A stretch of DNA of 64,000 nucleotides from contig DASYXS010000020.1 in the NCBI GenBank assembly GCA_035934535.1, positions 357 through 64,356 of the forward strand, in the 5' to 3' direction. Below the pieces are notes generated by a model. The model did not search any database, was not told the DNA's origin, and saw only the letters and a list, made by a program, of their open reading frames with translations. This stretch comes from a bacterium (lineage in GTDB: Bacteria > Sysuimicrobiota > Sysuimicrobiia > Sysuimicrobiales > Segetimicrobiaceae). The position numbers were made by a program, and so were the translations under genes. Of this stretch, positions 1-64,000 are shown one piece after another (positions within the stretch are counted from its first letter, which is position 1; the number at the start of each line of letters is the position of its first letter).

Positions 1-41
1 GACACAGCGGCCCAGCCGCCGCAGCACGTAGCGGCCGCTCA
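1..41 (-). CDS. ABC transporter permease, first 14 codons only (continues off the left edge)
   Basis: Reverse strand reads GGGGAGA, about 9 nt, ATG, then MSGRYVLRRLGRCV, the usual start of DppB/OppB-type permeases. It lies 36 nt downstream of the binding-protein stop at 77. Absent from the ORF track because the window edge truncates it. Confidence 0.45.
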
Positions 42-76
42 TTCGGGCGGGTCTCCCCGCGCGAGGCTCGCGGCCG

Positions 77-1654
77 CTACGGCTTCAGGTCGTGCCAGGC
101 AAAGATCATGCCGTCCTCGCGCGCCTTCCACGGCAGGCTCTTCTTCACACCGAACTGCTGCGTCGGCGCGTACAGGTAGATCCACGGCGCGTCGTCGTGC
201 AGCATCTGCGAGATCTGCCCCATCACGCGCTCGCGGACCTTCGGGCTCAGCGCGTGGGCCTCGGTGGCAATGAGCTTATCGACCTGCGGGTTGCAGTACA
301 CGCCCCAGTTCCACCCGGCCGGATACACCGCGTCGCACGGGAAGGTTGGGCTGAGGATGCCGTCGCCGTCCAGGCTGGGCGTCTTGATGTACAGGACCAT
401 CGACTCGGCGGTCGCCTCGGACCGCGGCGTGAACACGTTCTTCAGGAACCCAGCCCACTCGAGCGTGCGCATCTCCATCTTGACGCCGACCCGGGCGAGG
501 TCCCCCGCCACCGCCTCCGCCGCCTCCTTGGCCAGCGGCACCCCGCCGATCGGCACGTCCGTGTGAAAGGTGAAGCCGTTCGGGTACCCGGCCTGCGCCA
601 GCATCGTCTTGGCCTTCGCCGGATCGTACGGGTACGGCTTCACGGCGGAGTCGTAGCCGAAGATGCCGGGAAACAGCGGACTGCCCAGCACCGTCGCGCG
701 GCCGGCCCAGATCGTCTTGACGATCGCGTCCTTGTTGACCGCGTAGTTGAGGGCCTGCCGGACCATCCGGTTGTTGAGCGGCGCGGCGAGCGGCTTCAGC
801 CAGACGCCGACCGCCATCGGGTCGGTCTGCGACGAGATCGACGCGTTGGGGCTCGAGTCGATCCGCGCGCCGAGTTCGGGCGGAATCTCCGCCGCGATAT
901 CGACCTCGCCGGAGAGCAGCGCCGCCACGCGGGTCGCGGCGTCCGGGATGAATTTGAACGTCAGGTTCTTGACCGGCACCGGCCCGCCCCAGTACCCGTC
1001 GTTCGCGGTCATGACCACCTGGCTGCCCTTGTCCCAGCGCACGAACTTGTAGGGCCCGGTCCCGACCGGCTTGAGCCCGAACTCGGTCGCGCCTGCGCGG
1101 TCGAAATACGCCTTCTCGCCGATAAAGCCGAGATCCGTGACCCGCGTCAGTGCCAGCGGATCGATCCCAACCGTCGTGATGCGAACGGTGTAGTCGTCGA
1201 CGACGTCGACGCGGGCGAGTTTGACGCTCGCGGCGGCCTGGGAGATCTTCGGATCCTTCGCCCGGTCCAGCGAGAACTTGACGTCCGCGGCGGTCAGCGG
1301 GCCGCCGTCGTGGAACTTGACGCCCTTGCGGATGTGAAAGATCCAGGCCGTGTCGCCGTGCTTCTCCCAGCCGGCGGCGAGCAGCGGTACGATCTGCTGG
1401 GTCTTCGGATCGCGGGTCGCCAGCGTCTCGTAGATGTTCCCGTAGAGCCGCCGGTGGTTCGTGACGACGCGGAGCGTGCCGTCCAGCGTCTGCAGGTCGC
1501 CGATGTCGGCGACAACGAGCGACTGGGGTAGCGCCGCGCCGGCGGCGAGCGCGGCGGGCGGCCGCGGCATCGTGCTCTGCGGCACCCCCCACAGCAACGT
1601 GACCAGAACGAGCGCGACGCCGAACACCACCGACACCCACGAACGTGTACGCAT
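77..1654 (-). CDS. ABC transporter substrate-binding protein, family 5 (peptide/nickel/opine type)
   Basis: ORF 77..1762 trimmed to the in-frame ATG at 1654, which begins a signal-like MRTRSWVSVVFGVALVLVTLLWG. The mature part has family-5 blocks (GPYKFVRWDKG, ALNYAVNKDAI, NPQVDKLI). Confidence 0.9.
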   Translation of the reverse strand: MRTRSWVSVVFGVALVLVTLLWGVPQSTMPRPPAALAAGAALPQSLVVADIGDLQTLDGTLRVVTNHRRLYGNIYETLATRDPKTQQIVPLLAAGWEKHGDTAWIFHIRKGVKFHDGGPLTAADVKFSLDRAKDPKISQAAASVKLARVDVVDDYTVRITTVGIDPLALTRVTDLGFIGEKAYFDRAGATEFGLKPVGTGPYKFVRWDKGSQVVMTANDGYWGGPVPVKNLTFKFIPDAATRVAALLSGEVDIAAEIPPELGARIDSSPNASISSQTDPMAVGVWLKPLAAPLNNRMVRQALNYAVNKDAIVKTIWAGRATVLGSPLFPGIFGYDSAVKPYPYDPAKAKTMLAQAGYPNGFTFHTDVPIGGVPLAKEAAEAVAGDLARVGVKMEMRTLEWAGFLKNVFTPRSEATAESMVLYIKTPSLDGDGILSPTFPCDAVYPAGWNWGVYCNPQVDKLIATEAHALSPKVRERVMGQISQMLHDDAPWIYLYAPTQQFGVKKSLPWKAREDGMIFAWHDLKP

Positions 1655-1659
1655 GCCGC

Positions 1660-2364
1660 TCACCTCGCGATGGTCTGCGCTTCCGCGCGAATCCGCCGGC
1701 TGGACGGGTACGGATAGGTCAATTTCGAGTGCGAGAGGCCGGCGCCGGCCAGAAGCTCGCACATCTTAAGGCCGACGCGCAGCGGGTTGATGCAGGGCAC
1801 GCCGGCGTCCCCGGACAGCCGGTCGGCGTAGAACGACATACTGCCGCACCCGAGGACGAGCGCCTCGGCGCCCTGCTCCCGCACCATCCGGCGCGCCACG
1901 TCCACCAGCGCCGGGTAGTGCGCGTCGGGATCGTGCCGGATATCGAGGACGGGACAGCCGATGTCCGTCACCCCGGCCAAACGGCGATCGACCTGGTAGC
2001 GCTCCGCGAGCCGGTACAGCATCGGCCGGATCTCCGGTGTCGCGGTGATGATGCCAAACCGGTCGGCCAGCATCGCCGCGATGTGCAGCGACGCTTCCGC
2101 CGGACCGACCACGGGGATCCTCACCAGCTCCCGCACCCCGTCCAGTCCCGGATCTCCAAAGCAGCCGATCAACGCGGCGTCGAAGCCGTCCCGCTCGATC
2201 TGCTCGACGGTCCCGAGCAGCCGCGGGATGTACAGGTATTCGTCGTACGACGACTCGATGGCGCCGTTGAAGTTCGCGCTGCGGGTCTCGACGGAGACGC
2301 CGGGACTCGCCCACTCCTGTAGAATCGAGTTCCGGCCCTCGGGACCGATATACGCGATACGCAT
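1660..2364 (-). CDS. Asp/Glu/hydantoin racemase family protein
   Basis: 234 aa with both catalytic-cysteine blocks of two-thiol racemases (IGCFGDPG and VLGCGSMS). Its stop lies 5 nt before the binding-protein start. Confidence 0.85.
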   Translation of the reverse strand: MRIAYIGPEGRNSILQEWASPGVSVETRSANFNGAIESSYDEYLYIPRLLGTVEQIERDGFDAALIGCFGDPGLDGVRELVRIPVVGPAEASLHIAAMLADRFGIITATPEIRPMLYRLAERYQVDRRLAGVTDIGCPVLDIRHDPDAHYPALVDVARRMVREQGAEALVLGCGSMSFYADRLSGDAGVPCINPLRVGLKMCELLAGAGLSHSKLTYPYPSSRRIRAEAQTIAR

Positions 2365-2421
2365 CGATTCTCCACCCCTCCGGACGCTACATCCGCGCGG
2401 CCGGGCGCTGGGCCTACGGCG

Positions 2422-3402
2422 TCAGCCACTACGCGCGGCGCCGCGGATCGCTTCCATCAGATCGACCATCCGCCGCACGTCGGTGACGCCTTCGGCGATG
2501 GGCGCGCCGCCGTTGGTCGCGGCGGCCAAGGCGTCCAGCATAGAGATCACGGGCGCGTCCAGCCACGGACGCAGCGCGGTGCCGGCGCCGTGGACGCTCA
2601 CGGCCGTCGCGCCGGGCTCCAGCCGAACAGCCTGACGGCCGCCGATCACTTCGATCTCCACCTCGCCGTCCGCGGCCGCCGGGATCGAGGGCGGCAGGCA
2701 GCGGGCGGCCTCGATCGTCGCCACGAGGTCGTTGTCGAACCGGACGATGCAGACCGCCGCGTCCGGCGCCCCGCCCCCGAACAGCGTTTCCACGTATGCG
2801 TGCACCCGCGACGGTTGCGTCCCGGTGGCGGCGACGATGAAATCGAGTAGATCCCAGCCGGCCTCCTCGAGCACCGGCCGCTGGGCCGAGGACAACCGGT
2901 CACCGTTGCCCCCCGCCGGCAGCCTCACGGACGCGAACAGTGAATGGAGCGGCCCGAGCTCACCGTCCCGGATCAGCCGCAGCGCCTCCCGCCCGGCGGG
3001 CGAGTGTCGGATCGTGCCGCCGACCAGCAGGGCGCCGCGCCCACCCGCTGCGGCGCCGGCCAGACGGTTCACCTCTTCCGGCCGGGTGGCCGCCGGCACG
3101 GCGCAGAAGACCGTCTTCCCCGCGCCGAGCGCCGCTTCGGCCGCGACGGAGGCGCCCGCGGTCTCGCTCAGCACAAGCACGGCCTGCAGATCCGGGTCCC
3201 GCGCGAGGGCCTCCCAGTCGCGGGCAAACGGCGCTTCGATGCGGGTCGCCAGCTCCCGGATCACGGAGAGATCTCCGGCACCCGGGCTCGCCGCCCAGCG
3301 CGCGACGCGGACGTCGCCGAGAGGCGCCTGATGGTCCGCGAGGGCCGCGGCGTGGCGGCCTGCGCCGACGATGCCGATCGCGAGCGGCGCCCCGGCCGTC
3401 AC
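2422..3402 (-). CDS. Gfo/Idh/MocA family oxidoreductase
   Basis: 326 aa with an N-terminal Rossmann block IGIVGAGRHA. The GTG start shares GTGA with the stop of the upstream paralogue (3399-3402). Confidence 0.8.
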   Translation of the reverse strand: MTAGAPLAIGIVGAGRHAAALADHQAPLGDVRVARWAASPGAGDLSVIRELATRIEAPFARDWEALARDPDLQAVLVLSETAGASVAAEAALGAGKTVFCAVPAATRPEEVNRLAGAAAGGRGALLVGGTIRHSPAGREALRLIRDGELGPLHSLFASVRLPAGGNGDRLSSAQRPVLEEAGWDLLDFIVAATGTQPSRVHAYVETLFGGGAPDAAVCIVRFDNDLVATIEAARCLPPSIPAAADGEVEIEVIGGRQAVRLEPGATAVSVHGAGTALRPWLDAPVISMLDALAAATNGGAPIAEGVTDVRRMVDLMEAIRGAARSG

Positions 3403-4460
3403 GCCCGCGCCTCCGATGCCGCGGTGTCCGCGAGGGAGACCACGCGGCCCGTGCGCGCGGACTCCACGGCGGCGAGCGCCAGCCGGAGCGCGGCCCGCGC
3501 CTCGTCCGGCGACATCGGCAGCGGGCGCCCCGCGCGGACCGCGTCGATGAACGCCGCGTGCTCGCGCGTGTACGCCGTCTGATTATGCAGCAGAATGTGG
3601 CCGCTCTCGGGATAGTCCGCGCCGCCGTCCCGGAACCGGGTTAGGCTGATCAGCTCGTGATCCCGGGCCCGGATGGCGCCGCGAAGGCCGTAGGCCTCGA
3701 ACTGGTGGAACGCCGGATAGCCCGCGGGCAGGCAGTTGCTCACCTCGCTCGAGCCGACCGACCCGTTGGCGAATTTGACCGCCCACGTGACGAAATCCGG
3801 CACGCCGCGGTTTCCCTCGATTGTGATCTTGTGTTCGGCAAAAACGCTGACCGGCTCCGCGCCGGCGAACCAGCGCAGCAAGTCGGCCTCGTGGATGCCG
3901 TTCGTCAGCGCGGCCCCGACCGATACGGCCGGGTCACCGGTCCAGTGGGACCCGGTGTAGTATCCCGGCTCGCCCGCGCGCGCCCCCGCACGCCGCTCGT
4001 TCTCCCGGACGAGCCGGACGGCGCCGATCTGGCCGCGATCGATCGCGCGCCGGATCTCCATGTACCGGCGGGTGAACCGGCGGCTGTGGCCGATCATCAG
4101 GTGGACGCCGGCCGCGCGGCACGCGTCGATCATGGCGTCGGCGTCCTCGAGCGACGGCGCCATCGGTTTCTCGCACAGGACGTGCTTCCCGGCCGCCGCG
4201 GCGGCGACGGTCCACTCCCGGTGCGCAGCCTCGGGGGTCGTAATCACGACCACCTCGACGTCGTCCCGATCGACGACCTGCCGGCCGTCGGCGTAGGCGT
4301 CCGCACCCCACGGCGCCGCGGCGGCCTGCGCCATTTCCAGACGTAGGTCGGCCGCGGCAACGAGTACGACGCGGTCGCGCAGCGCCCGCATCGCGGGCAA
4401 ATGGGCGCCCCGCGCGATGCTGCCGCACCCGATCAGACCGATTTTCACAGGCGTCGCCAC
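3399..4460 (-). CDS. Gfo/Idh/MocA family oxidoreductase
   Basis: 353 aa. KIGLIGCGSIARGAHLPA Rossmann start and the VLCEKPMA (EKP) motif typical of this family. Confidence 0.85.
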   Translation of the reverse strand: MATPVKIGLIGCGSIARGAHLPAMRALRDRVVLVAAADLRLEMAQAAAAPWGADAYADGRQVVDRDDVEVVVITTPEAAHREWTVAAAAAGKHVLCEKPMAPSLEDADAMIDACRAAGVHLMIGHSRRFTRRYMEIRRAIDRGQIGAVRLVRENERRAGARAGEPGYYTGSHWTGDPAVSVGAALTNGIHEADLLRWFAGAEPVSVFAEHKITIEGNRGVPDFVTWAVKFANGSVGSSEVSNCLPAGYPAFHQFEAYGLRGAIRARDHELISLTRFRDGGADYPESGHILLHNQTAYTREHAAFIDAVRAGRPLPMSPDEARAALRLALAAVESARTGRVVSLADTAASEARA

Positions 4461-4534
4461 GTCGTGCCTCCGCAGGAAAATGAGTCGGGCACACGCTCTT
4501 CGCGGTCAGTGCGCCGCGCCACCTTCTGCCGCCC

Positions 4535-5692
4535 TCAGGACACGGACTTGGCCTGACGGCGCTGCCAGTCTTCCGCGAAGAGGTTGAAGTGCTGGCGGCG
4601 GTAGGGATGCGCGAGCACCACGTCCTCGTTGAACGTCACGCCGAGCCCGGGGCCCTCCGGCAGTGCGAAATGGCCGTCGGTCACGGGCGGCAGGCCCGAC
4701 GCCGTCCCGGCCACGTACGGCTCGTCGAAGTCGTTGAAATACTCTTGGATCTTGAGGTTCGGGACGCATGCCGCGAGATGCAGCGCGGCGGCGGTACTCA
4801 CCGACGCGCCGACGTTGTGCGGGGCCACCAAGTGCCCGTGGGTCTCCGCCATCGCCGCGATCTTTTTGGTCTCGAGCAGCCCGCCGCAGTGCGAGAGGTC
4901 CGGCTGCGCCACGTCCACCGCGCCGAGCGCGAAGAGATCGCGGAACGCCGCGCGGGTGTGCAGCCGCTCGCCCGTCGCGATGGGCAGCGTCGTATGCGCC
5001 GCCACCCTGGCCAGCGCCGCCGGTTGATCCGGCGGCACCGGCTCTTCGATCCACCCCGGCGCGGCGCGTTCGAGATCGCGGGCCATCGCGATCGCCTGGG
5101 CGGCGGTAAACCGGCCGTGCATCTCCACGAACAGGTCGACCTCCGGCCCGACGGCGTCGCGCACCGCTTCGACGAGCCCGACCGACCGCCGGTGCTCTTC
5201 GCGCGTGAGCTCGCCGGCGCCCGCGCCGAACGGATCGAACTTCATCGCCCGGTACCCGCGCGCCACGACCCGGCGCGCCGCCTGCGCAAACTGCTCGGGA
5301 GTGCGGGCGACCTGGTACCAGCCGTTCGCGTAGGCTTTGATGCGGTCGCGGCAGCGTCCGCCGAGCAGACGGTAGACGGGCTGGCCGACCGCCTTGCCGA
5401 TGATGTCCCAGCACGCCATCTCGACGATCGCGATCGCCGTCATCTCGGTCGCGCCCGGCACCTCGTAGTCGTCGCGGGTGATCCGGAGCAGCAGATCCTC
5501 GATGTTGAACGGATCGCTGCCGAGCACGTAGCGGTGCGTGATGGCCTCGAGGTACGCGGCGACCGCCTCTTCGCGGTTCACCGGCCGCGCTTCGCCGATG
5601 CCGTCGAGCCCGTCGTCCGTGCGCACGCGCGCGAAGACAAAATTCCGCCAGGCCGACCCCATGACGTATACCTTGACGTCGCTGATCCTCAC
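4535..5692 (-). CDS. Enolase-superfamily enzyme (mandelate racemase/muconate lactonizing; sugar-acid dehydratase-like)
   Basis: 385 aa, GTG start after GGGGGGA. Capping-domain start VFARVRTDDGLDGIGEA and barrel acid-residue blocks (FVEMHG, WIEEPV, IATGER). Confidence 0.9.
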   Translation of the reverse strand: MRISDVKVYVMGSAWRNFVFARVRTDDGLDGIGEARPVNREEAVAAYLEAITHRYVLGSDPFNIEDLLLRITRDDYEVPGATEMTAIAIVEMACWDIIGKAVGQPVYRLLGGRCRDRIKAYANGWYQVARTPEQFAQAARRVVARGYRAMKFDPFGAGAGELTREEHRRSVGLVEAVRDAVGPEVDLFVEMHGRFTAAQAIAMARDLERAAPGWIEEPVPPDQPAALARVAAHTTLPIATGERLHTRAAFRDLFALGAVDVAQPDLSHCGGLLETKKIAAMAETHGHLVAPHNVGASVSTAAALHLAACVPNLKIQEYFNDFDEPYVAGTASGLPPVTDGHFALPEGPGLGVTFNEDVVLAHPYRRQHFNLFAEDWQRRQAKSVS

Positions 5693-5799
5693 GGAATCCC
5701 CCCGGGGAAGAAGTTGTCGCGGTCGCCGGCCTTTATCGAAACTTTACATGCCGGGCGTACATTCTGACCCGTACAGATCGGGACAATGGAGGGTGGGTC

Positions 5800-6225
5800 A
5801 TGCGGATGAACCGGTTGTGGGTGCTGGGGGCAATCGTCGTCGCCCTGTTGGCGTTCGGGAGCCGGCCGTCGCCGGCGGCTACGATGGGACCGGGCGACGA
5901 AATCAAGACCGCGATCACGCACGCGGGATTCGCCGAGAAGTACGACTCGATGAAAGACGTGTCGATGCATCTTCACCACGTCATCAACTGTCTCGTCGGA
6001 CCGGCCGACCCGATGTTCGACAACATGGCCGGAAATCCGTGCCAGGGCCAGGGCAAGGGCATCATGCCGGACATCAAGGCCTCCATGGGCGCGGATCAAG
6101 AGTACCAGGTGGCGTGGTGGCTTGCGCATTTGGCCGATCAGGCGATCAAGATGGGGAATCTCGCGCAGGCCAAGGCCGCGGCGCACATCATCGGCGTTCA
6201 ACTCACGGCGATGTCGAAGATGTAG
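5800..6225 (+). CDS. Secreted hypothetical protein
   Basis: 141 aa. GGAGGGTGGG precedes the ATG, followed by signal peptide LWVLGAIVVALLAFGSRPSPAA. No family recognised. Confidence 0.6.
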   Translation: MRMNRLWVLGAIVVALLAFGSRPSPAATMGPGDEIKTAITHAGFAEKYDSMKDVSMHLHHVINCLVGPADPMFDNMAGNPCQGQGKGIMPDIKASMGADQEYQVAWWLAHLADQAIKMGNLAQAKAAAHIIGVQLTAMSKM

Positions 6226-6289
6226 ATTCCGCCCGGCGCGCAATCGCGGCATAATAGGCACGGGGCCGTCCTCCCCGGCGGTCCGGTGT

Positions 6290-6317
6290 CCGCGGCGCCG
6301 GCCGGCCGGCGCCGCGG
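6290..6317. repeat. 28-nt perfect GC palindrome (hairpin; possible terminator or attenuator)
   Basis: CCGCGGCGCCGGCC/GGCCGGCGCCGCGG read directly. It lies between the stop at 6225 and the GGGAGGAGG ribosome-binding site of the next gene. Confidence 0.5.
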
Positions 6318-6333
6318 GAGGAGGTGAGCCGCC

Positions 6334-6744
6334 GTGCGGCTGCGCAGAGATCTCGCCAAGGTCGTCGCCATGGAACGCGTGTCCCGGGTCGCCACCGTGG
6401 GACGCGACGGGCGGCCCCACGTCGTGCCGGTCTGCCACGTCGCCGACGACGGACGTCTCTACTTCGCCACCGGCCGCGACAGCCTGAAGGTCCGGCACCT
6501 CCGGGCGAATCCCAATCTCGCCGTCATCGTGGACGTGTACGCGGAAGACTGGAGCGTCCTCAGGGGCGTGATGATTCAAGGTTCGGCGGCGCTCATCGAG
6601 GGCGGGCCGCGGTTCCGGAAACTGCGCGAGCTGCTCTACCGCAAGTACCCGCAGTATCCTAAAGAATCCGCGATCGGCGAGCGCGACTCGGTCATGATCG
6701 AGGTCACGCCCCGCCGCGTTACGTCCTGGGGCTTCGAAAAGTAA
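6334..6744 (+). CDS. PPOX-class (pyridoxamine 5'-phosphate oxidase-like, probably F420/FMN-binding) protein
   Basis: 136 aa, GTG start about 10 nt after GGGAGGAGG. Split-barrel pattern VATVGRDGRPHVVPV, LYFATG, KVRHLRANPNLAV. Confidence 0.8.
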   Translation: MRLRRDLAKVVAMERVSRVATVGRDGRPHVVPVCHVADDGRLYFATGRDSLKVRHLRANPNLAVIVDVYAEDWSVLRGVMIQGSAALIEGGPRFRKLRELLYRKYPQYPKESAIGERDSVMIEVTPRRVTSWGFEK

Positions 6745-6751
6745 TCCGGGC

Positions 6752-7648
6752 TCAGAGCGTCTTCATCCGCGGGTCGAGGGCGTCGCGCAGACCGTCGCCG
6801 AATAGGTTGAACGCCATCACCGCCGCAAAGATCGCGAGCCCCGGGAACGTGCCCATGTACCAGGCCGTCAGGACGTAGGTCTGCGCCTCGCCGAGCATCG
6901 TGCCCCACTCCGGCGTCGGCGGGGTGACGCCGATGCCTAGAAACCCGAGGCCCGCCGCGGTGAGCAGGGCGACGCCCAGCTGCAGGGACGACTGCACGAT
7001 GATCGGGGCCGCGGTGTTGGGCAGCACGTGGCGCAGCATGATGCGGGCGTCCGACAGGCCGATCGCCCGCGCCGACTCCACATACGCCAGTTCACGCACG
7101 GAGAGCGTCACGCCGCGGACCAGACGGACGTACACCGGCACCGACGCGATGCCGACGCTCAGGATCACGTTGCGCGGACCGACGCCGAGCAGGCTGATCA
7201 GCGTGAGGGCCAGCAGAACCCCTGGAAACGAGAGCATGATGTCGAACCCGCGCTGGATCAGGGCGTCCGTGCGGCCGCGGTAGAATCCCGACGCGACGCC
7301 GAGCGGAACGCCGATCGCCGCGCCGACGCCGACCGCGAGCACACCGATCAGCAGCGAGATGCGGCCGCCGTAGACGATCCGCGCCAGGATGTCGCGCCCC
7401 AGCTGGTCGGTGCCGAACGGATGGGCCGGACTCGGCGGCTGCAGCACGGCGTTGAAGTCGGCGGTTTCGGCGCCGTAGGGCACGAGCGCCCCCGCGAACA
7501 CCGCCGCGAGGCCCATGACGGCCAGGACGACGAAGCCGGCCACGGCGGCGCGGTTGCGCGCGAGCCGTCCCAGCACCGCCAGCGGATGGCGGAACGCGCG
7601 CTCGCCGGCCCGGCTAACCGAAGCGGATACGGGGATCGATGTAGCCAT
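6752..7648 (-). CDS. ABC transporter permease (DppC/OppC type)
   Basis: 298 aa. HPFGTDQLGRDILARIVYGGR N-terminal block and EAA-type loop ESARAIGLSDARIMLRHVLPN. Confidence 0.9.
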   Translation of the reverse strand: MATSIPVSASVSRAGERAFRHPLAVLGRLARNRAAVAGFVVLAVMGLAAVFAGALVPYGAETADFNAVLQPPSPAHPFGTDQLGRDILARIVYGGRISLLIGVLAVGVGAAIGVPLGVASGFYRGRTDALIQRGFDIMLSFPGVLLALTLISLLGVGPRNVILSVGIASVPVYVRLVRGVTLSVRELAYVESARAIGLSDARIMLRHVLPNTAAPIIVQSSLQLGVALLTAAGLGFLGIGVTPPTPEWGTMLGEAQTYVLTAWYMGTFPGLAIFAAVMAFNLFGDGLRDALDPRMKTL

Positions 7649-8498
7649 ACAGCAGGTCCACGATTAGATTGACGAGCACGAAGGTCACCGCAAACAGCAG
7701 CACCACACCCTGGATGATGGGATAGTCCCGCCGGGCGATCGCGTCGACCAGGAGGCGGCCGATCCCCGGCCATGCGAACGTCGTCTCGGTCAGAATCGCG
7801 CCCCCGATCAGCGCGCCGAACTGCAGCCCGAGGACCGTCACCACGGGGATGAGCGCGTTGCGCAGCGCGTGACGGTAGACCACAATCGGGTCGGCCAGCC
7901 CCTTCGCCCGGGCCGTCCGGACGTAGTCCTGGCGCATGCTCTCCAACATGCTGCTCCGCGTCATCCGCTCGATGATCGCGAGGCTGAATGCCGCCAGCGT
8001 AATCGACGGCAGGATCAGGCTCTGCGGCGAGGTATCGCCGCCGGCCGGCAGCAGATGCAGCGCCACCGCGAACACGAGCATCAGCATCAGCCCGAGCCAA
8101 TAGACGGGGATGCTGACGCCGGCGAGCGCGAGTACCGTCACCGCGTAGTCGGTGGCGGTGTACTGCCGGGTGCTGACCAGGATGCCCGAGGCGATACCCA
8201 GGGTCCCGGCCAGCACCGTCGCGGTCGCCGCGAGCAGCGTCGTCGGACCGAGGCGGCCGGCGATCTCGGAGACCACCGGCGCCTGGGTCACGGCGGACCG
8301 GCCGAGGTTGCCGCGGACGGCGTTCGCGACGAAGAGCGCGTACTGCACCGGAACCGGCTTGTCCAGGCCCAGCTGAACGCGGATCCGGTCGACCTCGGTC
8401 TGGTCGGCCTCGAGACCGGCCAGGACCCGCGCGGGATCTCCGGGCAGCACGCGCACCATGAAGAAAATGATGAGCGTGACCCCGAACAGGGTAGGCAC
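7614..8498 (-). CDS. ABC transporter permease (DppB/OppB type), start unresolved
   Basis: EAA loop VRTARAKGLADPIVVYRHALRNAL and C-terminal YGYIDPRIRFG. The conserved N-terminal helix continues upstream of the track's GTG (FLTFAIRRLAAAVPTLFGV). No ATG/GTG/TTG occurs before the in-frame TGA at 8571-8573. Confidence 0.85.
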   Translation of the reverse strand: MPTLFGVTLIIFFMVRVLPGDPARVLAGLEADQTEVDRIRVQLGLDKPVPVQYALFVANAVRGNLGRSAVTQAPVVSEIAGRLGPTTLLAATATVLAGTLGIASGILVSTRQYTATDYAVTVLALAGVSIPVYWLGLMLMLVFAVALHLLPAGGDTSPQSLILPSITLAAFSLAIIERMTRSSMLESMRQDYVRTARAKGLADPIVVYRHALRNALIPVVTVLGLQFGALIGGAILTETTFAWPGIGRLLVDAIARRDYPIIQGVVLLFAVTFVLVNLIVDLLYGYIDPRIRFG

Positions 8499-8584
8499 CG
8501 CCGCCGCGAGGCGGCGGATCGCAAAGGTGAGAAACCCGCCGGCGATGGGCCGTTCCGCCGTATCCCGAAATCAGCCGGGCCGTG

Positions 8585-10192
8585 CTACTTCCACGTCGCG
8601 TAGATCGCGGCCCACTTCTCGTTCGGCGTGGTCGTGACGCCGTCGAGGTGGCTGCTCGTCACCATGTAGAAGTTCTGGCTCCACAGGAAGATCCACGGCG
8701 CGTCGTTCCAGATCAACTGCTGGGCTTCCTTATAGATGGCCTCGCGCTTCTTCGGATCGGACGTCGTCTGGCCGGCGAGCAGCAGCTCGTCCACTTTGGC
8801 GTCCTTGTAGAACGTCGGCGCGAGACCCTTCGGCGGCGCCTGTCCCGAATAGAACTGGCCGTACAGCTCGCCGTCCGCGTCGAGATATTGGGTCGCCCAT
8901 CCAAGCACGAAGATCTGCATCGGCGTGCGCTCGAGCGGCGTGACCAGCCAGCTGACGTAGGACGGCCAGTCGGTCGTCTGGATCTGCGCTTTGACCCCGA
9001 CGTTGGCGAGCTGCGCCGCGACCGCCTGCGCGAACTGGTAGTCCTGGATGTAGCGGCCCGTCGGCGTGCGGAAGTTTATGGAGAATCCGCTCGGAAACCC
9101 GGCTTCCGCGAGCATCGCCTTGGCCTTGACCGGGTTGAACGGCCACCCGCCGGATTGGACCTTCGTGTAGCCGAACAGGAAGGGCGTGGTCGGCGATTCG
9201 AGCACGGTCGCGAGGCCGAAGAGCACGCTGTGGATGATCGCCTGCTTGTTGATGGCGTAGTTCAGCGCCTGCCGGACGCGGGCGTCCTTCAACGGCCCGA
9301 ACTGGTTGTTGAGGCCGATGAACACGTCGCGGTCGCTCGGGCCCTCGACGACGCGCAGGCTCGCGTCCCTGCGCAGCGCCGGCACATCCGGCGCCGGCGG
9401 CTCGAAGGCCATCTGCACGTCCCCCGCGCGCAGCATCGTCTCGCGGGTGCCGGCGTTCGGGACCACGCGGAACACGACCTCGTCGAAGTACGGCTTGCGG
9501 CCCCAGTAGTTCGGGTTGCGAACCAGGGTAATGTGATCGCCGTGGACCCACTCCTTGAACATGTAGGGTCCGGTGCCCGCGGAGAGCGGGCCCAGCGGAA
9601 TCTTGTCGTTGCCGATCTTCCGGACCGCCGCCGGCGACAGAATCTCGCCCACGCCGCTCGCGATCCGGCCCAAGAGCGTCGGGCTCGGCTGCTTCAGGTG
9701 CAGCGCCACGGTGTACGGGTCCGGAGTGTCGATGCGGCTCGTGTCGATGTCCGTGAAGTAGTAGCGGTTGGGATTGCGCACCGAGGTGTCGAGCCAGCGC
9801 AGCACGTTGAACTTCACGGCCTCGGCGTTGAAGTCGGTCCCGTCCTGGAACTTGACGCCCTGGCGCAGCTTGAACGTGTAGGTCAGGCCGTCGCGGCTCA
9901 CCATCCAGGAGGTCGCGAGCTGCGGCACGAGCTTCGTGTATTGCGGCTCGCCCGGCTTCACCCCGGAGCGCTCGTCGTTCGGCCAGAGGAGCGAGTCGAA
10001 CATGTAGTCCACCATGTTGGCCACGGTGGTGGTGGTCTGTCCCTCCGGATCGAGTGAATCCGCGTCGATGCCGATCGCGACGTGGAGCGACGCCGGCGCC
10101 GCGGCACGGCCGCCGTTCGGAATGCCCAGCGTAAGCGCGACCGCGCACGCGACGACAAGAGCGGCGGTGCGGCAAAAACCGGTCCGCATCAT
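8585..10192 (-). CDS. ABC transporter substrate-binding protein, family 5
   Basis: ORF 8585..10369 trimmed to ATGATG at 10192, preceded by GGGGGAGGGG. MMRTGFCRTAALVVACAVALTLG signal peptide and family-5 blocks (GPYMFKEWVHGDH, ALNYAINKQAI). Confidence 0.9.
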   Translation of the reverse strand: MMRTGFCRTAALVVACAVALTLGIPNGGRAAAPASLHVAIGIDADSLDPEGQTTTTVANMVDYMFDSLLWPNDERSGVKPGEPQYTKLVPQLATSWMVSRDGLTYTFKLRQGVKFQDGTDFNAEAVKFNVLRWLDTSVRNPNRYYFTDIDTSRIDTPDPYTVALHLKQPSPTLLGRIASGVGEILSPAAVRKIGNDKIPLGPLSAGTGPYMFKEWVHGDHITLVRNPNYWGRKPYFDEVVFRVVPNAGTRETMLRAGDVQMAFEPPAPDVPALRRDASLRVVEGPSDRDVFIGLNNQFGPLKDARVRQALNYAINKQAIIHSVLFGLATVLESPTTPFLFGYTKVQSGGWPFNPVKAKAMLAEAGFPSGFSINFRTPTGRYIQDYQFAQAVAAQLANVGVKAQIQTTDWPSYVSWLVTPLERTPMQIFVLGWATQYLDADGELYGQFYSGQAPPKGLAPTFYKDAKVDELLLAGQTTSDPKKREAIYKEAQQLIWNDAPWIFLWSQNFYMVTSSHLDGVTTTPNEKWAAIYATWK

Positions 10193-10336
10193 GAGCCCCT
10201 CCCCCTTTGGTCTGGCCGGGGCGCCAATATGCCCCACCGGCTCGGTGTTCGACCCAGCCGGCCGCCCGTTCCTGCGATCATGACGCCCGGTCCCGGAGGG
10301 ACCGCCGCATGGCGTGGCATCTTGACGCGGGCCGAA

Positions 10337-10354
10337 CAAGTGTATATACACTTG
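10337..10354. promoter_or_regulatory. Perfect 18-bp palindrome, probable MarR operator
   Basis: CAAGTGTATATACACTTG in the divergent region between the binding-protein gene (start 10192, minus) and the MarR gene. It overlaps a TTGACG-17 nt-TATACA pair (10322-10350). Confidence 0.5.
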
Positions 10355-10359
10355 ACACT

Positions 10360-10761
10360 GTGGGGCCACACGTCGACCTCTCCGTCTGTCGGGCGTGCCG
10401 CTGTCTTGCGGCGCGCCGATACGCGCGCGCCGTCACGCGACTCTTCGAGAACAAGCTGCGTCCGCACGGACTGCGGGCGACACAGTTTTCCGTCCTCGCC
10501 GCGCTCGCGCTGAAGGGGCCGACGGGGGTCACAGAGCTCGCCGGCATGCTCGGCCTTGAACGGACGACGCTGACCCGCGTCGCCGCGGTGCTCGAGCGAA
10601 ACGGCTGGATCAGCGTGGGGCGCGAGGATGACGGGAGAAGACGGCCGTTTCGTCTGACCGGCGGCGGCCGGCGCAAGGTCGAGGGGGCGTTTCAGGCATG
10701 GAAGGAAGCGCAGGATCAGGCCGGTAGACGACTTGCCGGTCCCGTGCGGCAGGCAGGCTGA
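10360..10761 (+). CDS. MarR family transcriptional regulator
   Basis: Winged-helix pattern [47 protein letters not shown], then [10 protein letters not shown]. Start is ambiguous (ATG 10309, TTG 10351, GTG 10360). I chose 10360 so that the palindrome and promoter stay outside the gene. Confidence 0.8.
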
Positions 10762-10808
10762 GACTCGCGGCCGCGGAAAGCGGCGCCGCGATTCGAGAGG
10801 AGCGAGCG

Positions 10809-11924
10809 ATGAGCCAGGTACGGGTATTGGTCGGCACACGCAAGGGGGCGTTCATTCTGACGTCCGACGGCCGGCGCAGCCGCTGGGACGTTGCCGGGCC
10901 GCATTTCGCGGGCTGGGAGATCTACCACGTCAAGGGCTCGCCCGCCGATTCGAACCGGCTGTACGCGTCGCAGTCGAGCGGCTGGTTCGGGCAGCAGATC
11001 CAGCGCTCCGACGACGGGGGCAAGACCTGGGAGCCGGTCGGCAACCAGTTCACCTACGCCGGCGCCACGGGCACGCATCAGTGGTACGACGGCACCCAGC
11101 ATCCGTGGGAGTTCAAGCGCGTGTGGCATCTCGAACCGTCGCTTGCGGATCCGGAGACCGTCTACGCGGGGGTCGAGGACGCCGCGCTCTTCCGCTCGAC
11201 CGACGGCGGCAAGACCTGGGACGAGCTGCCCGGCCTGCGCGGCCACGGGTCCGGACCCAACTGGATGCCCGGCGCGGGCGGAATGTGTCTCCACACCATC
11301 CTGCTGGATCCGAGCGATCGAAACCGGATGTACATCGCGATCTCCGCGGCCGGCGTCTTCCGCAGCGACGACGGGGCCGAGACCTGGCGGCCGGCGAACC
11401 GCGGGCTGCGCTCGGAGCAGATGCCCAATCCGACCGGGGAGGTCGGCCACTGCGTGCACCGGATCGCGATGCACCCGTCCCGGCCGCGCACGCTGTTCAT
11501 GCAGAAGCACTGGGACGTGATGCGCAGCGACGACGGCGCCGACTCCTGGCACGAGGTCAGCGGCAACCTGCCGACCGACTTCGGGTTCGTCATCGACGTG
11601 CACGCCCACGAGCCGCAGACGGCGTACGTAATCCCGATCAAGAGCGACTCCGAGCATTTCCCGCCGGACGGGAAGCTGCGGGTCTACCGCAGCCGGACCG
11701 GCGGCAACGAGTGGGAGGCGCTGACGAAGGGCCTGCCCCAGCAGGACTGCTACGTCAACGTGCTGCGGGACGCGATGGCCGTCGACTCGCTCGACGCGTG
11801 CGGCCTCTACTTCGGCACGACCGGCGGGCAGGTGTACGCGTCGGCGGACGCCGGCGACAGTTGGGCGCCGATCGTGCGCGATCTGCCGGCCGTGCTCTCC
11901 GTCGAGGTGCAAACGCTGGCGTGA
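10809..11924 (+). CDS. BNR/Asp-box repeat beta-propeller protein (sialidase/Ycf48-like fold), cytoplasmic
   Basis: 371 aa with five spaced Asp-boxes ([40 protein letters not shown]). No signal peptide. Confidence 0.85.
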
Positions 11925-12217
11925 TCCGCGTCGTCCTGCCGCAACATTTGCGCACGCTCGCGAAAACCGAGCGTGAGGTCGCGCTCGACGTCCGGGGCCC
12001 GGTCACGCAGCGATCGGTCCTCGACGCCCTCGAAGCGCGCTACCCGGTGCTGCGTGGCACGGTCCGCGACCACGTCACGCAGCAGCGCCGGCCGCTCGTC
12101 CGGTTCTTCGCCTGCGAGCGTGATCTGTCGCACGAGCCGCCGGACGTCCCGCTCCCCGACGCGGTCGCCTCCGGCGACGAGCCCTTGCTGATCGTGGGGG
12201 CCATCGCGGGAGGGTAG
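11921..12217 (+). CDS. MoaD/ThiS-family ubiquitin-like (beta-grasp) protein ending in Gly-Gly
   Basis: Not listed separately in the track (it is the tail of frame 10733..12217). The GTG at 11921 overlaps the upstream TGA (GTGA). The 98-aa product [14 protein letters not shown]...[12 protein letters not shown] has the size and terminal GG of sulfur-carrier/ubiquitin-like proteins. Confidence 0.75.
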
Positions 12218-12274
12218 TGCGGCACGCGGCCGCGGTCAAGAGGAAACCGCGGCGGACCCGCCGGAGATAGCCCC

Positions 12275-13282
12275 GTGGACCGGCGGCCGCTCGGGAAGAC
12301 CGGCCTCTCCGTGTCGGCACTCGGCTTCGGCTGCGGCGCGGTGGGCGGGCTCATGGTGCGCGGCGGCCACACCGAGCAGACGACGGCGGTGGCCCGGGCG
12401 CTCGACGCGGGCGTGACCTACTTCGACACGGCGCCGAGCTACGGGGACGGCCGGTCCGAAGAAAACCTCGGCCGTGTGCTGCGCGAACTCGGCGTGTGGC
12501 GCGATGTCGTCGTCGGTACGAAAGTTCGCCTCAGACCGTCCGACCTCGACGATCCCGCCGAGGCGATTCAGCGCTCGTGCGAGGCCAGCCTGCGCCGGCT
12601 CGGACACGACTACGTAGATCTGCTGCAGCTCCACAATCCCATCGCCGAAAGCCGCGAGGCCGCGGCGTCGGTCCGGGGCAGCAGCGGGGCCATCGAGATC
12701 GAGACCGTCTGCGGCGCGGCCGCGGACGGGATGCGCAGGCTCGTTTCCCGCGGCCTCGTTCGCCAGGTCGGGATCACCGGCCTCGGCCAGACGGCGGCCG
12801 TGCACGCCGCGGTGACCTCCGGCACGTTCGCCACGACGCAGGCCTACTTCAACGCGTTGAATCCGAGCGGCGCGTATCCCGGCGCCGCGGGCGGTGAACA
12901 GGACTTCGCGGGCCTCATCGGCGCGGCCGCCGCATCCGGCGTGGGCACGATCGCGATTCGCGTCATGGCCGCGGGGGCGCTGTCGGCGCAGGCGGGCCGG
13001 CATGCCAACGCCGGAGATCCCGGACCGCAGTTGGCCGCGGGCGCCGAATACAGACGCGACGTCGAGCGGGCCGCGGCGATCCGCCGGCTCGCCGCGGACC
13101 TCGGGCACGACGGCCCGATGGAACTGGCCCTCCGCTTCGCCCTCGCGACGCCGGGCCTCTCAACCGTTCTCGTGGGCTATTCCGACCGCGGGCAGCTCGA
13201 AGACGCCCTGCGGTGGACGGAGCGCGGACCGGTCCCCGGTGATGTCGCCGCCCGCGTCGTGGACCTGGCGCGCGCGTCGTAG
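12275..13282 (+). CDS. Aldo/keto reductase
   Basis: 335 aa. MDRRPLGKTGLSVSALGFGCG start, then FDTAPSYGDGRSE and VDLLQLHNP blocks. Confidence 0.9.
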   Translation: MDRRPLGKTGLSVSALGFGCGAVGGLMVRGGHTEQTTAVARALDAGVTYFDTAPSYGDGRSEENLGRVLRELGVWRDVVVGTKVRLRPSDLDDPAEAIQRSCEASLRRLGHDYVDLLQLHNPIAESREAAASVRGSSGAIEIETVCGAAADGMRRLVSRGLVRQVGITGLGQTAAVHAAVTSGTFATTQAYFNALNPSGAYPGAAGGEQDFAGLIGAAAASGVGTIAIRVMAAGALSAQAGRHANAGDPGPQLAAGAEYRRDVERAAAIRRLAADLGHDGPMELALRFALATPGLSTVLVGYSDRGQLEDALRWTERGPVPGDVAARVVDLARAS

Positions 13283-13409
13283 TTTCATCCTTTGCTCGAC
13301 GCGTTGGGGGACAGCGTGAACGCCGACAGCATCGTGGTGATTCAAGATTTCCCGGTTATGTACGTGGCGGGCAAAGCGGGCACCCCTATCGGCGAACAAG
13401 CGACCTGGA

Positions 13410-13432
13410 GGCTCACATCCTGGAAGTGAGCC
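13410..13432. terminator. Hairpin between convergent genes (weak terminator candidate)
   Basis: GGCTCAC, 9 nt, GTGAGCC, between the stops at 13282 (+) and 13443 (-). No clear U-tract. Confidence 0.3.
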
Positions 13433-13442
13433 GTAGCCGTAT

Positions 13443-14483
13443 TTAGCGAGGGCCCACGCCGCGCACGAGCGCGCCGAGCGCGAGCCCGGCAATGTACACC
13501 CACCCGAACAGGCGATTGTGCACGAGCGAGACCCGATGGTACCAGAGCGGCCAGCCGACGTAGCCCGGCGGGGGCGCATCCGGCTTCGGCAAGGCCGTCA
13601 CCCGCAGCGCGCGGACCGCACGCGGGAGGGCGACGGCGACCAGCGCCGCGAACGGGGTGATCCCCCGCGTCGCGATGAGGACCGCGACGACCGCGTACAT
13701 CGCCACGATCACCGCGCGGTTGAGTGCGCGCGCCCGCCGGTCCCCGAGGACGACCGGCAGAGTCCGCTGGCCGTGGGCCCGGTCGAAGGCCGCCTGGTCG
13801 ATGTGTTTGCCGACGAGGATGGACATGACGCCGAGGCCGTACGGGATCGACGCCCAAAAGGCCGGCCCGGACAGCCGGCCGGTGATCACGAAGTACCCGC
13901 CGCCCACCATGAGCGGCCCCCACACGAGAAACGCCGCGATCTCTCCCATGCCGACGGCCTTGAGCGGCGTCGGCGCCGCGTCGTAGAGATACATCAGGAG
14001 CAGGCCGGCCGCGGCAAACCCCAACGCGACCGGGCCGCGCGTCGTCCAGAAATACACGATGATCGCCGCCCCGACGGCGGCGAGGATCCCGAGTCCGGCG
14101 AGCAGGCTCCTCGCGTCGAGCACGCCGCTCGCGATCGGGTGGATCGTGTACCGGAGGCGCGGCGAATCCGGCGTGTCGTGGCCCCGCCGGTAGCCGAAGT
14201 AATCGTTGCTGAGGTTGCTGATCGCGTGCGCGGTGACGAAGCCGATGAGGACCAGCAGAAACGCGACGGCGTCGAAGCGCCCGTCCGCGGCGGCGAGCAG
14301 TCCCGCGATGATCGCCGCCTGGGCGGAGATGACGAGAATGACGCTGCGGGCGGAAAAGAGGAACCCCGCGACCGGGTCCAGCGCCGCGCGCGCTTCAGCG
14401 TGAGGCGGATAGAAGCCCACGAACGTCCGCAGCCATAGCCGCGGTCCGCGACTCACGGTTGCGTTGGGTGCTCGTCCGGCCAT
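13443..14483 (-). CDS. UbiA-superfamily prenyltransferase (MenA-like)
   Basis: 346 aa and polytopic, with the Asp-rich motif NLSNDYFGYRRGHD after a TM helix. Start not verified. Confidence 0.8.
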   Translation of the reverse strand: MAGRAPNATVSRGPRLWLRTFVGFYPPHAEARAALDPVAGFLFSARSVILVISAQAAIIAGLLAAADGRFDAVAFLLVLIGFVTAHAISNLSNDYFGYRRGHDTPDSPRLRYTIHPIASGVLDARSLLAGLGILAAVGAAIIVYFWTTRGPVALGFAAAGLLLMYLYDAAPTPLKAVGMGEIAAFLVWGPLMVGGGYFVITGRLSGPAFWASIPYGLGVMSILVGKHIDQAAFDRAHGQRTLPVVLGDRRARALNRAVIVAMYAVVAVLIATRGITPFAALVAVALPRAVRALRVTALPKPDAPPPGYVGWPLWYHRVSLVHNRLFGWVYIAGLALGALVRGVGPR

Positions 14484-14563
14484 TAGTACACCGCCCCGAT
14501 CAAAGTGCCTTCAGAAACATTCCGCGTCCGAGCCCGGCGAGAACAAGGTCCGGTGTCCGCCAC

Positions 14564-15940
14564 CTACGGCGCTCCCGCGGGAATCAACGCCGCCACCAGA
14601 TCGTCGAGGCGGGGGAGGTCTTCCAGCGAGGCGAGGAGCGCAAGGGCCCGATCGGCCTGGACGCGCGGGAGCACCTGCCGGGCGCAGTCGCGGAACTTGG
14701 CGTGCAGCTCGCCGGCGGCCAGCGGATTCTGGTGCGCCCCGCGCGGATAGTCCACCCGCTTTTCCAATATTGCCCCGCCCCGGCGGCGGATCTTGACCAC
14801 CACGTATCCTTCCTCGATCGCGTTGAATTCCACGGGGATGCCGGGATCCTCGATCGGACGCACGGCCCGAAGCAACGCCTGCGCCTCGGGCCGCTGCACC
14901 ATCTCGTCGGTGAACGTGTCGAGCGCGACCCGGCCGTCCAGGACCGCCGCGGCCACCACGTACGGCAGGCTGAACTTCCCTTCCAGCCCCGTGCGGGGAC
15001 GATCCCGCGTCACCGCGGCGAGGCCCCCGGGCGGCACCACGACTTCCGCCCCTTCGACGTCCGCGCCCCGCAGCTCGTGTTCCCGCGCGAGGTCGAGCAC
15101 GGCGTCGGCGGCACGGTGCGTCGCGTAGCAGCACGGGTACCGCTTCACGTTCATCCCGGGCGAGACCACATCGTACGGGTTGCCGAGCGTCTCGCGGATG
15201 CCGTCGATCGCCGCCTCGCCGTGCGAGAACATCGCGAAGTAGCCGAGCGGCGCCTCCAGAATCGTCGTGTCGCCGGTCATGCCCTTGCGCGCCAGGCGCG
15301 CCGCGAGAACCCCGCAGCGCGCCGCGTGTCCGGGATGGAACGGCTTCGTCATGGTGCCGAAGTTCTGCCGGCTGCCCGATGCCTCGGAAACCGCGATCGC
15401 CAGCGCGTGCTGCAGCGCCTCCGGCGAGAGTCCCATCAGTTTGCCGGCCGCCATGGCCGCCCCGAGGGTCCCGAGCGTGGACGTCGCATGCCACCCGACC
15501 CGGTAGTGCGCGTTTCCCATCGCCCGGCCGAGCTTCGTCATCACCTCGACGCCGATCACGTAGGCCTCAAGCAGGCGGCGGCCGGAGGCGCCCGTGCCCT
15601 GCGCCGCCGCGAGCGCGGCCGGCAGCATGACCACGCTCGGGTGGCCGATCACCGACGGACTGACGTCGTCGTAGTCGAGCGCGTGTCCGCTCACCCCGTT
15701 GACGAACGCCGCGCCCTCCATCGAGGTGCGAAGCCGCGCGCCGAGCCGGTCGGCAACCGGAGACGCGCCTTCCTCGGCGACCGCGTCGGCGACGATACGC
15801 GTCACCGGCTCCCCAGCACCGGCGAGGATAACGGCCACCGTATCGATGATCGCCGATTTGCCCGCATCCAGCACGGCCGCCGGGGCCTCGTCGATCGAGG
15901 CCCGCGCGACCCAGTCCGCCGCGTCCCGCGTGAGTCCCAT
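14564..15940 (-). CDS. MmgE/PrpD family protein (2-methylcitrate dehydratase-like)
   Basis: ORF 14564..16105 trimmed to ATG 15940, preceded by GGAGG. Blocks GVSGHALDYDD, GWHATSTLGTLGAAMAAGKL, TKPFHPGHAA. Confidence 0.9.
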   Translation of the reverse strand: MGLTRDAADWVARASIDEAPAAVLDAGKSAIIDTVAVILAGAGEPVTRIVADAVAEEGASPVADRLGARLRTSMEGAAFVNGVSGHALDYDDVSPSVIGHPSVVMLPAALAAAQGTGASGRRLLEAYVIGVEVMTKLGRAMGNAHYRVGWHATSTLGTLGAAMAAGKLMGLSPEALQHALAIAVSEASGSRQNFGTMTKPFHPGHAARCGVLAARLARKGMTGDTTILEAPLGYFAMFSHGEAAIDGIRETLGNPYDVVSPGMNVKRYPCCYATHRAADAVLDLAREHELRGADVEGAEVVVPPGGLAAVTRDRPRTGLEGKFSLPYVVAAAVLDGRVALDTFTDEMVQRPEAQALLRAVRPIEDPGIPVEFNAIEEGYVVVKIRRRGGAILEKRVDYPRGAHQNPLAAGELHAKFRDCARQVLPRVQADRALALLASLEDLPRLDDLVAALIPAGAP

Positions 15941-15969
15941 ACGATCCTCCGTTCGCGACCTTCCGCTGT

Positions 15970-16158
15970 TTATGCCGCCGGCCGCCGGGCGCCGTCGAGA
16001 AACAGCGCCAGCCCCGCGAGTCCGAGGAGCGCGCCGGTCACCATCCAGAACCGCGACCCGGTCATGAAGCTTCCCGGCAGCACGCGGATGCCTTGAAGAA
16101 ACCAAACTCCGCCGGAGGCGACCATGATCACCCCGAGCACAGCCTCTGCCCTACGCAT
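15970..16158 (-). CDS. Small two-helix membrane protein
   Basis: 62 aa. GGAG precedes the ATG and there are two hydrophobic spans (VLGVIMVASGGVWFL, FWMVTGALLGLAGLALFL). It ends 30 nt before the PrpD-family start. Confidence 0.5.
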   Translation of the reverse strand: MRRAEAVLGVIMVASGGVWFLQGIRVLPGSFMTGSRFWMVTGALLGLAGLALFLDGARRPAA

Positions 16159-16306
16159 TCCCGCATCTCCTTCTTCGTTCGATGGGATATACGCGTCCCG
16201 AGCGGCTTTCCCATCTCGCCGCGGCCTGCCTTGATCTTAGCGGACGGGGAGACTACGCCGCGGCTGGGGAACCAAGATCCGTGACTTTCTTGACGAGGTG
16301 AGGCCG

Positions 16307-16669
16307 ATGCCCAAACTCGAACGCGAATTCTTCCGGCCGGATGACTCGGGCTGGCAGCCCGTCGTCGGATCGCCCACCATGGGCGCCGGCGGTCCGGGCA
16401 TCATGCAGAAGATCCTCAGCCGGGACGAGGAGAGCGGCGACGTCACGCGGCTGCTCCGGTTCGAGGGCGGCGCGGAGACGGCGGGCACCATCGCCCACGA
16501 CTTCTGGGAAGAGGTGTGGATCCTGGAAGGCGAGCTGGTCGACCTCGGCAAAAAACAGGCCTACACGGCGGGGATGTACGCGTGCCGTCCGCCGGGGATG
16601 CCCCACGGTCCCTACCGCGTGCCCAAGGGGTGTATGACGTTGGAGTTCCGGTACCACAAGAAATCCTAG
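16307..16669 (+). CDS. Cupin domain protein
   Basis: GAGGTGAGG then ATG at 16307 (the track's GTG at 16298 is also possible). Cupin-like blocks HDFWEEVWILEGEL and GMPHGPY. Confidence 0.75.
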   Translation: MPKLEREFFRPDDSGWQPVVGSPTMGAGGPGIMQKILSRDEESGDVTRLLRFEGGAETAGTIAHDFWEEVWILEGELVDLGKKQAYTAGMYACRPPGMPHGPYRVPKGCMTLEFRYHKKS

Positions 16670-16683
16670 CGGCGCGCGCAGCG

Positions 16684-17427
16684 ATGACCGGCCTCGACCT
16701 GACGCTCAGGCAGAACGGCCGTGCCGCCGCGGTCCGCTTCGAGGTGCGCCGCGTGATCAACGCCGGCTTCACCGGCCGCGACCGGGCCGCCGTGCAGCGG
16801 CACATCGACGAGCTGCGGGCCCACGGCGTGCCGTGTCCGGACCGTACCCCGGTCCTCTATCCCAAGATGGCCAGCCTGATCACGACCGCGGCGGAGATCG
16901 AAGTCCTCGGCGCGGAGACCTCGGGCGAGGCGGAGTTCGTGCTGCTCGTGGCGCCGGATCGGGTCCTCGTCGCGGCCGGCAGCGATCACACGGACCGCGG
17001 ACTCGAACGGACGACTATCGAGAAGGCGAAGCTCGTCGCGCCCAACGTGATCGCGACCGACGTGTGGGACCTCGCCGACGTGCGCGACGGCTGGGACGAT
17101 CTGGTGCTCGCCAGCCACACGACGGCGGACGGCCGGCGGACGCCGTACCAGCAGGGGCGCCTCGCGGACATGATGCGGCCGGACGATCTGTTGGCTCTCG
17201 TGCGCGCCCGCGTGGAGGGCGATCTCGGCGGAACCGCGATCTATTCGGGCACGCTGGCGCTGCTCGGCGGGACGCTCATATACGGGGAGCGGTTCGAGGT
17301 CGAACTGCGCGACGAGCGGCGCGGACGGGCGCTTCGCTGCGACTACCGTGTCACCCCGATCCGATGGCTGAAGACTCCCTATGTCAAGAGCATAGGGCAA
17401 GGGACGGATGCGCAGATCGAGCCTTAA
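16684..17427 (+). CDS. DUF2848 domain protein, 3' end probably altered by the IS remnant
   Basis: Starts at ATG 16684 within track ORF 16516..17427. Pattern VRRVINAGFTGRDRAAVQRHIDEL, GSDHTDRGLE and GERFEVELRDE matches my recollection of DUF2848. The last ~15-20 codons overlap the transposase 3' end. Confidence 0.7.
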   Translation: MTGLDLTLRQNGRAAAVRFEVRRVINAGFTGRDRAAVQRHIDELRAHGVPCPDRTPVLYPKMASLITTAAEIEVLGAETSGEAEFVLLVAPDRVLVAAGSDHTDRGLERTTIEKAKLVAPNVIATDVWDLADVRDGWDDLVLASHTTADGRRTPYQQGRLADMMRPDDLLALVRARVEGDLGGTAIYSGTLALLGGTLIYGERFEVELRDERRGRALRCDYRVTPIRWLKTPYVKSIGQGTDAQIEP

Positions 17428-27104: not shown

Positions 27105-28070
27105 CTACCGGCTGAAGTCGACCGCGGTGGTGTTGCCGCCGCTCACAAGGACGCCGACGCGTTCGTCGGGCTCGGGCCGGTACCGGCCTGAGAGCAGCGC
27201 CGCCAGCGCCGCGGCTCCCCCCGGCTCGGCCGCCACGCGCACAGCCTTCCACAGCGCGACCTGCGCGTGGCCGATCGCCTCGTCGGTGACCAGCACGACC
27301 CGGCTGACGTAGCGCTGCGCAATCGGGAACATCAGCTCACCGACGCGGCGCGGCGCGAGCGAGTCCGCCGCGATGCCCCCGGTCTCGGCGTCCACGGGGC
27401 GGCCGGCGGCCAGCGCCCGGTACAGCGTCGGCGAGGCCTCCGGCTCGACCCCGACGATGTTGATACCCCCCGCGTACCACGCCGCGATGCCCCCGATCAA
27501 TCCGCCTCCTCCGACGGCGATCAGCAGCGTGTCGAGCGCCGCACCCTGCTCTTCCAACTCGAAACCGATCGTCCCCTGACCCAGCAGCGTCTCCACCTGG
27601 TCGAAGGCATGGATCGATAGGGCCCCGCTCCGGCCGATCCACGTTTCGCTGGCCGCGAGGGCATCCGCATACCGGTCACCGCCCACGACGAGATCGGCGC
27701 CGTACTCGCGGATGCGGTCGATTTTCGCCTGCGAGGAGATCGCCGGAACGAAGATCTTCGCCGGGATCCCGGCCTTCATCGCGGCGTAGGCCACCGCGGC
27801 GCCGTGATTGCCGCCGGACGCCGCGGCGACCCCGGCCCGCGGAACCTCCCGGCCCAGCACGTTGGCAAACGCGCCGCGCGCCTTGAAGGAGCCGGAGTGT
27901 TGAAACAACTCCAGCTTGAGAGTGATCCGGACGGGATCGAGGCCGAAGTCGGCGCCGCTCACGTCCATGATGGGGGTGCGCCGGATGTGGGACTGGATCA
28001 GCGCGTAGGTCTCCGCGATCCGTGCCTGGGTGACATCGCCGTGGGGTGTCTCCGCCATGCCGCTTGACAT
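27105..28070 (-). CDS. PLP-dependent threonine/serine dehydratase family
   Basis: 321 aa. PLP-lysine block LELFQHSGSFKARGA and glycine loop AASGGNHGAAVAYAA. Confidence 0.9.
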   Translation of the reverse strand: MSSGMAETPHGDVTQARIAETYALIQSHIRRTPIMDVSGADFGLDPVRITLKLELFQHSGSFKARGAFANVLGREVPRAGVAAASGGNHGAAVAYAAMKAGIPAKIFVPAISSQAKIDRIREYGADLVVGGDRYADALAASETWIGRSGALSIHAFDQVETLLGQGTIGFELEEQGAALDTLLIAVGGGGLIGGIAAWYAGGINIVGVEPEASPTLYRALAAGRPVDAETGGIAADSLAPRRVGELMFPIAQRYVSRVVLVTDEAIGHAQVALWKAVRVAAEPGGAAALAALLSGRYRPEPDERVGVLVSGGNTTAVDFSR

Positions 28071-28115
28071 GTTATTAAAAAGTTCACACAGTTACAAAGC
28101 ATCGAATGTCGAGGG

Positions 28116-29819
28116 ATGGACCGCGTGAGCACGACGCTCGGGGACGCATGGTTTCTGGAACTCACCCAGGTGCTCGACGAGATCCGCGGGACCGCGGCGA
28201 CTTCCACGAAGGTCGCCCGGCTTGCCGGGTACCTCGCGACCCTCTCCGACGGCGACCTGCGGCGCGCGTGCACGTTTCTCGCCGGCCGCCCCTTTCCACC
28301 GGGGGACGGCCGCCGTCTCGGTGCCGGGTGGGCCGCGATCGCGCAGGTCCTCCGGGACCTCACCCGGGCGCCCGAGGCGGAGATGCGCGCGGCGTACCGC
28401 GCCCACGGCGACCTCGGCGATGCCGCGGCGACCCTCCTCGCGCGCTATCCTCCCGCGGCCGGGTTGTTTGTGCACCGGCTCACGCTCGCCGCTGTGGAGC
28501 GGGACTTCGCCGCGATCGCTTCCGCCCAGGGCCAGGCGTCGCGCCGCGCCAAGTCGGCGGCGCTGGCCGAGCTGCTCGGCAACGCGTCACCTCGCGAAGC
28601 GGCATATCTCATCAAGATCATGACGTCCGATATGCGGATCGGCCTGCGGGAAGGTCTCCTCCTGCCCGCGATCGCGGCGGCCTTCGGACGCGATGCCGGA
28701 GCCGTGCGGCAGGCGGCGCTCCTGATCGCCGAGCCCGGTGAGGTCGCGGTCCGCGCGCGCGCCGGGACGCTGGACCACGTGACGCTGGTGCCGGGCCGGC
28801 CGTTTCGTTTCATGCTGGCCAGCCCGCTCGAGTCTCCCGAGGAGGCGTTCGACGAACCGGCACGCGCCTTGTGGGTCGAGGACAAGTACGACGGCGTCCG
28901 GGTGCAGGTGCACCGCACGGCCGCCGGCGTGGTGATCCTCTCCCGCACACTCGACAACGTGACGCGGGCGTTTCCCGAACTGCCGCCGGCCATCGCCTCA
29001 CGCGGAGGCACCTATATCCTCGACGGCGAGATCGTCGCCTGGCGGGGTGCCCGGGCGCTGGCCTTCGGGCGGCTGCAGCAGCGGCTGCAGCGCCGGAATC
29101 CCGGGGCGCTGCTCCACGAGATCCCGGTCGCGCTGGTCGCCTTCGACCTCGTGCATCTCGACGGGCGTGATCTGCTCCGCGCCCCGCTCACAGAGCGTCG
29201 CGCCGCCCTCGAAGCGCTCCGCCTCCCTCCGCCGGTGCGGCTCAGCACCGGGGGCGAGGCTGCGACACCCGGCGATCTCGCGAAACGTTTCGCCGAAGCC
29301 CGCGCCGCCGGCAACGAGGGCATCGTGATGAAGCGTCCGGACGCGCCCTACCAACCGGGCCGCCGCGGGCGGTTGTGGACCAAATGGAAGCCCGGCGTCG
29401 GCACCCTCGACGTGGTGGTGGTCGCGGCCGAATACGGCCACGGCAGGCGCGCCGGCGTGCTCTCCGACTACACGTTCGCGGTGCGGAGCGGCGCCCGGCT
29501 CGCCACGATCGGCAAGGCGTACTCGGGCCTCACGGACGCGGAGATCAAAGAGCTGACGGCGTGGTTCCTCGCGCACACGCGGCAGGATCTCGGCTTCATG
29601 CGCACGGTCGAGCCCGCGGTGGTGCTCGAGGTGGCCTTCGATGCGATCACGCGAAGCGACCGGCACGACTCCGGCTTCGCGCTGCGCTTTCCGCGCATCG
29701 TCCGGATTCGCGGGGATAAGCCGCCGGAGGACATCAACACGCTGGACGAGGTGCGGGACCTATTCGCGCGCCTCAGTGCGCGGCCCGACGCGCCGGTCCC
29801 AGAGCCGGACGCCGGCTAA
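28116..29819 (+). CDS. ATP-dependent DNA ligase with N-terminal DNA-binding domain (Lig1/LigB type)
   Basis: 567 aa. Motif I VEDKYDGVRVQVH, motif III ILDGEIVAW, motif IV AFDLVHLDG, motif V EGIVMKRP, and a C-terminal OB block LRFPRIVRIRGDK. Confidence 0.9.
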   Translation: MDRVSTTLGDAWFLELTQVLDEIRGTAATSTKVARLAGYLATLSDGDLRRACTFLAGRPFPPGDGRRLGAGWAAIAQVLRDLTRAPEAEMRAAYRAHGDLGDAAATLLARYPPAAGLFVHRLTLAAVERDFAAIASAQGQASRRAKSAALAELLGNASPREAAYLIKIMTSDMRIGLREGLLLPAIAAAFGRDAGAVRQAALLIAEPGEVAVRARAGTLDHVTLVPGRPFRFMLASPLESPEEAFDEPARALWVEDKYDGVRVQVHRTAAGVVILSRTLDNVTRAFPELPPAIASRGGTYILDGEIVAWRGARALAFGRLQQRLQRRNPGALLHEIPVALVAFDLVHLDGRDLLRAPLTERRAALEALRLPPPVRLSTGGEAATPGDLAKRFAEARAAGNEGIVMKRPDAPYQPGRRGRLWTKWKPGVGTLDVVVVAAEYGHGRRAGVLSDYTFAVRSGARLATIGKAYSGLTDAEIKELTAWFLAHTRQDLGFMRTVEPAVVLEVAFDAITRSDRHDSGFALRFPRIVRIRGDKPPEDINTLDEVRDLFARLSARPDAPVPEPDAG

Positions 29820-30685
29820 ACCTCCCGCGCAGTCGGGGGCGGGACCGCCGGCTGCCCGCCGCGCTCCAGGGCCTGCCGGATCGCGCCGCCCGTCGGCACG
29901 TACACCGCGCTGATCCGGTTCATGGGCAGACGCAGGAGCTCGCCCATCTGGATGATCGTGCGGAACGGCTTGCCGGTCGATGCCCACAGTGTGACGCGCT
30001 GCGCGGCGGGATCGTAGTTCACGACGGCGGCGTGGGGCTCCATGGAAAAATGCTCCATGCGCTGCGTCTGGAACCGGCCCTCCACCACGACGTGCGCGCG
30101 CGCCCGCGCAGCCGCAACGTCGCCCTTCCGGAGCCGGAAGTGGGTGGCGACGTTCCCCGGCTCCGCGACCCGGTGCCGCTTGAGCCACTCGGCGCCCGCG
30201 TAGCCGGCCTTTCCGGGATGGACGAGCGGGGCCGACGGCTCGCACGCCGCGTCGAGCGTGTGCGCGCCCGGCAGCTCCTCGTACGCGACCTCGATCAACT
30301 CGACGGCGCGGCGCGCCGTTTCGTCGTCGACGGCGGCTACCGCCGCGATCACGTCCGCGACCGTTCGCACCTCGTCGCGCGCGAAGATATCTCGCGCGGC
30401 GATGCTCATGCCCGTTGCCGGCATTGCCGGCGCGTCCGCGGCCGTGACCACGGCCTCCACCCCAGGCAAGCGGCGCGCGACCTCGGCGTCGATGCGGGTG
30501 ATCCGCGCCGGCGCCTGCTGTGCGTAGAGCAGCCGGCAGTACAGCATGCCCGGCACCGCCATGTCCGTGGCGTACCGGGCGGTTCCCAGCGCAAACGCGG
30601 AGGCATCGATCCGCGGACGGCGCGTGCCCACGGTCGCGTAGTTCGGGGTGATTGGAAACGGCTCGCGGAGCGACGGCAGGGGCAC
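29816..30685 (-). pseudogene. Truncated xanthine-dehydrogenase-family large subunit (N-terminal ~270 aa only)
   Basis: From GTG 30685: VGTRRPRIDASAFALGTARYATDM, RIDAEVARRLPGVEAVVTA and MEPHAAVVNYD are the N-terminal domains of this family. Homology stops at LPMNRISAVYVPTGG, where GGGFGGK is expected. The remainder is antisense to the ligase 3' flank. Confidence 0.7.
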
Positions 30686-30792
30686 GGCCTGAAAGTGTTC
30701 GTGGGAGAAATCGCCGATCCTTTCTGGTTTGAGGATCGTCTGCGTGTAAATGGCGGCGACGCTGCGCGCCGCGAATGACTCCGGGGCCCGCC

Positions 30793-31770
30793 TTAGTTCA
30801 GCCCGACATAGTGGCACGCGACGGAGTGCCCCTGCCCGATATCGCGGGCGGGCGGATCGATATCCCGGCACAGGGCGAACGCGTGCGGGCAGCGCTCGCG
30901 AAACGGACACCCGGTCGCGGGCAGCGAGGCGGAGAGGTCGGCGGCAAGATCGCGGCTCCGCGTCAGCCATCCCGGCTGCAGGCGTGATCTCGAATCCATG
31001 AGCGCCTGCGTGTAAGGATGGCGGGCCCCCTCGAGCGGCGTCCCGGGCGGCAGCACCTCAACGACGCGGCCGCCGAACATGACGGCGATCTTCGGTGCGA
31101 TGTATCTCACGACGTGCAGATCGTGGCTGATGAAGATCATGCTCAGCCCGAGCTGCCCCCGGAGATCCGCGAGCAGGTTGAGGATCTGGGCCTGGATCGA
31201 CACGTCAAGCGCGCTGACCGGTTCGTCGGCGATCAATACGTGGGGCTCGGCGGCCAGGGCCCGCGCGATACAGATTCGCTGCCGTTGACCCCCCGAGAAG
31301 TCGGACGGGTACCGCCCCGCGGCCCGGGCCGGCATCCCCACCTGGTCGAGCAACGTGGCGACGCGCTGTGCAATCCGGTGACGCGGGACCAGGCGATGGA
31401 CGCGCAGCACCTCGCTCAATGCCGAGCCGACCGTGAGCCGCGGATTGAGCGACGAGTAGGGATCCTGAAACACCACCTGGATGTGCCGGCGCGAGCGCCG
31501 GAGCGAGGTTCCGCCGAGTCGCGTCAGGTCGATCCCGTCGAGCAGCACACGGCCCGCATCCGGCCGCTCGAGCAGCGCGAGGCAGCGCGCAAACGTGGAC
31601 TTTCCCGATCCGCTCTCTCCGACGATGCCGATCGACTCTCCGCGCTCGAGGGAGAGCGACACGTCCGCGAGGGCGGGACGGACCGCATCGCCGGGCCCCC
31701 GGCGGCCGGGCACCGCCCATCCACGCCGGGATGCGTATGTTTTTGTCAACCCCTCCGCGGCGAGCAGCAT
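30793..31770 (-). CDS. Oligopeptide/dipeptide ABC transporter ATP-binding protein (DppF/OppF type)
   Basis: 325 aa. Walker A GESGSGKST, signature FSGGQRQRICIARAL, and a C-terminal Cys-rich oligopeptide-type extension (GCPFRERCPHAFALC). Confidence 0.9.
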   Translation of the reverse strand: MLLAAEGLTKTYASRRGWAVPGRRGPGDAVRPALADVSLSLERGESIGIVGESGSGKSTFARCLALLERPDAGRVLLDGIDLTRLGGTSLRRSRRHIQVVFQDPYSSLNPRLTVGSALSEVLRVHRLVPRHRIAQRVATLLDQVGMPARAAGRYPSDFSGGQRQRICIARALAAEPHVLIADEPVSALDVSIQAQILNLLADLRGQLGLSMIFISHDLHVVRYIAPKIAVMFGGRVVEVLPPGTPLEGARHPYTQALMDSRSRLQPGWLTRSRDLAADLSASLPATGCPFRERCPHAFALCRDIDPPARDIGQGHSVACHYVGLN

Positions 31771-32778
31771 CTATGGGCCCGAAGGGACCGCGGTCGCGGA
31801 CCCGCGGCGGATGCCGTCAACGCGATCGATCCGGACGCAGCGGGACAAGTGCCCGGTGGACGTCTGTGACAGCGGGATCGGCGCCGCGCCGCAGGCCTGG
31901 ACCGCGAGCGGACAGCGCGGGGCGAACGCGCACCCCTGAGGCAGATGCTCGGGGTCGGGCGGCGCGCCGGGAATCGCCCGCAGCCGCTCGCCGCTCACGG
32001 CCTCGGGCAGGCTGTTCAGCAGGCCGACGGTGTAGGGGTGCTCCGGCCGGTGGAGGACCGTGGGCGTCGGGCCGATCTCGACGAGCTCGCCGGCGTACAT
32101 CACGCCCACGCGGTCGCACAGCCCCGCGACGACCCGGAAGTCGTGGGAAACCAGGAGCAGACTCATCCCCTGCTCTCGCCGGAGGCCATCGAGCAGGCGC
32201 AGGATTTCAGCCTGGACGATGACGTCCAGGGCGGTTGTGGGTTCGTCGGCCAGCAGCAGCGTGGGCCGCGCCGCGAGCGCCATCGCGATGTGGATACGCT
32301 GGCGCATCCCGCCGCTGAACTCGTGCGGGTAGGCCGCGGCACGCCGCGCCGCGTCACGGATCCCGACGCGCTCCATCATCTCGAGCGCGCGCCGTCGCGC
32401 GGCCCGTGCGCCGAGCCGTTCGTGTGACGCAACCACCTGCGCGATCGCGTCCCCCACGCGCAGAACCGGGTTGAGGGCGGTCATCGGGTCCTGAAAGATC
32501 ATCGCGATCGTCGATCCCCGCAGCGCCTGCATCTCCGCGTCGTCGAGCTCCAGCAGCGAGCGGGCCCCGTAGGTGACGCGGCCGCCCCCCGTCGCCCCGC
32601 GCGGCAGCAGCCGCAGGATCGCTCGACACGTGAGACTCTTGCCGGAGCCGCTTTCACCGACCAGCCCGAATGCCTCGCCGGGGCCGATGTCGAACGACAC
32701 GCCCCGCACGACCGGGTGGCCGCCGCCCCGAAAGGCGACCGTGAGCGCCTCCACACGCAGCGCGTCGCTAGGGGGCAC
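31771..32778 (-). CDS. Oligopeptide/dipeptide ABC transporter ATP-binding protein (DppD/OppD type)
   Basis: 335 aa. Walker A GESGSGKSL, signature FSGGMRQRIHIAMAL, C-terminal GCAFAPRCPLAVQAC. Confidence 0.9.
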   Translation of the reverse strand: MPPSDALRVEALTVAFRGGGHPVVRGVSFDIGPGEAFGLVGESGSGKSLTCRAILRLLPRGATGGGRVTYGARSLLELDDAEMQALRGSTIAMIFQDPMTALNPVLRVGDAIAQVVASHERLGARAARRRALEMMERVGIRDAARRAAAYPHEFSGGMRQRIHIAMALAARPTLLLADEPTTALDVIVQAEILRLLDGLRREQGMSLLLVSHDFRVVAGLCDRVGVMYAGELVEIGPTPTVLHRPEHPYTVGLLNSLPEAVSGERLRAIPGAPPDPEHLPQGCAFAPRCPLAVQACGAAPIPLSQTSTGHLSRCVRIDRVDGIRRGSATAVPSGP

Positions 32779-33631
32779 GGACGCGGCGCACGATATCGGA
32801 GACGTTGTCGCCGATGAGGCTGACGAAGAAGCTCGTGACGATGATGGCCACCCCGGGGAAGATGACGACCCACGGCGCGGTGACGATGAAGTTCCGTCCC
32901 TCGGCGATCATCACGCCCCACTCCGGCGTCGGAGGCTGTACCCCGAGGCCGAAAAACCCGAGCGACGCCCCCGCCAGAATATCGAGCACGAAGTCGCTCA
33001 TGCCAAACACCAGCGCGGGGACGATCACGTTGGGCAGCAGATGGCGGAACATGATGCGCGCGTTGCTGTAGCCGAGGCTTCTGGCCGCCAGGATGTAGCC
33101 GCGTCCGCGAACGCTGAGCGACTCGCCGCGGACGATCCGCGCGTAGGCCACCCAGCTCACCAGCGAGATCGCGATGTAGAAGTTCCGCAACCCGGGGCCG
33201 AGCATCGCCACGATCGCGAGCACCAGGACGAGAAACGGGAACGCGGTGACGATATCGATGATGCGACCGAGGAGCGCATCCGGCCAGCCCGCGTAGTAGC
33301 CGGCAAACAACCCGATCACGACGCCCATGATGAGCGGAATGATCACGCCGATCGTCCCGATCTGCAGGTCGATCCGGCCGGCGTAGAGCACGCGCGTCAA
33401 AATATCGCGGCCCAGCTGGTCTGTGCCGAACCAATGCGCCGGGCTCGGCGGCGTGAGGCCGCTCGCGAGCCCCAGCGCGGTCGGATCGTACGGCGCGATC
33501 AGCGGAGCGAGCCCGGCGAGCGCCGCGACCGCAAGAATCCCGATGATGCCGATCCGGAGCGACCAGCCGAGGGCCGCGAACCGCCGGCGCCGCGCCGGCC
33601 GCGCGGGCGCGATCGCGGACACGGCGCTCAT
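32768..33631 (-). CDS. ABC transporter permease (DppC/OppC type)
   Basis: Track ORF 32768..34351 trimmed to ATG 33631 (4-nt overlap with the upstream permease stop). HWFGTDQLGRDILTRVLYAGR and ARSLGYSNARIMFRHLLPN blocks. Confidence 0.9.
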   Translation of the reverse strand: MSAVSAIAPARPARRRRFAALGWSLRIGIIGILAVAALAGLAPLIAPYDPTALGLASGLTPPSPAHWFGTDQLGRDILTRVLYAGRIDLQIGTIGVIIPLIMGVVIGLFAGYYAGWPDALLGRIIDIVTAFPFLVLVLAIVAMLGPGLRNFYIAISLVSWVAYARIVRGESLSVRGRGYILAARSLGYSNARIMFRHLLPNVIVPALVFGMSDFVLDILAGASLGFFGLGVQPPTPEWGVMIAEGRNFIVTAPWVVIFPGVAIIVTSFFVSLIGDNVSDIVRRVRAP

Positions 33632-34566
33632 CGCTGGAACGACACCCGCGGATCCAGGGCGGCGTACGCGAGGTCGGTGAGCAGGTTCACGAGGATCACC
33701 AGAAAGGCGAGCACGAGCGTCACGAACTGGACGATGGAATAGTCCCGCGTCAGGATGGACGTGATCAGCAGCGACCCGACGCCCGGGATGCCGAAGACCT
33801 GCTCGATGATGATCGTCCCCCCGATCAGCCAGCCGACGTTCAGGCCGAGCACCGAGATGAACGGGGTCAGCCCGTTGCGCAGCAGGTAGCTGATCAGCAG
33901 GGTGACCGGCCGCAGCCCCATGGCGAGCCCGGTCGTGATGTAATCGGAGTCCATCACTTCGATCAGGCTGCTTCGGAGCGCCCGCATCAGGATGGGAGAG
34001 ATGTGCAGCGCGATGGTCAGCGCGGGCAGCGTCAGATGCCACAGCGTGTCGAGCCCGCCCGTCCCGGCCCCCCCGAGCGCGAACAGCCGGACCCTGACGC
34101 TGAGCAGCAGAGCCAGCACAATCCCCAGCCAGAACGTCGGGATCCCGATCGTCGCGGTGAACCCGAGCCGGATCAGATGATCGACGGCGGACTCGCGCCG
34201 GACCGCGGCGAGCGTCGCGCAGGGCACCGCGATGGCGAGCCCGATCAGCGCCGCGTAGGCGATCAGCAGCAGGGTGATCGGGATCCGCTCGAGCGTCAGC
34301 GTGGTGGCGTTCTGTCCGTAAAAGAATGAGAGGCCGAAATCGCCGCGCCACGCGTTTGCGAGGAAGTGCAGGTACTGACGCCAGATCGGGAGGTTCAACC
34401 CGAGCTGGTTCTCGACGCGCGCGATGAGTTCAGGCGTCGCGCGCTCCCCCAGAATCGCGACCGCCGGGTTGCCCGGGATGAGGCGGATCAGCATGAATGC
34501 GACAATGCTGACGCCGAACAAGACGGGCAGGATCAGCGCCAGCCGTCCCGCGAGGTAGCGAATCAT
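33628..34566 (-). CDS. ABC transporter permease (DppB/OppB type)
   Basis: 312 aa. MIRYLAGRLALILPVLFGVSIVAF start and C-terminal YAALDPRVSFQR. Confidence 0.9.
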   Translation of the reverse strand: MIRYLAGRLALILPVLFGVSIVAFMLIRLIPGNPAVAILGERATPELIARVENQLGLNLPIWRQYLHFLANAWRGDFGLSFFYGQNATTLTLERIPITLLLIAYAALIGLAIAVPCATLAAVRRESAVDHLIRLGFTATIGIPTFWLGIVLALLLSVRVRLFALGGAGTGGLDTLWHLTLPALTIALHISPILMRALRSSLIEVMDSDYITTGLAMGLRPVTLLISYLLRNGLTPFISVLGLNVGWLIGGTIIIEQVFGIPGVGSLLITSILTRDYSIVQFVTLVLAFLVILVNLLTDLAYAALDPRVSFQR

Positions 34567-34632
34567 GCGGCCGCCGCGGCGTTCCGGCTCTCGGCCCCTA
34601 CGCGTCCGCCTCCCGGCCGGGCCGCGGCGCGA

Positions 34633-36171
34633 TCACCGCTTGCTCACGTCCTCGAAGCTGTACTTGCCCTGGGAGTTCGGCGCGAAGCCGACGAGGTTGG
34701 GGGAGCTCGCGTAGAGGCGCGGCACGTCCACGACGTAGATCTGCGGCGCGTCGCGGCTTTCGATCCGCTGCAGCATCGTGTACAGCGCCTGCCGTTTCTT
34801 CGGATCCAGTTCCCGGCGCGCCTGGGCCACGAGCCGCTGCGCCTCCGGGTTGTTGTAGAAGGTGTGCGCGGCGTGCTGCGACTTGAAGTCCATCGCCACG
34901 CCCAACAATTCGTCGGGATCCGGCGTGTCGTTCGTCCACGCCGCGTTGAAGACCGTGTAGTGCTCGGCGTTGCGCATCTGAATCAGTGTCGTGGTCTCGA
35001 GCCGGTCGATCTTCAGGGTCACGCCGATCTGCTTCAGCCCGTTCCCCCAGATCGTCGCCGTGTCGAGATACGTCTGGTTGCCCGCGGGGAGCTGGACCGT
35101 GAGGTTGAAGCCGTTCGGCACGGACGACTTGGCGAGCAATGCCTTCGCCTTCGCCAGGTCGTAGGTCAGGGGATCCGCGTTCGGGTCGTAGTAGAGGGTG
35201 GTCTCGGGGAGCAGGGACCTCGCCACGGCGGCCAGGCCGAAGAACACGTTCTTCGCGACGGCCTGCCGGTCGATCGCGTGTCCGAGCGCCGCGCGCACGT
35301 TCACTTCGTCGAGCGGTTTGATCGTCTCGTTCAGCGTGTACCGCAGCACCGCGGTCCCGTTCACCGCGTAGATCTTCAGACCCGACCCGCGCACCAGCTG
35401 CACCTGGTTCGGCGGGACGAAGTCGATGAGGTCGGCCTGGCCGGACTGCAGCTGCAGCACCCGGGTGTTGTCGTCGCCGACGACCCGCATGATGATCCGA
35501 TCGATCTTGGGCTTGCCGGGCTGCCAGTAATTCTGGTTCTTGACGAGCGTGATCTGGGAGCCCTTTTGCCAGCTCTCGAGGGTGAACGCGCCGGTACCGA
35601 GCGGGTGCTGGGCCATTTGTTCGCCGTACTTGTCGAACTGCGCCTTCGAGTAGATGCTCGCGGCGAACGTCGAGAGCGCCGCGAGGAGCGGCGCGAACGG
35701 CTCCGCCATGTGTATGGCGATCGTCTTGTCGTCGACCTTACTGACGGATTTCACGGGGGAAAAGAGAAAGCCCCAGTCGCTCTTTTGGTCGATCGACCGC
35801 GTGAGGGAAAACACGACGTCGTCGGCCGTGAGCGGTGACCCGTCGGAGAACTTCACGCCCTGGCGCAGCGTGAATGTCGCGGTCAGACCGTCGGGCGACA
35901 TCTTCCAGGATGTTGCGAGCTCGGGCTGTACGTCCTTGTTCGAAGGCGCGAGCTTCACGAGGCGATCATAGGCCACCATCTGGGTGAAGATCGAGGGATC
36001 GTCTCCCGTGTGGTAGGGGTCCCAGGTCAACATATCCGCGTTCCGCACCATGGTGAGCGTCACGGCCGCGGCCCCGGCGGACGGACGCGGCGACATCATG
36101 GCGGCCGGAACAACGAGCATCACTGCCGCGAAGCAGCTGACCACGCGCAACGCCGTCACGCGAATCCGCAT
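34633..36171 (-). CDS. ABC transporter substrate-binding protein, family 5
   Basis: Trimmed to ATG 36171, preceded by GGGAGGGGG. Signal-like MRIRVTALRVVSCFAAVMLVVPAAMM and family-5 blocks (GTGAFTLESWQKGS, ALGHAIDRQAV). Confidence 0.9.
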   Translation of the reverse strand: MRIRVTALRVVSCFAAVMLVVPAAMMSPRPSAGAAAVTLTMVRNADMLTWDPYHTGDDPSIFTQMVAYDRLVKLAPSNKDVQPELATSWKMSPDGLTATFTLRQGVKFSDGSPLTADDVVFSLTRSIDQKSDWGFLFSPVKSVSKVDDKTIAIHMAEPFAPLLAALSTFAASIYSKAQFDKYGEQMAQHPLGTGAFTLESWQKGSQITLVKNQNYWQPGKPKIDRIIMRVVGDDNTRVLQLQSGQADLIDFVPPNQVQLVRGSGLKIYAVNGTAVLRYTLNETIKPLDEVNVRAALGHAIDRQAVAKNVFFGLAAVARSLLPETTLYYDPNADPLTYDLAKAKALLAKSSVPNGFNLTVQLPAGNQTYLDTATIWGNGLKQIGVTLKIDRLETTTLIQMRNAEHYTVFNAAWTNDTPDPDELLGVAMDFKSQHAAHTFYNNPEAQRLVAQARRELDPKKRQALYTMLQRIESRDAPQIYVVDVPRLYASSPNLVGFAPNSQGKYSFEDVSKR

Positions 36172-36278
36172 CTGTGGCCGACCCCCTCCCGATTGGGCGC
36201 CCCGAAGCCCCGTCACCGCCTCGTAGCCCGTCCTGCCTAGTTAGGTCACCGTACGGCAAGTCCTGCTCGCCGGGACCG

Positions 36279-37016
36279 TCACCCGCGGCCGGCCGTCTCG
36301 TCGGAGGGCACCTCGATGCCGAGGTATGCCGCGCGCACCTGTTGGTTGTTCGTGAGCTCGGCGCTCGTGCCGTGCATGACCACCCGCCCGCTCTCGAGCA
36401 CGTAGGCGCGCCGCACCAGGGCCAGGGCGCGGGCCACGTTCTGCTCGACCAGGAGAATCGCCATCCCCATCGCGTGGATCTCCTCGATCTTGTCGAAAGT
36501 GGCATCGGCCACCACGGGAGCGAGTCCCAACGACGGCTCGTCCAGCATCAAGAGGCGCGGTTTCAACATCAGCCCGCGGCCCACGGCGAGCATCTGCTGT
36601 TCCCCTCCGCTCAGCGTTCCGGCGAGCTGCCCGCGGCGTTCGGCCAGCACAGGGAAGATGCCGAAGACCACGTCCATCGTGCGCCGCCGCTCGGCCTTGG
36701 CGCGGGGAATGTAGGCGCCCATCTCCAGATTTTCTTTCACCGTCATCTCGGGGAACACTTGGCGGCCCTCGGGCACGTGCGCGATCCCAAGTTCCGCGAT
36801 CTTGTACGGCGGCAGGGCGGCGAGGTTGACACCGCCGAAGGTCATGGTCCCCGACTGCAGTCGCATGAGCCCCGAAATGGCGCGCAGCGTCGTACTCTTC
36901 CCCGCGCCGTTGGCGCCCAGGAGCGCCACGGCTTCGCCGTCGCCCACCGACAGGCCGACGCCGGCGAGGGCCTTCACGGATCCGTAACCGGCGGTCACGC
37001 CGGTGAGGGTCAGCAC
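36279..37016 (-). CDS. livF: Branched-chain amino acid ABC transporter ATP-binding protein (LivF type)
   Basis: 245 aa. Walker A GANGAGKST, signature LSGGEQQMLAVGRGL, and gene order within a Liv-type operon. Confidence 0.85.
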   Translation of the reverse strand: MLTLTGVTAGYGSVKALAGVGLSVGDGEAVALLGANGAGKSTTLRAISGLMRLQSGTMTFGGVNLAALPPYKIAELGIAHVPEGRQVFPEMTVKENLEMGAYIPRAKAERRRTMDVVFGIFPVLAERRGQLAGTLSGGEQQMLAVGRGLMLKPRLLMLDEPSLGLAPVVADATFDKIEEIHAMGMAILLVEQNVARALALVRRAYVLESGRVVMHGTSAELTNNQQVRAAYLGIEVPSDETAGRG

Positions 37017-37028
37017 CGGCGCTCCTCG

Positions 37029-37760
37029 CTAGCTATGCGCGTAGCCGCCGCTTCCGAGGTAGGCGCGAATCACTTCGGGGTGCGCCGCGATCTCTTTCGG
37101 ACTCCCCTCGGCGATCTTCTGTCCGTGGTCCAGCACGACGATGTGCTGCGCGAGCGCCATGATCGCGCGCATCACGTGCTCGACGATCACGATCGTCAGT
37201 CCCCGCCGGGCGAGCTGGCGCACCAGGCCGACGGCCTGGTCGATCTCGGTATGATTCAGCCCTGCCATCGCCTCGTCGAGCAGCAGGATCCGGGGCTCGG
37301 TCGCAAGGGCCCGGGCCACCTCCAGCCGCCGCTGGTCGATGGTCGGAAGGTCGCGCGCCAGACCGGCCTCTTTGGCCGTGAGCCCGACGAACTCGATCGC
37401 ACGGCGCGCGCGCTCCCGGGCCGCCGCCACCCGCCTGTCGCGCAGCAGCGCCCCGGTCATGACGTTCGCGAGCACCGTCATCCGGCCGAACGGACGGGCC
37501 ACCTGGAAGGTGCGCGCCAAGCCGCGGGCGCAGACGTCGTACGGATACAAACCGACGAGTTCGTGACCGTAGGCGAGCGCCGAGCCCGCGTCCGGGCGGT
37601 AATACCCGGTGATGAGGTTGAAGCTGGTGGTCTTCCCCGCCCCGTTGGGCCCGATGAGCGCCACGGTTTGTCCTTCCTCCACCGCAAACGAGAGGTTGTG
37701 GACGGCGCGGAGCCCTCCGAACCGCTTGCTGAGCCCGCGGACCACCAGCGCCTCAGCCAT
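37029..37760 (-). CDS. livG: Branched-chain amino acid ABC transporter ATP-binding protein (LivG type)
   Basis: 243 aa. FGGLRAVHNLSF start, Walker A GPNGAGKTT, LLLDEAMAGLN. Confidence 0.85.
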   Translation of the reverse strand: MAEALVVRGLSKRFGGLRAVHNLSFAVEEGQTVALIGPNGAGKTTSFNLITGYYRPDAGSALAYGHELVGLYPYDVCARGLARTFQVARPFGRMTVLANVMTGALLRDRRVAAARERARRAIEFVGLTAKEAGLARDLPTIDQRRLEVARALATEPRILLLDEAMAGLNHTEIDQAVGLVRQLARRGLTIVIVEHVMRAIMALAQHIVVLDHGQKIAEGSPKEIAAHPEVIRAYLGSGGYAHS

Positions 37761-38733
37761 CGAGCGGCACTCCCTTCCGCAGCGCGCCCCCCGCGGGCGA
37801 AGCCGGCGGGCGCGCCGGGCCGATGATCCGCGCGTAGACCTCCGTGACGGCGCCCAGGAGTCCGGTCGGCCGCCAGAGGATGACCGCGATCAGGATCACC
37901 GAGTACAGCGCCAGCTGCACGCCCGCGTGGGCGCCGCCGCCGAGCCAGCTTTGGAGCAGCGCGGAGGCAGGCTCCAGGAGCGCCGAGCCGAGGACCGGTC
38001 CCCACGGGGTGCCGATGCCGCCCACGATGGACACCAGCGCCGCCTCCACCGAGACGTTGAAGCTGAACGCGGTGTTCGGATCGATGAAGTAGATGTACTG
38101 CACGTAAAACGTCCCCGCCAGCCCGGTCAGGAACGCGCTGACCAGGTAGATATCGCGTTTGATCCGCGGGACGTTGACGCCGACGGCTTCGGCCGCGTGC
38201 TGGTCCTCACCCACGGCCACCAGGTAGTACCCCAGCCATGATCGCTCGACCCAATAGGTGACCGCCAGTCCGGCCGCGAGCAGGCCGAGCGCGAGATAAT
38301 AGTAGGCGGCCTTGCCGGCGAACTGCATCATCAACGGCGAATTGCCGAGATTGGGGATCGTGGTGCCGACCGCGCCCCACGCGAAATCGCGAAACTTCAG
38401 AAAGAGCAGCATCAACGCCTGCGCCGTGCCGATAGTGGCGATCGCGAAGTAGGGGCCGCGCAGCCGGAAGCACAACGCGCCGATCGGCAGGCTGGCCAGC
38501 GCGGCCACGACGCCCCCCGCGATCATGCCGATCCAGGGGGAGATGCCGGCGCGGATCAACAGCAGCGTCGACGTATAGGCGCCGAGCCCGAAGTACGCCG
38601 CGTGGCCCAATGACAGCTGCTGGGCGTACCCGCCCAAAAGATTCCAGGCCGCCCCGATGAACGCGAACAGAAACACCCGGATGCAGATGTCCAGGGCGAA
38701 GGCGTTCGAGACCGCCAGCGGCAGCGCGACCAC
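37753..38733 (-). CDS. livM: Branched-chain amino acid ABC transporter permease (LivM type), start uncertain
   Basis: Track ORF 37753..39429 is an over-extension through livH. The permease body has NLLGGYAQQLSLGHAAYFGLGAY. The first canonical start after the livH stop is GTG 38733; CTG 38766 or an ATA overlapping the livH TAG are alternatives. Confidence 0.8.
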   Translation of the reverse strand: MVALPLAVSNAFALDICIRVFLFAFIGAAWNLLGGYAQQLSLGHAAYFGLGAYTSTLLLIRAGISPWIGMIAGGVVAALASLPIGALCFRLRGPYFAIATIGTAQALMLLFLKFRDFAWGAVGTTIPNLGNSPLMMQFAGKAAYYYLALGLLAAGLAVTYWVERSWLGYYLVAVGEDQHAAEAVGVNVPRIKRDIYLVSAFLTGLAGTFYVQYIYFIDPNTAFSFNVSVEAALVSIVGGIGTPWGPVLGSALLEPASALLQSWLGGGAHAGVQLALYSVILIAVILWRPTGLLGAVTEVYARIIGPARPPASPAGGALRKGVPLDG

Positions 38734-38783
38734 GGCCAGCGCCGCGGCCAGCGCCAGCGCCTGCAGACCGCGCGGTCCCGGTG

Positions 38784-39653
38784 CTATCGTGTTTGCCCGC
38801 CGTAAAGGCCGCCCGGGCGGACGGCCAGCGTGACCAGCAGCATGGCGAAGACCACGATCAGGCCCGAGTCTGCGCCGACGAACTGGACGCCGAGAGACTC
38901 CGCCATCCCCATCATCAGCCCCGCGATCAACGCTCCCCGGACGTTTCCGAGCGTGCCCAGCACGACGGCAACGAACGCGAACAGTACAAACTGCTGCCCG
39001 ACGGTGGGATAGGCGGGGTAGAACGGCATCAACAGCGAGCCCGCGGCGCCGGCCAGGGCGAGCGCCAGGCCTACCGCGACCGAGAAGACCCGGTCGGGGT
39101 TGACGCCCATCAGCATCGCCACGTCCCGGTTCTGCGCCGCCGCCCGCATCGCCTTGCCGAGATCGGTCGTCCGGAGGAAGATCTCGAGGGCGGCGCTCAA
39201 CAGCATCGCGACGGCGAACGCGATCACGCGGGGGACGCTGAGGTACAGCGGCCCCAGGCGCAGGGACGCGAACGTGTAGCCCGTCTGCACGGTCCGGTAG
39301 TCGGCGGTGAACAGCAGCAGCGCCACGTTCATGAGGAGCAGCGAGATCGCAAAGGTCAGGAAGATCTGCGGCATGTCCCCGAGGCCCAGCACCCGCCGGA
39401 GCAGGAACTTCTGGAAGAACACGCCGCACACGAACAGCGCCGGCATCGAGACGGCGAGCGACGCCAGCGGGTCGAGCCGGATGAGCGTCGCCAGCCAGTA
39501 GCTGATGTACATGCCGATCATCACGAACTCGCCCTGGGCGAAGTTGACGATCTTGACTACGCCGAAGATCAGCGTGACCCCGATACTGACGAGCGCGTAG
39601 ATGCCGCCGATCAGCAGGCCGTTGACGACCGCCTGGGCGACGACAGCCGTCAT
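38784..39653 (-). CDS. livH: Branched-chain amino acid ABC transporter permease (LivH type)
   Basis: 289 aa. QAVVNGLLIGGIYALVSIGVTLIFGVVKIVNFAQGEF is the typical LivH N-terminus. Confidence 0.9.
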   Translation of the reverse strand: MTAVVAQAVVNGLLIGGIYALVSIGVTLIFGVVKIVNFAQGEFVMIGMYISYWLATLIRLDPLASLAVSMPALFVCGVFFQKFLLRRVLGLGDMPQIFLTFAISLLLMNVALLLFTADYRTVQTGYTFASLRLGPLYLSVPRVIAFAVAMLLSAALEIFLRTTDLGKAMRAAAQNRDVAMLMGVNPDRVFSVAVGLALALAGAAGSLLMPFYPAYPTVGQQFVLFAFVAVVLGTLGNVRGALIAGLMMGMAESLGVQFVGADSGLIVVFAMLLVTLAVRPGGLYGGQTR

Positions 39654-39669
39654 GGCCGGTTCGCCGCGG

Positions 39670-40908
39670 CTACTTCATCAAGGGAGCGCGGGCGTCGGCC
39701 TTCGGAAACACGGCCACGAGGTCGCCGTGCTGCCACTGCACGCCGACCGGATGCGCGTAGATGTTCTTGCCGGTTTGATCGAACTTCACCTTGCCGCCGG
39801 GACACATCGCCGCGTAGCCGGCGGAGACGTCGAGGGACGCCAGGGCGTCGCGCACCTTCACCGGGTCCGGGGACGCCGCCCGCTCGAGCGCGTTCGCGAT
39901 CATGAACGTCTGGGCCACCAGGCCGCCGGCGTACTCGAAGATGAACTCGCCGTACGCCTTTTGATAGGCGTCGTTGACGCGCCGCGCGTCCGCGTCGATG
40001 TCGTGGTTCCAGTGCGCCACGCCGAGCAGCCCCTCCGCGTCCTTCCCGACCCCCTTGTAGAACTCGGGCTGCACGAACCCGCCCGACCCTCCGTTGATCG
40101 GAATGTTGACGCCCATCTGCTTCATCGTGCGCACGATGAGGATCAGGTCGTTCAGATACGAGACGGCGACGAGCATCCCCGCGCCGGAGGCCCGCACCTT
40201 GTTCACGAGCGGCGTGGCGTCGGTGAAGCCGGCCGAGTACGGCTCGAACATGATGATCTCCACGCCTTCGCCGGCGGCCTGATCCTGGAGCCCCTTCGAG
40301 GTCGCGGTGCCGAAGGCCGTGTTCTCAAACACGACCGCCACCTTGGGCTTGCCGCTCACCAGTTTGGACATCTGGAGAATCGCCTTCGCAAACTGCGATG
40401 CGCGCGCAAAGGGCGTGAAGGTGAACCGGCGGCCGCCTTGATTGAGCTGGTCCGTGCTGGACCCGGTCAGCAGCGGCACCTGGTGCCGTTCGGCCACTTC
40501 GCTGGCGATCAGGGTCAAGGCACTCGCGTAGCAGCCGTGAATCGCGGAGAGCCGGTTGCTGGTGATCAGCCGCTCCGTCTCGGTCCGGGTGACGGTGGGG
40601 TCGCTTTGGATATCCGACGTGATAAGGTTGAGTTTGGCGCCGCCGAGCGCCCGAATGCCGCCTCTGTCGTTGACCATCCGGACGGCGAGTCTGGCGGCGT
40701 TGACGATGCCCTGGCCGATCTGCGCCAGGCCGCCGGTCACGGGATACAGACCCCCAATGTTAATGGTGGGCGCCGTCGCCGCGGAGAGACGGGCAATGCC
40801 CCCGTACGCGGAAAGCGCGCCGGCGGTGACCGCGCTGCGTGCGGCCGTCGCGAGCAGACCTCGCCGGGTATAGCGTCGTGACAACGACGTGCCGCGCGGT
40901 TTCGCCAC
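39670..40908 (-). CDS. Branched-chain amino acid ABC transporter substrate-binding protein, Tat-like signal
   Basis: Trimmed to GTG 40908, 7 nt after GGAGG. SRRYTRRGLLATAA twin-arginine-like signal and a periplasmic binding-protein type I body (GLYPVTGGLAQIG). Confidence 0.9.
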   Translation of the reverse strand: MAKPRGTSLSRRYTRRGLLATAARSAVTAGALSAYGGIARLSAATAPTINIGGLYPVTGGLAQIGQGIVNAARLAVRMVNDRGGIRALGGAKLNLITSDIQSDPTVTRTETERLITSNRLSAIHGCYASALTLIASEVAERHQVPLLTGSSTDQLNQGGRRFTFTPFARASQFAKAILQMSKLVSGKPKVAVVFENTAFGTATSKGLQDQAAGEGVEIIMFEPYSAGFTDATPLVNKVRASGAGMLVAVSYLNDLILIVRTMKQMGVNIPINGGSGGFVQPEFYKGVGKDAEGLLGVAHWNHDIDADARRVNDAYQKAYGEFIFEYAGGLVAQTFMIANALERAASPDPVKVRDALASLDVSAGYAAMCPGGKVKFDQTGKNIYAHPVGVQWQHGDLVAVFPKADARAPLMK

Positions 40909-40957
40909 TTTGGGACCTCCTTGGTTGCAGCTCGTGCCCAGGCCCTTGACAGTCGGC

Positions 40958-40987
40958 ATTATAATTGTCGACAATAGACGATGTCAA
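40958..40987 (-). promoter_or_regulatory. Sigma70-type promoter for the liv operon
   Basis: The reverse strand reads TTGACA, 18 nt, TATAAT (both hexamers perfect), about 45 nt upstream of the binding-protein GTG. The -35 lies on codons 1-3 of the divergent gntR-type gene. Confidence 0.6.
40964..40975. promoter_or_regulatory. 12-bp palindrome, probable GntR-family operator
   Basis: ATTGTCGACAAT (perfect) inside the promoter spacer. It fits the GT-N-AC core pattern known for GntR/FadR-type operators. Confidence 0.5.
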
Positions 40988-41721
40988 GCGATTCACCAAT
41001 TCGACGCATGGGGACTGTGTTGGAAACTCCGATTCAGCGTGAAATCCTTCGCGATAAGATCTTTGACGTTCTCAAGACTTGGATCCTAAACGGCACGCTC
41101 GCGCCGGGCGAGCGGATCGTCGAATCGAGCGTGGCAAGGCAGCTGCAGGTGAGCCGGGCGCCGCTGCGCGAGGCGCTGTGGCTTCTCGCGAACGTCGGGC
41201 TCGTGCGGTTCAGGCCGCATCAAGGGGCGTTCGTCGCCACGCTGTCCGAGCAAGACGTCAAGGAGATTTTCGAAATTCGCGAGACCCTGGAAACCCACGC
41301 CGCGAAGAAGGTGCGCGCCGCGCTCACGCGCGAAAACGAGAACCGCCTCGAGGGCGCGCTCCGCGCTCTGGAAAATGCCGCCCGCGACCGCGACGTAACG
41401 CGCTGCACCAACGCGGACCTGGATTTTCACCGGACGCTCTGCGAGCTTTCCGGCAACCGGCATCTCACAGAGATCCTCAACGACGTCTCAACCCGATTCT
41501 TCGCCTACGAACTGATTCGGGATCTGCGCAACCCGGGCGGCTACCAGTTCGAGGAGAAGGTCGCCGAGCACCGCGAGCTGCTTCGCCTCATTTTCACGGG
41601 CACGGATCGGGAAATCGAAACGGGGTTCCGGGAGCTCTTCGCCCGCTTCCTCGGCCACGTCCTCACGCGCTTCCGGGCGAACGAAGGCGTCACGCCGGCC
41701 GTTACGCGCGGCGCAGGGTGA
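40981..41721 (+). CDS. GntR family transcriptional regulator (FadR/FCD subfamily)
   Basis: 246 aa. The HTH block ERIVESSVARQLQVSRAPLREALWLLANVGLV is followed by an all-helical FCD-like domain (EIRETLETHAA...DLDFHRTLCELSGN). Confidence 0.9.
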   Translation: MSSDSPIRRMGTVLETPIQREILRDKIFDVLKTWILNGTLAPGERIVESSVARQLQVSRAPLREALWLLANVGLVRFRPHQGAFVATLSEQDVKEIFEIRETLETHAAKKVRAALTRENENRLEGALRALENAARDRDVTRCTNADLDFHRTLCELSGNRHLTEILNDVSTRFFAYELIRDLRNPGGYQFEEKVAEHRELLRLIFTGTDREIETGFRELFARFLGHVLTRFRANEGVTPAVTRGAG

Positions 41722-41935
41722 TATAGCCGACCACGAGCACCAGCACCCCGACGAGAACAACCGCCGTCGGGGCGTCGACCGATGCCGGGGTGGGCCAGGT
41801 GTTGGGGACGACCCGATACATCGAGCCGGCCACCGAGCCGACTGCGCGCGACAGCGCATCCTGCAGTCCGCGTGCAGTCGGGACGGTCATCTGCGAAACC
41901 GTGCTGAACGAGTTCAGGACGTACTCCAATGTCAC
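41702..41935 (-). CDS. Small tail-anchored membrane protein
   Basis: 77 aa, GTG start after GAAGGGAGG, with one C-terminal TM (TAVVLVGVLVLVVGYI). Directly downstream of the cupredoxin-like gene. Confidence 0.5.
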   Translation of the reverse strand: MTLEYVLNSFSTVSQMTVPTARGLQDALSRAVGSVAGSMYRVVPNTWPTPASVDAPTAVVLVGVLVLVVGYITLRRA

Positions 41936-41998
41936 GGCCTCCCTTCTGGTGCCGTCTTCATCGCCCGCCGGTCGCCGGACCGTCCGCTGAGCCGCCGG

Positions 41999-42436
41999 TT
42001 AGGGTCTGTATCCGGCAGGCCACACGATAAACGTACCGACCTGGCCGAGCGACGCGTGATTGTACTGCTCGCACAAGAAGTTGAACTGTCCGGGCGTCTG
42101 CGGCACGAACGTCACGTCGGCGGTCTTGCCGTTATCGACCAGGACGTATTTCCAGCCGTCGCCTTTCGCCACGCCTTGTTGCGCGTCGCCGGTCACGGTG
42201 TAGTTCAGGCTTTGAAAGAACGGGGACGCGATGCTGTGCACCCGGCCCGGATGGGTCTTGTCGTCGTTGGTGACTCGTAGCGTGATTCGATCGCCGACGT
42301 TCATCGTGACGACGCTGGGGTCGTACTTGAACGATACCATCGAGATGTTGATGGTTCGAGCCGGCGGGGTCTGTGCCGATGTCACGAAGCTGGAGCCAGT
42401 CAGCAGCGTCGCCGCGAGAACCGTTGCCGCCGTCAA
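41999..42436 (-). CDS. Secreted cupredoxin-like protein
   Basis: Signal peptide ending SAQ, a beta-sandwich pattern (TMNVGDRITLRVTNDD) and candidate ligands H..(HSIASP) and C-x4-H-x4-Q (FLCEQYNHASLGQ). The start may be a CTG at 42448, 6 nt after GGGGAGGG. Confidence 0.65.
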   Translation of the reverse strand: MTAATVLAATLLTGSSFVTSAQTPPARTINISMVSFKYDPSVVTMNVGDRITLRVTNDDKTHPGRVHSIASPFFQSLNYTVTGDAQQGVAKGDGWKYVLVDNGKTADVTFVPQTPGQFNFLCEQYNHASLGQVGTFIVWPAGYRP

Positions 42437-42534
42437 CCGGATTGTCAGGCGAATCCCTCCCCTGTCGCGTCGCTGGCCTGATCATAGCACCATCCGGAGA
42501 GGAATCCAGTGCGCACCTCGAAAAGTGGCGGCGC

Positions 42535-44439
42535 ATGAGTGATCGGACCCCGGCACCCTCGGCCGTCGAGCCGGTTGAGGATCTCCTACGCCGCGTGCCG
42601 TTTTTTCGGGATCTCGACCGCATTGAGGCTGCCCGGCTGGTCGGCGCGCTGGAAAAGGCTTACTTTACCGCCGGCACGCTGATCTTCTCCGAAGGCGCGG
42701 AGGCCGACTCACTGTTCTTGCTCGAGGCCGGCAAGGTTCAGGTTTCCGTCGCGGCCGAAGGCGGCGAGCGGTCCGTGGCGGTTCTCGAGGCCCCTGGATA
42801 CTTCGGCGAACTCGGCCTGCTCCTCGCGCGTCGCACCGGCTCCGTGCGTGCGCTGACCGACGTTGAGACATGGACGCTCCCTCGCCACCGGTTCAACCAG
42901 GTGGTCCGCGAGCGCGGGGCCGTAGGCGTGGCCGTGGCCGCGTCTCTGGCCCGGTTGATCGAAGACCGTTCCCGCGAGCACGCGGGGGGCACGGCCGTGG
43001 CGCGGGCACCGGCCGCCCCCGCGGCGGCGCCGGAAGCGGCATGGCCCCGCCCGTGGCGCATCGCCGCGGCCGCGGCGCCCGTACTCCTGCCCCTCGCCTT
43101 GTGGCTGGTCCCGCCCCCGGCCGGCCTGACCACTCGCGGGTGGCACGTCGGACTCATCGTCCTCGGGGCGGCGCTCGGTTGGCTGCTCCAACCGGTGCCC
43201 GATTTCGTGATCGGCCTGGCGATGACGACGGCCTGGGGACTGACCGGACTCGTCCCCATCACGCTCGCGTTTGCCGGATTTGCCAGCCCGACATGGGTCC
43301 TCGCGTTCGGGGCGATCGGCCTCGCCGCCGCCATGGCGCGCTCGGGGCTCCTGTTCAGGTTCGCACTCCTGCTCCTCAGAACCTTACCGGCCACGCACAC
43401 CGGTCAACTCTTCGCGCTGTTGATCGGCGGCGTATTGACGACCCCGCTGGTACCCGCGGTGAACGCCCGGATTTCTTCCGCAAGCGGGCTCGCGCGCGAA
43501 GTGGCGCAGGCCCTGGGATACGGTGAGCGGAGCCGCGCGAGCGCCGGCCTCGCGTTTGCGGGATTCATCGGCAATTCGACCTTCAGCAGCGTCTTTCTCA
43601 CGGGGCTGGCGACCAACTTCTTTCTGCTCGGCCTCCTGCCGGCGGCCGAGCGGGCGCGCGCCGACTGGCTCTCGTGGCTTGCGGACGCCGCCCCGGTCGG
43701 GCTCCTGGTATTTGTCGGGGCGCTGGCGGCCCTGCTGTTCTTCTTTCGCCCCGAGCGCGCCTCAACGATCGCACCGGAGGCATTGCGGCGGCAGCGGCGA
43801 GTCTTGGGGGCGCTTTCGAAACACGAGATCGTGACGATCGTGGCAGTCGCCGTCTTCCTCGCCGGGATGCTGCTCGAGCCGGTGCTCCGCATCGACCCGG
43901 CCTGGCTGGCGACGACCGCGCTCGTCATCGTCCTGGCCGGTGGCGTCCTCGATTCGGCGACCTTTCGCAGCGGGATACAGTGGGGATTTCTCATCCTCTT
44001 CGGGCTCCTGGTCGGTTCCGGGGCGGTATTCCGCACCGTCGGGATCGACCGGTGGATCGCGCGGGAGCTGGCGCCGCTCGTGTACCTCGCGGGACAACCG
44101 GCCGTCCTGGTGGCGGTGCTCGGCGCGCTCATCGCGGCCTGCCGCTTGGTGCTGCCCCGCGTCCCGGCAAATTTTCTGCTGATCCTGGCCTTGCTGCCGG
44201 TCGCCCCGCAGTTGCGGCTCTCCCCTTGGCTCGTCGGTTTCATCGTGCTCACGGTGGGCAACACGTGGCTGTTCCCCGGCCTCAGCGATTTCTACATCGT
44301 GATGAGGGAGAACACCAGAGGCGAGATGTTTACCGACCGCGACGGGCTCCGGGTCGGCGTGCTGGTGACGATGTTGGTCTTGATGGCAATTACGGCCGCT
44401 GTACCGTACTGGCGGGCGATCGGGCTGATCACCCGGTGA
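42535..44439 (+). CDS. Cyclic-nucleotide-binding domain fused to a DASS/SLC13-type anion transporter
   Basis: Starts at ATG 42535 within track ORF 42373..44439. The N-terminal cNMP-binding fold has FFRDLD, GYFGELGLLLARRTGSVRA. It is followed by ~480 aa of polytopic membrane domain resembling divalent anion:Na+ symporter/citrate-transporter-like permeases. Confidence 0.75.
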   Translation: MSDRTPAPSAVEPVEDLLRRVPFFRDLDRIEAARLVGALEKAYFTAGTLIFSEGAEADSLFLLEAGKVQVSVAAEGGERSVAVLEAPGYFGELGLLLARRTGSVRALTDVETWTLPRHRFNQVVRERGAVGVAVAASLARLIEDRSREHAGGTAVARAPAAPAAAPEAAWPRPWRIAAAAAPVLLPLALWLVPPPAGLTTRGWHVGLIVLGAALGWLLQPVPDFVIGLAMTTAWGLTGLVPITLAFAGFASPTWVLAFGAIGLAAAMARSGLLFRFALLLLRTLPATHTGQLFALLIGGVLTTPLVPAVNARISSASGLAREVAQALGYGERSRASAGLAFAGFIGNSTFSSVFLTGLATNFFLLGLLPAAERARADWLSWLADAAPVGLLVFVGALAALLFFFRPERASTIAPEALRRQRRVLGALSKHEIVTIVAVAVFLAGMLLEPVLRIDPAWLATTALVIVLAGGVLDSATFRSGIQWGFLILFGLLVGSGAVFRTVGIDRWIARELAPLVYLAGQPAVLVAVLGALIAACRLVLPRVPANFLLILALLPVAPQLRLSPWLVGFIVLTVGNTWLFPGLSDFYIVMRENTRGEMFTDRDGLRVGVLVTMLVLMAITAAVPYWRAIGLITR

Positions 44440-44469
44440 CACCGGACGAGGCCCGTTCGGGCCGGGGCG

Positions 44470-44994
44470 TCAGGCGGTGCGGTGGGCCGGCCGGCGCGCG
44501 GGGCGCACGCCGAACATCCTCTGCCACGGAACCCAGAACGCCTCCTTGGGCGGCGGTGGCACCGCCGGGCCAAGAAGATCTCTCCCGGTCATCAGCGAGA
44601 CCAAGGCGTCGCCGATCATCTCTTCGAGTACGGCGGATGCAGCCTCGTCAAATTCCTGATCGGTCGCGTAGGCGGCGCGTCGAATCCCGCTGTGCAGGTG
44701 CGCCGCGACGTCCCAACGCTCCTCCGTCAAGCGCGCGACGAGCGAGTAGGACGATCCGGCACGAATGCGGAATCGGGCGGGGCCGATCTTCCGGTGAAGC
44801 TGAAGCAGGATGGGCTGTTCGGTCGACGCCACGAACGCCTGGGCGACGTCGAAGCAATGGGCCGCGAGGCGTTCCACCCGCTCCTCGAGCTCTTGGAGCT
44901 TCGCTTCGCGCTGGGCCAAAAACCGAGCGCGCTCCTGGAGCTCGCTCTCCAGCTCCTCCACCCTCTTGCGGAGATGCTCACTTGCGACGCCCAC
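44470..44994 (-). CDS. Hypothetical protein with N-terminal coiled coil
   Basis: 174 aa, GTG start after GGGGGGA. The heptad-like RKRVEELESELQERARFLAQREAKLQELEERVERL has coding-like composition. No family recognised. Confidence 0.45.
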   Translation of the reverse strand: MGVASEHLRKRVEELESELQERARFLAQREAKLQELEERVERLAAHCFDVAQAFVASTEQPILLQLHRKIGPARFRIRAGSSYSLVARLTEERWDVAAHLHSGIRRAAYATDQEFDEAASAVLEEMIGDALVSLMTGRDLLGPAVPPPPKEAFWVPWQRMFGVRPARRPAHRTA

Positions 44995-45183
44995 CGGGTC
45001 CCCCCCGTATCGGCCTTGTCATGCGAGCATCAAACACTCTCTTACCGTCCAATCTTACACTACGGCGTCTCCTCGGGCAAGGATTTTTGACGCCTCCCCA
45101 GAAAATGACGGCAGGTTTGCCGGGGTGATGCGGCGCGTTCACCGCTCCTTGAGGGGGGACGGGGCACAGGGCCCTCTGGGTAT

Positions 45184-46791
45184 ATGAGTTTGCAGGTCAA
45201 GCTCGTCCTCCTGTTCTTGTTCCTCGAGGACTTCATTTTTGGCGTCTTCCTGTTCCTCGTGCGGCGCGGGACGTTGGTGCAGCAGAGCACCGTGTGGACC
45301 GGCCTGCTGCTCTCCGCCGTCGGGGTGGGCCTCGCGGCGTGGCTGGCGCGCGGGCTCGTTCAGCCCCTCCGCAGCCTGGTCGGCGCGGCCCGGAAGATCG
45401 CGCAGGGCGACCTCGACGTGCGTCTGCAGGTTACGACGAAGGACGAGGTGGGGCTCCTCGCGGACGCGTTCAACCGCATGGCCGCCAGCCTCAAGGCCAC
45501 CGTCGAAGCCCTGAACCGCAAGGTCCGCGAATCGCAGACGCTGTACGAGATCAGCCGCGAGGTCAACGGGCAGGTGGCCTATGAGCCGACCCTCGATCTC
45601 ATCGCGGAGCAGGCGCAGCATCTGCTCGGGGCCGACGCGGGGCTGGTCGCCCTTCGCCAGGGCGAGACCGACGTGTTCACCACCCAGGCCGTGAGCGGCC
45701 ACATCGCCGACAGTTTTGCGGGCACGCACTTCACGCTGAACGGATCTCTCGGCGAGCGCGTCTTGAGTTTCGGGACCCCGGCCGCCGCGGACGGCGATGC
45801 CGGCCGCACCCACCCTCACCCGGAAGCCGCGCTGCCATCGGTGCTCGGCGTGCCCCTTCGGGTCCACGATCGCGTGATCGGCGTGTTGTACGCGGCCAGC
45901 CGGGAGCCCGACAAATTCGACGTCGACGCCGAGCGGCTGCTCGCCGCGCTCGGCGACCAGGCCGCCATCGCCATCGAAACCGCCCGGCTGCACGACGATG
46001 TGAAGGCCTACGCGCGGGAACTCGAAGCCATGGTGGCGCTGCGAACGCGCGAGCTCAAAGATCTGAACGACCAGCTGACGGAAGCATCGCAGCACAAGTC
46101 CCAGTTCCTGGCGAACATGAGCCACGAGCTGCGCACCCCGTTGAACGCGATTCTGGGGTATACGGAGTTGATCCTGGATGACATCTACGGCGCCGTTCCG
46201 GACAAAATCCGGGACGTCTTGGGGCGCATGCAGCTGAGCGGCCGTCATCTCCTCCGGCTGATCAACGACGTGCTCGATCTCTCCAAAATCGAGGCCGGCC
46301 GGGCCTCGCTGTCGCTCGGCGATTACTCGATGCGGGCCGTCGTCCAGACGGTCTTCACCGCGGTCGAGTCCCTGGCCAAGGAGAAGAAGATCGCGCTCAC
46401 GGTCTCCCTGCCGAACGATTTGCCCCCGGGCCGGGGGGACGAGCGGCGCATCACTCAGGTTTTGTTGAACCTGGTCGGCAACGCCATCAAATTCACGGAG
46501 ACGGGCGAGGTGCGTATCGAAGCGTCCGCGCGCGACGCGGAGTTCCAGGTCACGGTCGCGGACTCCGGCCCCGGCATCGCGGAAGCCGACCGCCAGCGGG
46601 TGTTCGAGGAGTTCCAGCAGGTGGACAACACCAGCACCCGCAACAAGGGCGGCGCCGGGCTCGGCCTCGCCATTGCGAAGCGGATCGTGGAGTGGCACGG
46701 CGGGCGGATCTGGGTCACGTCACGGCTCGGCGAAGGGTCGACGTTCGGATTCACCCTGCCGATTCGCGTCGAGACGGCCGGTGCGGCGTGA
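45184..46791 (+). CDS. Sensor histidine kinase (2 TM, HAMP, GAF, HisKA, HATPase_c)
   Basis: 535 aa. HAMP block DEVGLLADAFNRMAASL, then a GAF region, H-box SHELRTPLNAILGYTELIL, N box LLNLVGNAIKFT, G boxes DSGPGI and GGAGLGLAI. Confidence 0.9.
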   Translation: MSLQVKLVLLFLFLEDFIFGVFLFLVRRGTLVQQSTVWTGLLLSAVGVGLAAWLARGLVQPLRSLVGAARKIAQGDLDVRLQVTTKDEVGLLADAFNRMAASLKATVEALNRKVRESQTLYEISREVNGQVAYEPTLDLIAEQAQHLLGADAGLVALRQGETDVFTTQAVSGHIADSFAGTHFTLNGSLGERVLSFGTPAAADGDAGRTHPHPEAALPSVLGVPLRVHDRVIGVLYAASREPDKFDVDAERLLAALGDQAAIAIETARLHDDVKAYARELEAMVALRTRELKDLNDQLTEASQHKSQFLANMSHELRTPLNAILGYTELILDDIYGAVPDKIRDVLGRMQLSGRHLLRLINDVLDLSKIEAGRASLSLGDYSMRAVVQTVFTAVESLAKEKKIALTVSLPNDLPPGRGDERRITQVLLNLVGNAIKFTETGEVRIEASARDAEFQVTVADSGPGIAEADRQRVFEEFQQVDNTSTRNKGGAGLGLAIAKRIVEWHGGRIWVTSRLGEGSTFGFTLPIRVETAGAA

Positions 46792-47156
46792 TGGGCGGGC
46801 GCATTCTGGTCACCGAGGACAACGAAGACAACCGGCGCACCATGCACGATCTCCTCGTCAGCGCCGGGTACGAGGTGTACGAGGCGCTGACGGGCGCCGA
46901 GGGCGTCAGCATGGCCGGGGCCCAGCGTCCCGATCTGATCCTCATGGACATCCAGCTGCCTGTCTTCGACGGGTACGAGGCGACGCGGCGGATCAAAGCC
47001 GATCCGGCGCTCCGCGGCATTCCGATCATCGCGGTCACCTCGTATGCGCTCGGCGGCGACGAGGTGAAGGCGCGCGAGGCGGGCTGCGACGGCTATGTGG
47101 CCAAGCCCTTCAGTCCGCGCCAGCTGCTGGCCAAGGTTCGCGAGTACCTCCCCTGA
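46791..47156 (+). CDS. Single-domain response regulator (CheY-like receiver)
   Basis: The ATG overlaps the kinase TGA (TGATG). ILVTEDNEDN, phospho-acceptor LILMDIQLP, AVTSYA, KPF. Confidence 0.9.
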   Translation: MGGRILVTEDNEDNRRTMHDLLVSAGYEVYEALTGAEGVSMAGAQRPDLILMDIQLPVFDGYEATRRIKADPALRGIPIIAVTSYALGGDEVKAREAGCDGYVAKPFSPRQLLAKVREYLP

Positions 47157-47174
47157 CCGCGCCGGAAGGCCGCC

Positions 47175-48299
47175 GTGAGAACGCCGCCGCTTATCTTGAT
47201 CGCCGACGATAACCCGATGAACGTGGACGTCCTGCAGGCCCGGCTGGCGGCCCATGACTACGAGCTGGTGACCGCCGCGGACGGTGAGCAGGCGCTCGCG
47301 GCGGCGCGCGAGCACCTTCCGGACCTGATTTTGCTGGACGTGGACATGCCCAAGATGGACGGCCTCGAGGTGTGCCGCCGGCTGCGCGGAGACGATACCC
47401 TGCCGTTCATGCCGATCATCATGGTCACCGCCAAGGCCGACTCCGCCGACGTCGTCGCCGGGCTGGACGCCGGCAGCGACGAGTATCTCACCAAGCCGTT
47501 CGACGGAGCCGCCTTGGTGGCCCGGGTCAAGTCGATGCTGCGGATCAAAGCGCTGCACGACACCGTGCAGGCGCAGGCGGCGCAGCTGAGCGAGTGGAAC
47601 CGGACCTTGGAGCAGCGGGTCGCCGCGCAGGTGAGCGAGATCGAGCGGATGAACGGCCTCCGGCGCTTTCTGTCCCCCCAGATCGCGGAGGTCATTCTCT
47701 CCGCCGGGACCGACAAGATCCTCGAGAGCCACCGGCGCGAGATCACCGTCGCCTTCTGCGATCTCCGCGGCTTCACGACGTTTTCGGAGACCGCGGAGCC
47801 CGAAGAGCTGATGGGCGTTCTCCACGAGTACCACCGCGTTCTCGGCGAGGAGATCTTCCGCTTCGAGGGGACGCTGGAGCGCTTCGCGGGGGACGGTCTC
47901 ATGATCTTTTTCAACGATCCCGTGCCGTGTCCGGATCCCGCGCTGCGGGCCGTCCGTATGGCCGTCGAGATGCGGACCCGCGTGACGGCGCTCGCCGGCG
48001 CGTGGCGCAAGCGCGGCCACCAGCTGGGGTTCGGCATGGGCATCGCGCTTGGCTACGCAACCCTCGGGCGGATCGGGTTTGTGGGACGGTCCGACTACGG
48101 CGCGATCGGCACCGTCACGAACCTCGCCGCCCGGCTGTGCAGCGAAGCCGAGGCCGGCCAGATCCTCATCAGCCAGCGCGTCCACACGATGATCGAAGAC
48201 GCGGTGGAGGCGGAGCCGTTGGGCGACCTGACGCTCAAAGGATTGTCCAGGCCGGTCAGCGTCTTCAACGTGCTTCGTCTTCGGGAGACGGCCGGCTGA
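47175..48299 (+). CDS. Response-regulator receiver fused to a class III adenylate/guanylate cyclase
   Basis: 374 aa, GTG start after GGAAGG. Receiver blocks ILIADDNPMN, LILLDVDMP, KPF. A coiled linker follows, then cyclase blocks VAFCDLRGFT, FAGDGLMIFF, GAIGTVTNLAARL. Confidence 0.9.
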   Translation: MRTPPLILIADDNPMNVDVLQARLAAHDYELVTAADGEQALAAAREHLPDLILLDVDMPKMDGLEVCRRLRGDDTLPFMPIIMVTAKADSADVVAGLDAGSDEYLTKPFDGAALVARVKSMLRIKALHDTVQAQAAQLSEWNRTLEQRVAAQVSEIERMNGLRRFLSPQIAEVILSAGTDKILESHRREITVAFCDLRGFTTFSETAEPEELMGVLHEYHRVLGEEIFRFEGTLERFAGDGLMIFFNDPVPCPDPALRAVRMAVEMRTRVTALAGAWRKRGHQLGFGMGIALGYATLGRIGFVGRSDYGAIGTVTNLAARLCSEAEAGQILISQRVHTMIEDAVEAEPLGDLTLKGLSRPVSVFNVLRLRETAG

Positions 48300-48306
48300 C
48301 CCTGCC

Positions 48307-49140
48307 TCAGAAACTCGCGCCGACCGCGATGAACGGGCCCTCCCACTGGGTGTGGCACGGACAGATGGCAACGCCCGAGATGCGCAGGTCATTCTGAATC
48401 TCCCGAACGAACCGGTAACCGACCTCGACGTTCCAGCGCGCTGCCGACGTGTAGCGCACGCTGGCCTGCGCGTCCCAGCCGGTGCCGGTGGCGGTGGCCG
48501 ACTGCGTGCTGCCGTTGACCGGCCCGGATACCGTCGTGCTGACCGATGGCGCATAGGCGACCCCGGCGTTGAGCCACCATCCCGACTGGAACGGGTAGGA
48601 AAAGTCAAACCCGACGCGCGGGCCGGTGCTGTCCGCGGTGAGCGACGCGGATCCGAGGCCGAGGAGGTTCCCGGCGTACAGGCTTCCCTTCGCCTCGCCG
48701 TAGCCGATGAACGCTCGGAAGGTCACGGGCAGTAAAGGGTTCTCCGGAAGGGGACGCTGCACCAAGTATGATACGTCGGCGCTCCAGATGGTGTCGGTGC
48801 CGCCGAGCGACAGTCCAACCGGGGCCGCACCGGCAAACGCCCAATTTCCCTCGCTGCCGGTGACCCCGTTGAGATGGACTCCCCAGTGCGACCGCGTGTC
48901 CGCCCGGAAATCAATTCCGTACAGTTGCGAAGTCCACGTGTCCAGGTTGCCGCCGCCCGGCGCGGAGAAAAATTCCGAGGATGACGCCCAATACACACCT
49001 TGGATCGTGTACGTCACCGGCGAGACCCTGGTGTTGATCGGCACGGTGTACGTCACCGACGATTGCGCGGAGACCGGGACCGGAGCCGCACAGAGGGCGA
49101 GAACGACGCCGATGACGAGAGGGAGCGATGCCCCCCTCAT
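48307..49140 (-). CDS. Putative outer-membrane beta-barrel protein
   Basis: Track ORF trimmed to ATG 49140. Signal peptide MRGASLPLVIGVVLALCAAPVPVSAQ, alternating-hydrophobicity strands rich in G/S/T/Y, and a terminal ...IAVGASF (C-terminal Phe). Confidence 0.6.
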   Translation of the reverse strand: MRGASLPLVIGVVLALCAAPVPVSAQSSVTYTVPINTRVSPVTYTIQGVYWASSSEFFSAPGGGNLDTWTSQLYGIDFRADTRSHWGVHLNGVTGSEGNWAFAGAAPVGLSLGGTDTIWSADVSYLVQRPLPENPLLPVTFRAFIGYGEAKGSLYAGNLLGLGSASLTADSTGPRVGFDFSYPFQSGWWLNAGVAYAPSVSTTVSGPVNGSTQSATATGTGWDAQASVRYTSAARWNVEVGYRFVREIQNDLRISGVAICPCHTQWEGPFIAVGASF

Positions 49141-49280
49141 GGACGTCCTCTCAGGCCACGCGATGACACCATGGCAGGAAGTTTCGCGGTTCCTCAATTT
49201 CGCACCTCCGCACGGACGAGCTGAACGGCCTGAGAGGCCGCGCCTGTGCGCCATCGCGGGCGGGTCGAAGCGCCTGAAAT

Positions 49281-49307
49281 CAATGCCGCGCGGTCCCTCG
49301 GGTTCCC
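49281..49307. repeat. 27-nt element, copy 1 of 2 (partner at 55667-55693)
   Basis: AATGCCGCGCGGTCCCTCGGGTTCCCT, 25 of 27 identical to the partner by direct comparison. Located 140-170 nt upstream of the minus-strand barrel-protein start. Confidence 0.7.
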
Positions 49308-49455
49308 TGCTGCGACGCCGCAGGCCGGCGTCCGAAAGTCGGTTCGGCGGGGCATCATGATGCCGAGGCCCTGAGTCGCCCGGGTCCGGCGCGACGCGAG
49401 TTCCTCGTTGCGGCGCCGCGGCCGGATCGGGCAGGACCCGCGACGGAGGGGGAAC

Positions 49456-49797
49456 ATGCGCGCACGCCCGCTGTCCGTGCTCGTGATCGCGATCCTGCTC
49501 ATCGTCAGCATCTTGGGCCTGGGCATCGCGGAGGCTCAACTGGACACCGGTGAGTCGTACTGGGGCGAGCACATGATAAACGGGATCTTCCATCTGTGGC
49601 CGGCCGTGGTGATCGCAATCCTCATCGGACTCTTGGCCGGCGGGATGTTCGGACTGTACGAATTGGATGCCGCGACCATGCTGTTCTTGCTGGCGGCCTC
49701 GGCCTTTCTCGCCTACCATTTCTATTGGCAACCGGCCCACCCGGCCTCGGTGCTGTCTCCGGATTCCGGTCGTCTAAGATCGCCGCGGGCCGGGTAG
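49456..49797 (+). CDS. Small membrane protein (3 predicted TM helices)
   Basis: ATG 49456 preceded by GGAGGGGGAA. Hydrophobic spans SVLVIAILLIVSILGLGIA, WPAVVIAILIGLLAGGMFGL, MLFLLAASAFLAY. No family recognised. Confidence 0.45.
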   Translation: MRARPLSVLVIAILLIVSILGLGIAEAQLDTGESYWGEHMINGIFHLWPAVVIAILIGLLAGGMFGLYELDAATMLFLLAASAFLAYHFYWQPAHPASVLSPDSGRLRSPRAG

Positions 49798-49907
49798 CAC
49801 ACAACTTAGCGAGAGGCCGGCTCCACCTCAAACGCGCGGGATGAAGCGCGCCGCCCGCCGGCGCCGCGCCGACCCGACGGACTGATTCCTACGGACGAGC
49901 TGCGGGC

Positions 49908-51746
49908 ATGAGACACATGGTGGACCCACAAGCGACGGTCGAAACGCCGGAGGGCGCCACGCCGGCTGAATCCCCCGTCGCGGCGATCGCGCGCGCCCTG
50001 CTTGTCTTGACCGAGGCGGACCACGCCGCGATCTTCTTCCGTTCGCCGACCGGCATCGTGACCTGCCCGTGGTCGCACAACCTATCCGAACGGTACGTCG
50101 CCGAACTCGTCACTCCGAACGGCGTCAACCCCTGGATTCACATCCTCCGGCATCCGGAGCTCACATGCATGGATCTGCCGAAGGCCCGGCGGAGGGCCGA
50201 TCCCGCGCCGTGGATCGTGCGCGACGTTCTTGAATTGTCGTCCGATCACGCCGCGCTCGTTGACCGGTTCGTACGCGAAAACCTTCGGTCGATGTGCGTG
50301 TGGCCGCTCAGCCGGGCCGGCCGGGTCGTCGCCGCCCTTGCATATTACTACGACGCGCCGCACGAGTACTCCGAGGAAGACCAGGAGGGCATGCGTGCGT
50401 TCGCCGCGCAGGCGACGACGGCCCTCGGCGAGGGGATCGCCCAGAGCATCGGCGACGCCGCACGTGGAGCCGGTGAACGCATCGACACACACACACCGCC
50501 CGCCGGCGGACCGGCGGCGCAGCACACCCCCGCCGCCGCACAGACCGGGCCCGGAGCGGACCGGGCATCGCTGGAGGCCGAGCAGCGTCGCCTTGCCGAC
50601 GCGCAGGCGGCGCTCGCACAGCAAAACGAACGTCTGGAACAAGCACGGCGAATGCTGGAGGCCGACACAGACCGGCTCGCGGGCGAACGGAAGAAGCTCG
50701 CAACGGCGTGGCAGGAAGTGGAGGCCGCTCAAGCACGGGGGCGCGACGCGCGCGCGGGGATCACCGCGGAGCAGCAGCGGCTGGCGGATGCCCACCGCCG
50801 GCTCGAGACCGAGCGGGCGCAGCTGGTGGAAGCTCGTGCGGCCCTCGATGCTGAAAGAGCGCGCCGCGAAAGCGCTGGGGCCGAGCAGGCCGCGGCCCGG
50901 ATCGACGCGACAGACGAGGAGGCGCGCCTCTCGGAAAGTCGACGCCTGCTGCACGAGGAGAACGTTCGCCTCGAAGCGCTGCGACGAGACCTGGATGCGG
51001 AAAGAGCCCGGCTCGCCGGCGACCGGGCCTCGCTCGAGGCGGAGCGGCAGGCACTGGACACGGAGCGCGCGCGGGCGGCGCAGACGCAGACACAGCCGGA
51101 GGCCGAGGACGTCGCGCAAACGCAGCCCCCGGAGGCCGGCGCGACGACCTATCGCAGCCTGGTCGAGCGGGCCGGGGCGGCGAATGTACCGGATGACGAC
51201 GCGCGGATCGTCGCCGTGGCGCGGCGTCTGGATGCGCACAACGGCCATGTCGCGGACTTCAGCAAACGTCTGGCTGAGTGGGCGGTGGCGCTCGCGCGTG
51301 CGCTTCGGTGCTCCGATCCGGAGATCCTATCCACGCGCCGCGCCGCGCTTCTCCACGACATCGGCAAGATCGACGTACCCGAAGCGACGCTGAAAAAGGC
51401 GGCGGGCCTGACGGACGATGAGCGGAACATGTTCGAAAGAGAGCCCGCCGTCGCCCATCGGATGCTCAAAGACGTCGAAGGATTGGGCGACGTTGCGGCG
51501 ATTCTCCGCCACCGGTTTGAGCGCTGGGACGGCGCCGGACGTCCGGACCGGCTCAAAGGAGACGCAATCCCTCTGGGCGCGCGGATCTTGTCCGTCGTGG
51601 ATGCCTACGGCGAGATGATCACGGGCCGCCCGGGCGTTCCGAAGCTGTATTATCGCGACGCGATCGCCGCGCTTCGGCGTGAATCTGGGGTCCGGTTCGA
51701 TCCGGAGATTGCCGCCGCGTTCTGCCGCATTGTCGCGCACGGATAG
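49908..51746 (+). CDS. GAF-like domain, long coiled coil, HD-GYP-type phosphohydrolase
   Basis: 612 aa. The ~190-aa central Ala/Arg/Glu-rich repeat region contains AEQRRLADAQAAL / AEQQRLADAHRRL / LDAERARLAGDRASLEAERQAL. C-terminal HD block AALLHDIGKIDVP and RHRFERWDGAGRPDRL. Confidence 0.85.
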   Translation: MRHMVDPQATVETPEGATPAESPVAAIARALLVLTEADHAAIFFRSPTGIVTCPWSHNLSERYVAELVTPNGVNPWIHILRHPELTCMDLPKARRRADPAPWIVRDVLELSSDHAALVDRFVRENLRSMCVWPLSRAGRVVAALAYYYDAPHEYSEEDQEGMRAFAAQATTALGEGIAQSIGDAARGAGERIDTHTPPAGGPAAQHTPAAAQTGPGADRASLEAEQRRLADAQAALAQQNERLEQARRMLEADTDRLAGERKKLATAWQEVEAAQARGRDARAGITAEQQRLADAHRRLETERAQLVEARAALDAERARRESAGAEQAAARIDATDEEARLSESRRLLHEENVRLEALRRDLDAERARLAGDRASLEAERQALDTERARAAQTQTQPEAEDVAQTQPPEAGATTYRSLVERAGAANVPDDDARIVAVARRLDAHNGHVADFSKRLAEWAVALARALRCSDPEILSTRRAALLHDIGKIDVPEATLKKAAGLTDDERNMFEREPAVAHRMLKDVEGLGDVAAILRHRFERWDGAGRPDRLKGDAIPLGARILSVVDAYGEMITGRPGVPKLYYRDAIAALRRESGVRFDPEIAAAFCRIVAHG

Positions 51747-51752
51747 GATCAC

Positions 51753-51781
51753 GAGCCGGTCGCGGAGAGCCGCGCCGGCTC
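51753..51781. terminator. Strong hairpin between convergent genes (bidirectional terminator candidate)
   Basis: GAGCCGG-t-CGCGG-agag-CCGCG-CCGGCTC, 12 bp with one bulge. Lies between the stop at 51746 (+) and the stop at 51782 (-). Confidence 0.5.
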
Positions 51782-52312
51782 CTACTGCGCGGCGCAGGCG
51801 CTTGCGAACGGCAGCATGCCCGAGGAGGCCGGCAGGTACTGGTAGTGGGCCCGCAGGTATCGTGTCACATTGGGCAACCACGCCTGATTCAAATGCGTGG
51901 GATCGTTCGCCGCCGCCAGCGGCGCATACCGGTCCCGGAGGAACACCAGAAAGTCGTCGGGGCGTCCCCGGCGCACCCACTCCGCGTACCATTGGTGCAC
52001 CAGATCGGCCGTGGCCACCCGCGCCACGTTCTCCGGCACCGCCGCATGCCCCCCGTACGCCCGCGCCAGCGCCTCGTTGCCGAACGACGGCACCTGTTCG
52101 GCGTAGTGGATGCCCTCCACAATGTCTTCGGGGTGGGTGAGGTAGATCAGTTCCCCAAACCCCAGAGCGACCGGCACGGAGGCCGGGGTCGCGTGATACG
52201 TGAATCGCGCCGTGTCGAGACGTGCGGCGTACCCGTCGAACCGGGCCAAGTGTCCGGCGGACCCGATGAACACCACCGAGGCCGCCAAGAACATCCATCG
52301 CTTCCACGTCAT
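51782..52312 (-). CDS. Hypothetical membrane-anchored or secreted protein
   Basis: Trimmed to ATG 52312, preceded by GAGGTGA. N-terminal MTWKRWMFLAASVVFIGSAG and coding-like composition. No family recognised. Confidence 0.55.
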   Translation of the reverse strand: MTWKRWMFLAASVVFIGSAGHLARFDGYAARLDTARFTYHATPASVPVALGFGELIYLTHPEDIVEGIHYAEQVPSFGNEALARAYGGHAAVPENVARVATADLVHQWYAEWVRRGRPDDFLVFLRDRYAPLAAANDPTHLNQAWLPNVTRYLRAHYQYLPASSGMLPFASACAAQ

Positions 52313-52520
52313 GGCAATCACCTCAAGCAACGTGCGCCGTTCGGCGATTGACCTGCGCCGTGGGCGAATCGTAAACCTAAGCCCCGCCGAGACCAAGAGG
52401 ATAGACCCCCAGCATCAGACCCTACCGCGGGGGGCTAACCTCTCTCCTTGAGCATGAGACTTCCAACGAGGTGTTCCTAAAGTTGGCGGAAATCGTCGTC
52501 GAGACCGCGTCACCGCGCGC

Positions 52521-52853
52521 CTAGAGTGGATGCCTGCTGAACGCTTCAAGCAGGTACCGAAGCGCGTAGCGCGCGACGATTACTCCTTGAGCGACCGGCA
52601 GCAGACCGCACACGATGGCGGGCACATGCAGGCGAAACCGGTGCAGCACGATTGCGCCGACGAGGGTGACCACCGCGACGGGGGGCAACGCCTTGGCGAG
52701 GAACAGTTCCGTGGCGGACGGGTACGGGCCAAGTACCGGATCGAGGAACCCCAGATAGGTGAGGAATACCAAATCGACGAGGACCAAGATGCCGGACACG
52801 AACACCCAGAGAATGATCAGACCCGCAATTTCCGAACGCGGAAGTTTCGGCAT
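52521..52853 (-). CDS. Small membrane protein
   Basis: Trimmed to ATG 52853, preceded by GAGGGGAG. 110 aa with three hydrophobic spans (IAGLIILWVFVSGILVLVDLVFL, LPPVAVVTLVGAIVL, PAIVCGLLPVAQGVIV). Confidence 0.5.
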   Translation of the reverse strand: MPKLPRSEIAGLIILWVFVSGILVLVDLVFLTYLGFLDPVLGPYPSATELFLAKALPPVAVVTLVGAIVLHRFRLHVPAIVCGLLPVAQGVIVARYALRYLLEAFSRHPL

Positions 52854-52892
52854 GGTGGCTCCCCTCGGGCTGCCGGACCTGCCTCGGAATGT

Positions 52893-52931
52893 CACCCCCG
52901 GCGGCGATTTTGTTGCGTGGGCCGCGATTCC
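52893..52931 (+). repeat. Intergenic ~45-nt element family, diverged copy E
   Basis: CACCCCCGGCGGCGATTTTGTTGCGTGGGCCGCGATTCC shares the blocks CGGCGG, GATTTTG and GGCCGCGA, in the same order and orientation, with copy A. The central part is shorter. Confidence 0.35.
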
Positions 52932-53245
52932 TTCCATACGATCCACAGATCCGCGCCTCCCACCGTTCTCGGCCGGTTCTCTGAGATAGAGGCGTTGGAC
53001 GGCAGGTGTCCGGCAGGGGATGAGACTAAGCCGGACGGACACGATGAGCGGGCCCATCCTCCGAGCGGCGGAGGCGTCTGACGGAGAGTATCCGAGTTAC
53101 CGCCGTAGTGGAACATATTCACGAGATCGGTTTGTATTTTCGGCGTCGCCCTTGGCGGGTTCCGCGTTTTACCCCACCCCCTCGAGTCACTCGCCTTATT
53201 GCGTGAAGCGGCCTACGTCGCACGGACCGGGCGATCTGTAGTACC

Positions 53246-55561
53246 TCAGACGCCGTGCCGGTGTTCCATCGCCGGCGGGTCGAGCACCGTAACCGGCGGG
53301 AGCGCGCCGTCCCACCGCTCGATCTCAACCAGACACTGCTGGCCGCTGCACCCTTGGGCGAGGCGTGACGTGCCCTTATCGAACGTCAGGACATTCGGGT
53401 TCCCATGCACGCACATCGGCGTCGGGTCCCGGGGGTCGAGCGGATCGTACCACGCGCCCGTGGAGAGCTGCGCCACGCCCTTGCGAATCTCGCGGCTCAC
53501 GACGGCGCCCGCCAGGCAGCTTCCACGGTCGTTGTGCACGCGCACGACGTCCCCGTCCGCAATGCCGCGGGCCGCGGCGTCGTCGGGATGCAGACGAACC
53601 GGTTCCCGCCCTTTGACCTTCGCCGCCTGGCTGAACTCCCCGATATCCAGTTGGCTGTGCAGCCGGGTTCTCGGGTTGTTGGCGATCAGGACGAGCGGGA
53701 ACCGGCGGGCGAGCGGAGAGCCCAGCCACTCCGCGGGCTCGAGCCACGCCGGATGACCGGGGCAGTCCGGATAGTCGAACCCATGGATCCGGGATGAAAA
53801 GATCTCGATGCGGCCGCTCGGGGTCGCGAGCGGCGCGCGTACGGGATTCTCCCGGAACGCCGAAAAGAGCACCGCGTCGTCTGGGCTGACGGGCAGTTCG
53901 ACGCTGCCGGCGTGCCAAAACTCGTCGAACGGCGGCGCCTGGGCCGCGACGCCTGCCGCGGACTCCCGCCACTCCTCGTAGAGATGTCTGATCCACTCCG
54001 CGCCGGTGCGGCCCTCGGTGAACCGCTCGCCGGCCCCAAGCCTCGACGAGAGCTCGGCGAAAATCTCATAGTCGTTTCGCGACGCCGCGTACGGCGGGAC
54101 CGCCTGATGCATCGCGATCAAGTAGCCGTCGTTGGGCGAGGCCGCGATGTCATCCCGCTCGAGCGTGATGGTGGACGGGAGCACGATATCGGCATGGCGC
54201 GCCGTGGCCGTCCAAAACGCCTCGTGCACCACGACCGTGTCCGGACGCTGAAACGCCCGGCGCAGCCGTCCGAGATCCTGATGATGGTGAAATGGGTTGC
54301 CCCCGCACCAGTAGACGAGATGGATCCGGGGATACCGCAGGCGCCGGCCGTCGTAATCGTACTCCTGGCCCGGGTGCAGCAGCATATCCGAAATCCGCGC
54401 CACGGGGATGAACGTCTCGACGGGGTTCGTGCCCTGCGGCAGCGTCGGCACCGGTATCGACCGCGGCGCGCCCACGGCCTGCACCGAGCCGTACCCGAAT
54501 CCGAACCCGCCTCCCGGCAGTCCGATCTGTCCGAGCATGGCCGCCAGCACGAGGCCCATCCAGGGCACCTGCTCGCCGTGATCGGCCCGCTGGAGCGACC
54601 AGCTCACCGTCACCAACGTCCGGCACGCCGCCATCCGGCGAGCCAGCGCGCGCAGCGCGTCCGCGGGCACGCGCGCCAGCGACGCCGCCCATTCGGGGCT
54701 CTTCGGCCGGCCGTCGTCGAGACCGAGGACGTACCGTTCGAATCGCTCGAACCCGACGCAGTAGCGTGCCAGAAAGTCCCGGTCGTGCAGGCCCTCCGTG
54801 ATGAGCGTGTGCGCGAGCGCCAGCATGACCGCCACGTCGGTGCCGGGCACCAGCGGGTGCCATTCGGCCTCGAGAAACTCCGGCAGGTCGTCCTTCAAGG
54901 GGCTGAACTGCACGAACCGCACCTGCCGGCGGGCGGCCTCCCTGAGATGGCCGCGCACCGTGTGCCGGGTCACCCCGCCGGCGCTGACCGCCGCGTTTTT
55001 GAGGGGAATCCCGCCGAAACAGACGACCAGTTGCGAGTTGGCGGCAATGACCGGCCACGCCGTCGCGGAGTAGAGCAATTCGTCGTGCGTGCCAATAACA
55101 TACGGCAGGATGACGCGCGAGGCGCCGAGGCTGTACGTTTGAACCGACCGGGTGTAGCCGCCGAGACAGTTGAGAAACCGATGGACCTGGCTTTGGGCAT
55201 GGTGGAATCGCCCGGCGCTGCCCCAGCCGTAGGAGCCTCCGTACATCGCCTCGGGACCGTGCCGACCGATCACGCGCTGGAGCTCGTCCCCGAGCAGCCG
55301 GATCGCCGTCGGCCAGCCGACCGGGACGAACGGTTCCGCGCCGCGGCCCTCCGCCGGCCCGGGACCGCGGTCCAGCCACCCCGCCCGGATCATCGGCTGC
55401 GACACGCGCGTCCGGTGCCGCACGCCGCCGGAGATATTTCCGAGCAGCGGCGACGGATCGGGGTCCAGCGGATGCGGATGGACCGTCACGCGATCGCCGT
55501 CGCGGACGTCCACGGTGTACGCGCCCCAATGGGAACTATGCGGACGCAATGCAGATGTCAC
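53246..55561 (-). CDS. Molybdopterin oxidoreductase, DMSO-reductase family (BisC/TorZ-like, cytoplasmic)
   Basis: 771 aa, GTG start after GGAGGGG. No signal peptide and no N-terminal Cys cluster. HWGAYTVDV start, and the RIHLVYWCGGNPFHHHQD and CVHGNPNVLT blocks resemble biotin/methionine-sulfoxide reductases. Confidence 0.85.
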   Translation of the reverse strand: MTSALRPHSSHWGAYTVDVRDGDRVTVHPHPLDPDPSPLLGNISGGVRHRTRVSQPMIRAGWLDRGPGPAEGRGAEPFVPVGWPTAIRLLGDELQRVIGRHGPEAMYGGSYGWGSAGRFHHAQSQVHRFLNCLGGYTRSVQTYSLGASRVILPYVIGTHDELLYSATAWPVIAANSQLVVCFGGIPLKNAAVSAGGVTRHTVRGHLREAARRQVRFVQFSPLKDDLPEFLEAEWHPLVPGTDVAVMLALAHTLITEGLHDRDFLARYCVGFERFERYVLGLDDGRPKSPEWAASLARVPADALRALARRMAACRTLVTVSWSLQRADHGEQVPWMGLVLAAMLGQIGLPGGGFGFGYGSVQAVGAPRSIPVPTLPQGTNPVETFIPVARISDMLLHPGQEYDYDGRRLRYPRIHLVYWCGGNPFHHHQDLGRLRRAFQRPDTVVVHEAFWTATARHADIVLPSTITLERDDIAASPNDGYLIAMHQAVPPYAASRNDYEIFAELSSRLGAGERFTEGRTGAEWIRHLYEEWRESAAGVAAQAPPFDEFWHAGSVELPVSPDDAVLFSAFRENPVRAPLATPSGRIEIFSSRIHGFDYPDCPGHPAWLEPAEWLGSPLARRFPLVLIANNPRTRLHSQLDIGEFSQAAKVKGREPVRLHPDDAAARGIADGDVVRVHNDRGSCLAGAVVSREIRKGVAQLSTGAWYDPLDPRDPTPMCVHGNPNVLTFDKGTSRLAQGCSGQQCLVEIERWDGALPPVTVLDPPAMEHRHGV

Positions 55562-55666
55562 GAAATCCCCTCCACGCCAAAACTCGGACGAGATCGCGCC
55601 GGGTAACGGCGCTGCTAGCGCGATGGTGGCACCGATGAGGGCGCGGGCATTTCATCTAACCAGGGA

Positions 55667-55693
55667 AATGCCGCGTGGTTCCTCGGGTTCCCT
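55667..55693. repeat. 27-nt element, copy 2 of 2 (partner at 49281-49307)
   Basis: AATGCCGCGTGGTTCCTCGGGTTCCCT. Located 106-132 nt upstream of the minus-strand molybdoenzyme start and overlapping the hairpin GGCATTTC-N11-GAAATGCC (55646-55672). Confidence 0.7.
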
Positions 55694-55768
55694 CCCCGCC
55701 GAGGATTCGAGGTTTGGCAGACGACTCATCCGGCTCGCTGGAAATGGAGGAGAACGTGTTTGATAGAA

Positions 55769-55813
55769 CTGGTGCCGGGCGGGGGATTTTGCGATTATCC
55801 CCACGGCCGCGAG
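55769..55813 (+). repeat. Intergenic ~45-nt element family, copy A
   Basis: CTGGTGCCGGGCGGGGGATTTTGCGATTATCCCCACGGCCGCGAG. 39 of 45 identical to copy B and 34 of 45 to copy C by hand alignment. Internal stem GGGGAT/ATCCCC. Confidence 0.7.
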
Positions 55814-55926
55814 CCCGCGCTGCGGCATCTCGACGCTGGCAGCCGTGGCCCGCGGATGCGATGAGACCGAGGCCCCGTCCGGGCCGACGACCTCGGGAGA
55901 GAACGGAGCAGACGGCGGACACACGC

Positions 55927-56598
55927 TCAGCGGGCGCGTGTCGAGGCCGCCTCCTGCGCCGCGTAGACCGAAATGGGCAAGGGGTCAAGGACCGGAATCC
56001 CGATCTGCGTCCGAAGGTCTTGGGCGATACCAAGCGTGCCCTGTGTCATCGAACCGAGGTAGATTCCGTCCGCGCGATGCTCCCGCACGGCCGCGGCCGC
56101 TTCCTCGCGCATGAACCGGCGTCCCGCTTCGAGATCGGCCAAGATCTTGCGCACCGTCGTCTTCATCATGTGGACGACGACGGTGTCCGGCCGCGCCGGC
56201 ACGTTCTTGATCATCGCCTGAGCCGCGGGCACGGCGGGCTCCACGGTGAGGATCACGAGACGCGATGCCACGAGGCGGGCGACGAACAACGAGGCTTCCC
56301 CGGGGCCGATCACGGGGACCTTGGCGGCGGCGCGCAGGTCGGCGAGCGCCGGGTCCACGGCGCCCGCGGCGATGATCGCCGCGCAGCGGTCCGGCCCGAT
56401 CTCGGCGACCGCCGCGAGGGCGGCCCGGCCGGCCTGCTCAAAGTCCTCTCGCCCCTCGAGGATCTTGGGGCCGTCGGGCGGGTTCAGGAGCTCGATCGTG
56501 AACCCGGGGCGCAGGTACCCGCGCAGGATCTCGAGCCGGCGGTTGTTCTCGGCGCTGCCGTATCCGGTCACGGACTCGAGGTACACGATGTGCGGCAT
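55927..56598 (-). CDS. Asp/Glu/hydantoin racemase-family paralogue lacking both catalytic cysteines
   Basis: Track ORF trimmed to ATG 56598, preceded by GGAGGGG. Same fold pattern as the gene at 1660-2364, but the Cys blocks read IIAAGAVDPA and IYLGSMTQG. Confidence 0.75.
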   Translation of the reverse strand: MPHIVYLESVTGYGSAENNRRLEILRGYLRPGFTIELLNPPDGPKILEGREDFEQAGRAALAAVAEIGPDRCAAIIAAGAVDPALADLRAAAKVPVIGPGEASLFVARLVASRLVILTVEPAVPAAQAMIKNVPARPDTVVVHMMKTTVRKILADLEAGRRFMREEAAAAVREHRADGIYLGSMTQGTLGIAQDLRTQIGIPVLDPLPISVYAAQEAASTRAR

Positions 56599-56713
56599 CG
56601 GGCATCCCCTCCACACGTGTACTTCTGGCGGAGCGGAGCGCCTCCTTGCCGAATATCTCGCAGGCCTGCCGCACGCTCGCGTCCTTGACGCCGCAGCACG
56701 AGGTGACACGCCG

Positions 56714-58390
56714 ATGGCCGGTCCCGTGCGCACGACACCCGCCGTAGCCGGCATCGCCGCACGACGCCGCACCCTGACGCGGCGCGGGCTGCTTACCGGC
56801 GCCGCGGGCCTCGGGCTCGCGGCCGCCGGACCACCGGCGCCGTGGACCCAGATCGGACGCGCATCGGCCGCGCCCACCCCTCGACGCGGCGGCACGTTCC
56901 GCGTCCCCGTCAACGCCAACATCACGCCGTGGCCGCCCATCGGGTTGATCCAGAACCTGATGGTGAACAACGCCATGTTCAATAAGTTGGTGCGCCTCCG
57001 GCCGGCGGACTGGGCGCCGGAGGCCGATCTCGCCGAGCGCTGGGAGGTGTCCAAAGACGGATTGACGTGGACGTTCCACCTCAAGAGCGGCGTCAGGTGG
57101 CACGACGGCCGTCCGTTCACCGCGGACGACGTCAAGTACACGATCGACGCGTACGCCGATCCCAAGATCAACAGCCAGTTGCGCGGAAATTTCGAACCCG
57201 TCGCCGGCGTCGAGGTCGTGGACCCGATGACGGTCCGGGTCGCCACCAAGACGCCGTACTCATCGTTCCTGGAGCTCCTATGCTACATCGCGTTCATCAT
57301 GCCCAAGCACCTGCTCGAAGGGCAGGAGTTCAACGCCACCAAGTTCCCGCAGGCGTTCCTCCAGCATCCGGTCGGCACCGGACCGTTCAAGTTCGGCGAG
57401 CACATCACGGGCGATCACTTCACGGTGACCGCGTACGACAACTATCACGAGGGACGGCCGTACCTCGACGCGATCATCTACAAGGTCGTGCGGGATCTGA
57501 ATTCCACGGTGCTGCAGGTCAAGACCGGTGAGCTCGACATCGCGTTCCCTACGGTCGCGCAGATTCCCGCGCTCGCGGGCACTCCGACCATCGCGATCAC
57601 CGAGCAGCCGGTGATGGACTTCCGGTATTTCGGCGCCAACTACCGGACGGACAAGAGCCCGACGCTGGGGAAGTGGTGGGGCGCACGGGCGGTCCGGCAG
57701 GCGTTCGCGCACGCGATCAACACGAAGGGAATCATTCAGCAGGTCGCCCGGGGACGCGCGGAACTGGCCAACGGTCCGATCCCCAGCGCGCTCAAGAACT
57801 GGTACGTGAAGGACGCGCCGACTTTCGACTACGATCCGGAGCGGGCCAAGAAGATGCTCTACGAGGCCGGCTTCCGGGCAGGCGGGGACGGCATCCTGGC
57901 CAAGGACGGCCGGAAATTCGCGTTCACCTTCAACACCGATCAGGGGCAGCCCGAGCGGATCGACGCCTCGCTGATCGTGCAGCAGAACCTCCGGGACATC
58001 GGGATCGACGTCCGGTTCCAGCCGCTCGAGTTCACCGAGTTCGTGCGCCGCGAGCACGTCACCGAAGAGTACGAGGCGTTCTGCTTCTACTACATCGTGC
58101 CGCAGACCCCGGACCTGCACTCATACTTCCAGACGAACGGCTCGCTCAACATCTGGGGTTACTCCAACGCGGAGATCGACCGGCTGTTCCTGCAGGGACT
58201 CGCCACGTTCGACGCCGCGAAGCGTCGCGAGATCTACACGCGCCTATACCGGCGGCTCGCGGAGGAACAGGCCGCCAACTTCCTCTACCACCCGCACGAG
58301 ATTCAGGCGATCAACAAGCGAGTGCTGGGATGGCCGGCGACCGACTACCGGACGGCGCTGGCGTTCCTCAATCGGGTGTGGCTCGCGTGA
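56714..58390 (+). CDS. ABC transporter substrate-binding protein, family 5, Tat-like signal; no cognate permease nearby
   Basis: Trimmed to ATG 56714. RRRTLTRRGLLTGAAGLGLAAA signal and family-5 blocks (GTGPFKFGEHITGDH, AFAHAINTKGI). Confidence 0.9.
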   Translation: MAGPVRTTPAVAGIAARRRTLTRRGLLTGAAGLGLAAAGPPAPWTQIGRASAAPTPRRGGTFRVPVNANITPWPPIGLIQNLMVNNAMFNKLVRLRPADWAPEADLAERWEVSKDGLTWTFHLKSGVRWHDGRPFTADDVKYTIDAYADPKINSQLRGNFEPVAGVEVVDPMTVRVATKTPYSSFLELLCYIAFIMPKHLLEGQEFNATKFPQAFLQHPVGTGPFKFGEHITGDHFTVTAYDNYHEGRPYLDAIIYKVVRDLNSTVLQVKTGELDIAFPTVAQIPALAGTPTIAITEQPVMDFRYFGANYRTDKSPTLGKWWGARAVRQAFAHAINTKGIIQQVARGRAELANGPIPSALKNWYVKDAPTFDYDPERAKKMLYEAGFRAGGDGILAKDGRKFAFTFNTDQGQPERIDASLIVQQNLRDIGIDVRFQPLEFTEFVRREHVTEEYEAFCFYYIVPQTPDLHSYFQTNGSLNIWGYSNAEIDRLFLQGLATFDAAKRREIYTRLYRRLAEEQAANFLYHPHEIQAINKRVLGWPATDYRTALAFLNRVWLA

Positions 58391-58436
58391 TAATTGCGAC
58401 CGCCCAATTCAATACTGGAGGCTATGCTGCCTTAAG

Positions 58437-58481
58437 CTGGTGCCGGGAGGGGGATTTTGCGATTGCCCCCATGTCCGCGGG
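58437..58481 (+). repeat. Intergenic ~45-nt element family, copy B
   Basis: CTGGTGCCGGGAGGGGGATTTTGCGATTGCCCCCATGTCCGCGGG, between convergent stops at 58390 (+) and 58523 (-). Internal stem GGGGG/CCCCC. Confidence 0.7.
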
Positions 58482-58522
58482 CCGTCCGGATCGTCACGTA
58501 GCGGGCGCATTCCCGGGCGCAC

Positions 58523-59701
58523 CTATAGCACCTTCCTGAACGCCTCCAACCTCGGCATCAGGTCCCTCAGTAGTATGCCGCTCCTAAACGGTAAGACCTC
58601 ACCGGGCAGAGGGCCGACCTTGAGCGCCATCGACTTCCTGACCGCCACGATAATACCGGCCTCGCGCACCCGCCGCAGCTTCTGAAACTTGGCCGCGAGA
58701 TATTCGGGAGTCCAGTACCCCACGATCTCGAGGGCCACCTCCGTGCCGTCCTCGTGGATGAACGCGAAATCCGGGACTACGAGATGCTCTCCGGCTTCCA
58801 GGAGGATCGCCTCCCGACGAAGCCGCCACCCGTCGCGCCGCTCGCCAAACTTGGCCGCAAACCGCACCTCCAGTCCGGAGTCGAACAGCGCCGGGGGAGG
58901 CACGCTGGAACGGAGCCCGGCGGCCGACGAAAGGGAGAACGACGCGCGACGCCAGCCCTTGCGCACCATGATCTCCGCATCGAGGTGCCAGTCTCGCGCC
59001 TGGACGAGTGCCGCGAGAAACTTCGCGAAGTCGGCTCCGTACGCGTGAGTCTTCCGGAGGATCGAGACCGGCCCGTCCAGGGTGATCCGGTACGGCCCGC
59101 CGCCTTCGCGTGCGATGCGATGCATCAAGCGCGAGAGACGCACGTATCGCACAATATGTCCCAGATCGGACTGGGCCGTCACCTCGACCCGCGCCGCGTC
59201 GTACAGTAGGGCCTGGGCTTGCGCCAAGTCGTAGTCGGCTCTCAGGTCCCCGGCGGTGTAGGTGTCGGGAAACGCGGTCAACCGGTGGAACTCTGGATAG
59301 TCTGGATACAGGAACGCCACGAGCTCGTCGTCCCGTTCAGGGGTGGAATCGAGTGCCGCGGTCAGGATCCGCCGGCCGGTCTCCCGGTCAAGCACCGGAT
59401 GCTGACCGGCGGCGGCCTGGAACGCGCGGAGACGACGCTCGGCTCCGCTCCCCCTTCGCGGCCAATCGTACGTGGCCGCCTCGTCGAGGAGTTTGATCAC
59501 CGCCTCCACGCGGTCCGGTCTGAGACCGCGGAGGGCCGCGCGGGCGGCATTGCGTACAATCCCCAGTCGGTCCCCGATGTGAGCGCCGTAGACGGCAATA
59601 CCCCGCGCCAGATGGGGCACGCACTCGTCCTCCAGGCGATCAGAGGAGATCGAGTTGGTGCGCCTGTCCCAGTGATAGACGCGCTGCGCCTTTGTAAGCA
59701 T
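58523..59701 (-). CDS. DUF790 family protein (Bax1-like PD-(D/E)xK nuclease)
   Basis: Track ORF 58523..59875 trimmed to ATG 59701 (MLTKAQRVYHWD). The C-terminal VVPDFAFIHEDGTEVALEIVGYWTPEYLAAKFQKL matches the DUF790/Bax1 nuclease core as I recall it. The start lies 62 nt inside the helicase 3' end. Confidence 0.8.
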   Translation of the reverse strand: MLTKAQRVYHWDRRTNSISSDRLEDECVPHLARGIAVYGAHIGDRLGIVRNAARAALRGLRPDRVEAVIKLLDEAATYDWPRRGSGAERRLRAFQAAAGQHPVLDRETGRRILTAALDSTPERDDELVAFLYPDYPEFHRLTAFPDTYTAGDLRADYDLAQAQALLYDAARVEVTAQSDLGHIVRYVRLSRLMHRIAREGGGPYRITLDGPVSILRKTHAYGADFAKFLAALVQARDWHLDAEIMVRKGWRRASFSLSSAAGLRSSVPPPALFDSGLEVRFAAKFGERRDGWRLRREAILLEAGEHLVVPDFAFIHEDGTEVALEIVGYWTPEYLAAKFQKLRRVREAGIIVAVRKSMALKVGPLPGEVLPFRSGILLRDLMPRLEAFRKVL

Positions 59702-61127
59702 CCGTCCGGGCGCGCCCCCGCGCCCGCCGCACGTCTGGCGTTTCCTCGACAACGACCTCGTAGAGACGGGCCGGGTGGTCTCCCCACCGGCGCAGGAGCC
59801 GCCCCAGCCGTTGGACGGCCTCCCGGGCCCCGCGCTCCCCGCCGAGGACAATGCCGACCTTGACGGCCGGCGCATCCCAGCCTTCGTTGAGCACCTCGCA
59901 CGCGGCCAGTGCGCGGAGGCGGCCCTGCGCGAACTGGTCCAGCACGGCGTTCCGCTCCTTCTTGTCGGAGTGCGACGTCAGCGCCGGGATGAGGAACCGG
60001 GCCGACACGTCGAGGGCCATCCGGTTGGAGGCGGTGAAGATGACGCATTGGTCGGACGAGTGCAGGCGCAGGATATCTTCGACCACCCGGAGCTTCTCCG
60101 CCGACCGATGTAGGAGGGCAAGCCGCCGGTGGTAGCTCAGAAGAATTTCTTTGGCCTCGGGATCGGTGCGGGACAGTTTGACGAGATCCTCGCGCCAGTC
60201 GAACCGGGCGTCCTCCCGCCGGCGTTTCGCGACGTACGCGCGAATTTGCCGAGAGCGCCGGTCGAATTCCGCCTGTTCATCCTCCGCCAGATAGACGGGC
60301 ACTCGGATGATGGAGTAATGCGCGAGCGTCCGTCCCCGGGCTTCCGGTACCTTTTCCTCAAACGCCGTCGGGCCGATGAGCTCGCCGAGCATCCGGTCTC
60401 GCCCGTCCGCGCGCTCCGGGGTCGCGGTCAGACCGAGACGCATCGGGGCCAGAGAATCGAGCGCGCTCTCATGCAGCGACAGACCCGGGAGGTGGTGAGC
60501 TTCGTCGTAGACGATCAGACGATAGCGATTGCCGATCTCTTTCATGTGGATCCATGCGCTGTCGTACGTCGTCACCGTGATCGGCCAAACTTCCCGCCGC
60601 CCGTCTCCCAGCACCCCGGCGTCCACGCCGAGGCCCTGCCGGATCCGCCGCTGCCACTGGTACATGAGGTCCCGCAGCGGGGCGACGATCAGCGCCGATG
60701 CGCGGTGGCGCGCGATGATCGTGAGGGCGATCTCGGTCTTGCCGGTTCCCGTCGGCTTGACGACGACACCACGGCATCCCGCACGTTCCCAAGCCGCCAC
60801 CGCCGCCTCCTGGTCCGGTCTCAGGGACGGCAGGTTGGGCCGAAGGGTCGGGCAGTCGAAGAAGCGCTCCGCCTCGTCGCTGAGGTGGAGGTGATACGCG
60901 ACCGCGTCCTCTCGGAAACGCAGATGGTTGATCGCTTCCGTGCGCCAAGCCTGTACTCGCGAATCCCAGCGGAGATAGGCCGGCACCTCTAACGTCTGCG
61001 GCGCATCGAGTCGCAGCGAACCGCGATCGAACCGCAGTGAAAGAAGCCGGTTCGGTAGACCGGGCAAGTCCGGAGAATCTCCGGCGCCGCCCCCCCGAGC
61101 GCGGCTTCGCCGCCTCAGGTGCGCCAT
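59640..61127 (-). CDS. XPB/ERCC3-like superfamily 2 DNA helicase
   Basis: 495 aa. N-terminal LSLRFDRGSLRLDAP (XPB damage-recognition-domain-like), motif I VVKPTGTGKT, motif II LIVYDEAHH, motif III LGLTATPERADG, motif VI-like QRLGRLLR. Confidence 0.85.
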   Translation of the reverse strand: MAHLRRRSRARGGGAGDSPDLPGLPNRLLSLRFDRGSLRLDAPQTLEVPAYLRWDSRVQAWRTEAINHLRFREDAVAYHLHLSDEAERFFDCPTLRPNLPSLRPDQEAAVAAWERAGCRGVVVKPTGTGKTEIALTIIARHRASALIVAPLRDLMYQWQRRIRQGLGVDAGVLGDGRREVWPITVTTYDSAWIHMKEIGNRYRLIVYDEAHHLPGLSLHESALDSLAPMRLGLTATPERADGRDRMLGELIGPTAFEEKVPEARGRTLAHYSIIRVPVYLAEDEQAEFDRRSRQIRAYVAKRRREDARFDWREDLVKLSRTDPEAKEILLSYHRRLALLHRSAEKLRVVEDILRLHSSDQCVIFTASNRMALDVSARFLIPALTSHSDKKERNAVLDQFAQGRLRALAACEVLNEGWDAPAVKVGIVLGGERGAREAVQRLGRLLRRWGDHPARLYEVVVEETPDVRRARGRARTDAYKGAARLSLGQAHQLDLL

Positions 61128-61549
61128 CGGGCCAGCCCTTCGCCTTTCGCCGCAGCCGCCAGCCGCGCATCAAAGGACAGGATCGTCAGCTCCGGTACCT
61201 CGTTCTGAAGGCTCTTGGCCACGGCCAGGTGCCAAAGATCCGCGCCCCGCAGTGGCCACTTGGACGATAGGTCCCGCACGACCTTCCAGTCAGGCACCGC
61301 GTTCAGACGACGCCAGGGGCCACCTTCAAGGGCCTCGCGTGCCGCTGCAACGAGGACTTTGGCCAGGGCGCGCTCACGTTCTATTCGCGCAATCACGGCA
61401 TGTACCTCAGCCCATGCCAATGTGGATAGAAAATGCACCGCTGAGCGGCGCGCGCTCCGGCTGGCCTCCTCACTGTGCCCATCGTGAAAAAGGGCGGAAA
61501 GGATTGCCGAACTGTCCCAATAAACCGCACTCGTAACCTCCGTGCTCAC
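61115..61549 (-). CDS. vapC: PIN-domain toxin (VapC type)
   Basis: GTG 61549 shares GTGA with the antitoxin stop. 144 aa with PIN acidic residues in AVYWDSSAILSAL, STLAWAEV and ILSFDARLAAAA. Confidence 0.8.
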   Translation of the reverse strand: MSTEVTSAVYWDSSAILSALFHDGHSEEASRSARRSAVHFLSTLAWAEVHAVIARIERERALAKVLVAAAREALEGGPWRRLNAVPDWKVVRDLSSKWPLRGADLWHLAVAKSLQNEVPELTILSFDARLAAAAKGEGLARWRT

Positions 61550-61830
61550 GAGCCACGGTCCTCCTGCAACCATTTCTGCGCCAGACCTTCCTTGAGCGGG
61601 AGAGGCGGGGGAAGATTCCGCACCACATGACGCAAAGGTTCCACCAGCCCGGAGTCCTCCAGCCGGCGGACGCGCTCCGCTAATGGCAGAAGACGCCCGG
61701 AAATCGGCGAGAGTCTCGCAACAGGGCTGCCCCGCTCCGTGATGACCCACTCCTGACCGCGTTGCACATCGCGAAGCAATTTGCTCAGTCGCGCTTTGGC
61801 CTCGCGCACCCCAGTTCTTCTCGCCTTCAC
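61546..61830 (-). CDS. Phd/YefM-family antitoxin
   Basis: 94 aa, GTG start. VREAKARLSKLLRDVQRGQEWVITERGSPVARL is the typical Phd/YefM N-terminal fold. Confidence 0.8.
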   Translation of the reverse strand: MKARRTGVREAKARLSKLLRDVQRGQEWVITERGSPVARLSPISGRLLPLAERVRRLEDSGLVEPLRHVVRNLPPPLPLKEGLAQKWLQEDRGS

Positions 61831-61870
61831 GACAGCACCTTCAATATGTAGACTCTAAGACTACATAGAT

Positions 61871-61899
61871 ATTGTAGTTTAGGTGACCATGTAAGTCAA
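61871..61899 (-). promoter_or_regulatory. Sigma70-type promoter of the antitoxin-PIN-helicase-nuclease operon
   Basis: The reverse strand reads TTGACT, 17 nt, TACAAT, 40 nt upstream of the antitoxin GTG. The imperfect inverted repeat ATGTAG-N9-CTACAT (61846-61866) and a third TGTAG overlap or follow the -10. Confidence 0.55.
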
Positions 61900-61983
61900 G
61901 CAACGAAACTGAATCCTGGTCCCGGCGCGATCCTGAAAGCGTTCCTGACGAGCATGAATCAGAGACTCAGCGGGAAATAAACG

Positions 61984-62027
61984 TGGTGCCGGGAGGCCGT
62001 CTTTGTCATTATCCCAACGGCCAAGAG
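61984..62027 (+). repeat. Intergenic ~45-nt element family, copy C
   Basis: GTGGTGCCGGGAGGCCGTCTTTGTCATTATCCCAACGGCCAAGAG. Internal stem GGCCGT/ACGGCC. Confidence 0.65.
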
Positions 62028-62286
62028 TCGTGCGAGTGATCGCATGACCGTACTACCGGCCTCACGCGCATGAACGCTGCGCCAATCGTCCGCCAAGCAA
62101 AGCCCTCTTCCGATGGACCCGGGCCGGCCGCCTACTACCCTTCGGGACGGCGGCCGAACCCGTCGGATACCTTTGTCATGATGCCAGCAGCACCGAAGAG
62201 TACCGGCGCGCCGAATAGAATGCCGATTCAACGCCGCGCGCCGTGCTCACAACGCCGAACGCAAACGGGCTGATCAGGCGTTACGG

Positions 62287-62541
62287 GTGCTTGCGGCTAT
62301 CGAACGCGCGCTGAAGTCCGGAGGACATCGTGGAGAGGAGCTCAGCGGCGCGTTCGCCGGTCTGTTCAAGCTCAGGGTTGGCGATTACCGAGCCATATAC
62401 GCCCGGACAGAAGTCGGGTACCTCATCCTGCGCAATATGCGCTCTCGGCAGTCGAGAAGGCTATCGAATCGGTCGACGACTCGGATGGCTTCATGGCCCC
62501 AGTGGTTCGCGCTTTGTCGGGTGTTCGTAGAAACAACTTGA
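62287..62541 (+). pseudogene. RelE/ParE-family toxin remnant
   Basis: Contains the family core GLFKLRVGDYRAIYARTEVGYLIL, but the expected C-terminal xGHRxxxY is out of frame (ALGSREGYR appears in the +1 frame). No intact N-terminus, start context or antitoxin gene lies upstream. Confidence 0.5.
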
Positions 62542-62566
62542 ACAAGGATAACGTCCTTGCTATTAT
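62538..62566 (+). promoter_or_regulatory. Promoter of the AbrB-PIN pair with an embedded inverted repeat
   Basis: TTGAAC, 17 nt, TATTAT, ending 6 nt before the ATG at 62573 (near-leaderless). The spacer contains CAAGGA-N5-TCCTTG. Confidence 0.5.
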
Positions 62567-62572
62567 AAGGAC

Positions 62573-62857
62573 ATGGCTAAGGTTACATCGAAGCTTCAGG
62601 TCACGGTCCCTAAAGCAGTCGCAAATCACTATGGCATTCGCCCAGGCGATGAGATCGAGTGGCTCGCCGCCGGGGAGACGATTCGGGTCGTCCCCCCTGG
62701 CAGGAAGCTCAGAACAATGAGCCCTGCCGAGCGCCTTCGCCGTTTCGATCTGGCGACAGCCAGACAGCGGAAGAGGAACAAAGGCCCTCACGCGGCGTCG
62801 GTACAGACCCGTGGATGGAGCCGAGAGGACCTCTATCGCCGTGGCCGCGCTCGTTGA
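62573..62857 (+). CDS. vapB: AbrB/MazE/SpoVT-family antitoxin (VapB type)
   Basis: 94 aa. The MAKVTSKLQVTVPKAVANHYGIRPGDEIEW swapped-hairpin motif is followed by a basic tail. Confidence 0.85.
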   Translation: MAKVTSKLQVTVPKAVANHYGIRPGDEIEWLAAGETIRVVPPGRKLRTMSPAERLRRFDLATARQRKRNKGPHAASVQTRGWSREDLYRRGRAR

Positions 62858-63266
62858 TACGAACATCCTCGTGTATCGCTTCGATCCACGATTCCCAGAC
62901 CGCCAAGAGATGGCGACTGAAATCCTGAGGCGGGGGATCGCCGAGGATTCGATCCGTGTTCCTCATCAGGCAATCATGGAGTTTGTCGCGGCGGTGACGA
63001 GACCGCTTGTGGGCGCAGTGCCTCTCCTCTCGGTGCAAGACGCACTTCGGGAAGCCGAGGAGATGCTGAGGCAATTTACCGTGCTGTATCCGGACGAGAT
63101 GCTCTTGAGGACGGCGCTCCGAGGCGCGGTAGCATACCAACTGTCCTGGTTCGACGCACATTTGTGGGCATATGCCGAGCATTTCGGCCTTTCGGAACTC
63201 CTGTCCGAAGACTTCCAGCATGACCGTCTCTACGGCAGCGTTCGGGCAGTGAACCCGTTCGTGTGA
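62841..63266 (+). CDS. vapC: PIN-domain toxin (VapC type)
   Basis: GTG 62841 overlaps the antitoxin 3' end by 17 nt. ALVDTNILVYRFD, QAIMEFVAAVTR and LSWFDAHLWAYAE carry the PIN acidic residues. Confidence 0.85.
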   Translation: MAALVDTNILVYRFDPRFPDRQEMATEILRRGIAEDSIRVPHQAIMEFVAAVTRPLVGAVPLLSVQDALREAEEMLRQFTVLYPDEMLLRTALRGAVAYQLSWFDAHLWAYAEHFGLSELLSEDFQHDRLYGSVRAVNPFV

Positions 63267-63267
63267 T

Positions 63268-63300
63268 CACCGCCCCGGGGGATTTCGTCTTGGCCGAACG
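63268..63300 (+). repeat. Intergenic ~45-nt element family, diverged copy D
   Basis: CACCGCCCCGGGGGATTTCGTCTTGGCCGAACG. It shares GGGGGATTT with copies A and B, and CGTCTT plus GGCC-A with copy C. The central part is shorter. Lies between convergent stops at 63266 (+) and 63343 (-). Confidence 0.35.
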
Positions 63301-63342
63301 TTGAGGCGTCCTAGACTCAGCGCAGTCGTTACGTTAAAGTCG

Positions 63343-64000
63343 CTATCTCACCGGCCATACGGTAGTTCGAGTTTGCTCCTTTCCGTCGCGCGTATCCTCC
63401 CAAGCAATCACGAGCCGATCCTGGCGACCTCCAACCACCACGAGTGAAGGCAGGCGTGCGTGAGTGCCGGGAGGACCGTCATCTACGCGCGCCGGTCGGC
63501 TTCCCCGGCCGTCTCCGCGCGCCACGAGCACGTCCCAGTCGCCGGCCCGGTCATCTTGCCAGGCCACCCAGAACCCCGTACGCGTATGAGCTATGGCCGG
63601 GCGGGCCTGGCGCACACCCGGCGGGGCGAACGCGTCCACGAAGAAGGTCGTAACGTGAACGCCGTTGACAATCGCTACGCGGATGCGTCTTTCCCCACCT
63701 CCGATTCCTTCCGACCAGGCCACCCCTACCCGCCCGTCCGGCGCGAACGCCACGGCAGGCTGCCACTGCTCCGCGTTGGACGGCGCCAACCGGGTCGCGT
63801 TGCGGAAGGTCAGCCCGCCGTCGGCTGAAAGCGCCAAAAAGACCTGATTCCACCCGGTGCGATGATCCTGCCAGGCCAGGCCGATGCGATTCCCGTCGGC
63901 CGAAGCAGCGATCGCAGGAGACCACTGGTCCGCCTCCTTGGTGCCGCTCCCGTCCGCGGCTACTTCACCTACCCATCCTGCGCCTGTGGGGGAGGGGCGC
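63343..64000 (-). CDS. BNR/sialidase-like repeat protein, C-terminal part (continues off the right edge)
   Basis: The reading frame stays open upstream of the track's TTG at 63837 to the window end (my manual translation: ...AIAASADGNRIGLAWQDHRTGWNQVFLALSADGGLTF...). Repeated units of the form PAVAFAPDGRVGVAWSE and the SADGGLTF Asp-box. Confidence 0.65.
   Translation of the reverse strand, partial: RPSPTGAGWVGEVAADGSGTKEADQWSPAIAASADGNRIGLAWQDHRTGWNQVFLALSADGGLTFRNATRLAPSNAEQWQPAVAFAPDGRVGVAWSEGIGGGERRIRVAIVNGVHVTTFFVDAFAPPGVRQARPAIAHTRTGFWVAWQDDRAGDWDVLVARGDGRGSRPARVDDGPPGTHARLPSLVVVGGRQDRLVIAWEDTRDGKEQTRTTVWPVR

Follow-up and report, generated by a model that had tools for sequence, protein, structure and literature searches.

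In ion channels, the control of membrane transport by a fused cyclic-nucleotide-binding domain (CNBD) is well understood. The main example studied in a secondary carrier is the eukaryotic SLC9C1, a sperm Na+/H+ exchanger that has a CNBD as well as a voltage sensor (PMC6052114). The 2007 catalogue of CNB domains by Kannan et al. includes CNBD families of the mechanosensitive-channel and ABC types, and none that joins a CNBD to a DASS carrier (PMC2246266). The only fusions mentioned in a 2023 review are uncharacterised MFS-CNBD proteins, and our literature search yielded no publication that describes a CNBD-DASS protein. The human transporters of citrate, dicarboxylates and sulfate (SLC13) have the DASS fold. 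In Na+-coupled DASS symporters two Ser-Asn-Thr (SNT) motifs at the hairpin tips bind Na+ and substrate, and Arg159 of LaINDY, which acts as a surrogate for Na1, is kept in the DASS exchangers and missing from the symporters (PMC7553777).

The window examined here is a stretch of 64,000 nucleotides of DNA from a soil bacterium. The original prediction, made from the letters alone, was that a single 634-aa frame within it joins a cNMP-binding fold to a polytopic domain resembling divalent-anion:Na+ symporters, and that the carrier is gated directly by cyclic nucleotide. The gene and the parts of its product are located as follows.

42535..44439, plus strand: complete CNBD-DASS fusion gene, ATG start, stop codon included, 634-aa product
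42565..42981, plus strand: CNBD, aa 11-149, made up of helix A, an 8-stranded beta roll, helix B and a long helix C (aa 128-149)
42805..42852, plus strand: phosphate-binding cassette GELGLLLARRTGSVRA, aa 91-106
42982..43047, plus strand: flexible linker from helix C to TM1, aa 150-171
43048..44418, plus strand: DASS-fold elevator-type transporter domain, aa 172-628
43441..43470, plus strand: first hairpin-tip motif TPLVPAVNAR, aa 303-312, last residue R312
44143..44169, plus strand: second hairpin region RLVLPRVPA, aa 537-545, first residue R537

The frame from 42535 to 44439 is translated without a stop into one 634-aa protein, and the two domains lie within that single polypeptide, as had been claimed; no frameshift dividing it into two genes was seen in this interval. 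Upstream, the ORF scan shows the frame open as far as a GTG at 42373. The public gene call (P0001, 634 aa, 100% identical, named 'SLC13 family permease') starts at ATG 42535, and 120 homologues with lengths of 593-679 aa match this start, which lies upstream of the CNBD. The same 634-aa protein was present on three separately assembled contigs, from ENA, Logan and an NCBI MAG. No structured RNA or riboswitch was detected around the gene at E <= 1, and a scan for promoters and terminators gave no informative signal. The Pfam matches of both fused domains are far beyond chance, and cNMP_binding, Na_sulph_symp and CitMHS all exceed their cut-offs.

Pfam cNMP_binding (PF00027) covers aa 43-126 (E 2e-18, 66.6 bits against a cut-off of 27.5). 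In the AF2 model the CNBD has pLDDT values of 80-96 and consists of a helix at aa 29-37, eight strands within aa 40-116 and helices at 117-126 and 128-149. Its fold is close to that of the N-terminal domains of the Crp family (Foldseek; 2pqq, TMt 0.83; 3d0s, rmsd 1.8). Among NCBIfam models CRP (4.7e-8) matched better than NtcA (2.3e-4), with FtrB also weak, and the sequence matches include SthK and the bacterial CNBD cation channel 5v4s. The two motifs named in the original prediction were found in place, FFRDLD at aa 23-28 and GELGLLLARRTGSVRA at aa 91-106.

Judged by its residues, the cassette is canonical, with a Gly-Glu start and Arg-Thr phosphate contacts. Across the 120 homologues G91 and R100 never vary, while T101 is conserved in at least 90% and E92 in 80-89%; where position 92 is not Glu it is Asp in the sequences inspected. 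A motif of the form FG[E/D]xGxLLx[R/E]RT[A/G][S/T] is found across all subclades. In HMMER alignments R100 coincides with the phosphate-binding Arg of PKA and of an apicomplexan multi-CNBD protein, and the cassette has one residue deleted relative to PKA and the other aligned CNBDs. The nucleotide-contacting residues of the cassette are under purifying selection. Among 59 sequences of the wider clade, 24 keep the cassette Arg and 18 have Tyr there; as it is so often replaced, some of these relatives probably respond to something different or to nothing at all. A separate CNBD protein of 140 aa, encoded downstream of the transporter gene in loci L017 and L018, has a degenerate cassette.

The linker that follows helix C has pLDDT values of 44-60, falling below 50 at aa 158-168. 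Its sequence is variable, the conserved exceptions being R147, G151 and R175 at its edges. The full AF2 model (mean pLDDT 87.7, pTM 0.77) is a continuous chain running from the CNBD through this disordered segment to the TM domain.

In the transporter domain, Pfam Na_sulph_symp (PF00939) matches aa 178-558 (E 2e-34, 119.8 bits against a cut-off of 27) and CitMHS matches aa 216-575 (51.4 bits against 31.9). The NCBIfam model TIGR00785, 'dass', gave 106.8 bits, which is below its cut-off of 198.6. Foldseek aligned the domain with AtDiT2.1 (TMt 0.87, rmsd 2.8), VcINDY (0.85) and NaCT (0.84), each with a probability of 1.00, and ArsB and Pho90 were also among the fold matches. A profile search with the TM domain only gave E values of 4.5e-29 for DiT1, 1.7e-23 for DiT2.1, 2.9e-21 for LaINDY and 1e-4 for VcINDY. 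The TIGR00785 score marks the window protein as a divergent member of the DASS family (TC 2.A.47 / SLC13).

The first hairpin motif aligns with P154-S-N-S-A-R159 of LaINDY and with PSVSAR of DiT1, so that R312 falls on LaINDY Arg159, the exchanger-type Arg at the Na1 position. R312 is invariant in the window family, and 57 of 59 wider-clade sequences have it. The SNT motif is absent from both hairpins, which read P-A-V-N-A-R and L-P-R-V-P-A respectively. Hairpin 2 contains no His. R537, conserved in at least 90% of the window family and in 50 of 59 of the wider clade, aligns one position off LaINDY His392, the Na2 surrogate, and might tentatively be taken as its counterpart. Identical counterparts of LaINDY Glu146 and His392 are absent, Gly299 standing in place of Glu146, and the carboxylate-binding Ser-Asn pair of LaINDY is replaced by Ala-Val and so is not conserved. 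From the invariant Arg at the LaINDY-type Na1-surrogate site and the lack of SNT motifs, we infer that the carrier is Na+-independent, acting as an exchanger or in a uniporter-like manner. The weak match to VcINDY, the missing SNT motifs and the sub-threshold TIGR00785 score likewise make coupling to Na+ unlikely, and on its sequence the carrier stands nearer to the Na+-independent DASS exchangers than to the Na+ symporters. The likeness to divalent-anion:Na+ symporters that had been predicted holds for the DASS fold and the Pfam family, but the protein is not a typical symporter, with no SNT motif, a score under the 'dass' cut-off and a likeness to the Na+-independent exchangers.

DASS proteins, as known for VcINDY, have the N-terminus inside and the C-terminus outside. 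A relative, P0214, carries a periplasmic binding protein fused at its C-terminus, which agrees with this topology and puts the CNBD in the cytoplasm.

A survey of relatives bore out the fusion. PF00027 and PF00939 are collinear in all of the best 120 homologue clusters, at 50-75% identity, and 64 loci were located in GTDB genomes; 50 full-length loci have the same collinear architecture. When the TM domain alone was the query, 372 representatives (at 50% identity) matched it at E <= 1e-30, and an N-terminal CNBD was present in 103 of the best 150 representatives of this transporter clade at 50% identity. The homologues come mainly from Ca. Limnocylindria and Ca. Dormibacterota; all their sources are metagenomes or MAGs, and neither a cultured host nor an informative name was found among them. 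In the databases its members already bear automatically given names, for example 'SLC13 family permease' or 'di/tricarboxylate transporter/CRP-like cAMP-binding protein'. This conservation indicates that the CNBD-DASS fusion is ancient and selected.

The original prediction also placed a receiver-controlled class III cyclase 2.7 kb downstream and suggested a local circuit from cyclase to transporter. The genes around the transporter are listed below.

41999..42340, minus strand: small cupredoxin-like protein, divergent upstream neighbour, with faint Cupredoxin_1 and Cu-oxidase_2 matches
44470..44994, minus strand: 174-aa gene, convergent, of no Pfam family, lying between the transporter and the kinase/cyclase operon
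45184..46791, plus strand: HAMP-GAF-HisKA-HATPase_c sensor histidine kinase (Pfam), first in the signalling operon
46791..47156, plus strand: single-domain receiver (REC) protein (Response_reg), its start overlapping the kinase stop by one base
47175..48299, plus strand: REC and class III nucleotide cyclase (Pfam; Response_reg 107.6 bits, Guanylate_cyc 57.7 bits)

The cupredoxin-like gene bounds a transporter promoter region of about 195 bp, or up to 98 bp with the longer TTG start. Downstream, the cyclase gene, its domains and its distance of 2.7 kb are as predicted, but it is not in the transporter operon; it belongs to another transcription unit, and the opposite-strand 174-aa gene and the histidine-kinase gene lie in between. 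In a scan of the whole 64-kb window this was the sole class III cyclase, and the sole CNBD was that of the transporter. The closest solved relative of the cyclase is P. aeruginosa CyaB (3r5g, E 4e-39). Its substrate-specifying positions are Arg and Gly, which fit neither the Lys/Thr of CyaB and CyaC nor the Glu/Gly of Cya2, and a call of the nucleotide from this enzyme was therefore abandoned.

Parts of the arrangement recur. Orthologues of the kinase adjoin the transporter in L005 (82% identity) and lie near it in L028 (42%). In L028 the orthologue of the REC protein is present too, within an orthologous kinase-REC-REC-cyclase operon near a transporter that is 48% identical; the cyclase there is 57% identical and 4.6 kb away. 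For the 174-aa gene, conservation extends no further than the close relative L005 (66-67% identity). A conserved partner of about 173 aa, without a Pfam family and lying near several homologues, was considered and rejected, since homology links no copies but those of the window and L005 (66%), and the others are unrelated to them.

Tighter linkage is seen elsewhere in the family. In seven loci of one subclade (L017, L018, L020, L025, L034, L054 and L058) a gene for an alpha/beta-hydrolase plus cyclase overlaps the transporter start, the cyclase TGA being shared with the transporter GTG or ATG (ATGA/GTGA). The catalytic domain of this hydrolase-cyclase has M. tuberculosis Rv1900c as its best match (1ybt, E 1.5e-50). 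Cyclases with STAND/TPR/LuxR domains abut the transporter gene in L014, L045, L055 and L069. The majority of loci have no cyclase within 10 kb. A naive count within 3 kb gave 17 near against 2 far (p = 1e-5), but this enrichment is driven by related loci, and once these are collapsed to 9 clusters it becomes 3 against 3 (p = 0.33) and was discarded as not significant. The idea of such a circuit is supported by the conserved cassette, the L028 operon and the seven coupled loci, and not by the corrected enrichment. In the window itself the link to a cyclase exists, but it is a loose one.

Many Limnocylindria loci keep the transporter frame open upstream for about 230 aa, and have an alpha/beta-hydrolase gene at a distance of 690 bp upstream. 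A cyclase domain hidden in this extension was looked for and rejected, the sequence being Arg-rich and off-frame. By eye, the 690-bp gap holds an opposite-strand gene resembling pyrrolidone-carboxylate peptidase. The conserved neighbours gave no clue to the substrate, only lineage-specific synteny with unrelated enzymes. The syntenic genes encode an aldehyde:ferredoxin oxidoreductase, an adenosine deaminase, a gamma-glutamyl transpeptidase, a short-chain dehydrogenase, a GNAT acetyltransferase, a TetR regulator and an acyl-CoA dehydrogenase.

The reading we favour, with moderate confidence, is that the gene encodes a cNMP-controlled, Na+-independent elevator-type anion carrier of the DASS type with an N-terminal cytoplasmic CNBD. 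Direct control of the carrier by cyclic nucleotide, as originally proposed, is well supported by inference. The CNBD would bind a cyclic nucleotide, most probably cAMP from class III cyclases whose genes lie in the vicinity. On binding, the cassette and helices B and C would move, and the short linker would relay this movement to the scaffold helix TM1. Travel of the transport domain could thereby become more or less free, so that the messenger would act as a post-translational on/off switch of transport. Such switching of a carrier has its nearest precedent in the CNBD of the Na+/H+ exchanger SLC9C1.

Instead of a cyclic nucleotide, the CNBD-fold domain could sense a metabolite, as NtcA does 2-oxoglutarate and other Crp/Fnr-type domains do other ligands, and so place the carrier under feedback from its substrate or product in place of second-messenger control. 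In favour of this, the nearest solved carriers, DiT1, DiT2.1 and LaINDY, all move dicarboxylates; DiT carriers move 2-oxoglutarate and malate, and LaINDY binds alpha-ketoglutarate (the latter also stated in a PDB title). It also fits the Crp/Fnr effector domains as best structural matches, the weak NtcA and FtrB matches, the cassette that is one residue short, the frequent Tyr at the cassette Arg in the wider clade and the many loci without a nearby cyclase. We nevertheless consider it unlikely. The window family retains the full cNMP signature, G-E...R-T, whereas the NtcA cassette is without the Glu (PMC2246266), and the CRP match is better than that to NtcA. The coupling to a cyclase in one subclade and the recurring REC-cyclase operon are hard to explain if no cyclic nucleotide is involved.

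It is improbable that the CNBD has lost ligand binding and serves as a structural or dimerisation module of a constitutive transporter. The residues that are invariant, G91 and R100, or nearly so, T101 and E92, are exactly the ribose-phosphate contacts, which is not expected of a purely structural role, and the transporter genes are linked to cyclase genes. For such a loss speak the shortened cassette and the degenerate cassettes of some relatives and of the 140-aa CNBD protein in L017 and L018, and ligand-free CNBD-homology domains do exist in KCNH channels.

The translational coupling of transporter and cyclase genes could also mean that the carrier exports the cyclic nucleotide, itself an organic anion, and that the CNBD is a cytoplasmic level sensor which opens it, giving cyclase-coupled secretion or homeostasis of cAMP. 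The hairpin residues by which LaINDY binds dicarboxylates lack conserved counterparts, which makes a standard dicarboxylate an improbable substrate, and carriers of the DASS family and the ion-transporter superfamily handle diverse anions, with ArsB and Pho90 among the fold matches here. To our knowledge, however, no DASS member carries nucleotides, and the periplasmic binding protein fused to P0214 suggests uptake, at least for that relative; export is, in our judgement, very doubtful. If true, this would be the first case of a DASS protein that transports nucleotides, the uncultured Chloroflexota and Dormibacterota of soil could secrete cAMP as an extracellular signal, and one subclade would make the carrier in fixed proportion to its Rv1900c-like cyclase via translational coupling. 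That the fusion is an artefact of assembly or annotation, two adjacent genes joined by a sequencing error, is practically excluded: the paralogue L064 (MAG SMAG_U8773), split over several frames, shows that such MAG assemblies contain errors, but no positive support was found, and the idea is refuted by the identical protein on independent contigs and the collinear best clusters and full-length loci, with AF2 modelling a continuous chain.

Returning to the favoured reading, the members of the family are probably nutrient carriers that a second messenger switches directly. The family would offer a compact, two-domain bacterial model for the regulation of an elevator-type carrier by a second messenger. 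The family is large, most of its best-matching representatives bear the CNBD sensor, and it is confined to abundant, uncultured lineages of soil and groundwater. Since it is already in the databases under automatic names, the finding identifies a testable, unstudied family and not a new principle.

Compared with known systems, the window protein has most in common, in its membrane part, with the DASS exchangers LaINDY, AtDiT1 and AtDiT2.1, with which it shares the fold, the best sequence matches and the P-x-x-x-A-R hairpin. Identity to them is only about 20%, they have no cytoplasmic regulatory domain, and the substrate-binding Ser155 and Asn156 of LaINDY are Ala-Val here. The Na+-coupled DASS/SLC13 symporters (VcINDY, NaCT, NaDC1/3 and NaS1) share the elevator fold and PF00939 but differ in their SNT motifs, which are missing here, and the match to VcINDY is weak. 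For the sensor, the nearest structures are the effector domains of Crp/Fnr proteins such as CRP, M. tuberculosis Crp and GlxR (2pqq, 3d0s and 4byy). These open the cassette with the same G-E-L-G and share the long helix C, by which Crp proteins form dimers; their output is a DNA-binding helix-turn-helix, whereas that of the window protein is a membrane carrier. Rv1900c (LipJ) has the alpha/beta-hydrolase and class III cyclase architecture of the coupled cyclase in the seven loci, and the likeness extends to a His in place of the catalytic Asn. This partner gene occurs in relatives, outside the window, whose own cyclase is of the CyaB-like REC-cyclase type. MloK1, SthK and the CNBD-linked MscS-type channels are prokaryotic membrane transport proteins with a fused canonical CNBD, but they are channels in which it lies C-terminal to the pore, and the window protein is a carrier. 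Of the secondary carriers that a covalently attached CNBD controls, SLC9C1 has been studied best and is therefore the closest functional analogue. It is eukaryotic, has the unrelated CPA/NHE fold and a C-terminal CNBD acting with a voltage sensor, and its homology to the window protein is limited to the CNBD.

The gene at 42535-44439 (+) is a single uninterrupted ORF of 634 codons. The public gene call for the same protein (P0001, NCBI 'SLC13 family permease', 100% identity) starts at ATG 42535, a start matched by 120 homologues of 593-679 aa. The frame is open upstream as far as GTG 42373, and extension to that codon would overlap the divergent upstream gene. An AlphaFold2 model was built on the 120 homologues (mean pLDDT 87.7, pTM 0.77). 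The features of the protein, including its cyclic-nucleotide-binding domain (CNBD), are as follows.

aa 1-9, disordered N-terminus (model)
aa 11-149, CNBD of canonical topology (model)
aa 23-28, FFRDLD motif
aa 29-37, CNBD helix A (model)
between aa 40 and 116, eight beta strands of the CNBD (model)
aa 43-126, cNMP_binding (Pfam, 66.6 bits; curated cut-off 27.5)
aa 91-106, phosphate-binding cassette GELGLLLARRTGSVRA
aa 92-95, short cassette helix of the CNBD (model)
aa 117-126, CNBD helix B (model)
aa 128-149, long CNBD helix C (model)
aa 150-171, linker, low confidence and poorly conserved (model)
aa 172-628, membrane domain, all helices (model)
aa 178-558, Na_sulph_symp (Pfam, 119.8 bits; curated cut-off 27)
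aa 216-575, CitMHS (Pfam, 51.4 bits; curated cut-off 31.9)

The original prediction of a cNMP-binding and a DASS-type (SLC13) domain in one ORF is borne out, both Pfam scores lying well over their cut-offs; the start is ahead of the CNBD and there is no frameshift. In Foldseek searches against the PDB the membrane domain resembled DASS transporters (AtDiT2.1, TMt 0.87, rmsd 2.8 Å; VcINDY, TMt 0.85; NaCT, TMt 0.84) and the CNBD resembled Crp-family effector domains (2pqq, TMt 0.83; M. tuberculosis Crp 3d0s, rmsd 1.8 Å). DASS proteins, as known from VcINDY, place the N-terminus in the cytoplasm and the C-terminus outside, so the CNBD of the fusion is predicted to be on the cytoplasmic side. The relative P0214 (1005 aa, Logan metagenome), found in the membrane-domain search, agrees with this, as it reads CNBD, DASS and then Peripla_BP_6/ANF_receptor, with the periplasmic binding protein fused at the C-terminus. 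This secondary carrier combines a sensor in the cytoplasm with a fused binding protein in the periplasm, which suggests binding-protein-assisted uptake in this one relative.

Within the cassette, G91 and R100 are invariant over the 120 homologues, T101 is conserved in at least 90% and E92 in 80-89%, with Asp otherwise at position 92 in the sequences inspected. The motif FG[E/D]xGxLLx[R/E]RT[A/G][S/T] was found in every subclade. In CNBDs it is such cassette residues that bind the 2'-OH of the ribose and the cyclic phosphate. R100 falls on the cassette Arg of PKA in HMMER alignments, the cassette of the window protein being one residue shorter than in the CNBDs aligned to it. Of 59 sequences from the wider, more divergent clade, 24 retain the Arg and 18 have Tyr in its place, so some distant relatives may bind a different ligand or none.

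The membrane-domain profile gave much stronger matches to exchanger-type proteins (DiT1 4.5e-29, DiT2.1 1.7e-23, LaINDY 2.9e-21) than to the Na+ symporter VcINDY (1e-4), and the NCBIfam 'dass' cut-off was missed (106.8 bits vs 198.6). Na+ symporters bind Na+ and substrate via two Ser-Asn-Thr motifs, and the DASS exchangers form a clade of their own (Sauer et al., PMC7553777). That defining SNT feature is missing from the window protein, which should therefore not be filed with the Na+ symporters; the symporter type first proposed is probably wrong. Hairpin 1 reads T303-P-L-V-P307-A-V-N-A-R312 and aligns with P154-S-N-S-A-R159 of LaINDY and PSVSAR of DiT1. R312 is invariant in the fusion family and found in 57/59 of the wider clade (consensus TPxxPSxNGR). 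In LaINDY the aligned Arg159 is the Na1 surrogate, a residue conserved in exchangers and lacking in symporters (PMC7553777). LaINDY Glu146 is replaced by the invariant Gly299, and the substrate-binding Ser155-Asn156 by Ala-Val. Alignment to LaINDY gave no His in hairpin 2, where a conserved R537 (50/59 of the wider clade) aligns one residue off LaINDY His392, the Na2 surrogate, and is tentatively its equivalent. The carrier is probably Na+-independent, and we conclude that a standard C4-dicarboxylate substrate cannot be assumed. The protein belongs to the CNBD superfamily and is a divergent DASS protein, nearest the exchanger clade.

The transporter gene is a separate transcription unit, lying between a divergent cupredoxin-like gene on its upstream side and a convergent 174-aa gene on its downstream side. 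Past the latter are three genes which look like one tightly packed operon.

45184-46791, HAMP-GAF histidine kinase, first gene
46791-47156, receiver protein, second gene
47175-48299 (+), REC-cyclase, third gene

The kinase stop overlaps the receiver start by one base (46789-46793), and the REC-cyclase follows 18 bp further. Its Response_reg and Guanylate_cyc domains (Pfam) confirm the receiver-controlled class III cyclase expected downstream, and no class III cyclase other than this one, and no CNBD other than that of the fusion, was detected within the 64-kb window. Of the local circuit proposed between them, proximity and the support from relatives stand, but the cyclase is outside the transporter's operon. 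Among solved structures the REC-cyclase is closest to CyaB (3r5g, E 4e-39). At the first specificity position, occupied by the substrate-specifying Lys in CyaB and CyaC and by Glu in Cya2, the REC-cyclase has Arg ('ERFAGD'); at the second it has Gly ('DYGAIG'). As Arg and Gly match neither pattern compared, cGMP is possible besides cAMP. The orthologue at locus L028 (4275-5390) has His and Gly. Signalling genes are dense in this region; just beyond the cyclase, an outer-membrane beta-barrel-like gene (48307-49740, -) is followed by a GAF and HD_5 protein (49908-51746, +), possibly an HD-GYP-type phosphodiesterase. Upstream, at about 32535-41721 (1-9187 of L001, an ENA contig encoding the identical protein), are an oligopeptide-type ABC importer (SBP_bac_5, two BPD_transp_1, ABC_tran/oligo_HPY), a branched-chain-amino-acid-type ABC importer (Peripla_BP_6, two BPD_transp_2, two ABC_tran) together with a GntR/FCD regulator; beside homologues of the fusion gene these genes are not conserved. 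Coordinates of L001 and the window shift by one base between 44439 and 45184, presumably because two independent assemblies of one population differ by a single-base indel.

In seven loci (L017, L018, L020, L025, L034, L054 and L058) a 446-455-aa gene (Abhydrolase_1 and Guanylate_cyc) is directly upstream of the transporter on the same strand. Each of these seven cyclase genes ends in a TGA that overlaps the transporter start codon (GTGA or ATGA), the classic arrangement of predicted translational coupling. Six of the loci fall in one NJ-tree subclade, the truncated L058 being left unplaced. The coupled cyclase domain most closely resembles the adenylate cyclase Rv1900c/LipJ of M. tuberculosis (1ybt, E 1.5e-50), and it retains the two metal-binding aspartates as well as the catalytic Arg. 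At L028, where the transporter shares only 48% identity with that of the window, orthologues of the kinase, REC and REC-cyclase (42%, 42% and 57% identity) lie 4.6 kb from it, and at L005 (transporter 74% identical) the kinase orthologue adjoins (82% identity). Cyclases fused to STAND, TPR or LuxR abut the fusion gene in L014, L045, L055 and L069, and L005, L006, L017 and L018 have stand-alone CNBD genes beside it. At many of the fusion loci examined there was no cyclase within 10 kb. A near-versus-far test for cyclases, uncorrected, gave 17 vs 2 (p = 1e-5), but this enrichment was a relatedness effect and was gone after collapsing to nine clusters (3 vs 3, p = 0.33). The argument therefore rests on the translational coupling and the recurring orthologous operon rather than on this test. 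The relatives lend the cyclase-transporter link real support.

Close relatives also lie in small islands of cNMP-related genes (L005 9334-9756 and 11952-13171, both -; L006 3100-3594 and 5675-7849, both -), with one to three stand-alone CNBD genes (140-164 aa, canonical GE...PRSA cassettes) and a Lactamase_B_2 gene (277-287 aa). The metallo-beta-lactamase-fold product of the latter could be a class II-type cNMP phosphodiesterase; adjoining it is a 128-aa PAS protein in L005 and a 131-aa protein without a Pfam match in L006. In L017 (5593-6012, +) and L018 (11899-12318, +), both of the cyclase-transporter operon clade, a same-strand gene 33-39 bp downstream encodes a 140-aa CNBD protein. The cassettes of this protein ('GELPNAD' and 'GEAPVAD', respectively) have no phosphate-binding Arg, and it may therefore be a partner with another ligand or with none.

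Scanning the GTDB species genomes gave 64 loci, every one of them in a MAG. Most hosts were Ca. Limnocylindria or other Chloroflexota, the remainder being Ca. Dormibacterota and unclassified 'bacterium' bins, with single bins labelled Gaiellaceae, Actinomycetota, Armatimonadota, Acidiferrales and Saccharimonadales. The window contig itself is from a forest-soil metagenome. With the membrane domain alone as query, an exhaustive HMMER search returned 1459 representatives at E <= 1e-3, of which 372 reached E <= 1e-30. Among the best 150, 103 had an N-terminal CNBD, 45 had no N-terminal extension (unfused proteins or fragments) and two had an extension without a CNBD match. The CNBD fusion therefore dominates in this transporter clade, and true unfused relatives such as P0156 (464 aa) make the sensor a modular addition. 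In the tree, family members apparently without a CNBD are all cut by contig ends. An extra 200-400 aa, with TPR repeats in some, separates CNBD from carrier in 42 of the 103, and one has a C-terminal Peripla_BP_6 domain. The long forms (740-1039 aa; P0131, P0137, P0139, P0168 and 38 other representatives) include some with precomputed PF25873 matches. One MAG, SMAG_U8773, has three paralogues, L009, L014 and L064 (67%, 51% and 75% identical to the window protein), of which the closest, L064, is broken over several reading frames and is either a pseudogene or an assembly error.

The window protein thus has a CNBD with an intact, selected nucleotide-binding signature about 20 flexible residues ahead of the first DASS scaffold helix, and gating of the carrier by cAMP or cGMP is a good inference. 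The most likely ligand would be cAMP, given the likeness of the coupled cyclase to Rv1900c and of the window cyclase to CyaB; cGMP is a possible one. On binding, the cassette and helices B and C would move and the CNBD, which may form a dimer through helix C as Crp does, would sit differently under the carrier, permitting or blocking the elevator movement of the transport domain. That the domain senses a metabolite instead, for example 2-oxoglutarate as NtcA does, is plausible given that the carrier's relatives are dicarboxylate carriers, but is disfavoured by the retained Gly-Glu...Arg-Thr signature and the cyclase coupling. The pattern of invariant residues argues against a ligand-free, structural CNBD. 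Export of the cyclic nucleotide itself by the carrier is a possible but unlikely reading. An assembly artefact is refuted; every one of the 120 best protein clusters (50-75% identity) has PF00027 followed by PF00939.

Regulation of transporters through fused ligand-binding domains is a known principle, and what is added here is a real, large and unstudied CNBD-DASS family. From the original interpretation the architecture and the link to cNMP signalling are kept, and the Na+ symporter type probably is not; the window cyclase is a neighbour rather than an operon partner. Some members are labelled automatically in databases as 'di/tricarboxylate transporter/CRP-like cAMP-binding protein', and a literature search with partial journal coverage found no paper on the architecture. 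A 2007 catalogue of CNB domains lists channel, ABC-type and other families with the DASS fusion absent (PMC2246266), and MFS-CNBD fusions are mentioned in a 2023 review, which calls them uncharacterised (PMC10710835). Functionally the nearest precedent is the Na+/H+ exchanger SLC9C1 (PMC6052114), in which gating is by a voltage sensor together with a CNBD.

Follow-up and report, generated by a model that had tools for sequence, protein, structure and literature searches.

The four overlapping minus-strand genes at positions 58523–61899 of the window (the whole stretch of 64,000 nucleotides of bacterial DNA that was analysed) are probably a composite of two autonomous modules: an XPB-Bax1-type helicase-nuclease pair and a captured toxin–antitoxin (TA) cassette that would serve it as promoter and stabiliser. 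The first module would be a type II TA cassette (Phd antitoxin and VapC-type PIN toxin) that carries a promoter and a palindromic operator of its own, the second a bacterial version of the archaeal-type XPB-Bax1 pair, and the two may have been joined in one small Methylomirabilota (Rokubacteria) lineage. The TA pair is then best explained as an accessory front end, which the helicase-nuclease does not need.

The four genes lie head to tail, and their positions and overlaps, together with a promoter and an inverted repeat upstream, were all found where the initial annotation had placed them. They encode a Phd/YefM-family antitoxin (61546–61830, GTG start, 94 aa), a PIN-domain (VapC-type) toxin (61115–61549, GTG start, 144 aa), an XPB superfamily 2 helicase of archaeal type with a damage-recognition domain (DRD) at its N terminus (59640–61127, ATG start, 495 aa) and a DUF790/Bax1-family PD-(D/E)XK nuclease (58523–59701, ATG start, 392 aa). 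The antitoxin and toxin genes share GTGA (61546–61549), the toxin gene runs 13 nt into the helicase gene (61115–61127), and the helicase and DUF790 genes overlap by 62 nt (59640–59701). The last overlap is more than a chance feature, since an overlap of ~59–62 nt, read in both frames, is kept in about 40 related loci; it would probably hold the two proteins at 1:1 supply.

Profile searches upheld all four proposed families. The antitoxin scores 29.6 bits against PhdYeFM (PF02604; Pfam cut-off 29.8) and 34.1 bits against TIGR01552 (cut-off 20.8), and the toxin 30.7 bits against Pfam PIN (cut-off 23.6), with acidic residues D12, E48, D104 and D127 read from its translation. The helicase contains the Pfam domains XPB_DRD, ResIII, Helicase_C and ERCC3_RAD25_C and matches Sulfolobus tokodaii XPBII (E = 9e-82) and Archaeoglobus fulgidus XPB (1e-77) over its full length by phmmer, and the solved archaeal structures with E = 1e-82. 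The DUF790 profile spans the full length of the last protein (256 bits, E = 5e-76, Pfam), which also matches the solved Bax1 structures (E = 5e-26, phmmer). Its residues E278, D311 and E325 are invariant among 12 relatives and align with the catalytic triad described for Bax1 (PMC7293015), so that the E/D/E triad is retained and nuclease activity is predicted.

The closest described counterpart is the archaeal XPB-Bax1 complex of A. fulgidus and S. tokodaii (PDB 6P4F, 6P4O, 6P4W and 6P66; PMC7293015, PMC7672443), which shares with the window pair full-length homology of both proteins, the DRD N-terminal domain, the catalytic E/D/E residues, and adjacent, co-oriented genes with the helicase first. 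In contrast, the window host is bacterial, the genes overlap by 62 nt, the bacterial pair has no fixed genomic context, and a TA cassette precedes the window pair and probably drives its transcription; moreover, scores against the NCBIfam equivalogs fall far under the cut-offs (XPB, 141 versus 610 bits; Bax1, 115 versus 500). Mycobacterium tuberculosis XPB (Rv0861c) is likewise a bacterial superfamily 2 helicase of the XPB/ERCC3 family, but its N-terminal domain is eukaryote-like and no Bax1 partner is known for it (PMC3353954), whereas the window helicase combines the archaeal DRD with a Bax1 partner. The combination of a superfamily 2 helicase with a PD-(D/E)XK-type nuclease in two genes also recalls anti-phage systems, namely Hachiman HamAB as well as PbeA and the TIGR04095 helicases of phosphorothioation-dependent restriction, and the window helicase core matches the PbeA models at 9e-49 and TIGR04095 at 1.6e-37. 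However, the matches are confined to the C-terminal helicase core (residues 195–462 against 373–633 of the 672 positions of the PbeA profile), DUF790 has no PADLOC match, the locus lacks phosphorothioation or modification genes, and XPB-DUF790 has no known defence phenotype.

Upstream of the antitoxin gene on the minus strand lie a sigma-70-like promoter (TTGACT-17-TACAAT, 61871–61899), a putative operator (inverted repeat ATGTAG-N9-CTACAT, 61846–61866) and, downstream of the operator, a Shine-Dalgarno sequence (GAAGGTG, 61842–61836). The promoter was the single sigma-70-like site in the 4 kb scanned (58300–62300), where 0.6 would be expected by chance. The single transcription unit proposed in the initial annotation is likely, though an internal promoter of a type other than sigma-70 may exist. 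Promoter and operator are more than chance motifs because every related cassette keeps them: the –35 and –10 boxes occur in all related Phd-PIN cassettes, with or without XPB downstream, and the TGTAG...CTACA core is invariant in six cassettes of differing context. By analogy with known type II TA operators, the Phd-PIN pair would autoregulate through this operator. As in other VapC and Phd/YefM pairs, the antitoxin gene precedes the toxin gene and shares four nucleotides (GTGA) with it, the toxin has the four acidic PIN residues, and the palindromic operator is placed after the –10 box and before the Shine-Dalgarno sequence. It is a difference that in this lineage the toxin stop is fused to the helicase start, and that the window toxin has four extra codons. 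Comparison among loci indicates that the boundaries of the cassette are sharp and autonomous, the homology beginning exactly at the –35 box and stopping at the PIN stop codon. The 13-nt toxin/helicase overlap is present in the window but is not ancestral. Related PIN proteins have 140 aa and end in GCCTGA, the junction with XPB reads TGATG in L080, L083 and L090, and in the window alone a TGA to CGA change at 61129–61127 has abolished the ancestral stop and added the last four codons (RWRT).

The initial annotation also placed the genes in a TA-rich, repeat-bounded islet. A 47-nt intergenic repeat does lie directly past the DUF790 stop (58437–58483), with further copies at 55769–55815 (87% identical) and 61983–62029 (74%), and in L080 it occupies the same position and marks the end of homology with the window; evidence that it mobilises anything was not found, and a terminator role is not supported, since it folds no better than shuffled sequence. 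A second TA pair, of MazE/AbrB-PIN type, was confirmed on the plus strand at 62573–63266, divergent and separate from the operon (ORFs 62573–62857 and 62811–63266; MazE_antitoxin 2.5e-10 and PIN 2.8e-10, Pfam). Its PIN gene and that of the operon are the only two detected in the window, neither more than about 1.7 kb from the XPB start.

The initial annotation proposed Phd, PIN, XPB and Bax1 as one undescribed system, with a layout typical of defence or abortive infection. In an integrated system of this kind, the TA pair would sense infection or act as effector, and would need the helicase-nuclease or be needed by it. The lack of intergenic space, the single promoter, the overlapping PIN stop and XPB start codons of relatives and the retention of the whole four-gene block in at least three flanking contexts (the window, L080 and the P0002 contig) all speak for such a system. 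However, the two halves are distributed separately. At 78 genome loci with a DUF790 relative, XPB lies directly upstream in nearly all, wherever the sequence allows, and no homologue of the window Phd or PIN was found at any of these loci; orthologous pairs thus largely occur without these TA genes. Conversely, in the 80 metagenome loci of the window's Phd-PIN family, Phd immediately precedes PIN in 77 (the other three begin too near the PIN gene to show it) and XPB follows in one only (L109). PINs 89–91% identical to that of the window belong to stand-alone pairs in unrelated contexts, as does one at 81% identity; the cassette is both mobile and widespread, with 646 homologues in varied contexts. 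A tree of cassette DNA does not place the XPB-linked copies in a single group. At third codon positions, the TA genes have a G+C of 0.67–0.68 and the XPB and DUF790 genes one of 0.80, compared to 0.87 ± 0.06 for the remaining genes of 200 aa or more in the window. The halves also decay independently. In L090–L093 (eight contigs) the TA pair is intact and XPB and DUF790 are reduced to fragments of 192 and 219 aa, while in L083 the promoter and the N-terminal half of Phd are gone and a 32-aa deletion has removed E48 from the PIN, the helicase-nuclease remaining intact (495 and 392 aa). PADLOC has no model for a four-gene system and returned no matches for DUF790, PIN or Phd. This split distribution, the independent decay and the autonomous cassette boundaries argue against a single undescribed system, a reading that is already strongly disfavoured and that we consider very unlikely.

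The genomic context of the helicase-nuclease pairs bears on two other explanations. A nucleotide-excision-repair-type housekeeping operon, beside which a TA pair lies by chance in a TA-rich genome, would agree with the homology to the archaeal XPB-Bax1 complex, known to open bubble and fork DNA and to cut it in vitro, and with relatives set among core genes (cdaA-ybbR-glmM in L081, gap-pgk-tpi-secG in L080). However, no neighbouring gene family is common to more than 5 of 63 loci, although XPB is 70–85% identical among them, and Deinococcus plasmids hold helicase-DUF790 pairs and haloarchaeal plasmids DUF790 genes; for these two reasons, the bacterial pairs look like accessory modules. The decay of the pair in one lineage also weighs against housekeeping, as does the merely slight UV sensitivity of a Thermococcus XPB deletion, and PIN genes are significantly enriched nearby (12 of 147 small ORFs within 2.2 kb versus at most 1 of 150 farther out; Fisher's exact test, p = 0.001, or 0.005 with three near-identical loci collapsed). 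A housekeeping operon with a meaningless neighbour is therefore highly improbable.

Several of these observations would fit another explanation, in which the helicase-nuclease pair is itself a mobile accessory module, either directed against foreign DNA or selfish. VapC-type TA modules would then be its interchangeable, recurrent escorts, with a stabilising or regulatory role or as a second layer, and the window would be one case of a loose class. XPB relatives at 57–84% identity occur in genomes labelled as other phyla, including Candidatus Fervidifonticultor (phylum Sysuimicrobiota); one Deinococcus pair adjoins a NERD-domain helicase, an exonuclease and a type I restriction-modification system; and a 4.4-kb block of MazE-PIN and XPB-DUF790 is 97% identical across three contigs with different flanks. 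Four different TA families adjoin XPB-DUF790, those in other phyla being a nucleotidyltransferase antitoxin with a HEPN toxin (MNT-HEPN, L013), another Phd-PIN (L060) and a PIN (L068). A possible 'selfish character' was raised in the 2005 family description, and what XPB-Bax1 does in living archaea is not yet defined. Nonetheless, known defence genes were no more frequent near the pairs than farther out (PADLOC). The impression of a non-housekeeping context in the initial annotation is supported, that of a defence setting is not. Neighbours are mostly metabolic and housekeeping families, about 85% of pairs have no adjacent PIN gene, the phage collection gave no XPB-DUF790 match and viral contigs one in 2.9 million, the archaeal homologues cleave repair-type DNA substrates in vitro, and TA enrichment may only mark variable genome regions. 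We regard the escort explanation as possible, if rather unlikely.

We favour the composite of two modules. The association is nevertheless unlikely to be pure accident: retention of the block in three contexts, the second, independent junction in L109 (the same cassette family with a different XPB subclade), the other TA families and the PIN enrichment suggest that a functional benefit is possible. Since the cassette abuts the XPB start (ancestrally TGATG), XPB-Bax1 is most likely transcribed from the TA promoter, with its translation coupled to that of the toxin. By homology, the XPB motor would open or translocate on DNA and Bax1 would cut at the ssDNA/dsDNA junction. If the pair is indeed read from the TA promoter, a potentially harmful helicase-nuclease would be placed under tight autorepression and released in stress, and the TA pair would also serve as an addiction module for the mobile gene block.

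The four minus-strand genes under study occupy positions 58523–61830 and overlap throughout. Their host was placed in Methylomirabilota, a phylum also known as Rokubacteria. A Phd-family antitoxin gene (61546–61830, 94 aa, GTG start) is followed by a gene for a PIN toxin of the VapC type (61115–61549, 144 aa), whose GTG start overlaps the Phd stop codon as GTGA (61546–61549). The helicase gene (59640–61127, 495 aa) has its ATG 13 nt within the PIN gene, and the ATG of the DUF790 nuclease gene (58523–59701, 392 aa) lies 62 nt within the helicase gene. The sole sigma-70-like site in the 4 kb scanned is a promoter on the same strand, TTGACT-17-TACAAT (61899–61871), followed by a putative palindromic operator, ATGTAG-N9-CTACAT (61866–61846), a Shine-Dalgarno sequence (GAAGGTG) and the GTG start. 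The reading frames, overlaps and promoter are all exactly where the initial annotation had placed them, and its four family assignments were upheld by the profile searches it had proposed. Two terminator-like sites within the genes do not exceed chance level, and no tRNA gene was found near the locus as a mark of island insertion.

The helicase contains XPB_DRD (PF18458), ResIII, Helicase_C and ERCC3_RAD25_C domains. XPB_DRD, the N-terminal damage-recognition domain, was detected at residues 31–69 (31.8 bits, cut-off 26), and the superfamily 2 core is represented by the motifs KPTGTGKT, VYDEAHH and LTATPER in the translation (ResIII, 7.6e-22; Helicase_C, 1.6e-12). The protein matches solved archaeal XPB structures over its full length (E = 1e-82 to 1e-77), and its alignment with StXPBII, the XPB of S. 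tokodaii, is unbroken over residues 30–472. At the RED-motif site after helicase motif III, the window has TPERADG and StXPBII has TPERDDG, the R and D being kept and the middle residue being Ala.

The DUF790 protein scores 256 bits against PF05626 (cut-off 28.8), its residues 12–382 covering profile positions 10–384 of 387, and matches solved Bax1 structures with E = 5e-26. Its acidic residues E278 (FDSGLE), D311 (VPDF) and E325 (LEIVGYW) are unchanged in 12 relatives and line up with the corresponding motifs of the solved Bax1 structures; the catalytic acidic residues of the A. fulgidus nuclease AfBax1 are E275, D305 and E318 (PMC7293015). Both proteins fall far below the NCBIfam equivalog cut-offs (helicase, 141 bits vs 610 for NF045503; DUF790, 115 and 111 bits vs 500 for Bax1), and are thus distant homologues and not curated orthologues. 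DUF790 is co-oriented with XPB and adjoins it in the same order in nearly all genome loci, and an overlap of ~59 nt is typical of the Rokubacteria-like clade. This conserved overlap of ~60 nt fits coupled translation of XPB and Bax1. One comparison contig (L025) carries, 1.9 kb downstream of a complete DUF790 gene (709–1866), a second, partial copy (3742–4134; residues 256–386, 57% identical).

The PIN protein exceeds the Pfam PIN cut-off (30.7 bits vs 23.6), and an acidic quartet, assigned by eye, is present in its translation (D12, E48, D104 and D127). The family comprises 646 homologues. Among 80 metagenome Phd-PIN loci spanning 55–89% identity to the window PIN, Phd lies directly upstream of PIN in 77, and the remaining three begin too near the PIN gene to show it. 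The boundaries of the cassette were defined by aligning six copies from unrelated contexts. Homology opens with the -35 hexamer. Both promoter boxes (-35 and -10), the operator core (TGTAG...CTACA) and the Shine-Dalgarno sequence stay conserved with or without XPB downstream, so the promoter is a property of the toxin–antitoxin (TA) cassette. The cassette carries its own promoter and putative palindromic operator, through which Phd-PIN would be autoregulated. At the other end, TA-only loci cease to be homologous exactly at the PIN stop (GCCTGA).

The junction with XPB can be read in the same detail. In three relatives (L080, L083 and L090) the PIN stop overlaps the XPB start as TGATG; only in the window does CGA stand where they have TGA (61129–61127). 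This stop loss adds four codons to PIN (RWRT) and moves its stop inside the XPB gene, creating the 13-nt overlap. Relatives that have no TA pair (e.g. L040 and L034) share homology with XPB over its first 30 residues, and the XPB start codon is thus older than the fusion. Third-codon-position G+C is 0.67–0.68 in the TA genes, 0.80 in XPB and DUF790, and 0.87 ± 0.06 in the remaining genes of the window that encode ≥200 aa. Related cassettes occur in further arrangements. In L094 (6001–8102) a convergent gene for an SBP_bac_5 solute-binding protein comes after Phd-PIN, which is the layout of window positions 56246–61549 minus XPB-DUF790. In L084–L089 (e.g. L084, 6584–7239) a stand-alone Phd-PIN pair, with a PIN 89% identical to that of the window, is directly followed by a second TA pair, a FitA-like RHH antitoxin and a PIN toxin; TA cassettes stack in these genomes.

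The initial annotation had read the four genes as one undescribed TA-XPB-Bax1 defence system. A DUF790-side scan of one genome per species yielded 78 loci, in which XPB lies directly upstream of DUF790 wherever upstream sequence is present; none of the 78 has a gene homologous to Phd or PIN of the window. From the other side, XPB lies downstream of Phd-PIN in one of the 80 metagenome loci (L109). The four-gene layout is confined to the closest relatives, a contig designated P0002 (DUF790 91% identical) and L080 (88%), each with different flanking context. L081, at 79% identity, lacks a TA pair and has glmM directly against XPB. PIN genes 89–91% identical to that of the window form stand-alone pairs followed by unrelated genes (P0134, represented by 24 contigs, P0125 and P0127), as does one at 81% identity (P0161).

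Two sets of relatives show decay of opposite halves of the locus. In eight contigs (L090–L093) the TA pair is intact and a single deletion of ~1.3 kb has reduced XPB and DUF790 to fragments of 192 and 219 aa; in L090 (6423–7720) it fuses XPB at about residue 181 to DUF790 at about residue 149, behind the intact Phd-PIN. Its presence in eight contigs shows that it is not an assembly artefact. L083 has lost the promoter together with the N-terminal half of Phd, and an in-frame deletion of 32 aa has taken the conserved E48 out of its PIN, whereas XPB (495 aa) and DUF790 (392 aa) are still complete. Either half thus persists alone, and XPB-Bax1 in L083 must use another promoter. When cassette DNA was clustered by neighbour joining, a clade of the window, L080 and L090 came out as sister to a TA-only group, and the XPB-linked L109 fell far off, among TA-only cassettes. 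The L109 junction also differs, having a spacer of ~24 nt before XPB, and its XPB belongs to another subclade, the N-terminal region being only 60% identical. Since the components are not conserved together and each half decays alone, an integrated four-gene system is not supported, and this reading should be dropped from further use. The parts of the locus are known kinds of module, joined in a lineage-specific way.

To characterize the surroundings of XPB-DUF790 pairs, proteins around 63 loci were clustered at ≥40% identity. No neighbour family was common to more than 5 of the 63 loci, XPB and DUF790 themselves clustering over 63 and 58 loci, and a Pfam scan of the neighbours gave ~180 different families among 150 proteins. 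Plasmids can also be the carriers, of helicase-DUF790 pairs in Deinococcus and of DUF790 genes in haloarchaea. Genomes with labels of other phyla, Candidatus Fervidifonticultor (a Sysuimicrobiota genus) among them, contain relatives with 57–84% XPB identity. On a 59-kb plasmid of Deinococcus wulumuqiensis (NZ_CP049360; L177, 31655–50587), the pair is flanked by a NERD-domain DEAD-box helicase and a 3'-5' exonuclease on one side and by a plasmid replication initiator gene on the other, with type I restriction-modification genes and a DUF5615 PIN-like gene 4–9 kb downstream; these surroundings look like a defence-type neighbourhood.

In other lineages, several XPB-DUF790 pairs adjoin other TA genes. 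An MNT-HEPN pair (nucleotidyltransferase antitoxin and HEPN toxin) is co-oriented with XPB and touches it in L013, a different Phd-PIN pair lies 69 nt upstream in L060, a PIN gene lies 8 nt upstream in L068, and a pair with a PIN toxin lies just downstream in L067. Divergent MazE-PIN pairs occur in L008, L009 and L041, within a 4.4-kb block that is 97% identical and has unrelated flanks (L008, 573–5040; L009, 4821–9291; L041, 4979–9293). The block holds a glyoxalase-like gene, the MazE-PIN pair, XPB and DUF790. Two of the three contigs share one genome bin and no terminal repeats were found at the block boundaries; the block is either mobile or part of a strain-variable region.

We then asked how often PIN genes lie beside the pairs, using an unbiased Pfam scan of small ORFs (100–200 aa) in near and far flanks of XPB-DUF790. 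PIN was found in 12 of 147 ORFs in the near flanks (≤2.2 kb, 277 kb of sequence) and in at most 1 of 150 in the far flanks (~425 kb), the far value following from the absence of PIN among the 25 families listed (Fisher's exact test, p = 0.001, or 0.005 with three near-identical loci collapsed). The scan replaced an earlier estimate with a profile seeded from XPB-adjacent genes, which was possibly circular, and recovered the same 12 near PIN genes; a local PIN profile with seeds picked regardless of position was too narrow, giving 1 match. A gene caller based on third-position G+C missed low-G+C TA genes and served for candidate picking only, the family counts coming from Pfam. The window follows this pattern: the only two PIN genes detected in its 64 kb both lie ~1.7 kb or less from the XPB start. 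About 85% of the pairs have no adjacent PIN gene.

TA genes tend to gather in variable regions anyway, which the enrichment may simply reflect. The lack of common neighbours, the abutting TA genes of other families and the PIN enrichment, taken together, argue against pure coincidence. Near the surveyed pairs only PIN-type TA genes are enriched, and known defence genes are not: PADLOC matches are sparse, and alike within 1.5 kb and beyond 4.5 kb. DUF790, PIN and Phd themselves match no known system in PADLOC-DB 2.0, and the helicase core gives a partial match to PbeA and others. DUF790 had no match in a phage collection and one match in viral contigs. A reading that we put forward tentatively, and hold to be rather unlikely, is that bacterial XPB-Bax1 pairs are mobile accessory helicase-nuclease modules and not fixed repair genes, possibly directed against phages or plasmids, to which VapC-type TA cassettes attach repeatedly as an interchangeable promoter, stabiliser or back-up, sometimes stop-to-start as in the window. 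What novelty remains lies in the accessory, mobile behaviour of XPB-Bax1 in bacteria and in the clustering of PIN genes next to it, for which the evidence is suggestive but modest.

Two further elements lie near the block. A 47-nt intergenic repeat (core GGTGCCGGGAGGGGGATTTTGCGATT...CCCCA) is present in three copies in the last 9 kb of the window (55769–55815, 58437–58483 and 61983–62029) and also in L080 (about 8236–8391), where it likewise follows DUF790 at the corresponding position; possibly it belongs to the REP-like repeated intergenic elements. A role as terminator or structured RNA behind DUF790 was rejected, since its folding does not surpass that of shuffled sequence (z = +1.8). On the plus strand, an 84-aa ORF (62287–62541), described in the initial annotation as a RelE remnant, does contain a RelE/ParE-like motif (KLRVGDYRAIY), but has no Pfam match at E < 0.01 and is thus unconfirmed as RelE. 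It is probably a decayed toxin gene.

The archaeal XPB-Bax1 complex combines helicase and nuclease 1:1, opening DNA and cleaving it where single-stranded meets double-stranded DNA (PMC7293015, PMC7672443), and by homology the bacterial pair may have the same activity. We hypothesize that in the ancestor of the small clade containing the window, an autonomous, autoregulated Phd-VapC cassette was most likely joined stop-to-start to a mobile XPB-Bax1 pair. In this lineage XPB-Bax1 is probably transcribed from the TA promoter; its level would then be held down by Phd-VapC autorepression and freed on antitoxin degradation, and the TA pair would stabilise the gene block.

The association of DUF790 with helicases was noted before by bioinformatics only: the 2005 description of the domain mentioned it together with a possible 'selfish character', and a 2012 survey recorded co-occurrence with helicase domains across prokaryotes. 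According to a 2012 paper on the XPB of M. tuberculosis, bacteria had no known XPB-nuclease complex at that time (PMC3353954). Searches of the later literature found no such complex, nor a defence role for bacterial XPB-Bax1, and the view that a TA-XPB-Bax1 system is absent from the described systems agrees with what these searches returned.

The present analysis documents archaeal-type XPB-Bax1 pairs, DRD included, across Methylomirabilota and genomes labelled Sysuimicrobiota, Planctomycetota, Gemmatimonadota and others; their genomic context is not fixed. PIN toxin genes are concentrated directly next to these pairs, a measurable and previously unreported feature, and the reciprocal decay of the TA and XPB-Bax1 halves serves as a clean natural experiment, in which the two prove separable. 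Because no role of XPB-Bax1 in living cells has yet been defined, not even for archaea, the hint that the pair behaves like an accessory or mobile module is a testable lead; if the mobile-module reading is true, this long-undefined role could be tested as an immunity function.
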